Source: an uncultured Oscillospiraceae bacterium (GTDB taxonomy: Bacteria; Bacillota; Clostridia; Oscillospirales; Ruminococcaceae). From it: 64,000 bases of DNA. This document shows, in pieces, positions 1-64,000 of the stretch (position 1 is the stretch's first letter; each line of letters starts with the position of its first letter). The position numbers and the translations under genes are program-made. Under the pieces are notes generated by a model, which saw only the letters and a list, made by a program, of their open reading frames with translations, did no database searches and was not told the origin of the DNA. The stretch spans positions 8,847-72,846 of the forward strand of contig CAYJGN010000001.1 in NCBI GenBank assembly GCA_964369635.1, read 5' to 3'.

Positions 1-1214
1 TCAGTCTGTGGGAATACTTCTTTAACCTTCTCAACTTCAAGTTTATACATCTCGGCAATTTTCGCAAATTCAGCCTCAATCTCCTCATCAGTTGCAGAAA
101 TACCCTCAACCTCAACTATTTTCTCAAGTGCAAGTCTTATTTTAACCTGTTTTGTTGCCTGCTCTTCAAATGTTCTTCTAAAGTCTGCCATCTCCATACC
201 TGTATATTTTAGGTATGTTTCAAGATTTAGCCCTTGGCTTTGTAGACGGCGAGCGGTATCTTCAATTAGCTGATCCACTTTTCTATCATACATAACTTCT
301 GGAATCTCACCCTCGATGCCCTCTATAACCTTGTCCATCAGTGCATTCTCAAGCTCTGCATCTGAATTTTTCTTCTTTGCTTCAAGCATTTTCGCTTTAA
401 CATCTTCAGTATACTCTGCAACTGTATTGAAGTCACTTACATCTTTAACGAATTCATCATCAAAAGCTGGTAGCTCACGAACCTTTAGCGAGTTTAGAGT
501 AACTTTAAATACAGCATCTTTATCAGCTAAGTTTTCAGCACCATATTCCGCTGGGAATTTAACATTAACATCAAACGAAGCACCAATTTCTTTACCAACT
601 ACCTGATCTTCAAATCCTGGAATAAAAGTTCCTGAACCGAGAGTTAGGTCGTAGTTTTGACCTTTACCACCCTCAAAAGCAACACCATCAACAAAACCTT
701 CAAAGTCGATGTTTGCGATATCTCCATCTGCTGCCGCTCTCTCTTCAACAGTTACTACCCTTGCATTTTTATCAAGAGTTCTGTCTATCTCTGTTTTAAC
801 TTCATCATCAGCTACATTAACTTCAACAGCCTCTGCCTTTATCTTTTTATAATCTTTAACTGTTATCTCAGGTTTCACAAAAACAACAGCTGAGAACTCG
901 TATCCATTGTCAAACTCTGTTGATATTAGCTCAACTTGCGGCATATCAACAGGCTCAATAGCAGCTTCAACAACAGCTTCATCATAAGCTTTGCCGTATG
1001 TTGCCTCTATAGCTTCGTTATAGAACATCTCTTTGCCATACATCTTCTCGATAAGGGTTCTCGGTGCTTTGCCTTTTCTAAAGCCCGGGACATTTATGTT
1101 CTTTTTGTTTTTATTAAATGCATCGGTAACCGCACTCTCAAACTCTTCTTTCGATACGGCTATTTTAAGCTCGTACTTATTTGTTTCGATTTTCTCACTG
1201 CTGATTAGTTTCAT
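1..1214 (-). CDS. tig: trigger factor, C-terminus cut by window edge
   Basis: The minus frame is open from the ATG at 1214-1212 to position 1. It is absent from the ORF track because it has no in-window stop. My translation starts MKLISSEKIETNKYELKIAVSKEEFESAVTDAFNKNKKNINVPGFRKGKAPRTLIEKMYG, which carries the trigger-factor GFRxGKxP signature. GGAGGA RBS (rc) at 1219-1224. The plus-strand low-complexity ORFs here are antisense artefacts. Confidence 0.9.
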   Translation of the reverse strand, partial: MKLISSEKIETNKYELKIAVSKEEFESAVTDAFNKNKKNINVPGFRKGKAPRTLIEKMYGKEMFYNEAIEATYGKAYDEAVVEAAIEPVDMPQVELISTEFDNGYEFSAVVFVKPEITVKDYKKIKAEAVEVNVADDEVKTEIDRTLDKNARVVTVEERAAADGDIANIDFEGFVDGVAFEGGKGQNYDLTLGSGTFIPGFEDQVVGKEIGASFDVNVKFPAEYGAENLADKDAVFKVTLNSLKVRELPAFDDEFVKDVSDFNTVAEYTEDVKAKMLEAKKKNSDAELENALMDKVIEGIEGEIPEVMYDRKVDQLIEDTARRLQSQGLNLETYLKYTGMEMADFRRTFEEQATKQVKIRLALEKIVEVEGISATDEEIEAEFAKIAEMYKLEVEKVKEVFPQT

Positions 1215-1346
1215 TTTTTCCTCCAAAAACTTTATTAATTTAGTTATTTTTTTGTCCTTTTAAAGAAGTGATAAAAGGCGGTCGATGTTATTTCCTCAAA
1301 CACCAATCTATATTATATCACATTTCCGCTAAAAATCTATATTTTT

Positions 1347-2033
1347 TTACAGAATTTTTAATGGTTTGAATTTTAGATAGTCCGCCGAAATAATATCTAT
1401 GAATATTTCGTCATAAAAACCTCTAAATGCATTTTTCAAACTCGGCCCGTGAAGATGACCATAGTAGCATCTTTTTATCTTGTATTTTTTCAAAACATCT
1501 ATGATAGGAGTACAGATATCATTGCCATATAACGGCGGATAATGAAGAAACACTATTATCTCGCTACCCTCTTTTGCCGTTTTTATCGAGGCCTCAAGCC
1601 GTATAGCCTCTCGCTCAATAATTTTTATACCGGCAGGGTCGCTCTTCTCGTTTATCCATCCTCGAGTTCCGCAGAGGGTTACCCCTTCCGCTTCTATGCT
1701 ATTGTTATGCAAAAGCGACATCGAGCCAAATCCATATTTAAAAAGATAATCTTCAAATTTTTTGCGCCCAGCGAACCAATAGTCATGGTTTCCCTTTAAT
1801 ATTATCTTTTTTCCCGGCAGATTTTCAATAAACTGAAAATCGAGAAAACCCTCTTCAAGGGTCGTGCACCAGCTGATATCCCCCGGAATAACAACGGTAT
1901 CACAATCCCGCACCCTGTCGTTCCAATGCTTAAATAAAAGCTCGGTATAATTTTCCCACCCTTTAAAGATATCCATCTTTTTGCTTTCAACCGCCTGCGA
2001 AAGATGCAAATCTCCAATAACAAACAAGCTCAT
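1347..2033 (-). CDS. calcineurin-like metallophosphoesterase
   Basis: ORF 1347-2084. The likely start is MSLFVIGDLHLS at 2033, which has a GGGAGA RBS and abuts the thrC stop. Motifs: GDLH, PGDISW, GNHDYW, LHYPP, GHLHG. Confidence 0.8.
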   Translation of the reverse strand: MSLFVIGDLHLSQAVESKKMDIFKGWENYTELLFKHWNDRVRDCDTVVIPGDISWCTTLEEGFLDFQFIENLPGKKIILKGNHDYWFAGRKKFEDYLFKYGFGSMSLLHNNSIEAEGVTLCGTRGWINEKSDPAGIKIIEREAIRLEASIKTAKEGSEIIVFLHYPPLYGNDICTPIIDVLKKYKIKRCYYGHLHGPSLKNAFRGFYDEIFIDIISADYLKFKPLKIL

Positions 2034-2034
2034 A

Positions 2035-3495
2035 CTATATCTCCCAGTAATCACCAATAGCCGAGAATAGGTCATTTTTATCAAAGCAATCTTTGAATCT
2101 TATCTGCTTTTTATCAAGATCTTGAAGTGGAGTCGGAATTTTCGTTTTTGTTGCTATGCTTATCTCCTCTGCCGTTGCATCATCCGAGAGGTTTAATGCT
2201 TTAGCGATAACATCTGAGAATTTATAAGGGTTCGCTGTTGCTGCAACAAGACGCTTTTTATCCGATAATCTATCTGAAACTTCAGCTGCAACCGCAGTAT
2301 GTGGATCAATTAGATAATTGTAATCATCAAAATATCGCTTTATCGTTTCTATCGTTTTCTCATCAGAGCAGTACCCGCCGATGAAATTCTCTTTTATCAG
2401 TTTGAAGGCATTATCTCCTATTTTAAAGCTCCCATTTGATGATAGTTCGCTGTAAAGTCTTGAAACTTCACCACAATCTCTATTTGTAGCAAGATAGATT
2501 AAACGCTCAAGGTTGCTTGAGATTAAAATATCCATTGAAGGAGAATAGGTAAGCTTAAATTCACGCTCTTTATCATATACTCCTGTATTTAAAAAATCGG
2601 TAAGAACATTGTTTTCATTCGAAGCACAGATAAACTTATCAAACGGCATCCCTAAAACCTTTGCAATATAAGCCGCTAAAATATTACCAAAATTCCCTGT
2701 CGGAACAACAATGTCTATAGCCTCTCCGTATTCTACCTCTTTGTCTGAAACAAGTTTTAAATAGCCATAGATATAATAGACAATCTGAGGTAATAGTCTG
2801 CCCCAGTTTATAGAGTTTGCAGTTGAGAATTTATATCCGCTCTTTGCAAGTCTATCTGATAGGCTCTTATCGGTGAAAATTTTCTTAATCCCTGTTTGCG
2901 CATCATCGAAGTTGCCTTTAACCGCCGCAACATAAACATTCTCACCCTCTTGAGTTATCATCTGAAGCCGTTGGGTGTCTGAAACACCATTTTCAGGGTA
3001 GAATACCGCTATCTTAATACCATTGATATCTGCAAAACCTGAAAGTGCCGCTTTGCCTGTATCCCCCGACGTTGCAACAAGGATGATTATCTCTTTATCA
3101 TCGCCCTCTTTTTTTGCGCTATGGACCATAAAATGCGGCAGCATCAAAAGAGCCATATCTTTGAATGCGCAAGTAGGCCCATGCCAAAGCTCTAAAAAGA
3201 AGTTGTCCCCAACTTTTCGAACAGGCACTATTTCATCTGTATCAAACCGCTCAGTATTATATGCAGCATCGATAAATTTCGAGATATCTTCACTGTTAAA
3301 GTCATCTAAAAACCTGCTCATAACAAACTTCGCAAGGTCGTTATACCCTTTGCCTATATAGCTCTTAAATTCATCAGCTGAAAACTGCGGAAACTCTTTT
3401 GGCATAAAAAGTCCGCCATCTTTTGATATTCCAGCAGTAATAACCTTAGCAGAATCAAGATTTAAGCTGCTATCTCTCGTGCTCTCATAAATCAT
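2035..3495 (-). CDS. thrC: threonine synthase (long form)
   Basis: 486 aa with the PLP-lysine motif FKDMAL and a SGDTGKAA loop. GGAGGG RBS upstream of the ATG at 3495. Confidence 0.9.
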   Translation of the reverse strand: MIYESTRDSSLNLDSAKVITAGISKDGGLFMPKEFPQFSADEFKSYIGKGYNDLAKFVMSRFLDDFNSEDISKFIDAAYNTERFDTDEIVPVRKVGDNFFLELWHGPTCAFKDMALLMLPHFMVHSAKKEGDDKEIIILVATSGDTGKAALSGFADINGIKIAVFYPENGVSDTQRLQMITQEGENVYVAAVKGNFDDAQTGIKKIFTDKSLSDRLAKSGYKFSTANSINWGRLLPQIVYYIYGYLKLVSDKEVEYGEAIDIVVPTGNFGNILAAYIAKVLGMPFDKFICASNENNVLTDFLNTGVYDKEREFKLTYSPSMDILISSNLERLIYLATNRDCGEVSRLYSELSSNGSFKIGDNAFKLIKENFIGGYCSDEKTIETIKRYFDDYNYLIDPHTAVAAEVSDRLSDKKRLVAATANPYKFSDVIAKALNLSDDATAEEISIATKTKIPTPLQDLDKKQIRFKDCFDKNDLFSAIGDYWEI

Positions 3496-4398
3496 TTAAA
3501 CCCTCCGTTTTGCAAAAAAATCGTATGCGTTTTTATAAAAAATTTTATCTGTTAGTTGCTCACTGAAATTTAATTTTAACATATAATCGTATAACTTTTC
3601 AAGAGCGGCAAGATTTTGAATTTCGCTTGGCATCACCGCACCATCCATATCGCACCCAAGCGAAACTGTATCTTCTCCGCCGATTGATAGAAAATGATAG
3701 ATATGCTTTAATATATCATCAAACGTCGGCGCATTCTCCGATAAAAATGGGCAGTGCAAATTTATTCCAACTATCCCGTCGCGCGCCACTACCTCTTTGA
3801 AAAACTCATCGGGTAAATTGCGCTTATTATCTGTGACCGCTCGCGAATTTGAATGCGTCGCTATGACCGTCTTATCGCTAAAACTTAAAACTTCAAAACA
3901 GCTTTTATCGTTAAGGTGCGAGATATCCAAAACTATATTATTATCATCAAACAACTTAACAACGCTATACCCCTGCTCACTCACCGACCCATCAGATAAA
4001 GCGCCCCCTGCGAGACAATTTTTCTCATTATGGGTAAGCGACGCTGCAAATATATTATATTCTAAAAATAAATCAAAATTATTTAGGTCGTATAAAAGCT
4101 CACAGTTTTCAACTGTTCTTATCCCGAATATCTTCCCATCGGTCTTTCTCGGCAGTTTCCCAGAAACTATATCAAAGTTTTCTATATTTCTTTCCGTGCT
4201 TGCCAAAAACTCAAAATTATCAATAAAATACTTTCGCATTAGCGTTCTTGGCATACCTTGCTCAATGTAAAGCGCAAAAGCTTGTATGTAATCTTTTTTC
4301 CCTTTTAAGGTTACCGCTGTTTTATCATTATCATACAGTGAAAGGTTTTGGCGAAAACACTCAGTTAAACTATCGCAATGGAGATCAAACAGCCTCAT
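3496..4398 (-). CDS. membrane dipeptidase family (peptidase M19)
   Basis: N-terminal FDLHCDSL metal motif, HSNSRAV, and LGCDMDG (the DxDG-type motif). ATG at 4398 with a GAGGTG RBS is preferred over the TTG at 4410. Confidence 0.75.
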   Translation of the reverse strand: MRLFDLHCDSLTECFRQNLSLYDNDKTAVTLKGKKDYIQAFALYIEQGMPRTLMRKYFIDNFEFLASTERNIENFDIVSGKLPRKTDGKIFGIRTVENCELLYDLNNFDLFLEYNIFAASLTHNEKNCLAGGALSDGSVSEQGYSVVKLFDDNNIVLDISHLNDKSCFEVLSFSDKTVIATHSNSRAVTDNKRNLPDEFFKEVVARDGIVGINLHCPFLSENAPTFDDILKHIYHFLSIGGEDTVSLGCDMDGAVMPSEIQNLAALEKLYDYMLKLNFSEQLTDKIFYKNAYDFFAKRRV

Positions 4399-4399
4399 A

Positions 4400-4750
4400 T
4401 CACACCTCAAAAGCAGATTCTATATGGTTAATTTTTGGAATAGCTCCGCTCTCTACCAATATGACGTCAAATCGAACATTATACTCATCTCTCTGCTTTG
4501 CCAAGAAAATTTTAGCCGTTTTTATAATTCTCTGCTGCTTATAATAATCAACTGAATAAACACCATCTACAAGGCTATCTTTCTTGCGAGTTTTCACCTC
4601 AACAAAAACAAGCAGCTCCCCTTTTTGCGCGATTATATCTATTTCACCAAACCGACAGCTAAAGTTTCGCTCTATTATCTTATATCCATGAAACCTTAGG
4701 TAAATCGCCGCCGCAGATTCACCGTTGTTCCCGATTTTCTTCCTATCCAT
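4400..4750 (-). CDS. yraN: YraN family (UPF0102) endonuclease-like protein
   Basis: 116 aa with GEIDIIA....VFVEVKTR, typical of UPF0102. Conserved position downstream of rnhB. Confidence 0.8.
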   Translation of the reverse strand: MDRKKIGNNGESAAAIYLRFHGYKIIERNFSCRFGEIDIIAQKGELLVFVEVKTRKKDSLVDGVYSVDYYKQQRIIKTAKIFLAKQRDEYNVRFDVILVESGAIPKINHIESAFEV

Positions 4751-5357
4751 CTTTTAAAATCTTCTTTAAAAAACTTCTTCTGTGAATATCCGATACCCCA
4801 TGTTCTTCAATCATCTGATAATGGAGCTTGGTGCCATACCCTTTATGTTTTGTGAAGAGGTATTTATCATAGTTTGACGGCAAATTTGCCATAAATTTAT
4901 CCCTCTCGACCTTTGCAAGTATAGATGCTGCCGCAATTGATGCAGAGGTAACATCCCCTTTTATAACTGTTTTCGCATTTAAAAGCCCCTGTGGCGCTTT
5001 ATTTCCATCTATAAGCACAAGGTTCGGCTCAAGAGAAAGCCCTTCCACAGCCTCTTTCATAGCCTTCATAGTTGCATTTAATATGTTAATCTCATCAATT
5101 ATCTGCGGCGAGACAAACGATACGCAGTATGAAATCGAAGCATTTATAATCTCATCGTAAAGCATATCCCTCTTTTTTTCAGAGAGCTTTTTTGAATCGT
5201 TTAAGATATCGCTATAGAAATCATCCTTTAGAATAACCGCCGCCGCAACAACAGGACCCGCAAGCGGCCCACGGCCCGCTTCGTCAACCCCTGCTAAAAT
5301 ACCATTTTCATTTATCTCTTTATCAAACAAAAACAGATTATTCATCATCGTCCTCAT
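4743..5357 (-). CDS. rnhB: ribonuclease HII
   Basis: GVDEAGRGPLAGPVV and DSKKLS motifs. The true start is probably the ATG at 5345 (GAGGA 5 nt upstream). Confidence 0.9.
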   Translation of the reverse strand: MRTMMNNLFLFDKEINENGILAGVDEAGRGPLAGPVVAAAVILKDDFYSDILNDSKKLSEKKRDMLYDEIINASISYCVSFVSPQIIDEINILNATMKAMKEAVEGLSLEPNLVLIDGNKAPQGLLNAKTVIKGDVTSASIAAASILAKVERDKFMANLPSNYDKYLFTKHKGYGTKLHYQMIEEHGVSDIHRRSFLKKILKDG

Positions 5358-6303
5358 CTAATTTATCAAGTGTTATAAGACCCATTTTGCCGCCACGAAA
5401 CTCATCAAGCACTGCAACTGATGCTCTCTCGGTATCAACAACACCACCAGCCATCAGCATTCCTCTTTTTTTACCAATCGCCTTTAAAAGCTCATATCTA
5501 TCATCAAACTCAGATGGGTCAACGCTATATCTTTCATTTATATTTCCCGGGTAATTTTCTTTAATATACCCGAGCAGCTCACAACTAAGCCATTCTAAGT
5601 CTAATATGTCATCGTTAATAGAGCCAATAAACGCTATCTTTTTTGCGTATTCTTGATTTTCGAATTTCGGGAGCAGAACTCCTGGGGTATCGAGCAGCTC
5701 AAGTCCGTCTTTAGTTGTTACCCATTGTTTTCCACGTGTTACACCCGGTCTATCCTCAACCTTTGCACGTCTGCCACCGCACAGGTTATTTATAAGCGAT
5801 GATTTCCCTACATTCGGAATACCTATAATCATCGCTCGAAGCGCTCTATTTCCCATACCCCGAGCTTTCAGCCTCTCTAAAAGCTCCGCTAAAACCTCTT
5901 CAATCGCACTGTTTATTATTTTCGAAACTCGTTTATTTTTCGAGTCAATTGCTATTGCTTTTATCCCTTTATTTTTAAAATACTCAATAAAACCCTCTGT
6001 CTTTTTATTATCTGCAAGGTCGCACTTATTTAGCAAAATTAGACGCGGTTTATGTGCGGTTAATTTCTCAAGATGGGGGTTTGTTGTCGATAGAGGCGCT
6101 CTTGCATCGCAAAGCTCGATAACTATATCAACATCTTTAACTGCCGATACAATCATCCTGCTTGTTTTAGTCATATGACCCGGATACCAGTTTATCTTAA
6201 CCTCATTTTTTTCCACAGTGGCACCGATATGATTTTCCCTCTCCATCTTTTCTTTTCTGTTTTTTCTTTTTTGTTGCATATTCATATAAAAACCCTTTTT
6301 CAA
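5338..6303 (-). CDS. rbgA: ribosome biogenesis GTPase A (YlqF/RbgA)
   Basis: WYPGHMTK motif. Circularly permuted GTPase order: NKCDL (G4), then GIPNVGKSS (G1), then DTPG (G3). The start is uncertain; the ORF opens on TTG and several internal ATGs exist. Confidence 0.85.
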   Translation of the reverse strand: MKKGFYMNMQQKRKNRKEKMERENHIGATVEKNEVKINWYPGHMTKTSRMIVSAVKDVDIVIELCDARAPLSTTNPHLEKLTAHKPRLILLNKCDLADNKKTEGFIEYFKNKGIKAIAIDSKNKRVSKIINSAIEEVLAELLERLKARGMGNRALRAMIIGIPNVGKSSLINNLCGGRRAKVEDRPGVTRGKQWVTTKDGLELLDTPGVLLPKFENQEYAKKIAFIGSINDDILDLEWLSCELLGYIKENYPGNINERYSVDPSEFDDRYELLKAIGKKRGMLMAGGVVDTERASVAVLDEFRGGKMGLITLDKLDEDDDE

Positions 6304-6476
6304 TTCCGTAACTTAATAATTATCTAATATTTGTTTGATTATACCACATTTCTCATCATTTATAAAGCATTCTCTAAAAGTGATATCTATAATAAAACCG
6401 ATAACTTTTGCATGCTTATCTTGTTATATTTTTTTTAACTATACCTAAAAACAACATTTAAATTAAGCAATAAAAA

Positions 6477-6504
6477 AGAAGCTATTACTTAATTTATAGC
6501 TTCT
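6477..6504 (-). terminator. rho-independent terminator after lepB
   Basis: AGAAGCTAT / ATAGCTTCT 9-bp stem, flanked by an A-run on one side and a T-run on the other, so it could work in both directions. Confidence 0.6.
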
Positions 6505-6511
6505 CTCTTTT

Positions 6512-7039
6512 TTATAAAATCTCAACACTATCAAATGGATAAACCCTTAAAAAGGCATGTCCAATTATATACTGCTCTTCAACAAATCCAATCGTTGCAT
6601 AGCGGCTATCTTTTGAGTTGTTTCTATTATCTCCCAAAACATAAACGCAGTTATCAGGCACAACAGCCACACCCTCAAAGCTGCCATAGTTTTTGTTTTC
6701 CTCAGGTAGAATATAATCTTCATCTAAAACATTCCCATTAACTATAATCTCACCTGTGCTATGATCTATTTCAATTGTATCCCCTTCAACAGCAACTACC
6801 CTCTTGATATAAGGTACGTAGTTTTCACTCGGCAGTGAAACTATAACTATATCCCCTCTCTCTGGAGTATAAAACATCTGCACCGCAAGCACCCTCTCGC
6901 CGTGTTCAAGGGTTGGGTACATCGAAACACCATCAATTGTTGCTATCCTTAAAACAAAGGTAAACAATATAACAACAAACGCAAGGGCCACAACTATAGC
7001 ATCAAGCCAATCGAGTATCATATTTTTAAATGATTTCAT
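6512..7039 (-). CDS. lepB: signal peptidase I
   Basis: N-terminal TM segment. SMYPTL (catalytic Ser), KRVVAVEGD (Lys box), GDNRNNSKDSR. Confidence 0.9.
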   Translation of the reverse strand: MKSFKNMILDWLDAIVVALAFVVILFTFVLRIATIDGVSMYPTLEHGERVLAVQMFYTPERGDIVIVSLPSENYVPYIKRVVAVEGDTIEIDHSTGEIIVNGNVLDEDYILPEENKNYGSFEGVAVVPDNCVYVLGDNRNNSKDSRYATIGFVEEQYIIGHAFLRVYPFDSVEIL

Positions 7040-7057
7040 AAAACACCTTCGAATTAC

Positions 7058-7086
7058 AAAAAGGAACTGAAAAACCAGTTCCTTTT
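7058..7086 (-). terminator. rho-independent terminator after rplS
   Basis: AAAGGAACTG / CAGTTCCTTT stem followed by TTTGT in the minus sense. Confidence 0.6.
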
Positions 7087-7094
7087 AAAAGTTC

Positions 7095-7439
7095 TTACTT
7101 AATCTGCTCACGAACCTTCGCGGCTTTACCTACTCTACCTCTTAGATAGTATAGTTTACCTCTGCGAACGCGGCCTCTTCTGATAATATCAACTTTAACA
7201 ACATGTGGTGAGTGGATTGGGAAAACCCTCTCAACACCAACGCCGTATGAAAGACGTCTTACTGTGAAAGTTTCCATAACTCCACCGTGTTTACGAGCTA
7301 TAACTGTTCCTTCGAACATCTGAACTCTTTCTCTCTCACCCTCTTTGATGAGAACATGTACTTTAACTGTGTCACCGATATTAAAGGTAGGCGGTGCCTC
7401 TTTAATTGACGACTGCGCAATTGTTTTTAATGCGTCCAT
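7095..7439 (-). CDS. rplS: 50S ribosomal protein L19
   Basis: 114 aa; the sequence [35 protein letters not shown]...FTVRR is typical of L19. Confidence 0.95.
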
Positions 7440-7591
7440 AATTTTACCTCCTTAGTATTTAGGCATTCATGAACACAACTTTCAGAGGACTGCCTGTCTC
7501 AATGTCCGATTTTCGGGCATTAATTCCCGCCGAAGAGACAGCGGAAGCTTAAATGCTAATAGATTATACCACAACGACAAAGCAAAATCAA
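7440..7591 (-). promoter_or_regulatory. rplS promoter plus a structured 5' leader of about 115 nt (possible L19 leader)
   Basis: Minus sense: TTGATT (rc 7586-7591), a 17-nt spacer, then TGGTATAAT (TATAAT is rc of 7563-7568). The leader contains a CTGTCTC...GAGACAG stem enclosing an ATGCCCGAAAATCGGACAT hairpin. Identity with the Rfam L19 leader was not verified. Confidence 0.45.
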
Positions 7592-7596
7592 GCTTT

Positions 7597-8235
7597 TTAG
7601 CAAAACTTTTTTCGCCCCTCGATATAGAGCATCGTCCTTTTAATTTCGGTATAAATTTTTCGGTCGAGTTTCTCTTCAAAATGCTTTAAAAACAGATTTG
7701 GATTGATATTTAAATTAATGCCGCACGGCAAAAAAACATCCATTTTTGTATCTTCATCGCACTGCTCTAATTTATACTCGCTTATAAATGGTTTAATATC
7801 GGTTTCAACAAAGCCTTTTTTAGTTTTTTTAGATACGATTATCTCGCTCACCGCTAAAAGCTCTTCTATTTTTTCACAGTCGATATCTTTTAAATTTATG
7901 ATAAAACTCGCTTCATCAATAGCAGACGGTTTATTCACAGGGTAGTTTATATCTATAACCGATATACCGACTGGCATAACAGCGTTTAGCCGCTCTTTTG
8001 CAAGGTTAAAATCAACCTCTTCGGTAAACCTTAAATCAACCACCTCATAAAGGCTCTCAAAACCAAGGGATAGCGGCTGCCCAAATGTTACATATATCCT
8101 CGGGTTAAATCCTTCAGTATACCAAACAGGCAGGTTACTTCTTGCAAGCGCTCGCTGAAATGTTCTTTGTAAATCAAGATGTGAGATGTATTTTGCATTT
8201 CCTGTTTTCTCAAAAAATATTCTAATGTCTATCAT
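7597..8235 (-). CDS. TIGR03936-type (DUF2344) radical SAM-associated protein
   Basis: The start MIDIRIFFEKTGNAKYISHLDLQRTFQRALARS at 8235 matches the typical DUF2344 N-terminus. It overlaps the upstream radical SAM gene by 14 nt. Confidence 0.7.
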   Translation of the reverse strand: MIDIRIFFEKTGNAKYISHLDLQRTFQRALARSNLPVWYTEGFNPRIYVTFGQPLSLGFESLYEVVDLRFTEEVDFNLAKERLNAVMPVGISVIDINYPVNKPSAIDEASFIINLKDIDCEKIEELLAVSEIIVSKKTKKGFVETDIKPFISEYKLEQCDEDTKMDVFLPCGINLNINPNLFLKHFEEKLDRKIYTEIKRTMLYIEGRKKFC

Positions 8236-10060
8236 AGCACACCCCGCACTCATATCTATTCGCTCCGCAATTCGAACAAACCTCTCTGCAATGAGCTGTT
8301 GTTTTGCTCTCTGTCGCTTTTTTATGCTCTTCAACTAAAAACTCTTTGCTAACTCCAAAGTCGATATGATCCCAAGGATTTATCTCATCATACTCTCTTT
8401 TTCTGTTCGCATAGAAATGAGGATCAAGACCACATTCTTCAAACGCTTCAAGCCATTTATCAAATTTGAAATGCTCATCCCATCCATCAAATATGCACCC
8501 TTTCTCATAAGCTTTATAGAGAACATCGCATATCCTTCTATCTCCCCTTGCAAAAACAGCTTCTATAAAGCTTGTCTTTCCATCGTGGTAGTTTATTCGA
8601 ACTTTGTTTCCAGGTTTTGCCTCAAATAAAATTCTCTGCTTCCTCACGACCTCATCTAACTCCTCTTGAGGCTCAAATTGAAATGGAGTGTGCGGTTTTG
8701 GGACAAAAGTTGCAACGCTTACATTAATATTAAAACCGCGCCCTTTAAGCTCTGATTTATAGTATAGTCCAACTATCCCCGAAGCAGTGCGTACTATTCC
8801 CCTTATATCCTCATCTGTTTCTGTCGGAAGTCCCAGCATAAAATAGAGCTTAAACTTTGTATGCCCCTCTGAAAGTGCAGTTGTTGCCATTGTCTCTATA
8901 TCTTCTTCGGAAACGTTTTTGTTTATAACATCGCGAAGTCGCTGTGTTCCAGCTTCTGGCGCAAATGTTAAGCTACCTTTCTTTACAGTATCGCTTCTCT
9001 TTAGCATCTCACCACTAAAATTATCAACGCGAAGCGATGGTAGCGAGAGATGAACTCTTTTTTCTGCTGTCCATGGGGTGAGCTTATCTAAAAGCGGCAT
9101 AAGTCCAGTATAATCAGAGGTACTAAGCGAAGATAGCGATATCTCATCATAGCCGCTTGTCTCACATAGCACCTTTGCTTGTCCTGAGAGTATGTTGCTG
9201 CTTTTCTCACGAAGTGGCCTATAAATATAACCCGCCTGACAAAACCGACATCCACGAATACAACCGCGCATAACCTCAAGCATCGCTCTATCATGAACAA
9301 TATCAATATAAGGAACAACAAATCTCTCGGGGTAAAAAACAGCATCAAGATCTTTTATAATCCTTTTTTTAACGGTTTTCGGCGCACCGTTTATAGTTTT
9401 AACCTCTTTTATTGTTCCATCATCGTTATATGAAAACTCATAAAAACTCGGGATATACACCCCTTCAATTCTCATTGCTTTTTTTAGAAAATCTTGCTTA
9501 CTATCGCCCTTTTTCTTTGAAATTTTATATAAATCACAAAGCTCAATAATAGCTTCTTCCGCTTCACCAAGCACAAAAATATCGATAAAATCAGCTATAG
9601 TTTCTGGGTTACATGCACATGGGCCACCGGCAATAACGAGATTGTGCAATCCATCTCTATCAGCGCTTTTTAGCGGTATACCAGCATCATCGAGCATCGA
9701 GAGGATATTCGTATAAGATAGCTCATACTGCAAGGTAAATCCAATTATATCAAACTCTGATAACGGGGTGAAACTCTCAAGACTTTGCGGCAACACTGCG
9801 TTTTCCTTAAAAATCTCTGCTGCCTCAGGCATTGCAGAGAAAAACCTCTCACAGTAGATATCTTTTTCATTGTTTAGAAGTGAATACAGGATTTTCATCC
9901 CAAGATGGGACATTCCAACCTCATAGCTATCGGGAAAGCAGAAGGCAAATCTCAAATCAACCTCATCTAAATTTTTATAGACGCTATTAACTTCGCCACC
10001 TATATATCTTGCAGGTTTTTCGATAGAAGATAAAACCCTCTTAAAGTTTTCATTATACAT
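8222..10060 (-). CDS. B12-binding-domain radical SAM protein (TIGR03960-type)
   Basis: CIRGCRFCQAG CxxxCxxC cluster motif and an N-terminal B12-like domain. ATG at 10060 behind GGAGGA. The TTG at 10078 sits inside the RBS, so it is unlikely to be the start. Confidence 0.75.
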   Translation of the reverse strand: MYNENFKRVLSSIEKPARYIGGEVNSVYKNLDEVDLRFAFCFPDSYEVGMSHLGMKILYSLLNNEKDIYCERFFSAMPEAAEIFKENAVLPQSLESFTPLSEFDIIGFTLQYELSYTNILSMLDDAGIPLKSADRDGLHNLVIAGGPCACNPETIADFIDIFVLGEAEEAIIELCDLYKISKKKGDSKQDFLKKAMRIEGVYIPSFYEFSYNDDGTIKEVKTINGAPKTVKKRIIKDLDAVFYPERFVVPYIDIVHDRAMLEVMRGCIRGCRFCQAGYIYRPLREKSSNILSGQAKVLCETSGYDEISLSSLSTSDYTGLMPLLDKLTPWTAEKRVHLSLPSLRVDNFSGEMLKRSDTVKKGSLTFAPEAGTQRLRDVINKNVSEEDIETMATTALSEGHTKFKLYFMLGLPTETDEDIRGIVRTASGIVGLYYKSELKGRGFNINVSVATFVPKPHTPFQFEPQEELDEVVRKQRILFEAKPGNKVRINYHDGKTSFIEAVFARGDRRICDVLYKAYEKGCIFDGWDEHFKFDKWLEAFEECGLDPHFYANRKREYDEINPWDHIDFGVSKEFLVEEHKKATESKTTAHCREVCSNCGANRYECGVCYDRH

Positions 10061-10099
10061 AAAAAATAATTCCTCCAAATAATAACTACCTATATCATA

Positions 10100-10672
10100 T
10101 TATCTTTTGCGACAAATTGCAAACGTAAGATATATTGTTGTTATTAAAAGGGTGGGATTTTTATAATTTATCAATATGTATCCTGCAAAAAAATAAAGAA
10201 TCAGAAGAAAAGCAATGGTAAATGAATTACAGATAATCTTTGCTGTATTGCTTGAAAAGAGAAGGCCTGTGCTATTTAAAATAATTCGGTAACCATCAAG
10301 CGGATAAATTGGAAGTATATTAAAGAGCAAAACTGCTATATTCATATAGAAGAAATAGCCTTGAACACCGCTTATATAAAGCGAAACTGCCGCCGCTATC
10401 ATATTAAAACACGGACCCATAGCAGAAAAGAAAAGCTCTTCTTTATAGCTTCCTTCGGTCTCTTTTTTTATAATTTTTATACCAAACATCTTAAATTCAA
10501 TTTTGTACTTCCGAATTCCTAAAAGATATAGCGCCAGTATATGACCACTTTCATGGATAACGCAAGCAGCAAGAGCATAGAGGCAAAGACCTGTTTTATC
10601 TAAGCTTAGGAGCGCTGTTAAAAATAAAACAAAATATTCTGAAATGAATATTTCTACCCCAAAAACTCTAAA
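10100..10672 (-). CDS. M50 family site-2 metalloprotease (SpoIVFB-like, short); start codon unresolved
   Basis: The callable ORF is 10100-10489 and carries NILPIYPLDGYRI. The same frame is open back to 10672 and encodes HESGH (10555-10541) plus TM-like segments. It has no ATG, GTG or TTG upstream of 10489. Confidence 0.6.
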   Translation of the reverse strand, partial: FRVFGVEIFISEYFVLFLTALLSLDKTGLCLYALAACVIHESGHILALYLLGIRKYKIEFKMFGIKIIKKETEGSYKEELFFSAMGPCFNMIAAAVSLYISGVQGYFFYMNIAVLLFNILPIYPLDGYRIILNSTGLLFSSNTAKIICNSFTIAFLLILYFFAGYILINYKNPTLLITTIYLTFAICRKR

Positions 10673-11366
10673 TCACATCTGAACTCAAATAATAAGCTGG
10701 GTCAACATTTATCCCGTCGATTAATATTTCAAAGTGGAGATGCGGTCCAGTCGTTAGCCCTGTACTACCAACCTCTCCAATGACTTGATTTCTCAAAACA
10801 CTGTCCCCTACTTTTACGAGTGTTTCGCTAAGATGACAGTATTTTGTCTCTATGTTCACTCCATGCCGAATTTTAATGTAGTTTCCGTCTATATCGTTAA
10901 ATGAAACCTCCAAAACCTCACCTTGAAGTGCCGCTACCACCACATCACCCTCCGGCGCCGCTATATCTATCCCATTATGTATACTTTCATTACCGCTCAC
11001 AGGATGAACACGCACCCCAAACTCTGAACTAATCCAACCATCTGCTGGATTTGTGAGCAGAGTTGAGAGGATATATGGTGAATTATAAATTGTTGTGCTA
11101 TCCCCCTCACCTCCACCGGCGTTTAATGTTATCTCTTTTAAAACAGCTTCTGCGGTATTCTCAAAATAATCGCTGTTATAAACTTCTTTTATATCTCGAA
11201 GCTCCAATAAAAACTTTGAAACAACTTCTGTTTCTGAAAAGAAGTATATACATCCAAAAATACATAGCGATATAACCGATTGCAATAATAAAACGGTGCA
11301 GAAATAGTCTATTGTTTTCCCTTCATTATTTTTTTTACGTCTTTTTCTCATTCTTATATTTCTCAA
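10668..11366 (-). CDS. membrane-anchored M23 (LytM-type) metallopeptidase
   Basis: N-terminal TM segment, HNGIDIAAPEGDVV (HxxxD) and GPHLHFEI (HxH). TTG start behind AGGGGTGA. Confidence 0.8.
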   Translation of the reverse strand: MRNIRMRKRRKKNNEGKTIDYFCTVLLLQSVISLCIFGCIYFFSETEVVSKFLLELRDIKEVYNSDYFENTAEAVLKEITLNAGGGEGDSTTIYNSPYILSTLLTNPADGWISSEFGVRVHPVSGNESIHNGIDIAAPEGDVVVAALQGEVLEVSFNDIDGNYIKIRHGVNIETKYCHLSETLVKVGDSVLRNQVIGEVGSTGLTTGPHLHFEILIDGINVDPAYYLSSDVI

Positions 11367-11506
11367 AGCCTATCACCCCTGATAATAGGTATGAATTTAG
11401 TTTTGAAATAATAACAGTTTTCTCTATGCAAAAAAACAGTTTCACTCTAAAATATCTCAAAAACCTATTTTGTTGTAAGTTTAAGTTTTTATAGCAAAGG
11501 GAAAAG

Positions 11507-11604
11507 AACAGCCGCCCCCCGCAAAACGCATCTTGATGCGTTTGGTCAAACTTCGTTTGACCGAGGCAATTTGAAAAATTGCCTTTTGCGGGGGCGCGGC
11601 TGTT
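11507..11604 (-). terminator. GC-rich four-way-junction terminator after the adhesin gene
   Basis: A closing stem of about 20 bp (AACAGCCGCCCCCCGCAAAA / TTTTGCGGGGGCGCGGCTGTT, one bulge) encloses three perfect 7-bp hairpins (ACGCATC, GGTCAAA, GGCAATT). In the minus sense it is followed by CTTTTCCCTTTG. Confidence 0.55.
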
Positions 11605-11757
11605 AATACACATCTGATTATCCTACTATTCCTATACCTCAGCTCTTCAAACAAAATTGGTAGGATATAGTTATAGGGAGCGGCTTCTACCGCCACTCCC
11701 TATCTTGAAAAACTTAAAATATCTACTTCTATTTCTTAAAAATGCAGTAAATCAACT

Positions 11758-14700
11758 CTATTTCTCTACTCGACCTTTGCTACGGAATACAAAAAAGACA
11801 ACTGCACCAAGCACTATTACCACCACAATGATAATCGGATATAAAGGTATACCAGACTCAGACTCTGTTTCTTCAAAATTTGAAGCGCTGAGTGGAACAC
11901 CATCATCAACAATTATAGTCGCTTGATAACTTGTATTACCATAATCTACGGTGATATTATGCTCACCATTCGAAAGAGCTCTTAAAACTTCTGATGTAAC
12001 TGTTATGCTGCCATCACCGTTTACTAAATAATCATCATTGCTAAGTACGCGCTCTCCAATTGTAACACCGCTCGGCTCGCCGCTGTTTGCAGGTGGAGTT
12101 ATAGTAACCTCGCCGCTGTCGGTAATATCAATTTTCGGGGTATTCTCCGAGGAACTGCCGCTATCGCCGTTCCCGTCCTCTGAGCCATCCGAAGAGCTGT
12201 CCTCAGAACTGCTGCTATCACTTCCACTCTCCGAAGAGCTGTCCTTTGAGCCGCTCTCAGTATTATCGTCCTGCTCACTGCCGCTCTCACTGTCGCCCTC
12301 GTCCTCACCTAAATCATCAGGATCACTGTCGGTATCAGTAGTGGTAATTTGGGTGAAAGAGGCGGAAATGCTGTGCGGAGTGGTGACGTTTTCAAATGTA
12401 AAGCTTGTTATACTGCCGTAGTTTGTGCCGTCAATCGTAACGCTCAAAACTCTGTATCCGCTGTTTGGCGTTATAGTGAAAGTCTGGTTATTGCCCTCGG
12501 TGACGTTCACCTTCCCAATAGGCGAGATAGTACCATTTGAACCGGCAGTTGCCGTTATCGTATGGGTTTTAACAGTTGGCGGTGTAACGGCTGAATTAAT
12601 AGAAAATATAGCGGTATCGATATAGCTTATATCGTAGTTACTTGCCGCCGATAGAGCGTCTATAGTCGTCTGCATAGCCTGTGCGTTGCTCCATCTAACT
12701 GTATAGCTGCCGGCTTTTTTGCTGTCTGTAGGCAGACCACTAAACTGCGCTGTCACTGAACCAGGAGCAAGGCTCTCGCCAGAGATAACATCGCCGTAAT
12801 CGATAGTTGCTATTGGGAGTGTTCCGCCGACGATTATAGCCGACTTATCCAGTTTCACAGATATAGTTATCGGTTTTTTTATGATTTCAGATGATATATC
12901 TGTCGTAACTGTTGCGTACTTCTCACCATCGCTCGGAATAAACTTCAATGTTAAAGTCTGCCTCTCGCCAGCTTTAGTTATAGATGGTGTCGTTTCAAGG
13001 CTCCAGTTTCCGAGTATAGGTTGACCGTTAAAGGTGGCGGTTTTGTTCTCAATATCAGCTTCGGTGAACGCTACTCCGTCATACTCTTTTGATAAATCAT
13101 CTGCCGATAAAACAGGTACATCTTTATCAAGCACCGTTATATCGATTAATACTGTAACATCTAAGTGGTTATCACTTTTAATATTTAAGGTAATAACGCC
13201 GCTTTGAAGCCCCAGTGGTGCAGTATCTAAAATGCTAAACGCAAGCACCCCTGTACTATCGCTTTGGTAGGTTGGTGCAGTAACTACCGTATTATCATAG
13301 TTTATTAGATTTACCGCCGGATAATTAGGGTTTAGAAGTCCCGAGAGATAGTTTGCAAGATTAACTGTTGTCGCCTGATCAATTTTCGCATTAATCGCAA
13401 CGGTTATCTCGTCATCGGCGTTATAAGAAGCTTTTGTGATATTAGCGGCGTTAAAATTCGGTTGCCCAGTCGGAAGGGTGTAGTTCGATTTAGCTGTATC
13501 GGTGCCGTTTATACTATATCCAAACGCTGTAACTGCAATTCCATTTGCTGCGTTTTCAGATGCAAAGCTTGCAGTTCCGTTTGTAACCGAGATGTTATCG
13601 GCGGGGTAAGTTCCGCTCAAAGTCGGGTGCGCTGTAACGGTGGCATCGGTATCGCCATCGTAAGCTTTGTTTGCAACTGTTCCCACGCTCCAACTTGCGG
13701 TTTTCGGGGTAATAGTTGCCGGAACATCTATGCTGCTTGTAACGAGTGTGTAGTTACCCTCGGTGTCGCCTTGTAGTGCGAGTGAAACTGTAGCTGTTTT
13801 ATTTTCAGTTGTAACGTTTTTATCGGAGAAAAGACCGATAGTAGGCGAAACAGATACAGCGCTCAAATCAGAAGCCGCTATGCCGCTAACAAAGAGGGTG
13901 CCGGTAGAAGTTGCGCTATTTCCGCTCGTGGTGTTGTCATATTCTTTTGTAACGGCAAAGTCACCCGCAGTAACCGTTATCTCTTTCGCTGAAACGGTAA
14001 TTGTATAGCTATCGGTGGCGGAGGAATAACTCTCGCCGTCAGAGCCTGTGCCGAGCTCTGCCGTTGCGGTAATAGTTGTGCTACCACGACCGACAATGCT
14101 CACATGCCCTGTAAACTCATTGACGGTCGCAACAGCGGTATTACTGCTCACATAAGAAACTGCCGTTTTAGCACCACTAAGAGGGTTTACAAAGGTCGCA
14201 TCGCCATACTGCTTTACAACTGTATCCTCTGAAAACTCGATAGTTTGCCCTGAAAGCGCCGACTGAGCAATAGCGGGAACAGGTATAAGCTTGCTTGAAT
14301 AGTCGGTATTGCCCTCACCGTTTACCTGCTCATTGAAAGCGAGAATATCAAGATAATCGCCCTCTTCTAATTCTAAATCGGCAGGCAGAGTGAAAGTTAT
14401 GATACCGCTTTCATCTGCGGCGTCATTAGCGGCACGAACCTTGCCGTAATATAGGATACCGCCGAGCCCATCGCCGATTATAACAGAGATATACTCATTG
14501 TGTCCATATGTGGCGTTTTGGTATTCGAAAATTACCTCTCTGCCAACAATCTCGAGGTTATAAGCATCGAAATCAGCTCTGCTGCTATCATAAAGGGTTA
14601 AGCTCCATTTGTTTGAGACAGCGCTCTCGCCGACCTCAAACTGCTTTGTGAAAACATCGACGACTGCATCTTTGGTAATTCCCACCTCGCCATTTTTACC

Positions 14701-17700
14701 GCCTTCATTTGTATGGCGGAATAGAATAGCATTATCATCTATCGTGAAAGCCGGTTTTGTTGTGGCATTTATTGCTAAACCGTCGGTTAACTCTGTGCCG
14801 ACAAGGTCTGTCACCTGCTGGTTTGTTAAATTGGTAAGACTGCCGCCGGTGACCGCCGATTGCTCAGCTGCCGTGAGGCTTTGATAGGTTAAGTTGTTAT
14901 CTTCTACATTTTTGTTTATAAGAAGCCTTGGTGCGTCCACTGGGTCTTTTAGCAGAACCCATTCATCTCCGCCAAGGAAGAGAACATCCCCATCTTTTTG
15001 CACGTTTCCGGCAGAGGTAACCGTTCTTGGGTCAAACCCTATTGCCCCCATCATCATACTGTTAATATCGGGGAAGCCTTTAGCGGCTATGGAGATAGAT
15101 TGATTGTTCAATTCATAATATAAGCCATGAGGGTTTTCGTCATCGTACAAATGATTATTAATTGTTATATCAACCTCTTCATAGTTTAAAAATACAGGAT
15201 TACCATTCGATCCATTAAAATCAATCGTTGCAGGGAGAGGATAGATATAAAATTGCGAATTCGCGTTATCAAAATATATTGCTCGATGACCTGTATAAGA
15301 AGGATTAGTTAAACCGTCTTTACGAAAAAAGCTTGCTGAGCCGACGTCTAAATCGCCGCCTCGAATAAATACGTTTCCAGATGATATATAAATACCGCTT
15401 CCGGCAACATCACTATAGAAGTCATATTCACCAAAATTCGTATAAAAGAACCTCTCCGTACTAACCTTTGCCTCAATTCTCCCATTATAAAGTAGTAAAT
15501 CATTTTGAACGAATATTGAATTGGCAATTGGAACGTCCATAGTATAAAGTGGTACTTTAATGCCATCACCAACAACATCTGTTATAAGGGTGCAACCGGG
15601 GTTTACCGTTAGATTATCACCTGATTGAAAGGTGACTCCAGCGGTTGCTATCGCTTCAACGGTGCAACCGCCTATAAGCGAAATGTTACCATTTGATAAT
15701 ACCGCCCTTGTGTAATCTCCCATATATTGCTCTGTAAGAGAATGGTCAATTCTAATTTTTCCACTGCCGCTAAAGATTATGCCTCCTGCAACTAAAGTAG
15801 TTGAAACTTCATTAATAGCAAATCTTAGCTTGGTTTTATTGGTAATAGAGCTCTCGCCCTTTAAAACAATCTCAAGAAAAGCAGCTGAGTATATAAAGGT
15901 ATCTGTCAGCACTGCGCTATTAAAGGTCAGCCTCTCGCCAGCAGGGGTCACCTCAAAGAACAAATCATAGTCTGCCGCCGTTGCCGCTGTAAGGGTTTTG
16001 GCGGTGCTATCAAAGTTATAATAACTGCCGTTCACAAGGCTGTACTGGGCGTAGCCCGCCGTGCTATCGTCCAAAATTCTTATAACAGCATAAGACTGCC
16101 GCTCGGTCGTTATCTTAACGAATTTGTTTGTGTGATAATCAGTGCTTTGCTCTACTGCCGCCGCAGTTGCCGCAGTATCTCCAGCTATTATAGTTGGAAT
16201 AGCGTTAATAGTCGGGTTGTTTGCAAAAGCGGTGCGCCCTGTTGCGGTAACAGAGCTATTTCCGCTAATAGAAACGGTGCCGAGATATGCGGTATCATTT
16301 GCACTAACGTGGATATAGCTATCATTTATCGCTGTATTTCCAGTCACTGCGAGTGCACCGAAAACATTGAGGCTACTGCCGATGTTAAGAGTTAGATTGT
16401 TTGCCGCAAATCCCTTTGCCGCAGAGCCTGAGCTTGTTATAGCGCCGCCGCTTATCGTTATATTGCCACCGGAGGATATTCCAAACTCTCTGCCAAATAC
16501 CGAGAGTGAGCCGTTTTCAAAAAAGTTTAAGTTGCCCACTACTTCAATAACGCCAACTCCTGTTTGGCTGTTTGTAAGCGAAGAGTTGCCCTGCAAAATA
16601 ATATCCAAGTCGCCACCTGCAGTTATCAGGCTTTTTGCAAAACTGCCAAATACCGAAACGCTCGAAAGAGTCAGGGTGTTTTTGCCACTTATATTTGTAA
16701 AATAAACATTGTAATCAGCCAAACTGCCGATAGTCATACTGCCGTTTTCGCTAAATTTATAGTAGTTACCGACAATTAGATTAACCCCTGCGAAAGTAAC
16801 CTCACCCGGTGTTGAGTAAGAAATACCGACGTATCTCGAGGCGAAATCGTGGATACTATCAGCGTCATATGTACCTGGAGCGGATAGACCTATCGAGTGG
16901 TCGGCTTGTTTGCCGTCGGGGGTAGTTATATTCGGCGCTTGCCTATATGCTCTTTGAGGACCGTTTGTGCCTGAGTTATACCCGCCGGTTGCATAAACGT
17001 TACCACCTGCAATGGTCGATTTATCAGAGCCGCCGTCCGCAACTGCATACCCTAAAGTACCGTCTGCGATAGATAGGTTGCCGCCTTTGATATAAGACTC
17101 ACCGCCGGTAGCCCAGATATGAAATCCTATTCCGCTACCTGAACTGCCTCCGACACCGCCGTCACCGCCGGTAGCTTCGAGCTTACCGCCCTCAACAACT
17201 GCATCGTTTGTAATAGCGGTACCGCCAGTTTGCCCGAACGCCGAAGCGGCAGAGCCACCACGAACACGAACATACCCGCTCTCTAAATTCAGTCTTGTTA
17301 TACCATCGCCGGCAGAGCCACCAAGAGTGTTGTATAGGTTTCCACCAAAAGCGGTAACACTGCCGCCTTTAACGTTCAGATAAGCGTCAATAGCGATACC
17401 GCCGTTTCTTGCATTTCGCCCAGCCGATCCGTTTGCCCAAACTGATGCACCGGTGGGAACTATAAGCTCGGTTGCAGTTATGCCATATCCGCCGTCGTCG
17501 TTTGCATTGGCAGTTAAATTAGCGCCATCTTGCAGATAAATATTTGCAGCGGAAACCGCATTATTTGCCACAACGGTTAAGTTATTGCTTATAGTTATAT
17601 TACCTGTTGCGGTAATACCGTTGTTATCTGTCGATTTAATTGATAGCGCGCCGCCTTTAAATATAAGGCTTTTCGCCATAACGCTATCGCTCGTTTCAGA

Positions 17701-18570
17701 AGTTAATGAAACCGCTCCTATGGTATTAACTGTTAATGTTTCATATGTTGAGATAAACGAGGTAGCTGAATTTGTATCTCTTAGCGAGAAGTTATTAAGA
17801 TGAAGGGTTGCCTCCTCTTCGGTTACTTCAAGATAAACTTTATAGTTATCAGCGTCCGCACCAGAGGTGGTAAATGAATTGCCTGAGATGGTATAATATG
17901 TATTTGCAGCAAGGGTAACTCCTGCAAAATTCACAGAGCCGATAGCACGGCTATTATTTTGCGATAGATTTGGCGCTTTATCACTATCTAAAACTATTAA
18001 ATCTTCTTCACTCTCTTGCTCGTCGCTATTATCAGAGTTTGAGTTATCGCCATTGTTTTCTTTATTTTCATCTTCGCTTTTTCTACCTACTATATTAACT
18101 GTAATTTCAGGCATAACAACAACGTCTGCGACTTCATAGCTATCGTTCGAAATTTTTGCTCTATAAATAAAACTCTGCTCTCTCTCGGTGCTAAATAAAA
18201 CATCACCCAAAAGCTCCCACTCAACATCTATCGATAAACTCTCGTTTGAAATGGTCTGTTGCCACTCTGTTTTATTTTTCTCATCATCGGTATCTGGCGA
18301 AGTTTCCTCATCACTTTGCTGTGGCAGAGCGATTTCCTCCCACAAAATGCTTGTAACAGTTGCATCTAAGCTTGTGGGTAGACTTGGAGCACTATCGCTC
18401 TCTATGGCTATTTCCTGCATAGATAAAGCATCGTCAGGCAAACTTATGGCAGTTATCACCTCGCTGTTTTGATACTTTGCATCAGCCGCGAATATGCTAA
18501 GTGGCAGAGCGCCTATAAGCAGTGCAACCGACAGAATTATCGGCATTAGTTTCCTTTGTTTAACTCTCAT
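11758..18570 (-). CDS. giant cell-surface adhesin-like protein (2270 aa)
   Basis: Signal peptide MRVKQRKLMPIILSVALLIGALPLSIFA. Gly-rich beta-helix-like repeats. A Big_2-like segment (VSYVSSNTAVATVNEFTGHVSIVGRGSTTITATA). Repeated K(E/A)YDxxT modules of the MBG/YDG type. A Listeria-Bacteroides-type repeat (HTITATAGSNGTISP...). An acidic S/D/E/G linker. A C-terminal TM anchor (IIIVVVIVLGAVVFFVF) with no LPXTG. Confidence 0.8.
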   Translation of the reverse strand: MRVKQRKLMPIILSVALLIGALPLSIFAADAKYQNSEVITAISLPDDALSMQEIAIESDSAPSLPTSLDATVTSILWEEIALPQQSDEETSPDTDDEKNKTEWQQTISNESLSIDVEWELLGDVLFSTEREQSFIYRAKISNDSYEVADVVVMPEITVNIVGRKSEDENKENNGDNSNSDNSDEQESEEDLIVLDSDKAPNLSQNNSRAIGSVNFAGVTLAANTYYTISGNSFTTSGADADNYKVYLEVTEEEATLHLNNFSLRDTNSATSFISTYETLTVNTIGAVSLTSETSDSVMAKSLIFKGGALSIKSTDNNGITATGNITISNNLTVVANNAVSAANIYLQDGANLTANANDDGGYGITATELIVPTGASVWANGSAGRNARNGGIAIDAYLNVKGGSVTAFGGNLYNTLGGSAGDGITRLNLESGYVRVRGGSAASAFGQTGGTAITNDAVVEGGKLEATGGDGGVGGSSGSGIGFHIWATGGESYIKGGNLSIADGTLGYAVADGGSDKSTIAGGNVYATGGYNSGTNGPQRAYRQAPNITTPDGKQADHSIGLSAPGTYDADSIHDFASRYVGISYSTPGEVTFAGVNLIVGNYYKFSENGSMTIGSLADYNVYFTNISGKNTLTLSSVSVFGSFAKSLITAGGDLDIILQGNSSLTNSQTGVGVIEVVGNLNFFENGSLSVFGREFGISSGGNITISGGAITSSGSAAKGFAANNLTLNIGSSLNVFGALAVTGNTAINDSYIHVSANDTAYLGTVSISGNSSVTATGRTAFANNPTINAIPTIIAGDTAATAAAVEQSTDYHTNKFVKITTERQSYAVIRILDDSTAGYAQYSLVNGSYYNFDSTAKTLTAATAADYDLFFEVTPAGERLTFNSAVLTDTFIYSAAFLEIVLKGESSITNKTKLRFAINEVSTTLVAGGIIFSGSGKIRIDHSLTEQYMGDYTRAVLSNGNISLIGGCTVEAIATAGVTFQSGDNLTVNPGCTLITDVVGDGIKVPLYTMDVPIANSIFVQNDLLLYNGRIEAKVSTERFFYTNFGEYDFYSDVAGSGIYISSGNVFIRGGDLDVGSASFFRKDGLTNPSYTGHRAIYFDNANSQFYIYPLPATIDFNGSNGNPVFLNYEEVDITINNHLYDDENPHGLYYELNNQSISIAAKGFPDINSMMMGAIGFDPRTVTSAGNVQKDGDVLFLGGDEWVLLKDPVDAPRLLINKNVEDNNLTYQSLTAAEQSAVTGGSLTNLTNQQVTDLVGTELTDGLAINATTKPAFTIDDNAILFRHTNEGGKNGEVGITKDAVVDVFTKQFEVGESAVSNKWSLTLYDSSRADFDAYNLEIVGREVIFEYQNATYGHNEYISVIIGDGLGGILYYGKVRAANDAADESGIITFTLPADLELEEGDYLDILAFNEQVNGEGNTDYSSKLIPVPAIAQSALSGQTIEFSEDTVVKQYGDATFVNPLSGAKTAVSYVSSNTAVATVNEFTGHVSIVGRGSTTITATAELGTGSDGESYSSATDSYTITVSAKEITVTAGDFAVTKEYDNTTSGNSATSTGTLFVSGIAASDLSAVSVSPTIGLFSDKNVTTENKTATVSLALQGDTEGNYTLVTSSIDVPATITPKTASWSVGTVANKAYDGDTDATVTAHPTLSGTYPADNISVTNGTASFASENAANGIAVTAFGYSINGTDTAKSNYTLPTGQPNFNAANITKASYNADDEITVAINAKIDQATTVNLANYLSGLLNPNYPAVNLINYDNTVVTAPTYQSDSTGVLAFSILDTAPLGLQSGVITLNIKSDNHLDVTVLIDITVLDKDVPVLSADDLSKEYDGVAFTEADIENKTATFNGQPILGNWSLETTPSITKAGERQTLTLKFIPSDGEKYATVTTDISSEIIKKPITISVKLDKSAIIVGGTLPIATIDYGDVISGESLAPGSVTAQFSGLPTDSKKAGSYTVRWSNAQAMQTTIDALSAASNYDISYIDTAIFSINSAVTPPTVKTHTITATAGSNGTISPIGKVNVTEGNNQTFTITPNSGYRVLSVTIDGTNYGSITSFTFENVTTPHSISASFTQITTTDTDSDPDDLGEDEGDSESGSEQDDNTESGSKDSSSESGSDSSSSEDSSSDGSEDGNGDSGSSSENTPKIDITDSGEVTITPPANSGEPSGVTIGERVLSNDDYLVNGDGSITVTSEVLRALSNGEHNITVDYGNTSYQATIIVDDGVPLSASNFEETESESGIPLYPIIIVVVIVLGAVVFFVFRSKGRVEK

Positions 18571-18665
18571 AATTTTCAGCTCCCAGATAATATAATAATT
18601 AGATTTTTTTGAAGTTAATTGCAGTTATACACCTTAATAATATCATATAAATAGGATAAAAAAAC

Positions 18666-18689
18666 GAATGTGGCAGAATTACCACATTC
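18666..18689 (-). terminator. terminator between response regulator and adhesin gene
   Basis: GAATGTGG / CCACATTC stem with an A-run upstream and a T-run downstream. Confidence 0.55.
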
Positions 18690-18756
18690 ATAAGTTTTTT
18701 TATTTAAAATGACTATTTGTCAAAACAAATATATAGATACTTGGACAACTTTTTTG

Positions 18757-19467
18757 CTACCTCAAATCGATTTTTTCAAATGTATAACCCTCGCCTCTGC
18801 TTGAAGATATAGTATACCCACTGCTAACAAGTTTCTTTCGCAGTCTTGCGATGGCGGAGCGAAGCGCTGTCGTATCGGTCCCGAGCGATTGCCCCCATAC
18901 CTTTTCATACAAAAAGCTTTGAGTAACAATTTCATTTTCGTATCCGGATAGTGTTAGCAGTAGCGTGAAATCCTTTGGTGTGAGATTTAAGTTTTCCTCG
19001 TTTAATATCGCCTGTCTTGTTATTGGGTTAATTTTAAGGGCACCAAAAGAAACCTCTGAGAATTTATTCTTTGTATCAGCTTCTTTTTTGTGTTTTGCTA
19101 AGAGTCCTTCAATTCTCGCAATAAGCTCAGTTATAACAAATGGTTTTGTCATATATAAATCAGCTTCACCGCTCATACCTTTAATAATATCATCAGAAGA
19201 GTTTTTACTTGTAAGGATAAGCACCGGACATCCGACTTTTTTCTTCAGATGACCCGCAAATAACAAACCATCCCCATCTGGCAGTAAAACATCTAAAATG
19301 GCGATATCAATTCTTTTGTTACTATCAATAATACCGCTTGCTTCACTGAGATTTTTCGCAGGATAGACGGTATAGCCATTTCTTGATAAGATTTCATTAT
19401 TGAGATTTAGCAGATTTAAATCGTCCTCAACCATTAATACTGTTTTATGATTTGACATTTCATTCAT
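18757..19467 (-). CDS. OmpR-family response regulator
   Basis: Receiver domain (DVLLPDGDG, TKPF) plus a winged-helix C-terminus (LTPKDFTLLLTL...GYTF). Confidence 0.85.
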   Translation of the reverse strand: MNEMSNHKTVLMVEDDLNLLNLNNEILSRNGYTVYPAKNLSEASGIIDSNKRIDIAILDVLLPDGDGLLFAGHLKKKVGCPVLILTSKNSSDDIIKGMSGEADLYMTKPFVITELIARIEGLLAKHKKEADTKNKFSEVSFGALKINPITRQAILNEENLNLTPKDFTLLLTLSGYENEIVTQSFLYEKVWGQSLGTDTTALRSAIARLRKKLVSSGYTISSSRGEGYTFEKIDLR

Positions 19468-19470
19468 CCT

Positions 19471-21492
19471 TTAAACCTCCTCCCAAATAGGTAGCGTAAA
19501 TATAATCTTTGTGCCGATATTCTCATCGCTCTCATAGCTAATCTGCCCACCCTCTGCCGCAACAGTCTGCGCAACTATATAAAGGCCAAGTCCATTTCCT
19601 TTTTCTGAGCGGTGTTTTGGGTATCGACTAAACAGCTCTTCTTTCAATTCATCTGGGATACCTTTTCCATTGTCTAAAACGGAAACAGATAGGAATTTGT
19701 TATCTTTTTCGCATACAGTTGCGCTAAGAATTATTTTGGTACAACCACTGTGCTTTATAGAATTTGAAATTATGTTTAGAATCACCTGCAAAGTTCTTTC
19801 TTTGTCGGCAAAAATATAAGGTAATTTGTCTTCAGTTTCAATATTAAGAGCTATATCACCGCTGTTCATAATTGGAAAATGGTGAGTTATGATTTTTGAA
19901 AAGAGCTCATTTACATCTACCTTTTGTAGATACAGCTTAAAAGTTCCGTTGTCGATAGCAGAAACATCTAAAAGCCAAGAAACTTGCCTTGATAGTTTTC
20001 TTGCTTCATCGTCTATTATTCGCATCTTTTCAGCAATTGATGCTCTATTAATAGTTTCATCTTCAGATAAAATCTGACTTGTGAGCTGAGCATAACCTGA
20101 AACGGTAGTGAGCGGTAGTTGCATCTCATGGGAAAGGGTGCGAAGAAAATTTTCATGCATTTTCTTTGCCTGTCTTAAAGAGGCTGCCTCTATGCGATTT
20201 TCCTGCTCCGCTTTATATATAGACACCATTTTCTGTGCAGTGTCGAAATAGATTACCGCTGTTTGTGTGACAACAATAATCATAAGTGACAGGTCAATTA
20301 GTAGAACACGAATACCAAAAATAAGTATCGAATTATAATAGAGCGCATCATGCACTACCGATACGATAAACGGTAGATATCCTATTATAAAAAGCAGATG
20401 ATTAATCCTCACCTCTCTATTCTTTATCATATCTATAAGTTTCAAAGTGATGAATACAAGCAAGAGAATGCTGCCTAATATAAATGCAACCTGCAGATAT
20501 ATCATACTATATGAAAGCGGAAGGGTTGGAACAAACAAGCAGAATACAGAATAGATTAAGAAACCACCAACAAATATTCTAAGAAATAGTTTTGGTAGAG
20601 TTTTTAGAAAAATTTCATTTGCAACCAAAAGCATCATTGAAGATGTTATTGGAACGGTCATATATTCCACTCTAAATAGAACTTCCCAAGATAAGGCGGG
20701 AAACCATTCACCAAATACCTTTATCCCGGTAACCCCTAATCTAATTCCCCAGGTGAGCGAGAGTATTGCAAAAAACAGATGGGCTTTATGCCTCTCAAAC
20801 AGCATAAACAGAAAAATATGCGATATAGCAATCGTTACAAATAAACCTATCATTATGCCGACAGTTCCATATTCAATAGAACGCAAACGGCTCATCGTAT
20901 CAGCTGTTCCGATTATAAAATGGGCAGCTGTGCCGTTATCTCTATGTACAAAATTGTTACTTTGGCGCACAATTTCAATAATACCGTTTTCAGGTGTTAC
21001 CGTAAAATTCAAATAGGCATGGTCAGGAGTTGAGGTATGAGCTGTTGTTGAGACAACACCGACTTCACCGACAAGCTCTCCATTAATATAAATTCGCTCG
21101 GCAAAATCAAAGCTGTTTCCCATAATTGTATAACTTTCATTTTGGGGTAGATAAAGGGTTATCCTTGAAGTATTTACAGGGAAGTTTCCAGTTGATCCTA
21201 TTTTTATTTCCTCGCTTAACATATCAAATTCACTCGGAGTGAGGAGCGCTCCTTCAATAAATTCTTCAGCACCGGATGTCGTTATAATCCCTTTGCTAAA
21301 ATCAAATTCTGTTAAATCAAAACTACCTGTTTGCGAATAGATAGTTTGATTGTCATCGCCATTTAAATGGTCTTCAACTGAAAGATACCAAAGGGCGAAA
21401 CAAAATACTATCACAACTGAAGTTATCAAAAGCAGAAGAATGTTGTTTTTATTATTTTTATATTTATCTAACATATAGCAGAAGTCTCCCAT
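19471..21492 (-). CDS. sensor histidine kinase with 7TMR-DISM-type extracellular and 7TM input
   Basis: An N-terminal TM segment, an extracytoplasmic domain of about 190 aa, then about seven TM segments. H-box SHEMQLPL, N-box NIISNSIKHS, and G-boxes DNGKGIP and GNGLGLYI. Confidence 0.8.
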   Translation of the reverse strand: MGDFCYMLDKYKNNKNNILLLLITSVVIVFCFALWYLSVEDHLNGDDNQTIYSQTGSFDLTEFDFSKGIITTSGAEEFIEGALLTPSEFDMLSEEIKIGSTGNFPVNTSRITLYLPQNESYTIMGNSFDFAERIYINGELVGEVGVVSTTAHTSTPDHAYLNFTVTPENGIIEIVRQSNNFVHRDNGTAAHFIIGTADTMSRLRSIEYGTVGIMIGLFVTIAISHIFLFMLFERHKAHLFFAILSLTWGIRLGVTGIKVFGEWFPALSWEVLFRVEYMTVPITSSMMLLVANEIFLKTLPKLFLRIFVGGFLIYSVFCLFVPTLPLSYSMIYLQVAFILGSILLLVFITLKLIDMIKNREVRINHLLFIIGYLPFIVSVVHDALYYNSILIFGIRVLLIDLSLMIIVVTQTAVIYFDTAQKMVSIYKAEQENRIEAASLRQAKKMHENFLRTLSHEMQLPLTTVSGYAQLTSQILSEDETINRASIAEKMRIIDDEARKLSRQVSWLLDVSAIDNGTFKLYLQKVDVNELFSKIITHHFPIMNSGDIALNIETEDKLPYIFADKERTLQVILNIISNSIKHSGCTKIILSATVCEKDNKFLSVSVLDNGKGIPDELKEELFSRYPKHRSEKGNGLGLYIVAQTVAAEGGQISYESDENIGTKIIFTLPIWEEV

Positions 21493-21778
21493 AGTTTATC
21501 CTAAAACCAAAATAGATATTTCAATATATTTATTATACAATTTTTCACTGGGTCTTTACAATATTTTTATTATTTTATATCAAGATAACTTTAGTCACTA
21601 CCGTAAATCTTTAGTTTTTATTATATTTATATCTCTCGCCCTCAAATTTCTAATGAATGGTTTTTGCTACAGTTAAAATTTCACCCACTTATGAGACTAT
21701 CAATTTAATTACAGTTCTCTTTAAATAACTATCTAATTTTTATGATACCTACCAAAAGCTTTATTTCCTCTCTTATAC

Positions 21779-21818
21779 GCAAAAAACAGCTGATGAGCTT
21801 ATTCTCATCCGCTGTTTT
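21779..21818 (-). terminator. terminator after the nucleotidyltransferase gene
   Basis: AAACAGCTGATGAG / CTCATCCGCTGTTT stem (one mismatch), with TTTTTTG following in the minus sense. Confidence 0.55.
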
Positions 21819-21830
21819 AAAGCTGTTATT

Positions 21831-22454
21831 TTATTTTACATACTTTTCATCATATAATCTAAAAAGCAAATTTAGCCAATTTTCAAGAGAGGTTATATCA
21901 AAGCATTTTAATGCTTTTTCATAAACTGAAAAGGCATCATCCTCGTTTTTCTCAAGCAATATCAGCGTCTTTTTCGGCCCGAAGTAAAATCTATCGGTGA
22001 GATTGCAGTAAATCTCAAGGCTATCAGTTAAAACCCAGTGCCAACGAAACAAACCCTCACTATCGCCTCTTTTGGCACGGCGCAGCATTTTCCTGCACCA
22101 TTGAACCCCAAAGGTATCTTTATCAAAACTGCTTTTATAGCTATCTATATATTCTTGAACATTTAATGCGAGTTTTTTCGCAACACCTAATTTATCAAGA
22201 ATAATATTGCAGTCATAAAGCACAACGAAGTCCTCAGGGTATATCTCCCCCTCGAATTTATCGTTGCCATAGATAAAAACATCGAGCTGAATTCCATCAA
22301 CAATCGCACTATCGTGATTAGATTTCGGATTATCCATAACTATAAAAGCATCAAAATCACTCTCAGAGTTGTTACTACCATCAACGAACGAACCATATGC
22401 CACTATCGCACTCGGGTTATATTTTTCTTTTAAATAATCAATTATTTTATCCAT
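21831..22454 (-). CDS. nucleotidyltransferase-fold protein (KNTase/ANT-like)
   Basis: AYGSFVDGSNNSESDFDAF is the minimal NTase G[SG]-x-D-x-D pattern, followed by a helical C-terminal domain. Substrate unknown. Confidence 0.6.
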   Translation of the reverse strand: MDKIIDYLKEKYNPSAIVAYGSFVDGSNNSESDFDAFIVMDNPKSNHDSAIVDGIQLDVFIYGNDKFEGEIYPEDFVVLYDCNIILDKLGVAKKLALNVQEYIDSYKSSFDKDTFGVQWCRKMLRRAKRGDSEGLFRWHWVLTDSLEIYCNLTDRFYFGPKKTLILLEKNEDDAFSVYEKALKCFDITSLENWLNLLFRLYDEKYVK

Positions 22455-22466
22455 ATAACCACACCC

Positions 22467-25349
22467 TTAATAGCTGAGCGTTCGAACTATTGCATCGGCC
22501 GTCCTCTGCGCAAACTGCTGCTGAATATCCTCTTGGATTAAATACTGCAGTTCATTTTGGTTCGACATAAATCCGTATTCGATAAGTACCGCAACAAGAT
22601 CGGTATTTCTCGTGACATAGAAATTATAGCTAAACTTGCTACCTCTTGCAGTGGAAGATCCCGGAACAGTTCCCGCTATTGAATTGAAGATATTGCTTGA
22701 GAGCACCGATGAATATGGATTATAATAGAAAACTTCAGGACCTGATGCGGTAGTACTTCCGCTATTATGATGAAGCGAAACATAAATATGCGCACCCCAA
22801 GATCTTGCATCTGCCGCTCGCCTCACAAGACTTTGCGATGAGGTATCTGAGAAAACAGGCTCAAATATACGAACTTCCGCTCCCATTCCCCGAAGAATTT
22901 CTGCAACTCTCGTTGTTATCGACATATTAAGGGTTGCCTCCCAATATGCGCCATTAGTAGCACCAGGGTCTTGTCCACCATGACCTGAGTCGAGGTAGAT
23001 CCGCGCTTCTGATATAGATGATGGGATATTGGTAAATCGGACAACAAGGTCCCCATTACCATCTCTAAATGATGTTACGCCGAGCATCTTACCTGCGGCA
23101 GTTAAATCAAGTGAGATAACGCCGACGGTATTCTCACCCGACCCTTCGGTGCTGAAAATTCCTGATGAGAACAGCGGTGAAGCCGACATATCTATCCCAC
23201 CTTGCGGCACACTATTAGTATAGCTTAAAACTATGCGTACTCTTGTTGGGTTAAAGCTTGCTGGGTATTGCGAACCATTTTGGTTAAATACGTTTGGCTC
23301 AAACTCAATATTATGCGCAACCGGCCAATCGGTATCAACTGTTATGTCGGTATAAATTCCATTAACTGCAACAGAAACTCCGTGCACCGCGTTGCTATTT
23401 TCATATCCTGGATCCTCAATTTTTGTCACATCCCATGTGTAAACTCTTTTGCCGGATTTTAAGATATAGTAGGCGTAAGTTTTGGATGCAGTCGGATATG
23501 TAACACTTCCGACAACATAATCAACTGTACCCTTAGGTAGGTGATGATTAATAGGCGCTGAGAGATCATCGGCAGTGGTTATCGGGAAAACTTCTGCTCT
23601 ATCAGCTGTAACTATAATCGCTTCACCAGGAATAGCCGTATCTATTACAGCATTAACAGATATCGAAGCACCGCTCATCCCCTCGCTATGTCCTGACCAA
23701 CTCGCATTAAAGTTTATCGTGCCAAGGTTTTGAACTGAAGAGGTTGATGCGGGAATAGTAAACTCACCGACAAAGGTTGTATACAGTGAAGTCGCAGAGC
23801 CGTCGTCTATTGTCTCTGTGAGGGTTATTGATGAACCCCCAAGAGAGGCTGTAACCGTTGAGCCTTTATAGGCAACCGCTGTTACCGAGAGCTTAGTGGA
23901 GCCGCCAACCGAAGCGGTACCCGTTGGGGTAACGCTCTTTAAGAGGTCTATTCGCCTCTCGATATTGTATGTAAGCCGCTGGCCTTTATTCTCGAAAACT
24001 ATCGTATTATCCCCGACCTCAAGGTCAACAGTCTGCGAGAATTCACCATTTGCATTAGGCGATATTTCAACATCGTTTACAAACGACGGGAAGTTTCCAT
24101 CAGTAACGCCAAAGAATACAACCTTGTCCTCATATGTTACAAAATTAGTTTGGGTAGGCTGATAGATGCTGATATTAGTAAAAAGTTGCGCGTTGTCAAC
24201 TTCACCTCTGAAATACTTTATCAAAACTTCGGTACTGCCCTGATAATCTTCTAAAAGAGAAGAGATCGAGTTAAGTGCGCTTCCTCTATAGCTTGCATAT
24301 TCATCGGCAGTACTTAACTGACGAAGAATCTGGTCAGGTGAAGACCAACCATCTTCATCACCACCGAGCTTTGAGTTTGAAAGATAGAGAAACATTGGTA
24401 TCTCTGCCTGCGTAGCAACTGCATCCCACCAACTTAAAACCGTCTCAAAAGGCAGAGCATCATCGGAGAGCGAAGCATAGTTATCTATGAAAATATAGTT
24501 TAAAATTCCATCGGAAACGAGTTTTTTTGTATCTGTATTTCCCTCTGATAGCGCTGAGAAGTCCCCTGTAACTTCAATACCCTCTTCTCTCGCTTCGCTA
24601 TATTCCCAAACTGGGTTTAGAAAAGCACCGACAGCAACAGTTTTATTAACTGTTCTTATATCGCGAACAACCGACGTTATAAAGTTATAGCTGTTTTCTT
24701 GCATCCAGCTATCAAGCTCCATACCAACAGCTTCCGCTCTGAAGTTTTGGTAGCTATAATCTGTTTTTTCATTGTATATATTTTCAAGGGTCATTCCGGT
24801 TATATCATAGTTTTCGGTAATATAAACTGCAAGGGCGCTGTTCTTATCTATTGTTGCCGCCGAAACAGCACCATCGAGCGCCGCAAATATGTTATGGTTT
24901 ACAAAAACATAACGCTCATCAGTTTGAAATCTATCGATTATATAAGCAAGTATATCAAATCCTGCCGCGCTCTCCATACTATCGGTATTAAAAAGAGCCT
25001 TGCCATCATAGGTGCTATCAATAATAACCGTATTAAATTCATACTCTTCGATTTGAGCGAGCGCTTTATCAATTTCCGCCCTTATTAAATCGTCGTTTGT
25101 TGCTTCAGCTGTGAGAATATCCTCACCTGAAACAAGATGAATAGCAGACATCTTAACAGGTAGATTAAATGCTATCTCCTCATCGAGCGGGTCGATATAT
25201 CCATATTCCCCGCCATTATCCTCGCTCTCACCAAAAACTGCATATTCACCTGCAACATCACTTGCATCGGCATCATTAATTGAGAAGGCTGTTGCAACAA
25301 TAGTCACCGCTAAAATGGCGATAAGCAACCTCGACAATATTTTTAACAT
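22467..25349 (-). CDS. secreted N-acetylmuramoyl-L-alanine amidase (Amidase_3) with a large N-terminal extension
   Basis: Signal peptide. The C-terminus carries IYLDSGHGGQDPGA...YVSLHHNSGS...IEYGFMSN, typical of Amidase_3. Confidence 0.8.
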   Translation of the reverse strand: MLKILSRLLIAILAVTIVATAFSINDADASDVAGEYAVFGESEDNGGEYGYIDPLDEEIAFNLPVKMSAIHLVSGEDILTAEATNDDLIRAEIDKALAQIEEYEFNTVIIDSTYDGKALFNTDSMESAAGFDILAYIIDRFQTDERYVFVNHNIFAALDGAVSAATIDKNSALAVYITENYDITGMTLENIYNEKTDYSYQNFRAEAVGMELDSWMQENSYNFITSVVRDIRTVNKTVAVGAFLNPVWEYSEAREEGIEVTGDFSALSEGNTDTKKLVSDGILNYIFIDNYASLSDDALPFETVLSWWDAVATQAEIPMFLYLSNSKLGGDEDGWSSPDQILRQLSTADEYASYRGSALNSISSLLEDYQGSTEVLIKYFRGEVDNAQLFTNISIYQPTQTNFVTYEDKVVFFGVTDGNFPSFVNDVEISPNANGEFSQTVDLEVGDNTIVFENKGQRLTYNIERRIDLLKSVTPTGTASVGGSTKLSVTAVAYKGSTVTASLGGSSITLTETIDDGSATSLYTTFVGEFTIPASTSSVQNLGTINFNASWSGHSEGMSGASISVNAVIDTAIPGEAIIVTADRAEVFPITTADDLSAPINHHLPKGTVDYVVGSVTYPTASKTYAYYILKSGKRVYTWDVTKIEDPGYENSNAVHGVSVAVNGIYTDITVDTDWPVAHNIEFEPNVFNQNGSQYPASFNPTRVRIVLSYTNSVPQGGIDMSASPLFSSGIFSTEGSGENTVGVISLDLTAAGKMLGVTSFRDGNGDLVVRFTNIPSSISEARIYLDSGHGGQDPGATNGAYWEATLNMSITTRVAEILRGMGAEVRIFEPVFSDTSSQSLVRRAADARSWGAHIYVSLHHNSGSTTASGPEVFYYNPYSSVLSSNIFNSIAGTVPGSSTARGSKFSYNFYVTRNTDLVAVLIEYGFMSNQNELQYLIQEDIQQQFAQRTADAIVRTLSY

Positions 25350-25362
25350 CCAAAATCCTCCG

Positions 25363-26607
25363 CTATATAATTATCTTAATTTTTTCAAGCTCAGAACTTA
25401 CGATATCAGCTATATTCTCATTTGGAGAAAATATATAGTCATAACCGTAAAATACTATTCCATCAACTTCATTTTCTATCGAAGTTTCAACCATACGCGA
25501 GACAACATCTTCATTTGATACCCATTCAAGCTCACCGCTTCCAGCGAATGAATCAACTTCGTTTATCTTGTGAAATGTTATCCCAACATAAATTTTGATA
25601 TCTGCTGACTTTTTTGATATCCAAGATTTTAACGTCTCGGTAAAAGGGGCTGTTTCATTTTCAAAACCATAGTATATCTGTGGGCAGATATAATCGATAT
25701 AGCCACTTTCTGAAATCCATAGCTCAACATCGGCATATTGCATATTATAGTTGTTATCAATATTCCCCTGCGGACTAATCCCAAAAAGCATATCCTCATC
25801 ATATTCTTTAATGGTTTTATATACCTGCGAAACCATATAGTTTATCCTATCAAACCGAAGCGTTTCTATATCATAGCTCCCACCTTCGGAGAGGTAGTAG
25901 TCATAATAGGGCTTATCGACGTAATAATCAGTCTGCGGATAGAAGTAGTCATCGAAATGGATACCATCGAGCTGATAGTTTGATATAAGCTCTAAAACGC
26001 CTGAAACAATTAGCTCGGTAACCTCAAGCGATAATGGGTTTAGATAAACGCCATTGTCTGTGGATAAAATATTCATGCTTTTATTATTATACCACTCATA
26101 GATGATATTGTCATCAGTTAGTTCTCTTTCATTATCTCCTAAAACTCTATATGGATTAATCCATCCGTGAATTTGCATATTATATTCATTAGATATCTCT
26201 ATCATTATCTCAAGTGGATCAAACGGAAGTGGGTCACCGCCAACACCCGTTATAAGATGCGATGTTGGAAATATATCCGATTTATAGAGCGCATCAGAAA
26301 AGGGGCGCAGATGGACAAATAAAGCATTCAAATTAATGCTTTTTGCATTTATAACAACATCGGTAAAAAGCAAGCGAAACTCCTCCTCGCTTTTTCCTGT
26401 TAGAATATCCATAAATTCAAGATATGATATCCAAACACCCCTTATTTCTTCCCCCTCTAACATACGAACACTCTCAAACTCTTCCGCTATGCGCGAATTC
26501 ATATTTAAATCAAATGACTCGCCTGAGGTTTCAAGCTTATTTCCACTTGAAAAATAGACCGCTACAAAAATAAATATTAAAATTATCGGTAAAATTATCT
26601 TTTTCAA
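25363..26607 (-). CDS. glycoside hydrolase-like GHL10 (YngK-type) protein
   Basis: RGVWISY...LFVHLRPFSDALYKS...DPL...HGWINPYR pattern. The likely start is TTG at 26607 (MKKIILPIIL) behind AGGAGGG, not the ORF-track start at 26691. Confidence 0.7.
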   Translation of the reverse strand: MKKIILPIILIFIFVAVYFSSGNKLETSGESFDLNMNSRIAEEFESVRMLEGEEIRGVWISYLEFMDILTGKSEEEFRLLFTDVVINAKSINLNALFVHLRPFSDALYKSDIFPTSHLITGVGGDPLPFDPLEIMIEISNEYNMQIHGWINPYRVLGDNERELTDDNIIYEWYNNKSMNILSTDNGVYLNPLSLEVTELIVSGVLELISNYQLDGIHFDDYFYPQTDYYVDKPYYDYYLSEGGSYDIETLRFDRINYMVSQVYKTIKEYDEDMLFGISPQGNIDNNYNMQYADVELWISESGYIDYICPQIYYGFENETAPFTETLKSWISKKSADIKIYVGITFHKINEVDSFAGSGELEWVSNEDVVSRMVETSIENEVDGIVFYGYDYIFSPNENIADIVSSELEKIKIII

Positions 26608-26680
26608 TTCTATCACCCTCCTTTTCACTATATTTATTAAAAAGGCATAATATAACACAAATATTAAAGGCGGTGGCATT

Positions 26681-27544
26681 TTGAAAGACAAATTATCATT
26701 TAGTGAACAGCTTACCTACTATAACAAAATGGCTCTTGAATACAACAAAAAAAATATTAAATCAGAGTTCGAGGAAGATGAAATTAAACCGGTAAAATCT
26801 GAGATAAAAGAAGATAGCGATATCTCTATAGAAACAATCTCTGCGAAAAAAAAGAAAAGTCTTGAAAGTAAACCAACTGAAAAGAAATTAAAGATTCAAA
26901 AGCAGCCTCTCCCGACCTCTTATGAAGAGAGGGTTCGAGAGCAATTTGGACTGCCAAGTTCTCAAAAAGATGCAGATGTAAAAACTGTTGCAACTCCAAC
27001 AAACAGCGAGTCGACGGTACCAGTTTCCGATGACTTATTTACCCCGCGTTTTCCAGATGTCGATAGGGACAGTTTTGACTACCCCTTTGATAAACCCGAT
27101 AAAAATGATATCTACGCCCAGTTTAACGACGATACAGATTTCAATCTCTATCAGCAGTTTCTTCGTCAAAACCCTAAGGAAGGCCGTTTTCGTTCGCGGG
27201 TTTTCACCGGTAGAGGCTCTGTTCCGTTAAATGGAGCAACCGTCACTATTAGTAAAGTTTTTGGAGATTCAAAATTTGTTTTTGATAAACTACAAACAGA
27301 CAGCTCCGGACTCACGCCGATAATAAACCTCCCTGCCCCAAGAAAAGAATTATCGCAGACTCCCGATGGCGAGAAACTCCCCTATTCACTTTATAATATC
27401 GAAATAGAGTCCGACGGGTTTAATAAAATGACTTTTCGTGACGTTGCAATCTATGAAGAAATGCTGGCTGTTCAACAGGCATATATGACCCCAACTGCAA
27501 ATAGACCACAGCAAATCGTACTCGAAAAACAACCAAATTTATAA
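26681..27544 (+). CDS. hypothetical protein; the C-terminal part resembles the SleC N-terminal carboxypeptidase-regulatory-like prodomain
   Basis: K/E-rich N-terminal half. The C-terminal half reads RVFTGRGSVPLNGATVTISKVF...TDSSGLTPIINLPAP...YNIEIESDGF (CarboxypepD_reg-like). TTG start; a stop and then an AGGAGG RBS precede the next gene. Confidence 0.5.
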   Translation: MKDKLSFSEQLTYYNKMALEYNKKNIKSEFEEDEIKPVKSEIKEDSDISIETISAKKKKSLESKPTEKKLKIQKQPLPTSYEERVREQFGLPSSQKDADVKTVATPTNSESTVPVSDDLFTPRFPDVDRDSFDYPFDKPDKNDIYAQFNDDTDFNLYQQFLRQNPKEGRFRSRVFTGRGSVPLNGATVTISKVFGDSKFVFDKLQTDSSGLTPIINLPAPRKELSQTPDGEKLPYSLYNIEIESDGFNKMTFRDVAIYEEMLAVQQAYMTPTANRPQQIVLEKQPNL

Positions 27545-27554
27545 AGGAGGTAGC

Positions 27555-28907
27555 ATGGCTCAAGTAACACCTGTTATTCCGGAAATTATAACAGTTCATC
27601 TTGGTGCGCCAAACTCTGACGCTGAAAACATCCAAGTAGCTTTTCCGGAATATATAAAAAACGTAGCATCAAGCGAAATATATCCAACTTGGCCAGAGAG
27701 CGCACTCCGCGCTAATATCTATGCGCAGATATCATTCGCGCTAAACAGAATTTATACCGAATGGTACCCGAGTAGAGGATATAATTTTGATATAACTGCA
27801 AGCCCTTCATTTGATCAGAAATTTGCTGCAAACCGCGAGATATTTAATAATATTAGTGTAATTGTCGATGAGATATTTAATGATTATCTCGTCCGAGATG
27901 GCAGTATCGAGCCTCTTTTTGCGCAATACTGCGATGGAATTAAAGTAACCTGTGATGGTATGTCCCAATGGGGCACGGTCGACCTTGCAGAAGAAGGAAA
28001 AACTCCTCTTGAAATTCTAAAATTCTACTATGGCGATGATATCAGCATAGTTGAAAATACTCCAGTTCAATCAATAGAAGAGAGCTATCCAGGTACACCG
28101 CTCAAAATTAATGATGCGAATAGCGATGTTTTCCGAATACAAACGCAACTAAACAAAATTCAAGAAAGCTACCCTGCTATAACTCGAATTCAAAATGTTG
28201 ATGGTGTTTTCGGTGAACAGACAAAATCAGCAGTTGAAATATTTCAAGATGTCTTCTCATTGCCAGTCACTGGCATAGTTGATAAAGCAACTTGGTATAA
28301 GATAAACTACATATTCAATAGCGTGAAGAAACTCGCCGAGCTCGATAGTGAAGGCCTTGTTTATGATGAAGTTCGCCGCCCGTATGATAGCGTTCTTCGC
28401 TTGGGGAATGCTGGTGTTGAAGTTCAAATACTACAGTATTACCTAAACGTTCTTGCATACTTCAATTCAAATCTTCTTCTTATCCCTTCAAGCGGAATAT
28501 TTGATGATGCAACTTTAAGTGCGGTAGTACAGTTTCAAAACTATTTCGGCCTTGATCCCGATGGAATTGTAGGCCCTATTACTTGGAATGAAATCCTAAA
28601 ACAATACAATAAAACTATTCGAGCGCTCCCTGAAGGATATGAGCTTGAAAATGCAAAGCTCTATCCTGGCTATATCCTTCGGATAGGTATTTCAAACCAA
28701 GATGTTCGCGACCTTCAAGGATATTTAAATCTAATAGCTGAAAAGACAGGAGAAATATCACCCTTACCCCAAACTGGATATTATGGTGAGCTGACAGCAG
28801 CCGCAGTTAAAACACTTCAAGAAAAATTCGACCTTGACACGACTGGTAGCGTTGGTCCTGCAACTTGGTTTAAAATAACAGAGTACTATAATCAGTTAAA
28901 CAGATAA
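27555..28907 (+). CDS. sleC: SleC-like spore cortex-lytic enzyme with three peptidoglycan-binding repeats
   Basis: ITVHLGAPNSDAENIQVAFPEYIKNVASSEIYPTWPESALRANIYAQISFALNRIYTEWY matches my memory of the SleC catalytic region. Three PG_binding_1 repeats (DGVFGEQT..., SGIFDDAT..., TGYYGELT...). Confidence 0.6.
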   Translation: MAQVTPVIPEIITVHLGAPNSDAENIQVAFPEYIKNVASSEIYPTWPESALRANIYAQISFALNRIYTEWYPSRGYNFDITASPSFDQKFAANREIFNNISVIVDEIFNDYLVRDGSIEPLFAQYCDGIKVTCDGMSQWGTVDLAEEGKTPLEILKFYYGDDISIVENTPVQSIEESYPGTPLKINDANSDVFRIQTQLNKIQESYPAITRIQNVDGVFGEQTKSAVEIFQDVFSLPVTGIVDKATWYKINYIFNSVKKLAELDSEGLVYDEVRRPYDSVLRLGNAGVEVQILQYYLNVLAYFNSNLLLIPSSGIFDDATLSAVVQFQNYFGLDPDGIVGPITWNEILKQYNKTIRALPEGYELENAKLYPGYILRIGISNQDVRDLQGYLNLIAEKTGEISPLPQTGYYGELTAAAVKTLQEKFDLDTTGSVGPATWFKITEYYNQLNR

Positions 28908-28943
28908 TGTTAATATAGCTAATTAAAAAACGATACAGATAAA

Positions 28944-28992
28944 AACAATCTAACTCTTCATCATAAATGAACTGTTAGATTGTTATTGTTTT
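28944..28992 (+). terminator. terminator after the sleC-like gene
   Basis: AACAATCTAAC / GTTAGATTGTT 11-bp stem followed by ATTGTTTT. Confidence 0.5.
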
Positions 28993-29007
28993 ATATAATT
29001 GGTGTAT

Positions 29008-29646
29008 TCATAGTCTTCGCGCAATTTCTGCTTTAACAAATGCGAAGTCGCTATTTGAAAGAATAGGGATTAAATCGTTGATTTCAGCTATTGGTTTTTC
29101 CCACCATTTAAATTTCTGCATTAGCTCAATTAACTCGTCATCAAAGCGCTTTCTTATAAGCTTTGCAGGGTTTCCTGCTACAATCGTATAAGGCATTACA
29201 TCACTCGCTAAAACGCTATTTGCACCTATAATCGCTCCATTGCCAATATTAACACCAGGCAAGATAGTTGTATTCTGACCGATCCAAACATCGTTTCCGA
29301 TAACAGTATCACCTTTAAATGGGAGCTCTGACATCGGCGGAACATCTTGTTCCCAACCCTCAAATATATAGAATGGAAAAGTTGAAACTGCGTTCATTTG
29401 ATGATTAGCACCATTCATTATAAAAGTGACGCTTGAAGCTATCTGACAAAAACTACCTATAATAAGCTTATCACCATAAAAATCATAATGGTGAGTAACA
29501 TGGTTTTCAAAATCTTTATCTGAAAAATATGTAAAATCACCTACAATGATATTTGGATTTGTTATAGTTGGTTTTACATAAGTTACCGTATCAATTCCAT
29601 TTACAGGGTAAATGCTGTTAGGATTTGGAATTTTACCATCTTTCAT
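29008..29646 (-). CDS. vat: Vat-family streptogramin A / xenobiotic O-acetyltransferase
   Basis: 212 aa. The N-terminus PNPNSIYPVNG...VTYVKP, then hexapeptide repeats (GNDVWIGQNTTILPGVNIGNGAIIGANSV) and a C-terminal KWWEKPI. I recognise this pattern from VatD-like enzymes. Confidence 0.75.
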   Translation of the reverse strand: MKDGKIPNPNSIYPVNGIDTVTYVKPTITNPNIIVGDFTYFSDKDFENHVTHHYDFYGDKLIIGSFCQIASSVTFIMNGANHQMNAVSTFPFYIFEGWEQDVPPMSELPFKGDTVIGNDVWIGQNTTILPGVNIGNGAIIGANSVLASDVMPYTIVAGNPAKLIRKRFDDELIELMQKFKWWEKPIAEINDLIPILSNSDFAFVKAEIARRL

Positions 29647-29788
29647 TTAAACTCCTCCATTTCTATTGTATAAGCAGTATTTAGCATAATTATACCTCAA
29701 TAAAAATATGAATACAAGGAAAATAACTATTAAATAATAGCTATGTAACTATAAGTTTTTATTTTTTTAACAGTAGCCTTTATCTCTC

Positions 29789-29840
29789 AAAAAAAAAGAC
29801 GGATAATCAAATAACTGAAGTTTTGATAATATCCGTCTTT
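29789..29840 (-). terminator. terminator after the DUF2628-like gene
   Basis: AGACGGATA / TATCCGTCT stem with extended pairing, and a run of 9 T in the minus sense. Confidence 0.6.
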
Positions 29841-29912
29841 ATTATTTAGTTTGCTATCGCAGTGATTATATCAAGTCAAAAGATATGCTATTTTCATCTG
29901 AAATAAGTCTAC

Positions 29913-30353
29913 TTACTGTGAAAATGCATTAATCATCATATTATTCATAATCGACATAACTGCAATATATGCAAGATATCCTATAACTATTGAAAAAATT
30001 GAAGTTCCACCTTTTGCTGTTAAATATCTGATTTTATCATCAGGGTGCATATTTTTCGACTTATCAGCATAGGATTTCACCTGTTTTCTATAAAAATAAT
30101 TACCAAAAAATCCAGTAATAAAACACACTCCAACCGATGAAACAACCGAAGCAATAGTTCCAAAAAAACCAAAGAAAAAAGTTATAAAAAACATACTAAT
30201 CGCGAAAACATTCTGCTTGCGATATAAAAGCCAAGGTGTTGAAAAGATAAATGCCATAACATTAAATGAAATCATCTTCTTATCACCTAATAATTCAAAC
30301 TTTTTCTCATAGTATTCTTTATAGTTGTTTCCAACCAGTAAATGTTCTTCCAT
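29913..30353 (-). CDS. small membrane protein (DUF2628-like)
   Basis: 146 aa with three or four TM segments and a FSTPWLLYRKQ motif. The family assignment is tentative. Confidence 0.45.
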   Translation of the reverse strand: MEEHLLVGNNYKEYYEKKFELLGDKKMISFNVMAFIFSTPWLLYRKQNVFAISMFFITFFFGFFGTIASVVSSVGVCFITGFFGNYFYRKQVKSYADKSKNMHPDDKIRYLTAKGGTSIFSIVIGYLAYIAVMSIMNNMMINAFSQ

Positions 30354-30410
30354 AAAACCACTCCTATCCTCACATATAATAACAGAAGCATGCTAATAAA
30401 TCAATAAAAT

Positions 30411-30576
30411 AATATAAAATAATCTTCACTTCGTTTGATTATTTATAACTTTATCTTATGCCTTGTCCTCGCCACTTGCATGGCATGCGGACAAATGGCT
30501 AATTTATATTATATTTCTTCTAAATATAATATAAATAATCTTCACTTCGTTTGATTATTTATAACTTTATCTTATG
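30411..30576. repeat. two 49/50-bp direct repeats 117 bp apart, with GC-rich inverted 14-mers
   Basis: AATATAAA(A)TAATCTTCACTTCGTTTGATTATTTATAACTTTATCTTATG occurs at 30411-30460 and 30528-30576. GCCTTGTCCTCGCC (30459-30472) and GGCGTAGGACAAGG (30576-30589) are inverted complements. Confidence 0.8.
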
Positions 30577-30725
30577 GCGTAGGACAAGGATGCCCTACAT
30601 ACCTAATTTATATCAGAATTTTCAAAACAAAACACAAAAGCAACCTGTAAACCTTTTATACTTTATAGCAAAGTAGCAGTCAATCTTTATGATTAACTGC
30701 TACTTAACACTGTTTTACTATTAAA

Positions 30726-31523
30726 TTAACCTATGCTCTTTAAATTTTTCATATATTCTTTTACGATATTTGCATCGATCTGCGCACCGCGCACTCCGCC
30801 CTCAAAGCAAGAACCAACGAGTGCAGCATCTGCATACTTCATCCTTGAAGCAACATTCTCGACATTAGTGCCACCACCGAGTACCACAGGCATATCGGGA
30901 CGAAACTCTTTTATATCGCAAACCATTCTGTTGTTAATCTCTTCATCAGGATGGAAAACTTCAACTGCCTCAGCGCCAACCATAGAAGCCTGCGCTACAA
31001 GCGAGAGGAGTTTCTTCTTATCATATTCACCAAGGAAATGATATCCTGAAATTTCAGCTATCATATCAACGTTTTGAGCACCTATTTTGTTTCTATATTC
31101 AAAAACCTTTATAGGATTTGCTTCTATTGTTCCAAAAGCAGATTCGGTTTTTCCAATAAGCGCTGTGCACCTTGTGAAATCAGCCCCAACAGCTTTACAG
31201 GCAGCAAGTGATGGAGTTATGCAGTTCCACATAAGTTGAACACCGATTTTAAAATCAGGGCCCACTGCCCTCTTCACTTCGTTCGCTATAACAGAAATAG
31301 TCGAAACCCTTGCATAGTCGGTATCATCAGTTGACGGATAAACTCTATCGACCGACTGAACTAAGGCACCATGCGCCCCACCCTCAACAAGCAGTTTCGC
31401 CGCTGTTACCGCTTTTTCAATACTTCTCTCGATATCACCATCTTGATAATAAGCAGTACCTGGAAGCGGTTTTAGATGAATAAGTCCAAATATGAGCTTG
31501 TTGCCTAAATTTTCTTTAAACAT
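30726..31523 (-). CDS. BtpA/SgcQ family TIM-barrel protein
   Basis: GLIHLKPLPGTAYY N-terminal motif typical of the BtpA family. 265 aa. Confidence 0.7.
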   Translation of the reverse strand: MFKENLGNKLIFGLIHLKPLPGTAYYQDGDIERSIEKAVTAAKLLVEGGAHGALVQSVDRVYPSTDDTDYARVSTISVIANEVKRAVGPDFKIGVQLMWNCITPSLAACKAVGADFTRCTALIGKTESAFGTIEANPIKVFEYRNKIGAQNVDMIAEISGYHFLGEYDKKKLLSLVAQASMVGAEAVEVFHPDEEINNRMVCDIKEFRPDMPVVLGGGTNVENVASRMKYADAALVGSCFEGGVRGAQIDANIVKEYMKNLKSIG

Positions 31524-31532
31524 TTGTATCTC

Positions 31533-32480
31533 CTATTTATTCTTAAACTCTTCGTATAGCTCATTTGCCTGATTATAAGCAAAATCACGAACAGCCATAA
31601 AGTCAGGAATTATTCCATACTGTCTGATATTCTGAGCAGACGCAACATTCGCCATTATACCAACCATAAGAGCGTCGTAGCCTTCTGCATATGCATATAG
31701 AGCAGAACCAGTTGAGGTATTTCCACAACCTGTTGGGTCTATCTCTTTATCAACAGGAGCTGATGGCAAGAAATAAACTTCGGTCGGTGTTACCGAATAA
31801 AGACCTTTTTTACCAACTCTAAAAAGGGTTAAATCAACAGGGCATTTCTGAAGCTCTTTTATAACCTCTTCTTCAGTTTCAACTTCAAAAAGATTTCTTG
31901 CTTCTTGAATGTTTATCGAGAAGATATCAGTAGACTCCATTGCATTGAGAACAGCAGGCATAAACTCTTTATATGAGCTTGGCCCCTCTATCTCCCACAT
32001 GAGCTTAAATCCATCGCGAGCTTTTATCTCTTTCATCTTGCGCCAGTATACATAATCAACATTTTGCGCTATATAAACACCTTTAGTGCCGCCACCTTTG
32101 GTAAATTCTCCGATATCATCAGGTGATGATTTCATATGACCAAAATCCTGCATCCAATCTGAACGGAAATGCTTTGCTTCAGGGTCTGGACCATATGTAC
32201 CATCTTCTCTGTACAAAAGAAATGAATGGTTACAATGATCACAACGCACTTTAATAGCCCTTGTATCTATGTTATTTTTTTCAACCCATGGGTCGAATAG
32301 TGGGTGATAATCCTCACCAACATAACTGCACTGAATAACATTATCCGTCCATAATTTAACACCGCTATATGCAAATGTTGCAGGGCCACCGATATGCTCA
32401 CGTGCGCTTGTTGTACCATCTGCAAAACGAACGGTATCGAGCATAACATTTCCAGCTATTACATAATCCATAATTAACAC
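31533..32480 (-). CDS. PfkB-family carbohydrate/nucleoside kinase
   Basis: C-terminal DPTGCGNTSTGSALYA (PfkB signature 2-like), with a ribokinase-like length and layout. Confidence 0.7.
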   Translation of the reverse strand: MLIMDYVIAGNVMLDTVRFADGTTSAREHIGGPATFAYSGVKLWTDNVIQCSYVGEDYHPLFDPWVEKNNIDTRAIKVRCDHCNHSFLLYREDGTYGPDPEAKHFRSDWMQDFGHMKSSPDDIGEFTKGGGTKGVYIAQNVDYVYWRKMKEIKARDGFKLMWEIEGPSSYKEFMPAVLNAMESTDIFSINIQEARNLFEVETEEEVIKELQKCPVDLTLFRVGKKGLYSVTPTEVYFLPSAPVDKEIDPTGCGNTSTGSALYAYAEGYDALMVGIMANVASAQNIRQYGIIPDFMAVRDFAYNQANELYEEFKNK

Positions 32481-32483
32481 CTC

Positions 32484-33515
32484 TTAATCTTTATTTAATT
32501 TAGAAAACATCTCACCGAACATATGATCTCGGAAAAGATAGTTACAAACTCTTATAGGATGTCTTGATTCATCTGTTGAATCCCAATCGCAATTTTCTTT
32601 TAAAATTGGTGATGGTTCAAGTTTGGTAACACACCATGTTGGGTTTTTCAGAAATCCGACAACTGATATATCCCAGATAATCCTCGACCATGCAACAAAA
32701 TTCGTCTCAAACTTATCATACTCTTCACTTGGGTAATCTCCCTGGCCTTTTAGATAGCCTTTACTGAAAAAAGCAAGTGAAGCTCTCGCATATTCAATAT
32801 TTTTAAACTCATTGACAACAATATCTGTTAAATAGCTTCCAACTTTGCTTTTACCCTTAAGGTTTGCGCAAAGCTCTTCTGCAGATATTGATAGAAGCGA
32901 GGCTACCTGCATGCATGGTATATATACAAGCGGTACTTTTGAGTCGAATAAAACTTGCGCTGAGTAAACATCTTGCATAAGGTTAAATTCGGTTGCATGA
33001 GAATAGGTTGTTGGTTGTCCACCAAGCCAAACTATTACAATCTTACTTATAATAGAAGGATCTTTTATCAAAGCAGACGCAAGGTTTGTTGCCGCACCAA
33101 GAGCAATAACATATAGCACCTCATCGCTCTGATGAGCTCTTTTTATAAGATCCTCACAAGCATCACTTGGGACAGGTATTTTCTCAGCTGTCATGAAACT
33201 CTCAGATCCGCGATAAACATTGCTCGTATCCGAAATACCAAGTAAGTTATAGAGATTTATAATCTCATCATAACTTCTTTCCATGCCATTTTTAGCAGAC
33301 TCGCCTTCTTCCATAACTCCAATTGCTCTTCTATCATAGGGAGCTGCATAAACAGCCTCGACATCAAAACGCTCGGTATCACGAAGTGCCCATGCAATTG
33401 CAAATTGATCATCAACCTCGTTATAAGCATCGGTATCAATAACAACTCGCAGTTTACCAGTAGGAATAATTAGTCTTTCTTCGATAAATTTACCCTCTAT
33501 ATCTTTTGAAAACAT
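32484..33515 (-). CDS. nucleoside hydrolase (IUNH family)
   Basis: VVIDTDAYNEVDDQFAIAWAL is the DxDxxxDD calcium/ribose-binding fingerprint. Confidence 0.8.
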   Translation of the reverse strand: MFSKDIEGKFIEERLIIPTGKLRVVIDTDAYNEVDDQFAIAWALRDTERFDVEAVYAAPYDRRAIGVMEEGESAKNGMERSYDEIINLYNLLGISDTSNVYRGSESFMTAEKIPVPSDACEDLIKRAHQSDEVLYVIALGAATNLASALIKDPSIISKIVIVWLGGQPTTYSHATEFNLMQDVYSAQVLFDSKVPLVYIPCMQVASLLSISAEELCANLKGKSKVGSYLTDIVVNEFKNIEYARASLAFFSKGYLKGQGDYPSEEYDKFETNFVAWSRIIWDISVVGFLKNPTWCVTKLEPSPILKENCDWDSTDESRHPIRVCNYLFRDHMFGEMFSKLNKD

Positions 33516-33696
33516 TTTTCCTCCTAAATTAATAGGGAATACCTTTTAGAAAATGTCTCAGAATGAATAAAGTAATTTATTCAATTGATTCAGATGGAGA
33601 CAAAAGAAATTTAATCTTAAGTATCATTCTGAACGGTTGATTAAAATCAACAACTGAGGTTATTCCTATTGGTATTCCCTAAAATAATGTTAAAAT

Positions 33697-34692
33697 TTAA
33701 GCGATTGCACTTTCAGCAGCTGCAGCTTCTTCTTCTTGTAGTTTGAGAAGAAGTTTTCTGTTGTTAAGCTCGCGCTGTTTCTGGCTCCTCAAACGAACGT
33801 ATGAAAGAACAAGAATTAGAACAACTGTTAGAGCTGAAGGTAGAGCACCAAGGAACTGCGAATCGGTAATAAATACCCTCGCGTTATTGGTGATAGCCTC
33901 AGCAAGACCGAGGACAAGTGAAACGAGTGCTGCGAATACTGGATTTGCATTCGCTATAGTTGAAGCACTAAGACCGATGAATCCACGACCTGCAGTTATG
34001 TTGTTTATGAAGAATCCTTGGTAACCCATTGATAGGAACATACCACCGAGTGAAACTATAGCCGCAGCTAAAGAGAATGCGATAGTATATATCTTACGAG
34101 GGTTAATACCAACTGACTCAGCAGCAGATGGGTTCTGTCCAACCGCTCTCATACGAAGACCAAGTTTTGTTCTAAATAGTAAGAACCAAACAACAAATGT
34201 CATTATGATAGCAAGATAGGTAAATCCATTATGTCCTGATAGGAAATCTCCAAGGAACGGAATGCTCTCAAGGATTGGAATATGAACATCAGGCATCGAA
34301 AGACTTGCAAATCCAGCAGCGGTATTCGACTTAACGCCCGTCGTGAGGAACATGACGTAAATGGTACCTCCCAGAAGCGCCCAGTTCATCGCTATAGACA
34401 TAAGGTATAGGTCAACTTTCATAACGAATGTTGCAAAACAGATAAATAGAGCAACAAGAACCGAACAAGCCATACCACCAAGAATACCTATTAGAAGATT
34501 TTGTGTTGTAGCACTTACTATAACGCCTGCTAGTGATGATGAAAGCATCATAGCCTCAGCAGCCATATTTGTTAGACCTGATTGCTGGCTAACCGCCGCA
34601 CAGAGCGCAACGTAAATGAGTGGAGTAGAAATTCTGATAATTGAAAACAAGAATGTGGCAATCCATTCTAATGAAAAATAATCTACAGTCAT
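33697..34692 (-). CDS. ABC transporter permease (BMP/nucleoside-type)
   Basis: 331 aa, polytopic. Operon position after the first permease. Confidence 0.8.
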   Translation of the reverse strand: MTVDYFSLEWIATFLFSIIRISTPLIYVALCAAVSQQSGLTNMAAEAMMLSSSLAGVIVSATTQNLLIGILGGMACSVLVALFICFATFVMKVDLYLMSIAMNWALLGGTIYVMFLTTGVKSNTAAGFASLSMPDVHIPILESIPFLGDFLSGHNGFTYLAIIMTFVVWFLLFRTKLGLRMRAVGQNPSAAESVGINPRKIYTIAFSLAAAIVSLGGMFLSMGYQGFFINNITAGRGFIGLSASTIANANPVFAALVSLVLGLAEAITNNARVFITDSQFLGALPSALTVVLILVLSYVRLRSQKQRELNNRKLLLKLQEEEAAAAESAIA

Positions 34693-35795
34693 TATGCAGT
34701 CGCCTCCTTAAGTTTATCTTCTTCTTGTTGTTTTCTCGACATATTGAATATCATTTTATTCCTTGTCTTGCTAAGGAAGCTTTGAGCGGCAACAAAGAAT
34801 ATTAGAACCGCCTGCATCATATTAACAAACTCGATAGGAATACCTGAAACAACGTTTAGAACAACCGCCGCACCACGGATATAAGCAAGTACGAATGCAG
34901 CAAGTGGAACGAACATCGGCTGTTTTCTTGCAAGAACGGCTATGATAAGTCCGTCCATACCGATATTTGTAAGTAGTACATACTGGTATCTGTCATAAGT
35001 ACCAAATACATCAACAGCACCTGCAACACCTGCAAACATACCACCGATTATCTGTCCAAGGTACATCATTATACCAATGTTGATACCTGAATATAGAGCA
35101 AATTTTGGGTTTGCACCACAAAGTTTAATCTTTGCTCCAACTTTCATTCTGTTAAAGATTATAACAGCTATTATAAATCCGATTATAGAAACGAAAATAC
35201 CAGCTGTGAAGTTTGAGCCATTCCAGTATCTTAGGAATCTCATATTATCAGGGTGGATTGGAGTTGCAACATAAGTTATGTTTCTATCAAGCATAAATAC
35301 TTTAACAAGCCACTGACCAAGGAATAGAAGCATTGTATTCATGATGATTGAAAGAACCATCTCATTAACACCAAGTTTCTCACGCGCCCATGCAGGTACG
35401 AAAGATACAACAGCACCAACGATAGCACATATTCCGCAGATTATGATAAGGTTTATAACTGTTGGTAGATCTGTTAATAAATCAGTGCTATGAACAACTA
35501 AACAAGCTATAGCAGGAGCAAAGTTTACGATACCCTCACCTGATAGGTTGAAACGTCCACAAGCATAGATAAAGCACATTCCACAACCACTTAGAATATA
35601 AGGAATATACTTAGCCATTACCTGGCCAAAACGACGAGTTGTTGTAAACGGACCAATCGCAAATTCATAAACTGAATTTAACGGATCTTCTGCAACTATG
35701 GCAATACACAATAGTGTGAAACCAAAAGCAATTATAAGACCTAAAATAACTCTTAAAAGTTCAAATGTAAGTTCAATTCTAGCTACTTTTCTCAA
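34692..35795 (-). CDS. ABC transporter permease (BMP/nucleoside-type)
   Basis: 367 aa, polytopic. Overlaps both the ATPase stop and the start of the next permease. Confidence 0.8.
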   Translation of the reverse strand: MRKVARIELTFELLRVILGLIIAFGFTLLCIAIVAEDPLNSVYEFAIGPFTTTRRFGQVMAKYIPYILSGCGMCFIYACGRFNLSGEGIVNFAPAIACLVVHSTDLLTDLPTVINLIIICGICAIVGAVVSFVPAWAREKLGVNEMVLSIIMNTMLLFLGQWLVKVFMLDRNITYVATPIHPDNMRFLRYWNGSNFTAGIFVSIIGFIIAVIIFNRMKVGAKIKLCGANPKFALYSGINIGIMMYLGQIIGGMFAGVAGAVDVFGTYDRYQYVLLTNIGMDGLIIAVLARKQPMFVPLAAFVLAYIRGAAVVLNVVSGIPIEFVNMMQAVLIFFVAAQSFLSKTRNKMIFNMSRKQQEEDKLKEATA

Positions 35796-37342
35796 AATAG
35801 ATCCCCCATTTCCTCTGAAGTCATTGAGTTAACACCCAACATATATTCACCGAGCTGAACATCGGTTATAGCTTTGGGGTCATTAATCTGAGCAGCTACT
35901 TTGCCTTTTCTCATAACAAGCAGTCTGTCTGAAACCTCAAGGATCTCATTTAAGTCTGATGATATGAGCAGAACACCCATATTGTTCTCTCTTGTATATT
36001 TAACAAGAAGCTTACGAATAAGCTCAGCTGTACCAACATCGATACCACGAGTTGGTTGGTTTGCAACTATAAGGTTTGCACCGCTTAAAAACTCACGAGC
36101 AACGATACACTTCTGAATATTACCACCAGATAGAAGTCTTATTGCGTCGTTTTTGTTATCACAACTGATTTCAAACTCTTCAATACATCTGTCAACAAAC
36201 TCAGAAACTTTCTTTTTATCTATGAATGGACCTTTTGTAAACTCAGGGTTATCAAGATAAATAGACTGAATATTCTCAAGAACTGAAAGGTTCGCTGCAC
36301 AACCGTAAGTCATACGGTCCTCAGAGATATGAGCAATTCCAGCTTCTCTTATTTTTCTTATTGGAATATTAGTTATATTTTTACCATTAAGAGTAACGGT
36401 ACCTGAAGTTGATTTCATAAGACCTGTTAGAATCTCTGAAAGCTCATTCTGACCATTTCCCTCAACTCCCGCGATTCCAACAACCTCACCGGCACGAATA
36501 CCGAATGATAGATCGTTTACAAGGCGCTTACCTATATCATCAATATAGTTAAGATCGCGAACCTCAATTATTGTTTCTTTTGGCTGTGCAGGCTCTTTCT
36601 CTATCGCAAGGATAACCTCACGACCAACCATCATTTTTGATATCTTCTCTTCATCAAGATCTTTGATATCTCCGGCACCGGTAACTTTACCGTGACGAAG
36701 TATGGTACATCTATCGCAAAGCTCTATAACCTCTTCGAGTTTATGAGAGATAAATACGATACCGTATCCTTGGCTTCTTAGATGCTTTAGCTGAACAAAA
36801 AGCTCTTTAGTCTCCTGCGGTGTTAAAACGGCAGTAGGCTCATCAAGAATAAGGATTTTAATACCCTTTATAAGTGCTTTTAAAAGCTCAACTTTTTGTT
36901 TTGTTCCAACGCCGATATCACGAATTAGAGCATTCGGATCAACATCGAGCTGGAATTTTTCAGCTGCTTCCTGTGTCATTCTAATTGCTTCTGCTTTGTC
37001 GAAGAGAGGTCCTTTTCCTGGCTCAATACCAAGAACTAAATTCTCTGCAACTGAAAGGTTTGGCACCTGCATAAAGTGCTGATGAACCATTCCTACGCCT
37101 TTAGCAATAGCGTCAAGTGGGTTTATGATTTTTGTTTGCTCTCCGTTTATGTAGATTGCACCTTCTTGGCAATCTTCAAGGCCGAAAAGAATTTTCATAA
37201 GTGTGGTTTTGCCGGCGCCGTTCTCTCCGAGAAGAGCGTGGATCTCACCTTCGTTTACCGCAAAAGTGACATCTTTGTTCGCCATAAAACCGTTGGTATA
37301 AATTTTGGTTATACCCTCCATTTTGAAGATTTCTTTACTCAT
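35792..37342 (-). CDS. ABC transporter ATP-binding protein (duplicated ATPase)
   Basis: Walker A GENGAGKTT, LSGGNIQK-type signatures, and two NBDs in 516 aa, as in sugar and nucleoside importers. Confidence 0.9.
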   Translation of the reverse strand: MSKEIFKMEGITKIYTNGFMANKDVTFAVNEGEIHALLGENGAGKTTLMKILFGLEDCQEGAIYINGEQTKIINPLDAIAKGVGMVHQHFMQVPNLSVAENLVLGIEPGKGPLFDKAEAIRMTQEAAEKFQLDVDPNALIRDIGVGTKQKVELLKALIKGIKILILDEPTAVLTPQETKELFVQLKHLRSQGYGIVFISHKLEEVIELCDRCTILRHGKVTGAGDIKDLDEEKISKMMVGREVILAIEKEPAQPKETIIEVRDLNYIDDIGKRLVNDLSFGIRAGEVVGIAGVEGNGQNELSEILTGLMKSTSGTVTLNGKNITNIPIRKIREAGIAHISEDRMTYGCAANLSVLENIQSIYLDNPEFTKGPFIDKKKVSEFVDRCIEEFEISCDNKNDAIRLLSGGNIQKCIVAREFLSGANLIVANQPTRGIDVGTAELIRKLLVKYTRENNMGVLLISSDLNEILEVSDRLLVMRKGKVAAQINDPKAITDVQLGEYMLGVNSMTSEEMGDLF

Positions 37343-37372
37343 AGTTTTACCACCTTAAAAGATGTTATAAAT

Positions 37373-37398
37373 CTGTCAGAGATGTTACTCTCTGACAG
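37373..37398 (-). promoter_or_regulatory. intercistronic hairpin between the binding-protein gene and the ATPase gene
   Basis: CTGTCAGAG / CTCTGACAG 9-bp stem with a weak U-tail. This is the typical position for an attenuator or stabiliser that sets the excess of binding protein. Confidence 0.45.
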
Positions 37399-37413
37399 TA
37401 TTTATTTTTGTTT

Positions 37414-38577
37414 TTACCGTGCTTCTGGGTCGTCTCTATATGTGTTAAATTCATCGTAATCAGCATAACTAAAGTATCCTTTAATCTCTATCTCACCCGA
37501 TTTAACCATATCTATAACATTATCCATCTCTGCCTGAACATCTTCAGGAGTGTGTGCATAATAGTTATCATTCATAGCAAGTCCAACACCGCCATTTTCA
37601 ATGCCGACATTGTGGTTTCCCCAGTCTATAGAACCATCTGATATGCTATCATAAGCCCAGATTATAGACTCTCTTGCATTTTTTAGCATTGAAGTTAGTA
37701 TGTGTTCATATCCATCAACAACAGTACCCTCTTCTTTAACAGTATCATAGAATGTATATTGATCCATATCAACGCCGATTACATATAGGTCATCACCCTC
37801 TTCGCCTTTATCAACTATTGCATTGCAAGCAGCAAGCGTTGCACTGCCATAGATATTATAAAGGATATCGTAACCATTGTTGTAGAATACTGTAGCGCCT
37901 TCGTAAACTGCTGTTATAGTTGCTTCACCATAATAGGTTGCAACATATTCAACATTTGCATCGTAATTGTCATTGTACCATTTAACACCTTGAATATAGC
38001 CTGCGAGGAAATCGTTGATTATTGGGTTATCTCCCCAGCCGACTCCTGCGACTTTATTTGTCTGAGTCATCATGGCAGAATAGACACCTGTAAGGAATGA
38101 ACCCTCATCCTGTCTAAAGCTCAAACCAACAACATTATCATAAGCCGATAGGTCGAGGTCAGGATTTGTGTCATAAATTATAAAGTTTACATCTTTAAAA
38201 TCCCCATCAAACTTTTCCATTAAACTATCAAGAATATACCAACTTGAAGTTACAACCCAGTCGTAGCCGCCTGACTCAATAGCTTCAAACAATGTGGTAA
38301 CATGAATTGAGCTGTCTGGACCTGCCTCAACAACAGTTAAATCCATATTCCCAGTTTCTGCAATATATTTTGCACCCTCATGTCCGAGATCGTTAAATCC
38401 CATATCTCCAAGATTTGAGCAGAAGAAAAGCAGTTTTTCTTGTTCTGCAGCTTCACTGCTACTGCTTGAAGATGAATCATCAGCGTCACTTGAAGATGTT
38501 GATGAGTCTTCGCCACCACAAGCTACAAGTGTTAATGCAAGTATTAAGGTTAATATTAAAGATAATACTCTTTTCAT
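37414..38577 (-). CDS. BMP-family ABC substrate-binding lipoprotein, paralog 1
   Basis: Lipobox LTLVAC, a Ser/Asp-rich linker, then a BMP (PnrA/Med-like) fold. Clearly related to paralogs 2 and 3 but much more diverged. Confidence 0.85.
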   Translation of the reverse strand: MKRVLSLILTLILALTLVACGGEDSSTSSSDADDSSSSSSSEAAEQEKLLFFCSNLGDMGFNDLGHEGAKYIAETGNMDLTVVEAGPDSSIHVTTLFEAIESGGYDWVVTSSWYILDSLMEKFDGDFKDVNFIIYDTNPDLDLSAYDNVVGLSFRQDEGSFLTGVYSAMMTQTNKVAGVGWGDNPIINDFLAGYIQGVKWYNDNYDANVEYVATYYGEATITAVYEGATVFYNNGYDILYNIYGSATLAACNAIVDKGEEGDDLYVIGVDMDQYTFYDTVKEEGTVVDGYEHILTSMLKNARESIIWAYDSISDGSIDWGNHNVGIENGGVGLAMNDNYYAHTPEDVQAEMDNVIDMVKSGEIEIKGYFSYADYDEFNTYRDDPEAR

Positions 38578-38781
38578 AATTATTACTCCTCACATAGAAA
38601 TAAAACAATAGCTAAAGAAAATCACCATATAATAGTTATGAACTGCAAAACCACTCAAGGTAGATCACTTTAGATTTTTTTTGCACTCTGCAAAAAAAAT
38701 ATTGTTTTATAATAATATGAAATCTATGCCGATACCGATTGGTATCGGCAAAATGATTTCAAAAAATATTTGATAAATTAG

Positions 38782-39939
38782 TTATCTTGCGTCAGGATTG
38801 TCTCTGTACTCAGCAAACTCATCATAATCTGCAAAGTCAAAGTAGCTCTTAACGTCGATCTCACCGTCGATGATCATCTGGATAACTTTATCCATCTCAG
38901 CCTGAACATCTTCTGGTGTATTTGCATAGTAGTTGTCATTCATTGATAGACCAACACCATCATCTGCAAGACCAACTACATAGTTGCCCCACTCAAGTGA
39001 ACCGTCTGCTAAACCATTGAAAGCCCAAAGGATTGAATCTTCGATTTTCTTCTCCATTGATGTTACAACGTTGTTGTAACCTTCAACAACTGTGCCTTCT
39101 TCTTCAGCTGCTGCGTATATTGTCCACTGGTCCATATCAACACCGATTACATAGTAACCTTCAGCGATACCACCGCGCTCTTCAGCCGCCTGAGCAGCAC
39201 CAAGAGTTGTTGAACCTGAAATGTTGTAGAAAACGTCAACGCCGCTGTCGAAGTATACGTTAGCTGACTCGTAAGCATTCTGTATAGCTATTGTGCCATA
39301 GTAGCTTATCTGATAGATAACATCTTCGCCATAAGTATCATTGTACCATTTAACGCCGTGTAGGTAACCTGACATAAAGTCATTTATGATAGGTGAGTCA
39401 GAGTTTCCAACTGTTCCTATTTTGCCAGTCTCAGTCATAAGAGCTGAGTATACAGCTGTTATAAATGATCCTTCATTCTGACCATAAGCAATACCTGTAA
39501 CATTGTCATAGCTTAACTCAAGAGATGGGTTTGTGTCGTAAACGATGAAGTTGATGTCAGCGTACGCGCCACCATCAAGAGCCTCCATTAGTGAATCAAG
39601 AATATACCAGCTTGAAACAACACACCACTTGTATCCGCCTGTATCAAGTGCATCGAATAGAGTTGTAACAGCAGTAGAAGTATCTGTACCGTACTCAACT
39701 GGAGTTAGGTCAAAGCCTTCTTGCTCAGCGATTAGAGTTGCGCCCTCAAAACCGAGATCGTTGAATCCCATGTCGCCTCGAGTACCTGCGAAGAATAGCA
39801 TTTTTGTCTGCTCGCCACCAGCGTCTCCGCCGCCCTCTGAACTACTGCCATTGCCTTCTGAAGCATCCCCACTGCCGCCACAAGCTGCAAGTGTTAATGC
39901 AAGTACTAAAATTAAAATTAGTGATAGAATTTTTTTCAT
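38782..39939 (-). CDS. BMP-family ABC substrate-binding lipoprotein, paralog 2
   Basis: True start is MKKILSLILILVLALTLAAC at 39939 (AAGGAG RBS). The ORF-track extension to 40044 has no support. Confidence 0.85.
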   Translation of the reverse strand: MKKILSLILILVLALTLAACGGSGDASEGNGSSSEGGGDAGGEQTKMLFFAGTRGDMGFNDLGFEGATLIAEQEGFDLTPVEYGTDTSTAVTTLFDALDTGGYKWCVVSSWYILDSLMEALDGGAYADINFIVYDTNPSLELSYDNVTGIAYGQNEGSFITAVYSALMTETGKIGTVGNSDSPIINDFMSGYLHGVKWYNDTYGEDVIYQISYYGTIAIQNAYESANVYFDSGVDVFYNISGSTTLGAAQAAEERGGIAEGYYVIGVDMDQWTIYAAAEEEGTVVEGYNNVVTSMEKKIEDSILWAFNGLADGSLEWGNYVVGLADDGVGLSMNDNYYANTPEDVQAEMDKVIQMIIDGEIDVKSYFDFADYDEFAEYRDNPDAR

Positions 39940-40137
39940 TATAATCTCCTTACATGTAAAACAAACAATATAAAAAGTAAAGCACCTAATTACTGTAATT
40001 ATCTGCAAATAATACAAGGCATTCCACTTTAAATTTTTTTGCACTCTGCAAAAAAAATTGTTCTCAATAATATGAAATCGATGCCGGAACCGATTGGTAC
40101 CGGCAAAACGATCTCTAAAAATATTTGATAAAATTAA

Positions 40138-41304
40138 TTATCTTGCGTCAGGATTGTCTCTGTACTCAGCAAACTCATCATAATCTGCAAAGTCAAAGTA
40201 GCTCTTAACGTCGATCTCACCGTCGATGATCATCTGGATAACTTTATCCATCTCAGCTTGAACATCTTCTGGTGTGTTTGCTAGATAGTTGTCGTTCATA
40301 GCTAGACCAACACCATCATCTGCAAGACCAACTACATAGTTGCCCCAATCAAGTGACTCGTCTTTTAGACCATTGAAAGCCCAAAGGATTGAATCTTCGA
40401 TTTTCTTCTGCATTGATGTTACAACGTTATTGTAACCTTCAACAACTGTGCCTTCTTCTTCAGCTGCTGCGTATATTTTCCACTGGTCCATATCAACACC
40501 GATTACATAGTAACCTTCAGCGATACCGCCGCGCTCTTCAGCCGCCTGAGCAGCACCAAGAGTTGTTGAACCTGAAATGTTATAGAAAACGTCAACGCCG
40601 CTGTCGAAGTATACGTTAGCTGACTCATAAGCATTCTGTATAGCTATTGTGCCATAGTAGCTTATCTGATAGATAACATCTTCGCCATAAGTATCATTGT
40701 ACCATTTAACGCCGTGTAGGTAACCTGACATAAAGTCATTTATGATAGGTGAGTCAGAGTTTCCAACTGTTCCTATTTTGCCAGTCTCAGTCATAAGAGC
40801 TGAGTATACAGCTGTTATAAATGATCCTTCGTTCTGACCATAAGCAATACCGATCATATTGTCATAGCTTAGCTCAAGAGTTGGGTTTGTGTCGTAAATG
40901 ATGAAGTTGATGTCAGCGTACGCGCCACCATCAATAGCTTCCATTAGCGAGTCAAGTGTGTACCAGCTTGATAAAACAGCCCAGTCATATCCACCTGTAT
41001 CAAGAGCATCGAATAGTGATGTAACAGCAACTGAACTGTCTGCACCATACTCAACTGTTGTTAGGTCAAAGCCTTCTTGCTCAGCGATTAGGTTTGCACC
41101 TTCCCAACCGAGATCAGCAAATCCCATATCACCACGGTTACTTGTGAAGAACAGCATTTTTGTCTGCTCGTCACCAGCGTCTCCGCCGCCCTCTGAGCTT
41201 GAACCACCTTCATCGCCGCCGCTTGAAGCGTCGCCGCCGCCGCCACAAGCTGCTAATGCAAAAGCAAGTGACAATACTAATAATAGCGCTAAGATTTTTT
41301 TCAT
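40138..41304 (-). CDS. BMP-family ABC substrate-binding lipoprotein, paralog 3
   Basis: Lipobox FALAAC. A central block of about 135 aa is identical to paralog 2. Confidence 0.85.
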   Translation of the reverse strand: MKKILALLLVLSLAFALAACGGGGDASSGGDEGGSSSEGGGDAGDEQTKMLFFTSNRGDMGFADLGWEGANLIAEQEGFDLTTVEYGADSSVAVTSLFDALDTGGYDWAVLSSWYTLDSLMEAIDGGAYADINFIIYDTNPTLELSYDNMIGIAYGQNEGSFITAVYSALMTETGKIGTVGNSDSPIINDFMSGYLHGVKWYNDTYGEDVIYQISYYGTIAIQNAYESANVYFDSGVDVFYNISGSTTLGAAQAAEERGGIAEGYYVIGVDMDQWKIYAAAEEEGTVVEGYNNVVTSMQKKIEDSILWAFNGLKDESLDWGNYVVGLADDGVGLAMNDNYLANTPEDVQAEMDKVIQMIIDGEIDVKSYFDFADYDEFAEYRDNPDAR

Positions 41305-41370
41305 TTGTTTTCCTCCTTTATTTTTTTATTATTACAGCATAATGCTGCAATTAACTAAATTTAATTGAGC

Positions 41371-42519
41371 TTAATATAGCTCGACATTGCTTGACCCTAT
41401 AGTCATAGCTTCTGGTGTGATAAATGTATCTTCACGTCTTCTAAAGAATGGCTCACCTATATGGATTGAGTGGTATGAAGCAGCCAATGATGCAGGTAGG
41501 TAATCATATAGATATCGAATAAACTCATATCCAGCAACGTTATCAGGTAGCTTTATAAACTTACAAGTTTCAGTTGTATAGTCCGAAAGTTCTCCGTTTG
41601 CAATTAGAACAACTTCTCTTCCCTCTTTTATAGTTTGGGTGAGTGTTTCTGATACCCTTGATTTATTAGCAGCATCCTTATCAGCTAAAATGAAGGTTGC
41701 TATTGAATTTCTCTCAAAGATGAATGTATTAACGTGGCAGTAGTTCTCACTGTCTATAACAGTACATTTAACGCCTGCAACTTCGATATACTTCGCTGCA
41801 ATAAATTCACCAGTTCTAAACATCGAGCCATCGCCTATAACTTCAAATCTCTTAAAGTCTTTAAAGCTCTCTGCTATTTCAAATGCATTATCATCAAAAT
41901 AGTTCATCATATCGCCGTATGCTTTATTATATTTTGAAAGTGCATCTTCGAATTTATCAAAAGCTTCATCAGTTGCAACGCCTTTTATTTTCGCTATATG
42001 CATTGCAAGAGCGTAAAGTCCGATTAGTGAACCATAATATGAACGAAGTCCAGGTGATCTATCTGGATGCTCTGGAGTTCCAACAACAAGTGTACAACTT
42101 GAAGCTTTTGCAGCTCTTGATTCTCCATTATTTGTTAGTGCCATTGCATGACAACCATGTTTTTTAGCTCTTAAAAGTGTTTCCTCAATTCTTGCAGGAC
42201 CACCTGAAGCTGAAACTGCAACTACAAGTGTTTTATCTCCGTTATCAAGATTTACAAGTCTTGATGCTTCGATGCATTTAACTGCTCTTGTTTTACAGTT
42301 AGTTCCTTTTAGATAGTGGTTGAAAACTTCAACAGCTATTTCAGCAGCTATATATGAATCTCCACAACCTGTTAGTATAATCTCAGTTAGGCCTTTTGCC
42401 GCCTCAACTGGTATACTATCCGCAAGATTTGCTTTTGTATTTTTAAACTGCACTTCACCGAGAACCGGTATGTCAATGCATTGACCTTTTAGTGCATTAT
42501 CAAATGCTTTTCTGTCCAT
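41371..42519 (-). CDS. SIS-domain sugar-phosphate isomerase/deglycase-like protein
   Basis: LTGCGDSYIAA and VSASGGPARIEET motifs. Two SIS halves, similar in length to FrlB, AgaS and the GlmS C-terminus. Confidence 0.7.
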   Translation of the reverse strand: MDRKAFDNALKGQCIDIPVLGEVQFKNTKANLADSIPVEAAKGLTEIILTGCGDSYIAAEIAVEVFNHYLKGTNCKTRAVKCIEASRLVNLDNGDKTLVVAVSASGGPARIEETLLRAKKHGCHAMALTNNGESRAAKASSCTLVVGTPEHPDRSPGLRSYYGSLIGLYALAMHIAKIKGVATDEAFDKFEDALSKYNKAYGDMMNYFDDNAFEIAESFKDFKRFEVIGDGSMFRTGEFIAAKYIEVAGVKCTVIDSENYCHVNTFIFERNSIATFILADKDAANKSRVSETLTQTIKEGREVVLIANGELSDYTTETCKFIKLPDNVAGYEFIRYLYDYLPASLAASYHSIHIGEPFFRRREDTFITPEAMTIGSSNVELY

Positions 42520-42531
42520 CTTTACCCCCTC

Positions 42532-43716
42532 CTACTTCACTACTACAACTTCACTGCTACCTGTGGTGCCGTGAGAAAATGTTCCTTTGGCTTTAGCTTT
42601 CTCTGTATCAAAACTTCTTTTTTCAAAATCATATGAACCAAAGAAATCTTTTCCACCGTGATAAGCTTGATAGCCTGCTATTAGTGAACCAGGGATAAAA
42701 TCAACTGTTGAAAGTGCAAACGCATTATCTGCACCAGTGTCTGGAAGTTTGAAGAACTCTATACCATCTATAAAGTCACTCTTCTCACCGTTTGAAACAA
42801 CAACTGTTGGTCTTCCGATAAGTTTTGCCGACATAACTGTCTCAACAACTCTTGAATAGTTATTCTTATATTTATTTGCTATAACAACAACAGGAATTTC
42901 TGTTGGGTTGTTTACAAATACATTTATGTGACACCAGTCTTCTGAGTCTACATGCGAAGCCACAACGCCACCACACTCGATAAACTTCTCTTCAACAAAC
43001 TGCGCTGAGAAGAACTCACTGCCATCACCGACAACCTCAAACTCTGTGAAATCTTTAAATCTTTCACCGATAGTTGATGCAAGTTTGTCTGCCTCACAAA
43101 GGCTTCCCTCGTAAGCCGACATCATCTCTTCCATCTGCTTGCCGCATTTTAAAAACTCTGAAACATCTTTCCCTGCTTTTAAGTTTCCTATGTAACTGCC
43201 AAGTGCTGTAACACCAAGCATACTTGCATAGTATGAGCGAAGTCCCGGAGTATCGCATAGAGGAGGTGTTTCCATAATAAATAGTTTCTTTGCAACTGAA
43301 GCCGCTTTCGACTCCGATTTATTCGAAACAAGAACTGTTTGGACACCTATCTCTTGAAATTTCGTTACCATCTCAACTATTCTCGAAGCACCACCACCGG
43401 CACTAACAACAATAGCAAGGGTATTTTCAGGTTTATCTATTATTACATCTTCAGTAGTTAGAAATCTTGATGCATCCATAGGGTCGTACGCTTTAACATC
43501 AATACCATATAGATCTGATATTATATATGAAGCAACTGAACCCGCTGAATAAGAATCTCCACACCCTGATATTATTATCTTATCTATTTTTGAGAGTTCT
43601 TCTTTTGAAAAGATTGATAAAATCTTCTCCTCATTAAACACGCTTTTTACTTGAATCTTTGATAACTCTGGCAAACTTAGCACCTGCAAGCTTACCGAAT
43701 TGTTCACTTCCTGCAT
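42532..43716 (-). CDS. SIS-domain sugar-phosphate isomerase/deglycase-like protein (paralog)
   Basis: ISGCGDSYSAG and VSAGGGASRIVEM motifs. Same architecture as the neighbouring gene. Confidence 0.7.
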   Translation of the reverse strand: MQEVNNSVSLQVLSLPELSKIQVKSVFNEEKILSIFSKEELSKIDKIIISGCGDSYSAGSVASYIISDLYGIDVKAYDPMDASRFLTTEDVIIDKPENTLAIVVSAGGGASRIVEMVTKFQEIGVQTVLVSNKSESKAASVAKKLFIMETPPLCDTPGLRSYYASMLGVTALGSYIGNLKAGKDVSEFLKCGKQMEEMMSAYEGSLCEADKLASTIGERFKDFTEFEVVGDGSEFFSAQFVEEKFIECGGVVASHVDSEDWCHINVFVNNPTEIPVVVIANKYKNNYSRVVETVMSAKLIGRPTVVVSNGEKSDFIDGIEFFKLPDTGADNAFALSTVDFIPGSLIAGYQAYHGGKDFFGSYDFEKRSFDTEKAKAKGTFSHGTTGSSEVVVVK

Positions 43717-43830
43717 TTTTACCTCCTAAAATATCTTTATGTTAACTAAAATATTACTATATATTATTAAATAAATCTTTAAATAATGTTCGAAACTGAT
43801 AAAAAGGTGGTAATTTGAAACATTTTATTC

Positions 43831-43846
43831 ACTTGTAGATACAAGT
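43831..43846. promoter_or_regulatory. candidate GntR/HutC operator palindrome
   Basis: ACTTGTA-GA-TACAAGT is a perfect 7-2-7 palindrome in the divergent intergenic region. A half-site ACTTGTA recurs at 44027-44033 and overlaps the -35 (TTGTAT) of a 17-nt-spaced TATAAT (44052-44057) in front of the regulator gene. Confidence 0.45.
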
Positions 43847-44102
43847 TTTATTAATTCTAACATTTAAATTATGAATTGTCTATTAACAATCTGCAAGGAA
43901 TTCGAGTTACTTATTTATACAAAATGCCCAAAATAACTATTTTGACAAACGTTTTATGCAATTAAAAATAACACATTTACACAACTGTTAATAATTTATT
44001 AACTTTTAGCAGTAACTAAACTTTCCACTTGTATCTTTAATTATTTGACATTATAATAGTAAGTAACAATTAATTTATAAAAATACATTTAGGAACTTAT
44101 TT

Positions 44103-44849
44103 ATGTACAATAATACAATAGAAAACGACACACTCGCAAGATATCAGGAAATTTCTTCAGATCTTATAAGCAAAATTCGTGGCAATGAATTTCCCGAAGG
44201 TAGTTTACTCCCAAGTGAGAACTTTCTTATTAATGTTTATAACACAAGTAGAACTACTATACGCAGAGCTCTTGATGTGCTCGATAGAGATGGTTATATA
44301 ATGAAGAAACAAGGAAAGGGCTCTATCGTCCTTCCGCTTAAACATAAAAAATTTAGCCATATCCCAGTAACTGGTGTTTTAGGGGGCCTTGAGGATAGCG
44401 ATTTCGGGACAAAAGAATATAATCGAATATTTTTAAGCAACACTCTTGTGCCAGCGCCAATAAACGTTGCTAACAGATTTAACATAGCCGAAGGTGCTCC
44501 CATCCTTTGCTACGATAGAATATATACCATAAACGGCCTGCCATACATATATTCAAAGAGTTATATTAATAATCATTTTTTTAAAGGAATCGAAAAGTTT
44601 GATTTTAATAAGTTTTCATTGTCGTCTGCAATATTTTCATATGGACTTCATCTTGTTATCGTCAACCGCAAGTTCAGTGCTACAAATGCAGGAGAGGTCG
44701 CAAATCATCTTAATGTTTGTGAGTCTAATCCCATTTTGCATGAACGCTATGAATGTCTCGCATCAACTCATAAAAATGATGTTATCGTTGAAATAGCTTC
44801 TTCTTATTATAATACCAACCTTCGGTCAGTTCCTGTTTTCATAAAATAA
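44103..44849 (+). CDS. GntR-family (HutC/UTRA-type) transcriptional regulator
   Basis: N-terminal wHTH (LPSENFLINVYNTSRTTIRRALDVLDRDGYIMKKQGKGSIV) plus a C-terminal UTRA-length domain. Confidence 0.85.
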   Translation: MYNNTIENDTLARYQEISSDLISKIRGNEFPEGSLLPSENFLINVYNTSRTTIRRALDVLDRDGYIMKKQGKGSIVLPLKHKKFSHIPVTGVLGGLEDSDFGTKEYNRIFLSNTLVPAPINVANRFNIAEGAPILCYDRIYTINGLPYIYSKSYINNHFFKGIEKFDFNKFSLSSAIFSYGLHLVIVNRKFSATNAGEVANHLNVCESNPILHERYECLASTHKNDVIVEIASSYYNTNLRSVPVFIK

Positions 44850-44866
44850 TTTGGAGGTAAACATAA

Positions 44867-45817
44867 ATGAAAGTTTTATTATTCTCAGACTTTACCGGTG
44901 TCCAGGTAAAAAAAATCGAAGAACTCGGGTATACCGTCTATCCGCTTCGTGAAAATGATCTAAAGGACCACCCTCTTCGCGATGATTATACCGACTGCGA
45001 TGTTATGGTATGCTATAATCCATTCCCTAACATAAATCTTGATAAATTTAACGATCTTCGTTTCATTCAACTTTTAAGCGTTGGATTTAATCATCTGCCT
45101 ACCAGCAAGATAGAAGAGATGGGTCTTATTGTCTCTCATAATGTTGGACAGACTAAATTTCAGATTAGCGAATGGGTTATGACATTTATTTTAAACATCT
45201 GCAAAAACACAAAATACTTCCTTGCAAATCAAGCATCTCACTCATGGAAGCATTACTATGACATATGGGAACTTGAGGGCAAAAACGTTACCTTCCTCGG
45301 CGGCGGCAATATAGCTTGCGAAACAGCGAAGAAACTCAAAGCATTTGGTGCAAACACCTTATCATTAAACCTATTCACCGACCCTCTTCCATATATGGAT
45401 AAAGTTGTTCATATTGATGAGATTGATAGCATTTTACCTGATAGTGATATAATCATATCAGCGCTCCCGGCAACAGATGAAACCTATCATCTAATTAACA
45501 GCGAAAAAATAGCAAAGATGAAAGATGGTTGTATTTTTGTAAATATAAGCAGAGGAAGCGTTGTAAATGAAAGCGACTTGTCAGATGCGCTAAAAGCTGG
45601 TAAATTCAGAGGAGTTGGCCTTGATGTATTTGAAACAGAGCCACTACCCCAAGATAGTCCGCTTTGGGATACAGAAAACGTCTATATAACTCCGCACAAC
45701 GCGATTTTCTCAGATCTCTATCAGGAGAGAATTTTCAATATGGTATATGATAACTTAAAGCTCTATATCGAAGGTCATAAAGTTGAGAACATTGTCGATT
45801 TTAAAAGAGGATATTAA
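44867..45817 (+). CDS. D-isomer-specific 2-hydroxyacid dehydrogenase family protein
   Basis: NAD-binding loop FLGGGNIACETAKK, plus ISRGSVVNESDL...GLDVFETEPLP...ITPH. Confidence 0.8.
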   Translation: MKVLLFSDFTGVQVKKIEELGYTVYPLRENDLKDHPLRDDYTDCDVMVCYNPFPNINLDKFNDLRFIQLLSVGFNHLPTSKIEEMGLIVSHNVGQTKFQISEWVMTFILNICKNTKYFLANQASHSWKHYYDIWELEGKNVTFLGGGNIACETAKKLKAFGANTLSLNLFTDPLPYMDKVVHIDEIDSILPDSDIIISALPATDETYHLINSEKIAKMKDGCIFVNISRGSVVNESDLSDALKAGKFRGVGLDVFETEPLPQDSPLWDTENVYITPHNAIFSDLYQERIFNMVYDNLKLYIEGHKVENIVDFKRGY

Positions 45818-45825
45818 GTCAAATA

Positions 45826-45856
45826 AAAAAGATGTGCTATGCACATCTTTTTTTAT
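45826..45856. terminator. bidirectional terminator between convergent genes
   Basis: AGATGTGC / GCACATCT stem flanked by A6 and T7. Confidence 0.65.
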
Positions 45857-45966
45857 TTGCAATAGATAAACTCTATTTATAAAACATATAAATCAGCTAA
45901 ACCATTCCCTTTTTTGTTCACTAATTATTTTGAATAATATAGATTAAACCGCTAAATGTAAAGCAC

Positions 45967-47244
45967 TTAGACTTTAGATACCTTCGGTATAACAGTTCCT
46001 GCATTTTCAACCACAAAAACGCTTTTTCCTTCAAAATCAACTGTTTTTAAAATTTCCAGAGCATCGGTATACACTTCTATTCCCATAGCTTTCGCATCAT
46101 CTTTATCGAGCGTTGAGAGAAGGATAATCCTATATCTCTTTGCTTGTTCGCAGTTTAGATAAAATATGTAACCTGGAATGGTGAAGTTCTCCCTCAGTTC
46201 TTTATCCAAAACTCCCTTTTCAAGCGGCTTTAACCAATCGAAATAATCAGGTGGCCCTCCCCCATCGGGGCATTCGGTTACGAGGATTAACGTTCCTCCA
46301 AGTTTCAGTCCACTCTCTAAGTTATCAATGCTCTTACTCCCTTGGTATAATGATATATCTTTTGGAAATCCACCGCAAGAAGCAATAATTATATCAGCTT
46401 TCTCTTCAATCATAACCTCGTAGCAGCTTTGAGCCTGCATACACCCTTTATGCCAAGCTTTTTCAAAATGGCCTGAAAAAATATGCGATAGTTTCATATC
46501 TGGGTTCATAACAAGGTTTACCGTATAAAGATGCTCTATCGCCTCTGCCGCCTCCATCATATCGAGATGCAACGGATTGTTAAGGAGTTTTGCATTGCCA
46601 ATCAGCGGATTTGATTGCTCCTTTATTGGGTCGAGCGAATGAGCATGATTTTGCTTTATAGCCTCCATCGAAGCAACGCCCGGTAAAATACTCTTGCGAC
46701 CGCCGCCAAACCCCGCCATAACATGCTGCGTGCAAGCTCCAATAGCGACTACTTTTCTTGACGCAACCTCTTTGTTTATCCGAAGAACTGTCCCACGAGA
46801 GGTTGTGCATATGTATGTTAAATCCGAGTCGTTGCAGTCATGGTAGATAACCTCTATATTACTCGCAACCTCTTCAGTTAGAAGTGTTTTGGTATCTTCA
46901 TCACTACCAGCTTCGTGAGTCCCTGTTGATATAACTATAACCATATCGCTATACGGAATTTTGCAAACATCTCGAAGATAGGAAACAACATGCGGCACAA
47001 CGAGGTCTTGTCTCATCCAAAACCTTGTCATATCTGATACGATAATCGCTATTTTATCCCCTTTTTTTGCCCACTTCGCAAGTGGAGGCAGACCTATTGG
47101 ATTATTTAGCGAACCAAAAGTAGCAGCTCTTATATCATCTATTGCAGCAGTTTCTTTTCCTGAAAGCTCTGCTAAAACAAGTGAGCTTTCAATTGGAAAG
47201 TTAATATAACTTTTCCCATACTTTAGCTTATAGTTTTTTATCAT
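45967..47244 (-). CDS. LarA-family (nickel-pincer dependent) 2-hydroxyacid racemase/epimerase-like protein
   Basis: Start at MIKNYKLKYG (47244, GGAGGA RBS). DUF2088-type N-terminus, and GFGGGRKSILPGV containing the Lys that tethers the NPN cofactor in LarA (from memory). Confidence 0.65.
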   Translation of the reverse strand: MIKNYKLKYGKSYINFPIESSLVLAELSGKETAAIDDIRAATFGSLNNPIGLPPLAKWAKKGDKIAIIVSDMTRFWMRQDLVVPHVVSYLRDVCKIPYSDMVIVISTGTHEAGSDEDTKTLLTEEVASNIEVIYHDCNDSDLTYICTTSRGTVLRINKEVASRKVVAIGACTQHVMAGFGGGRKSILPGVASMEAIKQNHAHSLDPIKEQSNPLIGNAKLLNNPLHLDMMEAAEAIEHLYTVNLVMNPDMKLSHIFSGHFEKAWHKGCMQAQSCYEVMIEEKADIIIASCGGFPKDISLYQGSKSIDNLESGLKLGGTLILVTECPDGGGPPDYFDWLKPLEKGVLDKELRENFTIPGYIFYLNCEQAKRYRIILLSTLDKDDAKAMGIEVYTDALEILKTVDFEGKSVFVVENAGTVIPKVSKV

Positions 47245-47257
47245 GCTTGTCCTCCAA

Positions 47258-47791
47258 CTAAAATTCATTAAATGAGCAAATTTCAGAAAACTCTTTTCGA
47301 CTTTTATTTGTAGGTTTGTCACTCACGCTATACCCAAGTGCAATAACCATCCTAATCTTAACATCACAAGGCACCTTAAATCGCTCGCGAATCATCTTTT
47401 CATCAAACAGACCGATAATACAGCTTCCAATACCCAAATCCGCCGCCGCATAGCAGATAGCAGAAGTGGCACCGCCAAGATCAAAGTCGGCATAGAATTG
47501 GCTGTCACACTCAAGGCTTTTCATAAGCGTTACTTTAGACTCGCAAACGATAATATAGCTCGAAACATCAACTGTCCATCTATTTATCGAATAATTTTCA
47601 TCAATTATGCACTCGTGCATCGCAGCTCCCACATCGCCGTCTGCAACGATAAATCTCCATGGTTGCGAGTTACAGGCAGAAGGAGACAAAGCAGCAGTAT
47701 TAATAATCGAGATTATATCATCTCTACTAACCTTTTTATCGCTATATTTTCTTATGCTACTTCTATTAATAGCAAGTTCTTTAAAACTCAT
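47258..47791 (-). CDS. nitroreductase family protein
   Basis: RSSIRKYSDKKV....SPSACNSQPWRFIV is the classic nitroreductase N-terminus. Confidence 0.8.
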   Translation of the reverse strand: MSFKELAINRSSIRKYSDKKVSRDDIISIINTAALSPSACNSQPWRFIVADGDVGAAMHECIIDENYSINRWTVDVSSYIIVCESKVTLMKSLECDSQFYADFDLGGATSAICYAAADLGIGSCIIGLFDEKMIRERFKVPCDVKIRMVIALGYSVSDKPTNKSRKEFSEICSFNEF

Positions 47792-48021
47792 AAACTACCC
47801 CTTTTTTAACGAATTATTATTTAAATAATATCATAAGGGGTAAAAAATGTAAATAAAATAACCTCTATAGTTTATATATCTTCTGAAAGGATGTTTGTTT
47901 TTAAAGTGTTCAATTAGTGCATTTATTTTTTAATAAACTTTAATATTAAGTTTGAAACATCACTTTACCACTGGCATATTCTACATTAAAAACAAACAAA
48001 TTGGGTGCAGCGTCACGCTGC

Positions 48022-48606
48022 TGGTGCGATCACCGGGACAGTAATTTTGCTTTACAAAATTACCACCCTCGCAAATCTTCGATTTGCTCACGCATTTTTT
48101 CTAAAAATATGCCACTGGCATATTTTACAACGAAAAAACCCACTTTGGCTTCAAGTCCCTTTTTACAGTGAAATTATAAAAAAATATCTCCCACAGTTTT
48201 CACTGTAGAAGATATTTGGTGCGATCACCGGGACAGTAATTTTGCTTTGCAAAATTACCACCCTCGCAAATCTTCGATTTGCTCACGCATTTTTTCTAAA
48301 AATATGCCACTGGCATATTTTACAACGAAAAAACCCACTTTGGCTTCAAGTCCCTTTTTACAGTGAAATTATAAAAAAATATCTCCCACAGTTTTCACTG
48401 TAGAAGATATTTGGTGCGATCACCGGGACAGTAATTTTGCTTTGCAAAATTACCACCCTCGCAAATCTTCGATTTGCTCACGCATTTTTTCTAAAAATAT
48501 GCCACTGGCATATTTTACAACGAAAAAACCCACTTTGGCTTCAAGTCCCTTTTTACAGTGAAATTATAAAAAAATATCTCCCACAGTTTTCACTGTAGAA
48601 GATATT
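48022..48606. repeat. 3 x 195-bp perfect-period tandem repeat, each unit carrying the 18-nt 3' end of tRNA-Leu
   Basis: Units at 48022-48216, 48217-48411 and 48412-48606. Each starts with TGGTGCGATCACCGGGAC. I saw one substitution (48054 A versus G at 48249 and 48444). Confidence 0.95.
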
Positions 48607-48689
48607 TGGTGCGATCACCGGGACTTGAACCCGGATGGTTGCCCACACGCCCCTCAAACGTGCGCGTCTGCCAGTTCCGCCATGATCGC
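48607..48689 (-). tRNA. tRNA-Leu (anticodon GAG), CCA encoded
   Basis: Folded by hand. Acceptor GCGATCA/TGATCGC. D-arm GCG-GAACTGGCAGA-CGC. Anticodon stem CACGT/GCGTG with loop TTGAGGG. Long variable arm TGGGCAACCAT. T-arm CCGGG-TTCAAGT-CCCGG. Discriminator A followed by CCA. Confidence 0.9.
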
Positions 48690-48745
48690 TCGATGTCACG
48701 AGCTATATTATATCATTACCAGCGGACAAAAGTCAACACTTTTTG

Positions 48746-49228
48746 TTAATTTAATTTGTTTATTGAAATAGATAAAATGAGCGCAAAAAATATCCATACA
48801 ATATATGGTAATGTCAGTATTCCAGCTTTTATATTTACCGTTAAAAAATTATATAACATTACTATTGAAACAAGAATTAACGCTACCAAAACCAAAAGAG
48901 CCGCTTCTCTGTTCCCTTGAATAAAAAAGACATAATACCAGACGAAATTTAGAAAAATTGTTATATAGTAAATTATCGCACTGCTTGGTGTATAGTTTTC
49001 TGATGTGAAAACTATATAAGAAGCTATTATAAGCATTATATACAAAACAGACCAAACAAGCGAAAAAACAGCCGCTGGCGGCGCGAAATCCGGCCGCGAA
49101 AACGATTCGTAATCAAACCGTACCATATCCCCTGTAAATGCCGCGAAACCCATAAGTAGTAGTACTGGCAGAACCGACATTGCTATCTCTTTAATTCGAA
49201 AAACTGCTATTTTCATATATTTCACCAC
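48746..49228 (-). CDS. tspO: TspO/MBR family tryptophan-rich sensory protein
   Basis: 160 aa with five TM segments and the FAPPAAVFSLVWSVLYIML motif. Confidence 0.75.
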   Translation of the reverse strand: MVKYMKIAVFRIKEIAMSVLPVLLLMGFAAFTGDMVRFDYESFSRPDFAPPAAVFSLVWSVLYIMLIIASYIVFTSENYTPSSAIIYYITIFLNFVWYYVFFIQGNREAALLVLVALILVSIVMLYNFLTVNIKAGILTLPYIVWIFFALILSISINKLN

Positions 49229-49320
49229 CTAAATAAAATATATGATTGTTTTTTTAAAAAATGATAATAATTTTGTTTTGATGTTATTATATTTTTTGAA
49301 GCATGCGCAAAAAAAGAAAG

Positions 49321-49402
49321 CACCCACCCGCAGCAGCTATGCATTTATGCATAGCTACTGCTTTGCAGTCGGCGACTAAAAGTCGCCAGCTGCGGGTGGG
49401 TG
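49321..49402 (-). terminator. GC-rich four-way-junction terminator after the ACT-domain gene
   Basis: A 14-bp closing stem (CACCCACCCGCAGC / GCTGCGGGTGGGTG) encloses three perfect hairpins (AGCTATGCA 9 bp, ACTGC 5 bp, GGCGACT 7 bp). The minus sense continues CTTTCTTTTTTTG. Confidence 0.6.
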
Positions 49403-49429
49403 TGTTGTTCTGTTTTGGATATGCAAAAA

Positions 49430-49852
49430 CTAAATATCAGATTTTTTCAAAACCTTTATTCCTGCATTAAGCAGAACTTCAACTGCTTTTTCATTCTCCT
49501 CAACACGAAGAATAACATAAGCGTGGTTTCTGTTTCGCGAAACATATGCATAGAGGTAATCAACATTTATTCCAGCCTCTGCAAGCGTTTCAAGTGCATT
49601 ACAAAGTCCACCAGGACTATCCTTGACCCCAACAGCAATAACCTTCGTGATTGAAACGGTATGACCATCTTCTTTTAATGCTTCACAAGCTTTTTGAGGA
49701 TCATCAACGATAAGCCTTAAAATACCAAAATCAGCTGTATCTGCAAGCGAAAGCGCTTTAATATCTATCTGCGCATCTCTTAAAACACTTGTAATTTTGA
49801 TAAGTTTCCCCTTTTCGTTCTCAACGAATACTGAAAGTTGTTCTATTAACAT
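49430..49852 (-). CDS. ACT domain-containing protein
   Basis: 140 aa in two ACT-like halves. This is the usual last gene of ior/paaK operons. Confidence 0.7.
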   Translation of the reverse strand: MLIEQLSVFVENEKGKLIKITSVLRDAQIDIKALSLADTADFGILRLIVDDPQKACEALKEDGHTVSITKVIAVGVKDSPGGLCNALETLAEAGINVDYLYAYVSRNRNHAYVILRVEENEKAVEVLLNAGIKVLKKSDI

Positions 49853-49867
49853 AATAATTACCTCCTA

Positions 49868-51184
49868 TTATTTTCTTTTATCTATAACCCGAACTGCTTT
49901 TCCTTCGCTTCTCGGGATAGATTTTGGCTCAACAAGTTTAACCTTTGCCGCAATTCCAAGTGTTGATTCAATAGCGGCACGCAAACCCTTCTCATGCTCT
50001 TCAACCTCTGCCACTTTATCAGAGAAAAACTCAGGCGACATTTCAACTAAAATCGTTATTCTATCGAGGTTATCAACCCTCTCAACAATAATCTGATAAT
50101 GTGGTGCAACACTTGATTTAGTCAAGATAACGCTCTCTATCTGCGATGGGAAAACATTAACTCCTCTGATAATCAGCATATCGTCAGTTCTACCGCTCGG
50201 CTTCGACATTTTGATAAGAGTTCTACCGCAGCTGCAATTCTCTCGCCAAATTTTCGCTATATCACGAGTCCTATAACGAATTAGCGGGAGTGTTTCTTTT
50301 GTGATACAGGTAAAAACAAGCTCACCATATTCACCGTCCGGTAAAACCTCGCCTGTATCAGGGTCGATAATCTCCGGCACAAAATGATCTTCATTAACAT
50401 GCATACCGCTCTGATCACTGCACTCGATAGAAACACCAGGCCCCATAATTTCCGATAAACCATAGATATCATATGCTTTTATCTTCATTCGCTTCTCTAT
50501 CTCTGAGCGCATATCTTCAGTCCAAGGTTCTGCGCCGAAAATTCCAGCTTTTAGCTTCGTATCAGCGGGGTCTATTCCCATCTCTTCCATAGCTTCAACT
50601 AAATATAGCGCGTATGACGGTGTGCAGCAGAGAATTTCACTCTCAAAGTCAACAATGATATTTATCTGTCTGTTTGTATTTCCCGATGAAACAGGAATTG
50701 CAGTTGCACCGAGCTTTTCAGTACCATAATGCATACCAAGTCCACCAGTAAAGAGACCATAGCCATACGAAACATGTATTTTCGAGCTTTTATCTCCTCC
50801 TGCCGCAACGATAGCTCTCGCACAGCACTCTGACCATGCATCAATATCGTTTGCAGTATATCCAACAACCGTCTGTTTGCCCGTTGTTCCACTTGATGCG
50901 TGAATACGAACAACATCATCCATAGGAGTTGCAAACAGGCCATATGGATAGGTATCACGAAGATCTTGTTTGTAGGTAAATGGTAGTTTTGAAAGATCAT
51001 CTATTGATGTTATATCTTCGGGTTTTATCCCCATCTCATCAAATTTCTGCTTGTAAAACGGAACATTTTCATAAACTCTTTTTACAGTATCGATAAGCCT
51101 TTTCGATTGTATCTCTTTCATCGACGAAAGTTCTATTGTTTCTATCTTCTCATCGTAATATCTCAACTTTATACCCCCCAGCAA
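49868..51184 (-). CDS. paaK: phenylacetate-CoA ligase family protein
   Basis: SSGTTGKQTVVGYT AMP-binding motif and a PaaK-type N-terminus (YENVPFYKQKF). The start may be the second TTG at 51166, behind GGGGGT. Confidence 0.85.
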   Translation of the reverse strand: MLGGIKLRYYDEKIETIELSSMKEIQSKRLIDTVKRVYENVPFYKQKFDEMGIKPEDITSIDDLSKLPFTYKQDLRDTYPYGLFATPMDDVVRIHASSGTTGKQTVVGYTANDIDAWSECCARAIVAAGGDKSSKIHVSYGYGLFTGGLGMHYGTEKLGATAIPVSSGNTNRQINIIVDFESEILCCTPSYALYLVEAMEEMGIDPADTKLKAGIFGAEPWTEDMRSEIEKRMKIKAYDIYGLSEIMGPGVSIECSDQSGMHVNEDHFVPEIIDPDTGEVLPDGEYGELVFTCITKETLPLIRYRTRDIAKIWRENCSCGRTLIKMSKPSGRTDDMLIIRGVNVFPSQIESVILTKSSVAPHYQIIVERVDNLDRITILVEMSPEFFSDKVAEVEEHEKGLRAAIESTLGIAAKVKLVEPKSIPRSEGKAVRVIDKRK

Positions 51185-51741
51185 TATCCAAGCTCAAATG
51201 CCTTTAAATTAACATCAATAAACTGCTCTTTAACAGACTTCCGAAGACTATCAATCCAAATATCTTTCGGTATATCCATAGTATTCGCCAGGACACCCAT
51301 CATAACAACATTAACAGCTTTTGTGTTCCCAGCTTCTTCGGCTTTTGAGAGAGCGTCAAGTGATATAACTTTAATGCCTTTTTTCTCAATCTTCTCAACC
51401 AAATCACTCGGATAATCAGCAGCACCGGTTATAACAGGCATAGGGTCTATCTGCTGGGTATTAACTAATAAAACTCCACCCTCTTTAAGTGAGGATATAT
51501 ATCTTGCTCCCTCGAGCAGCTCAAATGCAACAACCGCATCTGCCTCTCCATTTTCAATAGTTGGAGAATGAACGCTCTCCCCATATTTAACATAAGTTAC
51601 AACGCTACCGCCCCTCTGGCTCATACCATGAACCTCTGAAACTTTAACATCGTAATCTTTGCTTGTAAGAACATTTCCAAGCAACTTACTTGCAAGCAGA
51701 CTTCCCTGTCCGCCAACTCCAACAACCATAATGCTCCCCAT
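51169..51741 (-). CDS. iorB: indolepyruvate ferredoxin oxidoreductase, beta subunit
   Basis: VVGVGGQGSLLASKLLG N-terminus, 190 aa, immediately downstream of iorA. Confidence 0.85.
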   Translation of the reverse strand: MGSIMVVGVGGQGSLLASKLLGNVLTSKDYDVKVSEVHGMSQRGGSVVTYVKYGESVHSPTIENGEADAVVAFELLEGARYISSLKEGGVLLVNTQQIDPMPVITGAADYPSDLVEKIEKKGIKVISLDALSKAEEAGNTKAVNVVMMGVLANTMDIPKDIWIDSLRKSVKEQFIDVNLKAFELGYCWGV

Positions 51742-53468
51742 TAGCGCACCTCCCGTATAGCATTAAATTTACAAACTTTTTGGCAAAGCCCACAGCCAAC
51801 ACATAGCGATTTATCAATATTAACACCATCTTCAGTTGCTTTAATTGCAGGACAGCCTATCTTCATGCATGCTTTGCAGTTTTTACAGTCTTTCACAATT
51901 AGTGGTGGATATTTTTTAACGCTCTTTAGAAGAACACAAGGTCTTCTCGCAATTATAACAGATGGAGCATTAAGCGATGTTGCTTCTTTTACCGTCTTCT
52001 CAAACTCTATTAGATCACAAGGGTCAACTACAAAGACGTTTTTAATCCCAACAGACTCACAAAGCATCTCAAGGTTTATAGCTGATGCCGGCTCACCTAT
52101 TATATTCATACCGTTTAGCGGGTTATTCTGATGTCCAGTCATACCTGTTATGCTGTTGTCAAGAACTATAACCGTGCTGTTTGTGTTGTTATAAACAGCG
52201 TTTATAAGCCCCGTAATACCCGAATGGGCAAATGTTGAGTCGCCTATAACCGCAACCCTCTTATTTGCATTTTCACTATCGCTTAAATTCATACCGTGCA
52301 GCGCTGAAACAGATGCTCCCATGCAGATAGTTGAGTCAATTCCAAATAGCGGAGCGCCAGCACCGAGGGTGTAGCATCCGATATCGCCTGAAACGGTGTA
52401 TTTTAGTTTTGATAAAATATGGAAAGCACCTCTATGCGGACAGCCTGGACATAGCACAGGTGGGCGCATAGGCATATTTTCATCAAGGGTTTTAAAGGCA
52501 AATTTCTCACCGAGTATTGCCTCTCGAACAGCTGCTGCAGTCATCTCACCAATTCTTGGTAAAACTTTTGATCCTACAACAGAAATATCATTTTGAAGAC
52601 AGAAGTTTTCTATAAATGGGTCGAGCTCCTCAACAACATAAACAATATCTTTATCTTTGCAGAAGTCTGCTATTAAATCTTTCGATAACGGATAAACCAT
52701 ACCGAGTTTTAGGTATGAAACCTTATCCCCAAGAGCCTCTCTTGCATATTGATAGCTAATTCCACTTGTTATAACGCCTATTTCGCTATTGTTATCTATT
52801 ATTTTGTTATAGCGATTACTACCAGCAATCTCTTCAAGTTCGCCCATCCTCTTCTCAACAACAAGCCTTCTGCCCCTTGCAAAGCCCGGCATCATAACGA
52901 ATTTCGCTGGGTCTTTTTTATATTCTTTTCTCGCTATTTGTGCTCTATCTTCTGTTGTGGTCATAGTTTGTGTGTGTGAGATACGAGTGGATAATCTTAT
53001 TATAACAGGAGTATCGCACTCTTCAGATAGCTCAAAAGCTGTTTTGGTGAAAAGGCGGCATTCCTCAGAGTCTGCCGGCTCAAGCACCGGTATCTTTGAT
53101 GCATACCCAAGGTTTCTTGTATCCTGCTCATTTTGTGATGAGTGCATACCAGGGTCGTCTGCAACGGCTATAACAAGTCCGCCATTGACACCGGTGTACG
53201 ACACTGTAAAAAGCGGGTCTGCCGCAACATTAAGACCAACATGCTTCATCGCTGAAAATGCACGTGAGCCCATAATCGATGCGCCAATAGCAGTTTCAAG
53301 AGCTACCTTTTCATTTGGCGCCCATTCGCTTTTAATCTCGCTATAACCGCTAATATATTCAGTTATCTCGGTACTTGGAGTTCCAGGATAGCTTGAAACA
53401 ACCTGCGCCCCCGATTCATAAACTCCTCTGGCAACCGCTTCGTTGCCAAGCATAAGTTTCTTTTTCAT
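51741..53468 (-). CDS. iorA: indolepyruvate ferredoxin oxidoreductase, alpha subunit
   Basis: TPP-binding GDSTFAHSG, plus C-terminal 2x[4Fe-4S] motifs CKACMKIGCP and CVGCGLCQKVC. Confidence 0.85.
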   Translation of the reverse strand: MKKKLMLGNEAVARGVYESGAQVVSSYPGTPSTEITEYISGYSEIKSEWAPNEKVALETAIGASIMGSRAFSAMKHVGLNVAADPLFTVSYTGVNGGLVIAVADDPGMHSSQNEQDTRNLGYASKIPVLEPADSEECRLFTKTAFELSEECDTPVIIRLSTRISHTQTMTTTEDRAQIARKEYKKDPAKFVMMPGFARGRRLVVEKRMGELEEIAGSNRYNKIIDNNSEIGVITSGISYQYAREALGDKVSYLKLGMVYPLSKDLIADFCKDKDIVYVVEELDPFIENFCLQNDISVVGSKVLPRIGEMTAAAVREAILGEKFAFKTLDENMPMRPPVLCPGCPHRGAFHILSKLKYTVSGDIGCYTLGAGAPLFGIDSTICMGASVSALHGMNLSDSENANKRVAVIGDSTFAHSGITGLINAVYNNTNSTVIVLDNSITGMTGHQNNPLNGMNIIGEPASAINLEMLCESVGIKNVFVVDPCDLIEFEKTVKEATSLNAPSVIIARRPCVLLKSVKKYPPLIVKDCKNCKACMKIGCPAIKATEDGVNIDKSLCVGCGLCQKVCKFNAIREVR

Positions 53469-53477
53469 ATATCCACC

Positions 53478-54779
53478 TTACCCATTCCTTAAATCTACAA
53501 CACGCACAGCCTTACCGATAAATCTCTCGATAGTCTTTGGTGCGACAAGCGAAACTTTGCAATCGAGTCCGAGGACCGATAACAGTTTGCTTCGAACCAT
53601 CTTCTGCACCATCTCAAGGTCTTTATAGCTCTCAAGCACCGATGCATCAATTAACTCAACTTTAACTTCAAGCCTGTCCGCAAAACCCTCTCTTGAAACT
53701 ATCAGCTGATAGTGCGGCCCAAGTTGCGGTATTTTAACAATAACACTCTCTATCTGCGATGGGAAAACATTAACTCCGCGGATTTTCAGCATATCATCGC
53801 TTCTTCCGCGAATCTTGTCCATCCTGCGATGGGTTCGCCCACAACCACAGGTATCGCTATTAAGCTCTGTTATATCTTTAGTTCTATATCTTATCAGCGG
53901 TATTCCTTCTTTTGTTAGAGTTGAGAGGACAAGCTCACCCTCGACACCATCCCCCAAAACCTTTAGGCTATTGCTATCAATAATTTCAGGGTAAAAATGA
54001 TCTTCTGCGATATGCATACCGCATCTTAAATAACAGTCCCCCGAAACTCCAGGACCTATTATTTCAGATAAACCATAGTTATCTGTTGCAAAAATTCCAA
54101 GTGCATCCTCTATTGCATCGCGCATCTCAAGAGAGCATCCTTCTGAACCAAAAAATCCTAATTTCAGCTTAAAGTCCTCTCTTTTATATCCAAGATCTTT
54201 CATAACTTCCGCTATATGCAAAGCATAAGACGGGGTTGAAACAAGTCCTGTTGCACCAAGGTCGGCAAGCATCTTAATCTGCTTTTCGGTATTTCCGCTC
54301 GATGCTGGAATAACCATAGCTCCGATATTTTCAAGTCCATAATGCAGACCGAGCGCTCCTGTAAACAGGCCATAACCAAATGCAATTTGCACGATATCCT
54401 CATCACTGCACCCAGCGGCAACAAGCAACCTCGCAACCACCTCTGACCAGTTGTTTATATCATTTTTGGTATATCCAACAACAGTAGGGTTACCAGTCGT
54501 TCCGCTTGAAGCATGAACTCTGACTATATCCTTCCTTTTCGCGGCAAATAGCCCTGTTGGATAATTATCTCTAATATCCTCTTTTGTCGTTACTGGTATA
54601 TGCTCAATATCTGATAGCGATTTTATCTTATCAGCAGTAATGCCAGCCTTTGCAAATCTCTCCCTATAAAACGGAACATTTTCTGTGCAATACGAGATTA
54701 GTCTTTTAAACCTTTCAAGTTGCATCGCATCAAGCTCTTCTCGCTTTAGCGTTTCTATTTCTTTGTTCCAAAATGTCAT
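53478..54779 (-). CDS. paaK: phenylacetate-CoA ligase family protein (second copy)
   Basis: SSGTTGNPTVVGYT and ENVPFYRERF motifs. 433 aa. Confidence 0.85.
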   Translation of the reverse strand: MTFWNKEIETLKREELDAMQLERFKRLISYCTENVPFYRERFAKAGITADKIKSLSDIEHIPVTTKEDIRDNYPTGLFAAKRKDIVRVHASSGTTGNPTVVGYTKNDINNWSEVVARLLVAAGCSDEDIVQIAFGYGLFTGALGLHYGLENIGAMVIPASSGNTEKQIKMLADLGATGLVSTPSYALHIAEVMKDLGYKREDFKLKLGFFGSEGCSLEMRDAIEDALGIFATDNYGLSEIIGPGVSGDCYLRCGMHIAEDHFYPEIIDSNSLKVLGDGVEGELVLSTLTKEGIPLIRYRTKDITELNSDTCGCGRTHRRMDKIRGRSDDMLKIRGVNVFPSQIESVIVKIPQLGPHYQLIVSREGFADRLEVKVELIDASVLESYKDLEMVQKMVRSKLLSVLGLDCKVSLVAPKTIERFIGKAVRVVDLRNG

Positions 54780-54811
54780 AAGCCCACTCCCCTTGTTATG
54801 CAGATATAAAA

Positions 54812-54839
54812 ATTATAACATCTATGAGATATTAGTCAA
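54812..54839 (-). promoter_or_regulatory. sigma-A-type promoter of the paaK-iorAB operon
   Basis: Minus sense: TTGACT (rc 54834-54839, overlapping the mntP stop), a 16-nt spacer, then TGTTATAAT (TATAAT is rc of 54812-54817). AAGGGGAG RBS before the ATG at 54779. Confidence 0.5.
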
Positions 54840-55399
54840 GAAAAATGTAGAGATAAATCGGTTATTAAAACTATAAACCCATTTATAATCAAACTGCCGC
54901 CAGCAATAAAAACTATTGGTTTTATATATAAGTCCCCTATTTTATTTCCGATATATAGCGAGAAGACAACGACTATCGTTGTAACAATAAAAATAGTCGA
55001 TAAAAATATATAGATATTTCCAAAAGAAGCTCCAACAGAAAAACCCGCGGCGGCACTATCAATACTTGTGAGGAATGCTTTTTTTATAAAACTTGTAAAT
55101 GATATATCAGATTTATGCTCATAATCCCCTGCGCGAAAAGAGAATATCATAGCCGCTCCGAGATAAACAAGGATAAAATAAGCCACAAAATGGTCATAGT
55201 TGTTTATTATAATATAGAGACTTTCACCGAGGTTATAGCCTATAAATGGTAATATAATGCAGATACTTCCATATGCAACCACCGCTTTTAGCACAGTTTT
55301 TATCCGTACTCTATTAAGCGACATCCCATCTGAAATGCAAATAGCTCCTGCATCCATCGAAACTGATATCGCGATAAAAATTATTGTTATAAGAGACAT
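54836..55399 (-). CDS. mntP: manganese efflux pump MntP
   Basis: The N-terminus IAISVSMDAGAICISDGM and the second half-repeat SIDSAAAGFSVG are typical of MntP (DUF204 x2). Confidence 0.8.
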   Translation of the reverse strand: MSLITIIFIAISVSMDAGAICISDGMSLNRVRIKTVLKAVVAYGSICIILPFIGYNLGESLYIIINNYDHFVAYFILVYLGAAMIFSFRAGDYEHKSDISFTSFIKKAFLTSIDSAAAGFSVGASFGNIYIFLSTIFIVTTIVVVFSLYIGNKIGDLYIKPIVFIAGGSLIINGFIVLITDLSLHFS

Positions 55400-55477
55400 T
55401 TTCCACCTACCTACTGGTTTTTATATTATTTTTATGGTAGAATACCTAATATATATAATTAATTTTAAGGATAAAAT

Positions 55478-56332
55478 ATGTTTGGATATCTAACCCCCTA
55501 TAAACCTGAGATGAAGTTCAAAGAGTTTGAGGCTTATAAAACTATCTACTGCGCACTCTGCAAAGAGCTTAGCGAAAAGATAAACCCTCTTTTCAAATTC
55601 ACCCTAAGCTATGATTTTGCATTTATGGCAATGCTTTTTACCGCTCTTACCGAAAAAGAGCATACGATAACTAAATCGCGTTGCAGGGCAAATCCACTCA
55701 AAAAATGCAACTATATAAATGAAAACAAAGCACTCACCTATACCGCTTACTGCGCGGCGTCGCTAATATATCTCAAAAACAAAGATGATATTGAAGATAA
55801 AAAATTTCCAGCAAACTTTATGAACCATCTTTTAAACCCTTATTTTGCAATGGGAAACAAGAAATCTTTATCGCATTATCCCAAAGTCTGTGAAAAACTA
55901 AGTAGGCTTACTCAAAATCAATCGGTATCTGAAAAAGATAAAACACTATCAATTGATGGATATGCAGATAACAGCGCAAAAATCCTTGTTGTTATGGCGG
56001 AGGAGTTTTTTTTAGATAATTTAGACCCTGCTCTTTCAAGGTTTTGCTACCTGCTCGGCAGATATATTTATTTTTGCGATGCATATGATGACCTTCAAAG
56101 TGACAAGAAAAAAGGTGAATTTAATCCATTTTTAAGGGCAGAAAAAGAAGAAACTGCTTATTTTGAAAAACTTATAAATACGACTATTGGAGAAATTATA
56201 AATAGCTATGAAAAGCTATCATTTTATAATTTCAAAGATGTTTTAGATAATTTTATTTATTTCGGCCTTGTAGGGCGTGCACAACAATTAATCAAAAAAG
56301 AAGGGAAAGATAATAATGAACGAAGCATATAG
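55478..56332 (+). CDS. conserved hypothetical protein (DUF5685-like)
   Basis: The N-terminus MFGYLTPYKPEMKFKEFEAYKTIYCALCKEL matches my recollection of DUF5685 proteins. The assignment is tentative. Confidence 0.5.
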   Translation: MFGYLTPYKPEMKFKEFEAYKTIYCALCKELSEKINPLFKFTLSYDFAFMAMLFTALTEKEHTITKSRCRANPLKKCNYINENKALTYTAYCAASLIYLKNKDDIEDKKFPANFMNHLLNPYFAMGNKKSLSHYPKVCEKLSRLTQNQSVSEKDKTLSIDGYADNSAKILVVMAEEFFLDNLDPALSRFCYLLGRYIYFCDAYDDLQSDKKKGEFNPFLRAEKEETAYFEKLINTTIGEIINSYEKLSFYNFKDVLDNFIYFGLVGRAQQLIKKEGKDNNERSI

Positions 56333-56900
56333 AATACTTGGAGCTGAAAGAAGCGAGAGTGATGAAACGATAAAAGAAAAATATCGCTCACTCGCGCAAA
56401 AATACAGCCCAGACAAATATAGAGATAACCCACTATCCTCTCTTGCCGAAGAAAAGATGCGAGCAATAAATGAAGCATTTGATGCGATTATGGCTGAGCG
56501 ACGCGGAAACAAAGAGGCAGCAGAGAAAAAAGCGACGGCAGCTTCAAATGTTGATTACAGTGAAATTCGCAGAATGGTGCGAAGCGGACATATAGAGGAT
56601 GCCGAAGTGCTTCTTGGGGCAATTGCTGAGAATGATAGAGATGCAGAATGGCATTTTCTAAAAGGTACTGTTTTCTACTCAAAAGGCTGGCTTGAAGATG
56701 CTACTATGCATTTTAGTGAGAGCGTTCGTCAAGACCCAACTAATCGCGAATATAAAGAAGCTCACAATAGAATTATGCAGAGCCGAAACGGCGGATATAG
56801 GGGCGGCCCTGGAAATATGGGAGGTTCAAGCTGCTCGGTTTGCGATATATGTACTGCTCTAATTTGCGCTGATATGTGCTGTGATTGTGGGCCTTGCTAA
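56316..56900 (+). CDS. J-like domain / TPR-like / C-terminal cysteine-string protein
   Basis: AYRILGAERSESDETIKEKYRSLAQKYSPDKY is a J-domain helix II-III with SPD in place of HPD. The C-terminus CSVCDICTALICADMCCDCGPC has 9 Cys in 22 aa. Overlaps the upstream gene by 17 nt. Confidence 0.7.
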   Translation: MNEAYRILGAERSESDETIKEKYRSLAQKYSPDKYRDNPLSSLAEEKMRAINEAFDAIMAERRGNKEAAEKKATAASNVDYSEIRRMVRSGHIEDAEVLLGAIAENDRDAEWHFLKGTVFYSKGWLEDATMHFSESVRQDPTNREYKEAHNRIMQSRNGGYRGGPGNMGGSSCSVCDICTALICADMCCDCGPC

Positions 56901-57431
56901 ATGAGAAGCTCGAAGATTATTTCTCTTTGCGGAGTTTTCAGCGCTGTTTCAGTCGTTTTAATGTTATTTACCGGTATATTTCCTTTTTCAACCTTTTTGA
57001 TGCCGGCGATATCAGGGTTTGTTCTTTTCGCCCTCTCTCTTGAGGTCGGCAGACGAAATGCTATCATTGCTTTTTTTGCAGTTGCAATAATCTCTTTTCT
57101 CACAACTCCCGATAGAGAAGCGGCAGTTATTTTCACAGCTCTACTCGGCTATTACCCGATAGCGAAATGCTATATTGAAAAGATACGATATAAGCAGATC
57201 GCATATGTTGTGAAGGTGGTTTTGTTTAATGCTTCTATTGCATCTGTTTACTATCTTGCAATAACCCTCTTCTCACTTGAAGAGCTTGTAGCAGAGTTTG
57301 CAAAGTCTGGTTCTATAATGGTTGCAGCATTTATCGTGGTTGCAAATTTAACATTTTTAGTTTATGATTATTCACTTCATAACCTCACCGTCTTCTATCA
57401 CAGAAATATAAGAAACAAAATAAAACTATAA
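56901..57431 (+). CDS. polytopic membrane protein (ECF S-component-like size)
   Basis: 176 aa with about five TM segments. Its ATG directly follows the TAA of the J-like gene. Confidence 0.5.
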   Translation: MRSSKIISLCGVFSAVSVVLMLFTGIFPFSTFLMPAISGFVLFALSLEVGRRNAIIAFFAVAIISFLTTPDREAAVIFTALLGYYPIAKCYIEKIRYKQIAYVVKVVLFNASIASVYYLAITLFSLEELVAEFAKSGSIMVAAFIVVANLTFLVYDYSLHNLTVFYHRNIRNKIKL

Positions 57432-57433
57432 AA

Positions 57434-57470
57434 AGCTAACAGCTAATTTAAACTGTTAGCTTTGTTTTTT
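57434..57470 (+). terminator. rho-independent terminator
   Basis: AGCTAACAG / CTGTTAGCT stem followed by TTGTTTTTT. Confidence 0.7.
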
Positions 57471-57472
57471 CG

Positions 57473-57501
57473 TGGACTTTTTTATAGAAAAATGGTATAA
57501 T
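57473..57501 (+). promoter_or_regulatory. promoter of the glmS ribozyme and glmS
   Basis: TGGACT, a 17-nt spacer, then TGGTATAAT (TATAAT at 57496-57501). Confidence 0.5.
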
Positions 57502-57550
57502 AACTTATCGGACTAAAAACTTGGAGGTGAAGTAATAACAAAAAAACCGA

Positions 57551-57700
57551 GAGCGCCTGAGCCAAATTTTGGCTGACGAGGTGAGGAGTTATCGAAAAAA
57601 ATCGGCGGATGCTCCTCCGGGTGGAATTTGTTTTCCACTCGTTAATCGGCATACAAATTATGAGAGTAATCTCAAAACAAAATTGTCGAGATGAATTTGA
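57551..57700 (+). ncRNA. glmS ribozyme: glmS glucosamine-6-phosphate-activated ribozyme
   Basis: A-GCGCC cleavage-site context at 57552, and core strings GACGAGGTGAGGAGTTATCGAA....TCGGCGGATGCTCCTCCGG that match the conserved glmS core. It lies directly upstream of glmS. The 3' boundary is approximate. Confidence 0.85.
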
Positions 57701-57713
57701 AAGGTTTATTTTT

Positions 57714-59537
57714 ATGTGTGGAATAGTTGGTTATATCGGTAGTAAAAATTGTACCGATGTATTAATTGCAGGTCTCTCAAAACTTGAGTACCGAGGATAT
57801 GATAGCGCTGGTGTTTCTTTTTTTGAAAACAACAGTATCAGAACGATAAAATCAAAGGGCAGATTAAAGCTACTTGAAGAAAAACTTATTTCTTCAAACT
57901 TAAGTCCATCGAATTGCGGTATCGGCCATACCCGTTGGGCAACGCACGGTGAGCCATCAGATATCAATTCTCATCCGCATGGCAGCGGTGTTGTTTCGAT
58001 AGTGCATAACGGCATTATTGAAAACTACCTTGATATTAAAAAACACTTAATTAAAAAAGGATATCAGTTTGAGTCTGAAACCGATACCGAAACTGTCTCA
58101 AAGCTACTTGAAGATAAATATAGCGGCGACCCGATATCCGCTATAAAAGAAACAGTTGAAGAAATTCGCGGCTCTTATGCTTTTGGTATAGTCTTTGGCG
58201 ATTTTCCAGATACGATTTACGCAATAAGAAAAGAGAGTCCTTTGATCGTTGGGCTCTCAGAAGGTGAGAATTTTATTGCAAGCGATATTCCAGCGATACT
58301 TAAATACACTAAAGACTACCACCTACTGGAAGAAAATGAAATAGCGATAGTTAAAAAGGATTCAGTTAAAATTATCGACCTCTATCAAAACGAAATTAAA
58401 AAAGAGCGCCTTACTGCAAATTTTGATATCGAGGCAGCAGAAAAAGGCGGATACCCGCATTTTATGCTAAAAGAGATTAATGAGCAGCCAAAGGCACTAA
58501 GAGATACGATCAATCCCCGAATTGGCGAAAACGGCCTTCCAAATTTCGGTATAGAAAATCTCACGATTGAAAATCTCAAAAAATACAATAAAATCCATAT
58601 TGTCGGTTGTGGTACCGCTATGCATGCAGGAATGGTCGGCAAAGCTTTAATCGAAAAGCTCGCGAGAATTCAAGTGGATGTTGATATAGCTTCTGAATTC
58701 CGCTACCGTGACCCTATAATCAATAAGGAAGATCTTGTTATAATAATCAGCCAATCTGGCGAAACAGCAGACACTCTTGCAGCTCTTAAACTTGCAAAAA
58801 GACATGGATGCCATGTTATTGGTATTGTGAATGTTGTCGGTAGTAGCATAGCGCGCGAGAGCAATAGCGTTATCTATACCTGGGCAGGACCTGAGATATC
58901 TGTCGCTTCAACTAAAGCATACTCAGTTCAGCTCTCTGTTCTTTATATGCTTGCAATTAATTTAGCTTTTGCAAGGGGAAGCATAACAGAAGAAGAGGCT
59001 ATCTCCCTCTTCTCAACTCTTTGTGAAATTCCATCACTTGTTGAAAAATGCCTTTTAAATGATGAAGAGATAAAGCAGTATGCTTCTCTTTTTATCAACT
59101 GCAAAGATTTATTCTTCCTCGGACGCGGACTTGATTACTCAGCATCCCTTGAGGGTTCATTAAAACTTAAGGAAATTTCATATATCCATAGTGAAGCATA
59201 CGCTGCTGGTGAGCTAAAACACGGAACAATCTCGCTCATTACCGATAATATCCCTGTCCTTGCAGTCGCAACACAGCAAAAGCTTCTCGAAAAGATGGTC
59301 TCAAACATTAAAGAGACGAAAGCTCGCGGTGCAAAAGTATTGATTTTCTGCAAAGAAAGCACCTCCGATCTTTCAGACTGTTCAGATTACAGGGTAAATA
59401 TCCCCGATTGTCCCGACCTATTCACCCCGCTTCTATCAGCTGTGCCACTTCAGCTTTTTGCTTATTATAGCTCGGTTATCAGAGGTTGCGATGTTGATAA
59501 ACCTCGAAATCTCGCAAAATCAGTTACAGTTGAATAA
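57714..59537 (+). CDS. glmS: glutamine--fructose-6-phosphate aminotransferase
   Basis: Starts at MCGIVGYIG (the catalytic Cys2). Two SIS domains and a C-terminal KSVTVE. The ORF-track start at 57609 lies inside the ribozyme. Confidence 0.95.
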   Translation: MCGIVGYIGSKNCTDVLIAGLSKLEYRGYDSAGVSFFENNSIRTIKSKGRLKLLEEKLISSNLSPSNCGIGHTRWATHGEPSDINSHPHGSGVVSIVHNGIIENYLDIKKHLIKKGYQFESETDTETVSKLLEDKYSGDPISAIKETVEEIRGSYAFGIVFGDFPDTIYAIRKESPLIVGLSEGENFIASDIPAILKYTKDYHLLEENEIAIVKKDSVKIIDLYQNEIKKERLTANFDIEAAEKGGYPHFMLKEINEQPKALRDTINPRIGENGLPNFGIENLTIENLKKYNKIHIVGCGTAMHAGMVGKALIEKLARIQVDVDIASEFRYRDPIINKEDLVIIISQSGETADTLAALKLAKRHGCHVIGIVNVVGSSIARESNSVIYTWAGPEISVASTKAYSVQLSVLYMLAINLAFARGSITEEEAISLFSTLCEIPSLVEKCLLNDEEIKQYASLFINCKDLFFLGRGLDYSASLEGSLKLKEISYIHSEAYAAGELKHGTISLITDNIPVLAVATQQKLLEKMVSNIKETKARGAKVLIFCKESTSDLSDCSDYRVNIPDCPDLFTPLLSAVPLQLFAYYSSVIRGCDVDKPRNLAKSVTVE

Positions 59538-59671
59538 AAAAATTTATTTTCTATAAATTATATCAAACTTTACCAGTAAGTTAGCTTTTTAACTACAGCT
59601 GTTTGATTGATATAATCAGTAAAAACAACATATTATTAAAGCAAAAGGCTAACATTCATCTTATATTATTA

Positions 59672-59707
59672 AAAGACAGCTAACTAATATAGTTCGCTGT
59701 CTTTTTG
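59672..59707 (+). terminator. terminator after glmS
   Basis: AAAGACAGC / GCTGTCTTT stem followed by TTG. Confidence 0.5.
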
Positions 59708-59815
59708 TTACAGTATTCATATCTAATAGATATAATTTTTTTGTTGCAATTTCTGTTTTTCTCGTGTATAATAGTAATTGTTTTAAATATATTTAGATTG
59801 GTGGGTATCTAAAAG

Positions 59816-61399
59816 GTGTTAGTTATTTTATTCTTTTTACTTTTTCTTTTTAATAACTTTTTATACTTAGAGCTTGTCGAAAGAATATTCAATTCAAATT
59901 ATGGGATATTGAAAAAACTTTCGTTTGGTTTAATTTCAGGTACTTTAGGAACGGTAATGCTTGTGTTTTTTGAGAGCATGTCCGCACTTGGGTATACAAT
60001 TATGCTCGTTGTATATCTGTTAACAACATTTTTCCATTATCCAAAACAAGCAGCATTATCAAAAATTTACGTTGTACTCCAATTTAATTTTCATATAATG
60101 GCTGTTCGAGCTATTGTCGCCTCTATATACTCAATTGTTTCAGGACAGTCTATATATGCTTTATCGCAAAATTTAACCACCTTTTGGATTATCCTAATAC
60201 TAACAACTATTGTTTGCATAATTGTTTCAACTGTAATCCTAAAATTTATCTCTAAGAATTTTTTCAGTTTTGTAACCGAAAAAGCAGGATATCTCAAACT
60301 AATCATTGTACTTTTAACATTTGCAAATGTTTATTTTATAGTAAGCGGAAATATCTACATATACGAAATAGATTATTGGTTGCTTCAGCTAAACCAGATT
60401 ATTAGTGCACTTTGCTGGGTCGCAGCAAGTTACTCATCTATTTTCATGCTCGTTTCAATAGATACTCTTCGAAAACGCCGCGAAAATTTAGAAAAAGCAA
60501 CAATCTATAAGCAGCTTATCGAAAGTCGTTCACTCGTCGTTATGGAAGTTAATTGCACAAAAGATATTGTTACCAGTAATATTGTTCGTGGAAAAACAAT
60601 TGATATCCCCTTTTCATCATTCTCAGAATATATTAAAACTTCGCATAAAAACAGAGTTCACCCTGAAGATTATGAAAAAGCAGTCGCATTTGAGTCGATT
60701 GGGAATATTCTTGAAAATTTTAAAAACAACATAACAGAAATCACAAACTACTCAAGAATGCATGCATACAGTGAGGATAATAACTACAAATGGCTTCGAA
60801 CATCTATCTCAATAAGAAAAGATATTAAAAGAGATGAAATTTTAGCTGTTATAACGGTTTTCGATGATATTGATGACCATATGACAAGGCAAAGCGAACT
60901 ATCGCATAAAGCAGATTTAGACCCTCTGCTCGGTTCCTATAACAAGGCAGCCACCGAACGCTTAATATCAGAGCATCTTAATACCGATAAACAAGGAATT
61001 ATCTTTATGATTGACCTTGATAACTTCAAAGCTATTAACGATAATTTCGGCCACGTTTATGGCGACAAAGTCTTAAAAGAAGTTTTCGAAAAAATTAAAA
61101 GAAGCTTCCGCTCTGATGATATTATAGGTAGAATTGGCGGCGATGAATTTATTGCATTTATCAAAAACACTGCCGAAACTGAAGATATAATTAAAAAAGC
61201 GGACGTTATCTGCAAAAACATTAAGAAAGATTATATCGAAGATGGCGTAACCGTAACTCTATCTTCAAGTGTCGGAATAGCAATAGCACCGAGCAACGGT
61301 ATATCTTTTAAAGAGCTTTACCATTGCGCTGATCTTGCTATGTATGAGCGCAAAAAAAATAACAAGAACGGATACTGTATCTACTCGAACAAAATATAA
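59816..61399 (+). CDS. membrane-bound diguanylate cyclase (GGDEF)
   Basis: About six N-terminal TM segments, a PAS-like middle region, then DLDNFKAINDNFGH...RIGGDEFIAF. GTG start. Confidence 0.8.
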   Translation: MLVILFFLLFLFNNFLYLELVERIFNSNYGILKKLSFGLISGTLGTVMLVFFESMSALGYTIMLVVYLLTTFFHYPKQAALSKIYVVLQFNFHIMAVRAIVASIYSIVSGQSIYALSQNLTTFWIILILTTIVCIIVSTVILKFISKNFFSFVTEKAGYLKLIIVLLTFANVYFIVSGNIYIYEIDYWLLQLNQIISALCWVAASYSSIFMLVSIDTLRKRRENLEKATIYKQLIESRSLVVMEVNCTKDIVTSNIVRGKTIDIPFSSFSEYIKTSHKNRVHPEDYEKAVAFESIGNILENFKNNITEITNYSRMHAYSEDNNYKWLRTSISIRKDIKRDEILAVITVFDDIDDHMTRQSELSHKADLDPLLGSYNKAATERLISEHLNTDKQGIIFMIDLDNFKAINDNFGHVYGDKVLKEVFEKIKRSFRSDDIIGRIGGDEFIAFIKNTAETEDIIKKADVICKNIKKDYIEDGVTVTLSSSVGIAIAPSNGISFKELYHCADLAMYERKKNNKNGYCIYSNKI

Positions 61400-61445
61400 A
61401 TAATCTCCGCTATCTAAACTACGAAAAATTCACCTGTTATCGTGT

Positions 61446-61617
61446 AGGGAGATGGCTTGCCATGTCCGCCAAATTCCAGTAAACTTGCGGTCAAGGCAAG
61501 CCGTGTCCTCTTGCAATATTGTCGCACTTTTCGCATTCGCTCAAATTGCTCTGTATTGCGGCGCTTCGCTCTATTCGCTTTATCCGCCACAGGCGGCGCT
61601 CATTCGCTCGCCCTACA
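61446..61617. other. 172-bp GC-rich structured island in an AT-rich convergent intergenic region
   Basis: Bounded by GTAGGGAGA / TCGCCCTAC (one mismatch). Internal stems are GGCTTGCC/GGCAAGCC, GCAATA/TATTGC and CCGCC-ACA-GGCGG. There is no convincing start codon or RBS. Confidence 0.5.
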
Positions 61618-61693
61618 AAACATCTGAAAGATTTACGGAAACCCAGAACACCGCAAAATATAAATTTTCTTTACCAGTTGTTTTAATAAACAG

Positions 61694-61729
61694 AAATGGA
61701 TGTGAACTAAAGTTCACATCCATTTTTTT
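61694..61729. terminator. bidirectional terminator (GGDEF gene and nspC)
   Basis: AAATGGATGTGAAC / GTTCACATCCATTT 14-bp stem with loop TAAA, then TTTTTTG. Confidence 0.75.
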
Positions 61730-61762
61730 GAAGCTATTTATTTAATTTGATAAAATAATAAC

Positions 61763-62890
61763 TTATAGCCTATCTTTAAAATCGCTATATCCAAACTCTT
61801 TTATTATTTCGCACTCTCCGCTCTCTCGCAAAATCGAAATTGACGGTAGTGGCATACCGTTAAAAGTATTGTTTTTTACCATCGAGTAGATAGCCATATC
61901 CTTAAAAATCAGCTTATCCCCTATATTAAGTCTCTCATCAAAGCTATAATCCCCTATTATATCACCGGTAAGACAGGTAGGGCCTGCAAGTCGATAGCTA
62001 TGCTCTTTATCCCCCTCTTCACCGCTTTTATATAGAGGCGGCCTATATGGCATCTCAATAACATCAGGCATATGGCATGCAGCAGAGGTATCGAGTATTG
62101 CTATCTCTTTGCCGTTTTCTATGATATCCAAAACAGTTGTAACGAGATAACCAGCATTAAGCGCCACTGCCTCACCTGGCTCTAAGTAAACCTCTACATC
62201 ATACCGCTCTTTAAAACTCTTTATAGTGGATACGAGCAGCTCTATATCATAGTCATCTCGTGTTATGTGATGGCCACCGCCGAAGTTTATCCATTTCATA
62301 CGGCTAATATACTGCCCAAACTTCTCTTCAAAGGCTTTAAGGGTCAAAACAAAATCATCGCTATTCTGCTCGCATAGAGTATGGAAATGAAGCCCTTCAA
62401 TTCCATCAAGTAGATCAGCTCTGAAATTATCAGCAGTAACGCCCATTCTTGAATATGGCGCACAGGGGTCATAAATCTCATGAGAACCTGTTTGACACTC
62501 TGGATTTACTCGAATTCCAAAGCTTTTTCTGCTGTTTATTGCCTTTTCTCTGTACCTCTCCCACTGGGAGAATGAATTGAATATTATATGATCACAAATA
62601 TCTATAATCTCATCAATCTGATCGTCTCTGTATGCGGCGGAAAACACATGGGTTTCGCCACCCATCTCCTCAGCCCCGAGCTTTGCTTCAAAAAGACCGC
62701 TTGCAGTTGTCCCCGAGAGATATTCACCGATTAGCGGATAGAGAGAGTATGCAGAAAATGCTTTTTGTGCAAGCAGAATTTTGCAGTTCGCCCTCTCTGC
62801 CACCGACTTTAAAATCTTCAAATTTCCCTTCAGTTTTGCCTCATCAATAACATAGCAAGGAGTTGGAAGACTTAATATATTGCTATTCAT
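61763..62890 (-). CDS. nspC: carboxynorspermidine/carboxyspermidine decarboxylase
   Basis: 375 aa with a PLP-dependent decarboxylase fold III pattern (PCYVIDE..., GGGHH). Coupled by ATGA overlap to the upstream saccharopine-dehydrogenase-like gene, which is the classic CANSDH-CANSDC pair. Confidence 0.8.
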   Translation of the reverse strand: MNSNILSLPTPCYVIDEAKLKGNLKILKSVAERANCKILLAQKAFSAYSLYPLIGEYLSGTTASGLFEAKLGAEEMGGETHVFSAAYRDDQIDEIIDICDHIIFNSFSQWERYREKAINSRKSFGIRVNPECQTGSHEIYDPCAPYSRMGVTADNFRADLLDGIEGLHFHTLCEQNSDDFVLTLKAFEEKFGQYISRMKWINFGGGHHITRDDYDIELLVSTIKSFKERYDVEVYLEPGEAVALNAGYLVTTVLDIIENGKEIAILDTSAACHMPDVIEMPYRPPLYKSGEEGDKEHSYRLAGPTCLTGDIIGDYSFDERLNIGDKLIFKDMAIYSMVKNNTFNGMPLPSISILRESGECEIIKEFGYSDFKDRL

Positions 62891-64000
62891 CAGTCTACCA
62901 AAACAGGGTTTACATCCTCTTCAAAAGGAAGTCCCCATTTCCCGATAACATCCATAAACGGATCTGGGTCAAACTCCTCAACGTTATAAACGCCCGGTTT
63001 ATTCCAAACCCCCTGCATCATAAGCATAGCACCAACCATCGCTGGTACTCCTGTTGTATAGGAAATTGCCTGGCTACCGACCTCTTTAAAGCACTCTTCA
63101 TGATCGCAAACGTTATAGATATAATGATGTTTTGTAACACCGTCTTTTTTACCTGTGAAGATACATCCGATATTAGTCTTGCCTTTTGTTCTGGGACCGA
63201 GCGAAGCAGGGTCTGGCAATACCGCCTTTAAGAACTGAAGCGGTACTATTTCGCGCCCCTCATAGATAATTGGCTCAATAGAGGTCATACCAACGTTTTG
63301 CAGACAGGTTAGGTGGTTTATATAGCTCTGTCCAAATGTCATAAAGAAGCGAATTCTCTTTATACCTGGGGTATTTATAGCAAGACTCTCAAGCTCCTCG
63401 TGGTATAGAAGATACATATCCTTATCCCCAACACCCTTAAAGTTATACTCCCTTTTTATCTCAAGCGGTTTTGTCTCGATAAACTCCCCATTCTCCCAGT
63501 ATCTGCCGTTTGCAGTTATCTCACGAATATTTATCTCAGGGTTGAAGTTTGTCGCAAATGGGTAGCCGTGGTCACCGCCGTTGCAGTCGAGGATATCGAG
63601 GTAGTTTATCTCATCAAAATGATGCTTTAGCGCATATGCTGTGTAGATACCTGTAACTCCTGGGTCAAATCCGCAACCGAGAACAGCGCAGATACCAGCC
63701 TTCTCAAATCTCTCTTTATATTCCCATTGCCATTTATATTCAAATTTTGCAGTCTCTATTGGCTCATAGTTTGCGGTATCAAGATAGTGGGTTTTTGTTG
63801 CAAGACAAGCATCCATAATATTCAAATCATTATATGGCAGCGCTAAATTCACAACAACATCAGGCTTATAATCATTTATAAGTGCAATTAGTGCTGGAAC
63901 ATCATCTGCATCTATCTGCGCAGTTGTGATTTTTGTTTTAGTTGTTCCTTCGAGTTTTTCTTTTAGCTCATCGCATTTTGATTTAGTTCTTGAAGCTATC
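62890..64000 (-). CDS. carboxynorspermidine synthase (saccharopine dehydrogenase family), N-terminus beyond the window
   Basis: The frame stays open to 64000; the ORF track shows only the part after an internal Met. Motifs YLDTANYEP and GCGFDPGV. Confidence 0.75.
   Translation of the reverse strand, partial: IASRTKSKCDELKEKLEGTTKTKITTAQIDADDVPALIALINDYKPDVVVNLALPYNDLNIMDACLATKTHYLDTANYEPIETAKFEYKWQWEYKERFEKAGICAVLGCGFDPGVTGIYTAYALKHHFDEINYLDILDCNGGDHGYPFATNFNPEINIREITANGRYWENGEFIETKPLEIKREYNFKGVGDKDMYLLYHEELESLAINTPGIKRIRFFMTFGQSYINHLTCLQNVGMTSIEPIIYEGREIVPLQFLKAVLPDPASLGPRTKGKTNIGCIFTGKKDGVTKHHYIYNVCDHEECFKEVGSQAISYTTGVPAMVGAMLMMQGVWNKPGVYNVEEFDPDPFMDVIGKWGLPFEEDVNPVLVD

Follow-up and report, generated by a model that had tools for sequence, protein, structure and literature searches.

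What kind of locus is a tRNA gene followed by three near-identical repeats, each of which ends in a copy of the tRNA's own 3' end? The question is raised by the window studied here, a stretch of 64 kb (64,000 nucleotides) from an uncultured bacterium. TRF detected one array at 48022-48624 (period 195 bp, 3.1 copies, 99% matches, no indels), in agreement with the three head-to-tail 195-bp units of an initial annotation made from the sequence alone. Direct comparison also bore out the one-base difference described with them: units 2 and 3 are identical and unit 1 departs at 48054 alone (A versus G), which corresponds to one difference per 585 bp over the whole array and an inter-copy identity of 99.8%. 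The single SNP between copies argues that at least two copies are real. The reported adjacency to tRNA-Leu(GAG) held as well, ARAGORN and Rfam both placing an intact minus-strand gene next to unit 3.

48707-48736, minus strand: tRNA-Leu promoter (TTGACT, 18-nt spacer, TATAAT, upstream TG; 11/12 positions)
48607-48689, minus strand: intact tRNA-Leu(GAG) with encoded CCA (ARAGORN; Rfam tRNA, 46.9 bits)
48412-48606, minus strand: unit 3, adjoining the tRNA; 177 nt (48606-48430), then an 18-nt copy of the tRNA 3' end (48429-48412), as read in tRNA sense
48217-48411, minus strand: unit 2, same sequence as unit 3
48022-48216, minus strand: unit 1, distal, with a single change (48054, A for G)

The repeat units and their tRNA fragment

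The reverse complement of the 18-mer TGGTGCGATCACCGGGAC runs from the final 2 nt of the T-loop, where the block of identity begins, through the 3' T-stem and 3' acceptor strand to the discriminator base and CCA. The 18-mer occurs exactly four times in the 64 kb, in the three units, as the initial annotation had stated, and in the tRNA; none is expected (100 shuffles). The fourth copy is the final 18 nt of the tRNA (48607-48624), and the array called by TRF reaches to 48624. The 18-mer of unit 1 (48022-48039) is probably the original tRNA 3' end. No more copies of the unit were found elsewhere in the 64-kb window. The 177-bp segment has a GC content of 0.33 compared with 0.23 in the intergenic DNA distal to the array. 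Each frame is stopped in each unit, the only ORFs have TTG or GTG starts, reach at most 67 aa and lack a ribosome-binding site, and no tpr-like gene or ORF was found in the array.

Several other identities were considered and rejected. A tRNA pseudogene or tandem tRNA array is contradicted by the one tRNA found by ARAGORN and by the lack of Rfam tRNA matches in the units at E<=10; the tRNA-like parts of a unit are solely the 18-nt direct piece and a 13-nt inverted piece. A CRISPR-like reading was dismissed because the 'spacers' are identical. The 18 nt are complementary to a tRNA 3' end on the plus strand, as in a retroviral-type primer-binding site, and this reading was rejected because the scanned ORFs include no reverse transcriptase and no convincing plus-strand promoter is aimed into the units. 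A decayed partial copy of the unit had been reported at 47978-47995. A similar block does exist in the flank, at 47968-47985, and has 17/18 identity to hairpin 2 of the unit (equal score in 2/500 shuffles), but the similarity is confined to these 18 nt, and a decayed fourth unit was ruled out.

Terminators, hairpins and predicted fold

Each unit combines a terminator hairpin, an inverted copy of part of the T-arm and three further hairpins, the last two elements falling within a predicted domain that resembles the RtT RNA of Escherichia coli.

48572-48607, minus strand: proximal intrinsic terminator hairpin (16-bp stem, GAAA loop, T7 at 48568-48574)
48377-48412 and 48182-48217, minus strand: identical further copies of the terminator hairpin
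48537-48549, minus strand: inverted T-arm copy GGGACTTGAAgCC (12/13 match), starting 57 nt past the CCA
48342-48354 and 48147-48159, minus strand: further copies of the inverted T-arm
48494-48516, 48461-48477 and 48430-48454, minus strand: perfect triloop hairpins 2, 3 and 4
48412-48549, minus strand: predicted 138-nt RtT-like domain, repeated in units 2 and 1 at -195 and -390

The terminator-like hairpin with a T7 run noted earlier is present once per unit with a 16-bp stem, and three terminators were detected compared with 1.1 expected over the whole region. It begins at the final A of the CCA. Its folding energy is -19.8 kcal/mol in tRNA sense and -10.3 kcal/mol on the opposite strand, a bias caused by two G.U pairs. 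The whole unit folds with -71.7 kcal/mol in tRNA sense versus -55.5 kcal/mol on the opposite strand and exceeds shuffled sequences by far (z = -8.1). The promoter scan found none within the units and did not flag the TATAAT box of the initial annotation, which has no acceptable -35. The suggestion that the units are promoter-to-terminator RNA genes was not supported at either end, as no promoter was found in the units and the terminator, read in tRNA sense, lies at the 5' end of the unit where the suggestion would have it at the 3' end.

An inverted copy of the T-arm, present in every unit, had been overlooked in the first reading; its score was reached by 3/1000 shuffles. In the minimum-free-energy fold, the 5 nt with which this copy begins are paired with GUCCC in the tRNA fragment and close the domain. 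The predicted 138-nt domain consists of this closing helix (GGGAC/GUCCC, 5 bp) around the three perfect triloop hairpins, the palindromes of which had been correctly recognized, and a 3' tail, GGUGAUCGCACCA; it folds with -50.8 kcal/mol (z = -5.6). Hairpins 2 and 3, as perfect Watson-Crick palindromes, have equal energy on either strand and hairpin 4 differs by only 0.6 kcal/mol, so these energies carry little information on which strand matters. The wobble pairs all keep pairing on the tRNA-sense strand only, including the polymorphism at 48054, which changes the loop-closing C-G pair of hairpin 4 to U.G in the tRNA-sense RNA.

Flanks, relatives and origin of the array

Beyond the distal 18-mer lies a short trailer followed by an orphan spacer and a downstream operon.

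48008-48021, minus strand: ancestral tRNA trailer with mini-hairpin GCAGCGTGACGCTG, directly after the distal 18-mer
47857-48007, minus strand: orphan spacer of 151 nt without homolog in either relative, containing the 17/18 copy of hairpin 2 at 47968-47985
47825-47853, minus strand: promoter of the nitroreductase-LarA operon, downstream of the array

On the other side, genes for ACT, PaaK, IorB and IorA occupy 49430-53468, these assignments coming from inspection and from homology with L031, a sister genome. The window has 48 non-overlapping ORFs of 120 aa or more; 43 of them and the nitroreductase were scanned with Pfam, one 2270-aa ORF being left out, and all those scanned were housekeeping genes or had no assignment. 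None of these ORFs is an integrase, recombinase or transposase, which agrees with the earlier statement that the 64 kb contain no integrase. Exact-protein look-ups of the array's neighbour genes gave no match, and the TspO-like neighbour has just two close relatives among 15 billion proteins.

Only two genomes of sister lineages were found, and neither contains the array (0/2), which is carried by one genome only. L031 has an identical tRNA with an identical promoter and 81-85% identity on the upstream side, without array and without a second 18-mer. Perfect triloop palindromes also lie behind the tRNA of L031. The distal 18-mer and its 14-nt trailer (48039-48008) align with the tRNA end and native trailer of L031, the trailers matching at 10/14 positions (P about 7e-4), whereas the sequence past the window's intact tRNA, which is the unit start, matches the L031 trailer at 5/14. 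Homology to L064, a sister genome contig, resumes at 47856, the far edge of the rearranged segment. The array is located at this breakpoint of synteny, a circumstance that the first reading had also overlooked. To judge from the distal 18-mer with its ancestral trailer, the 585 bp seem to have arisen by an insertion at the T-loop boundary with later amplification, and since the 3.1 copies mean that the 18-mer bounds the array on both sides, the ancestral state would have been tRNA, 177 bp, 18-mer.

A donor was sought in several collections. A search of phage and plasmid records with the unit by distant blastn, proposed in the initial annotation as a search for an attP-bearing element, returned neither attP nor donor. 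In IMG/VR, the 18-mer had three exact matches, all by chance in coding DNA of 66-68% GC without a tRNA; three of four unit-internal segments scanned there were unmatched, and the fourth, hairpin 2, matched two viral contigs within an unrelated hairpin mosaic. These unrelated, GC-rich contigs share a fully identical 26-nt hairpin-2 module with the unit. GTDB species genomes, scanned with the 18-mer only, yielded 31 loci with one match each, among which L031 and L034 are the only true tRNA loci. JGI metagenomes yielded 25 single-match loci (tRNAs: L046 and L047 only) and no match to the unit/tRNA-fragment junction. For the landing pad that the initial annotation had suggested, the phage, plasmid, IMG/VR and metagenome collections thus yielded no element bearing an attP. 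As neither an array nor a homolog of the 177 bp was found in the collections searched (the latter in phage/plasmid records, IMG/VR and JGI metagenomes), the donor element is hypothetical.

We consider that the array has about an even chance of being a recent insertion at the T-loop that was amplified by unequal crossing-over and now supplies the terminator of the tRNA. A 177-bp hairpin-rich segment with a copy of the 18-nt tRNA-Leu(GAG) end would have entered at the T-loop boundary, leaving the tRNA gene intact and pushing its original 3' end and native trailer downstream. Slippage or unequal crossing-over, between the 18-nt direct repeats first and between whole units next, would then have amplified the 195-bp module to three copies, recently because only one difference is found in 585 bp. 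Serial att scars amplified by unequal crossover had been proposed before; as regards the origin of the DNA, this is the best fit (T-loop start, array-free L031, trailer match). The first 40 nt of the unit are predicted to form a strong, strand-specific intrinsic terminator starting at the CCA, so that the proximal copy would end the tRNA-Leu transcript driven by the near-consensus promoter, and the two further copies may provide back-up termination that protects the nitroreductase-LarA operon beyond the array. The other 138 nt have a predicted RtT topology and, if made into RNA at all, would come from read-through transcripts; an independent function of this domain, or an RtT-like RNA role of the array, is putative. 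Termination of the tRNA transcript, as read from the sequence, is the sole well-supported role, for one array in one poorly sampled genome. Against the insertion itself, the orthology of the trailers is based on 14 nt, neither a recombinase among the scanned ORFs nor a donor in the collections searched came to light, and the 17/18 fragment of hairpin 2 in the flank may point to a local source for part of the unit. The inverted T-arm copy is explained by neither integration nor unequal crossing-over.

It is unlikely that the units are instead RtT-like RNA genes, expressed through read-through or the TATAAT box, processed like tRNA 3' ends and kept for their RNA, with stable products of about 138-195 nt that end in the acceptor 3' strand and CCA and act, for example, as mimics or decoys of uncharged tRNA. 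A strong intrinsic terminator ahead of every 138-nt domain argues against efficient read-through and the units have no detected promoter, although their predicted topology and size match RtT (closing helix, internal hairpins, single-stranded ACCA tail) and unit and domain both fold far beyond shuffles. The wobble pairs that favour the tRNA-sense strand and the GC content of the 177 bp above that of the distal intergenic DNA fit an RNA, while the near-equal energies of hairpins 2-4 on both strands, the closing helix of just 5 bp and the lack of homologs and of an Rfam match do not. One E. coli repeat unit does yield the rttR RNA (PMC3318445), but the function of rtT is unsettled even there (bioRxiv 10.1101/2024.07.17.603846). 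An active miniature cis-mobilizable element, in which att-flanked 195-bp units are repeatedly inserted, or cut out, by a tyrosine integrase encoded elsewhere that has the tRNA-Leu T-loop as its target, and the locus is a live landing pad, is very unlikely. Tandem att-flanked elements or segments without integrase are on record (PMC5704250, PMC3146451), the unit-unit junction is attP-like in form (P arm, 18-nt core, P' arm) and the insertion signature relative to L031 fits, but the window has no integrase among the scanned ORFs, no related attP or element was found in the collections searched, and unequal crossing-over is a simpler source of near-identical copies. To our knowledge, a 195-bp circle would be far smaller than any described integrative element and a poor recombination substrate.

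If the 177 bp were the lineage's ancestral tRNA trailer, purely local tandem duplication could have built the array with nothing inserted. In E. coli, what follows the final tRNA fragment is similar to the unit start, so local duplication suffices for that array; here, however, the terminal 18-mer is followed by the L031-like trailer, which the unit start does not resemble, and a simple duplication of [18+177] leaves no exact 18-nt copy at the far end unless a direct repeat pre-existed. We regard local duplication as quite improbable, even with the hairpin 2 fragment in the flank (47968-47985) and the palindromes behind the L031 tRNA in its favour. An assembly artefact, with a short-read assembler looping arbitrarily through the array or miscounting its copies, is highly improbable. 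Units 2 and 3 are identical, tandem repeats above the k-mer size are hard to count, and the lineage is known only from metagenome-type assemblies, its relatives being MAGs; but the one-base difference of unit 1 and the unique borders of the array mean that at least two copies and both junctions must exist in reads, and the array lies in the interior of a 96-kb contig. The biological interpretation, moreover, is independent of the exact copy number.

Comparison with known systems

Site-specific integration usually leaves as its footprint an insertion with a duplication of about 20 nt that reaches from the T-loop to the gene end. The T-loop is a known sublocation of integration (PMC3146451, PMC1762012), which leaves direct repeats of ~20 bp there, sometimes in tandem without an integrase (PMC3146451, PMC1762012, PMC5704250). 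Like att scars and CIMEs at tRNA or tmRNA genes, the array has direct repeats of an RNA-gene 3' end around DNA that is absent from a relative, with the displaced end next to its native flank as judged by the 14-nt trailer, an identity block of about 18-20 nt that starts in the T-loop, where an anticodon-loop or T-loop start is typical, and several att-flanked segments in tandem without an integrase. It differs from them in that their segments are kilobase-sized and mutually different, whereas those of the window measure 177 bp and are alike, without integration genes or any genes. A cognate integrase or a related attP-bearing element was found neither among the scanned ORFs of the 64 kb nor in the public collections searched, and the inverted T-arm copy is not a described att feature. 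A folded single-strand att site as in CTX phage, formed from the direct and inverted T-arm pieces, was rejected because no more than 5 bp can pair per unit and the unit-unit junction lacks the T-loop and 5' T-stem.

Resemblance to REP/BIME elements and MITEs is limited to the composition of the unit, a mosaic of short perfect palindromes, some of them flanked by A-runs and T-runs (bidirectional terminator-like), and to the 26-nt module that recurs in two viral contigs. Unlike these elements, the unit is not dispersed, having no further copies in 64 kb, and its junction and three internal segments were unmatched in viral or metagenome collections; unlike MITEs, it has neither terminal inverted repeats nor short target duplications. 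Assignment to these dispersed repeats was rejected, given that the window contains no further copies and the 26-nt module alone is shared.

The initial annotation knew of no described family with this organization, but the distal repeats of E. coli tyrT (rtT/rttR, Rfam RF00391), analysed with the same tools, have it. Although the repeats were described decades ago, in the late 1970s, neither the function nor the origin of their RNA product, rtT, is settled; the array is usually taken as a local tandem duplication. According to Bosl & Kersten (1991), as cited in PMC3318445, rtT is transcribed together with the tRNA and then matured into a discrete, stable RNA. Both loci have a 3.1-copy tandem array directly behind a tRNA on the same strand, with a period of 178 in the tyrT/tyrV control, and each unit closes with the tRNA's own 18-19 nt and CCA, begun in the T-loop (19 nt of tRNA-Tyr in E. 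coli). Both have an inverted T-arm copy per unit, 57-59 nt past the CCA; that of E. coli starts at 59 nt with a 19/22 match (0/1000 shuffles). The inverted copy and the tRNA fragment, which form exactly the closing helix of the Rfam RtT consensus, close a predicted multi-hairpin domain of 130-138 nt with a single-stranded CCA tail in both. Part of the unit is related to dispersed palindromes in each case, BIMEs in E. coli (PMC2965389) and the 26-nt hairpin-2 module here.

The differences begin with sequence. No sequence or covariance-model similarity links the two arrays: Rfam on 46000-51000 at E<=10 returned the tRNA alone, no RtT and no other family, whereas the four E. coli copies used as positive control scored 133-137 bits (RF00391 gathering score, 45 bits). 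The tRNA is tRNA-Tyr in Enterobacteria versus tRNA-Leu(GAG) in an Oscillospiraceae-like Clostridia lineage. A strong intrinsic terminator opens each unit in the window and none does in E. coli, the closing helix has 5 bp instead of 8-10 bp, copies are 99.8% instead of 95% identical, and the array has no tpr-like ORF. The E. coli unit start resembles the flank after the array, while in the window the last fragment is followed by the native trailer and the array looks inserted.

Taken by its layout, the array is of the same organizational type as E. coli tyrT/rtT and would have arisen independently, as a second case that is unrelated in sequence, belongs to a distant phylum and lies at a different tRNA. 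The deeper features also recur, namely a tRNA fragment that begins within the T-loop, an inverted T-arm copy with matching offset and a predicted closing helix formed by the two, which suggests that the layout is not a historical accident. It could be the product of one mechanism that acts on tRNA T-arms in both cases, or of a function common to both. That rtT-type tRNA-distal repeats are a general, recurrently evolving class with one mechanism and CCA-presenting decoy RNAs is a further proposal, which we think improbable. If it were true, the mark of the class would be a module that combines a direct repeat of the final ~18 nt of the tRNA with an inverted T-arm ~58 nt past the CCA; one common mechanism at tRNA T-arms would make the module, and its RNAs would present a free, tRNA-identical acceptor 3' strand with CCA. 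These RNAs could be decoys or mimics of an uncharged tRNA 3' end, aimed at factors that recognize it, for example processing nucleases, the CCA-adding enzyme, T-box leaders or the stringent-response machinery. The window would then take the class beyond Enterobacteria for the first time and allow rtT, still unexplained, to be approached by comparison. The parallel suggests a genome-wide search in which, for each tRNA gene, downstream DNA is screened for periodic copies of the gene's own 3' end together with an inverted T-arm. The organization as tRNA-distal repeats is already known from E. coli tyrT/rtT; the sequence, the host, the tRNA and the terminator in every unit are new.

The tRNA-Leu array and its repeat unit

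The tandem array reported in the initial annotation is a real feature, seen both in the sequence of 47700-49000 and by TRF, which places a single array at 48022-48624 with 3.1 copies, a period of 195, 99% matches and 0 indels. One intact tRNA-Leu(GAG) gene lies on the minus strand at 48607-48689 (ARAGORN and Rfam). Every unit carries the tRNA 3' end, as had been proposed: the window contains four occurrences of the 18-mer TGGTGCGATCACCGGGAC (zero expected), whose reverse complement runs from the two final bases of the T-loop through the 3' T-stem and 3' acceptor strand to the discriminator and CCA. Units 2 and 3 are identical in sequence, and unit 1 differs solely at 48054. The 'decayed partial copy' was misplaced at 47978-47995 and is an 18-nt block at 47968-47985, identical at 17/18 positions; 2/500 shuffles do equally well. 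No ORF spans a unit, and all ORFs there lack a credible start.

In tRNA sense, the final A of CCA also begins a 16-bp hairpin with GAAA loop and T7 run that opens every unit, in agreement with the terminator-like element first described. Its energy is -19.8 kcal/mol in tRNA sense versus -10.3 kcal/mol on the opposite strand, a difference due to two G.U pairs. Through this asymmetry the hairpin qualifies as an intrinsic terminator specific to the strand of the tRNA transcript. The TATAAT box that had been listed in the unit lacks a usable -35, and the promoter scan makes no call there. At 57 nt past CCA, GGGACTTGAAgCC repeats the tRNA-Leu's own T-arm in inverted form with 12/13 matches (3/1000 shuffles score equally) and is followed by the three previously noted hairpins, all perfect palindromes with 3-nt loops, and then by the 18-nt tRNA end. 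Folding does not distinguish the strands for hairpins 2 and 3 and barely does so for hairpin 4 (-9.9 versus -9.3 kcal/mol); pairing at the 48054 variant is kept only in tRNA-sense RNA, as U.G. In the MFE fold, the inverted T-arm contributes GGGAC and the tRNA fragment GUCCC to a helix that closes a predicted 138-nt domain of three hairpins, from which a 13-nt tail ending in ACCA extends. The MFE folds of unit and domain have z-scores of -8.1 and -5.6 against shuffles. GC content is 0.33 in the 177-bp segment versus 0.23 in the distal-side intergenic DNA; for the two stretches of intergenic DNA measured on the opposite side of the tRNA it is 0.35-0.38.

Relatives, synteny and searches for a source

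The host lineage is barely sampled: among 15 billion proteins, two are close relatives of the TspO-like neighbour protein, one on the window's own 96-kb contig and one on L031, a contig of an Oscillospiraceae sister-lineage MAG. The tRNA is identical and the promoter the same in L031, and the upstream side aligns at 81-85% identity; L031 contains no array and one 18-mer only. The nitroreductase-LarA operon directly past the array in the window is on a separate contig of that MAG (L064), and in another relative (L063) it comes after unrelated genes.

Promoter and homology map of the tRNA-Leu locus (window coordinates, tRNA sense)
49264-48606, tRNA sense: match to L031 (tRNA and upstream side)
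48736-48707, tRNA sense: near-consensus tRNA-Leu promoter (TTGACT, 18 nt, TG-n-TATAAT; promoter scan), kept in L031
48606-48040, tRNA sense: no match, the array
48039-48008, tRNA sense: match to the L031 tRNA end and native trailer
48007-47857, tRNA sense: no match, 151-nt orphan
47856 onwards, tRNA sense: match to L064

The trailer past the distal 18-mer agrees with that of L031 at 10/14 positions (P about 7e-4), compared with 5/14 for the trailer past the intact tRNA, so the most likely candidate for the original tRNA end is the distal 18-mer, with 585 bp between it and the gene body. Since the 18-mer stands on both borders of the 3.1 copies, the pre-amplification state must have been tRNA, 177 bp and 18-mer, the form of an insertion with an 18-nt duplication beginning in the T-loop. 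The adjacency of tRNA-Leu and nitroreductase-LarA is found in this genome alone, which places a rearrangement junction at 47857-48007; this 151-nt AT-rich segment without homolog separates the ancestral tRNA trailer from the L064-homologous nitroreductase promoter (from 47856).

The BLASTN route to a source suggested in the initial annotation yielded no attP-bearing element, the 195-bp unit having no match in phage or plasmid records. Matches of the 18-mer in IMG/VR, GTDB genomes and JGI metagenomes were GC-rich chance matches or single tRNA genes, with no locus holding more than one copy; the unit/fragment junction was absent from the metagenomes scanned, as were three unit-internal segments from IMG/VR. 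The exception is a 26-nt block with hairpin 2, identical in two viral contigs of 62-63% GC (IMG/VR).

This block, CTAAAAATATGCCACTGGCATATTTT (hairpin 2 with A/T flanks; window 48102-48127, likewise at -195 and -390), is 100% identical at 2829-2854 of viral contig L004 and 7447-7472 of L005, where it lies inside an intergenic mosaic of short hairpin repeats of ~300 bp edged by two direct copies of a 23-nt repeat, CGGCGCAGCCGCGAAGCTGTATT, at 7211 and 7513. The 26-nt block may represent one module in a small family of dispersed palindromic repeats common to gut Clostridia and their phages. Behind the same tRNA in L031 stands a perfect palindrome of 17 bp (3126-3162; 3-nt loop, A5/T5 flanks; bidirectional terminator-like), and then a 39-nt direct repeat occurs twice at 3203-3336 (95 nt apart, 90% identity); intergenic DNA of this lineage may typically contain perfect triloop palindromes.

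Elsewhere in the window, a very long ORF (11758-18570, minus strand, 2270 aa) adjoins a response regulator/histidine kinase pair. At 37414-43716 (minus strand), tandem genes for three paralogous substrate-binding proteins of Bmp/PnrA type, together with genes for two SIS-domain proteins, adjoin ABC transporter, nucleoside-hydrolase and kinase genes, an arrangement suggestive of an expanded cluster for nucleoside or sugar-amine uptake.

Origin of the array

We give about even chances to an origin in which a small module (177 bp plus the 18-nt tRNA-end copy) would have entered tRNA-Leu at the T-loop boundary and recently been amplified by slippage or unequal crossing-over between flanking repeats. 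The first hairpin would now end the tRNA transcript, and the further copies would be redundant terminators ahead of the nitroreductase operon. Array, tRNA fragments, terminators, the missing array in the sister genome and the breakpoint are direct observations; the insertion, the mode of amplification and termination itself are deductions. A functional RtT-like RNA is an unlikely alternative. The inverted T-arm copy is predicted by no DNA-origin model considered, in the window or in E. coli tyrT, and is the main reason to keep an RNA-level reading open.

Purely local duplication appears improbable. Slightly more doubtful still is an active miniature integrative element. The early remark that 64 kb hold no integrase stands: the window ORFs scanned against Pfam include no integrase, recombinase, transposase or reverse transcriptase. 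Tandem islands, some without integrases, are known ('cis-mobilizable elements', accretion; PMC3146451; PMC5704250). Least probable is a copy number created by assembly.

Comparison with the E. coli tyrT/rtT repeats

The initial annotation knew of no described family with such an organisation, but the tyrT/rtT distal repeats are a precedent, as checked with TRF and Rfam on the K-12 locus (L062; NC_000913.3 1285500-1288500; annotated genes tyrT, tyrV, rttR and tpr). There, one repeat unit encodes rttR (PMC3318445), and rtT and BIME repeats have sequence in common (PMC2965389). The K-12 array has 3.1 copies with a period of 178 and 95% matches. Each unit closes with AATCCTTCCCCCACCACCA, which corresponds to the terminal 19 nt of tRNA-Tyr and begins within the T-loop, and Rfam RtT finds four copies with 133-137 bits. 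The E. coli unit likewise has an inverted tRNA-Tyr T-arm copy 59 nt past CCA (19/22 match; 0/1000 shuffles), located at ~1677-1698 of L062 and at equivalent positions in other units. In the Rfam RtT consensus the inverted T-arm (5' strand) pairs with the tRNA fragment, and their helix closes a multi-hairpin domain of 130 nt that leaves a ...CCACCA tail free.

Both loci thus have tandem units that each end in their own tRNA's 3' end from the T-loop, with the inverted T-arm offset by 57 nt in the window and 59 nt in E. coli. RtT has no match in the window array region even at E<=10, and the window unit therefore mirrors RtT organisation and predicted topology without homology. In contrast to E. 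coli, the window array belongs to another tRNA in another phylum, a strong terminator heads each unit (none in E. coli), the closing helix is shorter (5 bp versus 8-10 bp in E. coli), sequence hardly varies between copies and the array bears an insertion signature. The parallel is closer than expected and, with one array in one genome as evidence, suggests a testable general pattern. The array has a precedent in the tyrT/rtT-type tRNA-distal repeats, of which it represents a new variant, non-homologous and in a different phylum.
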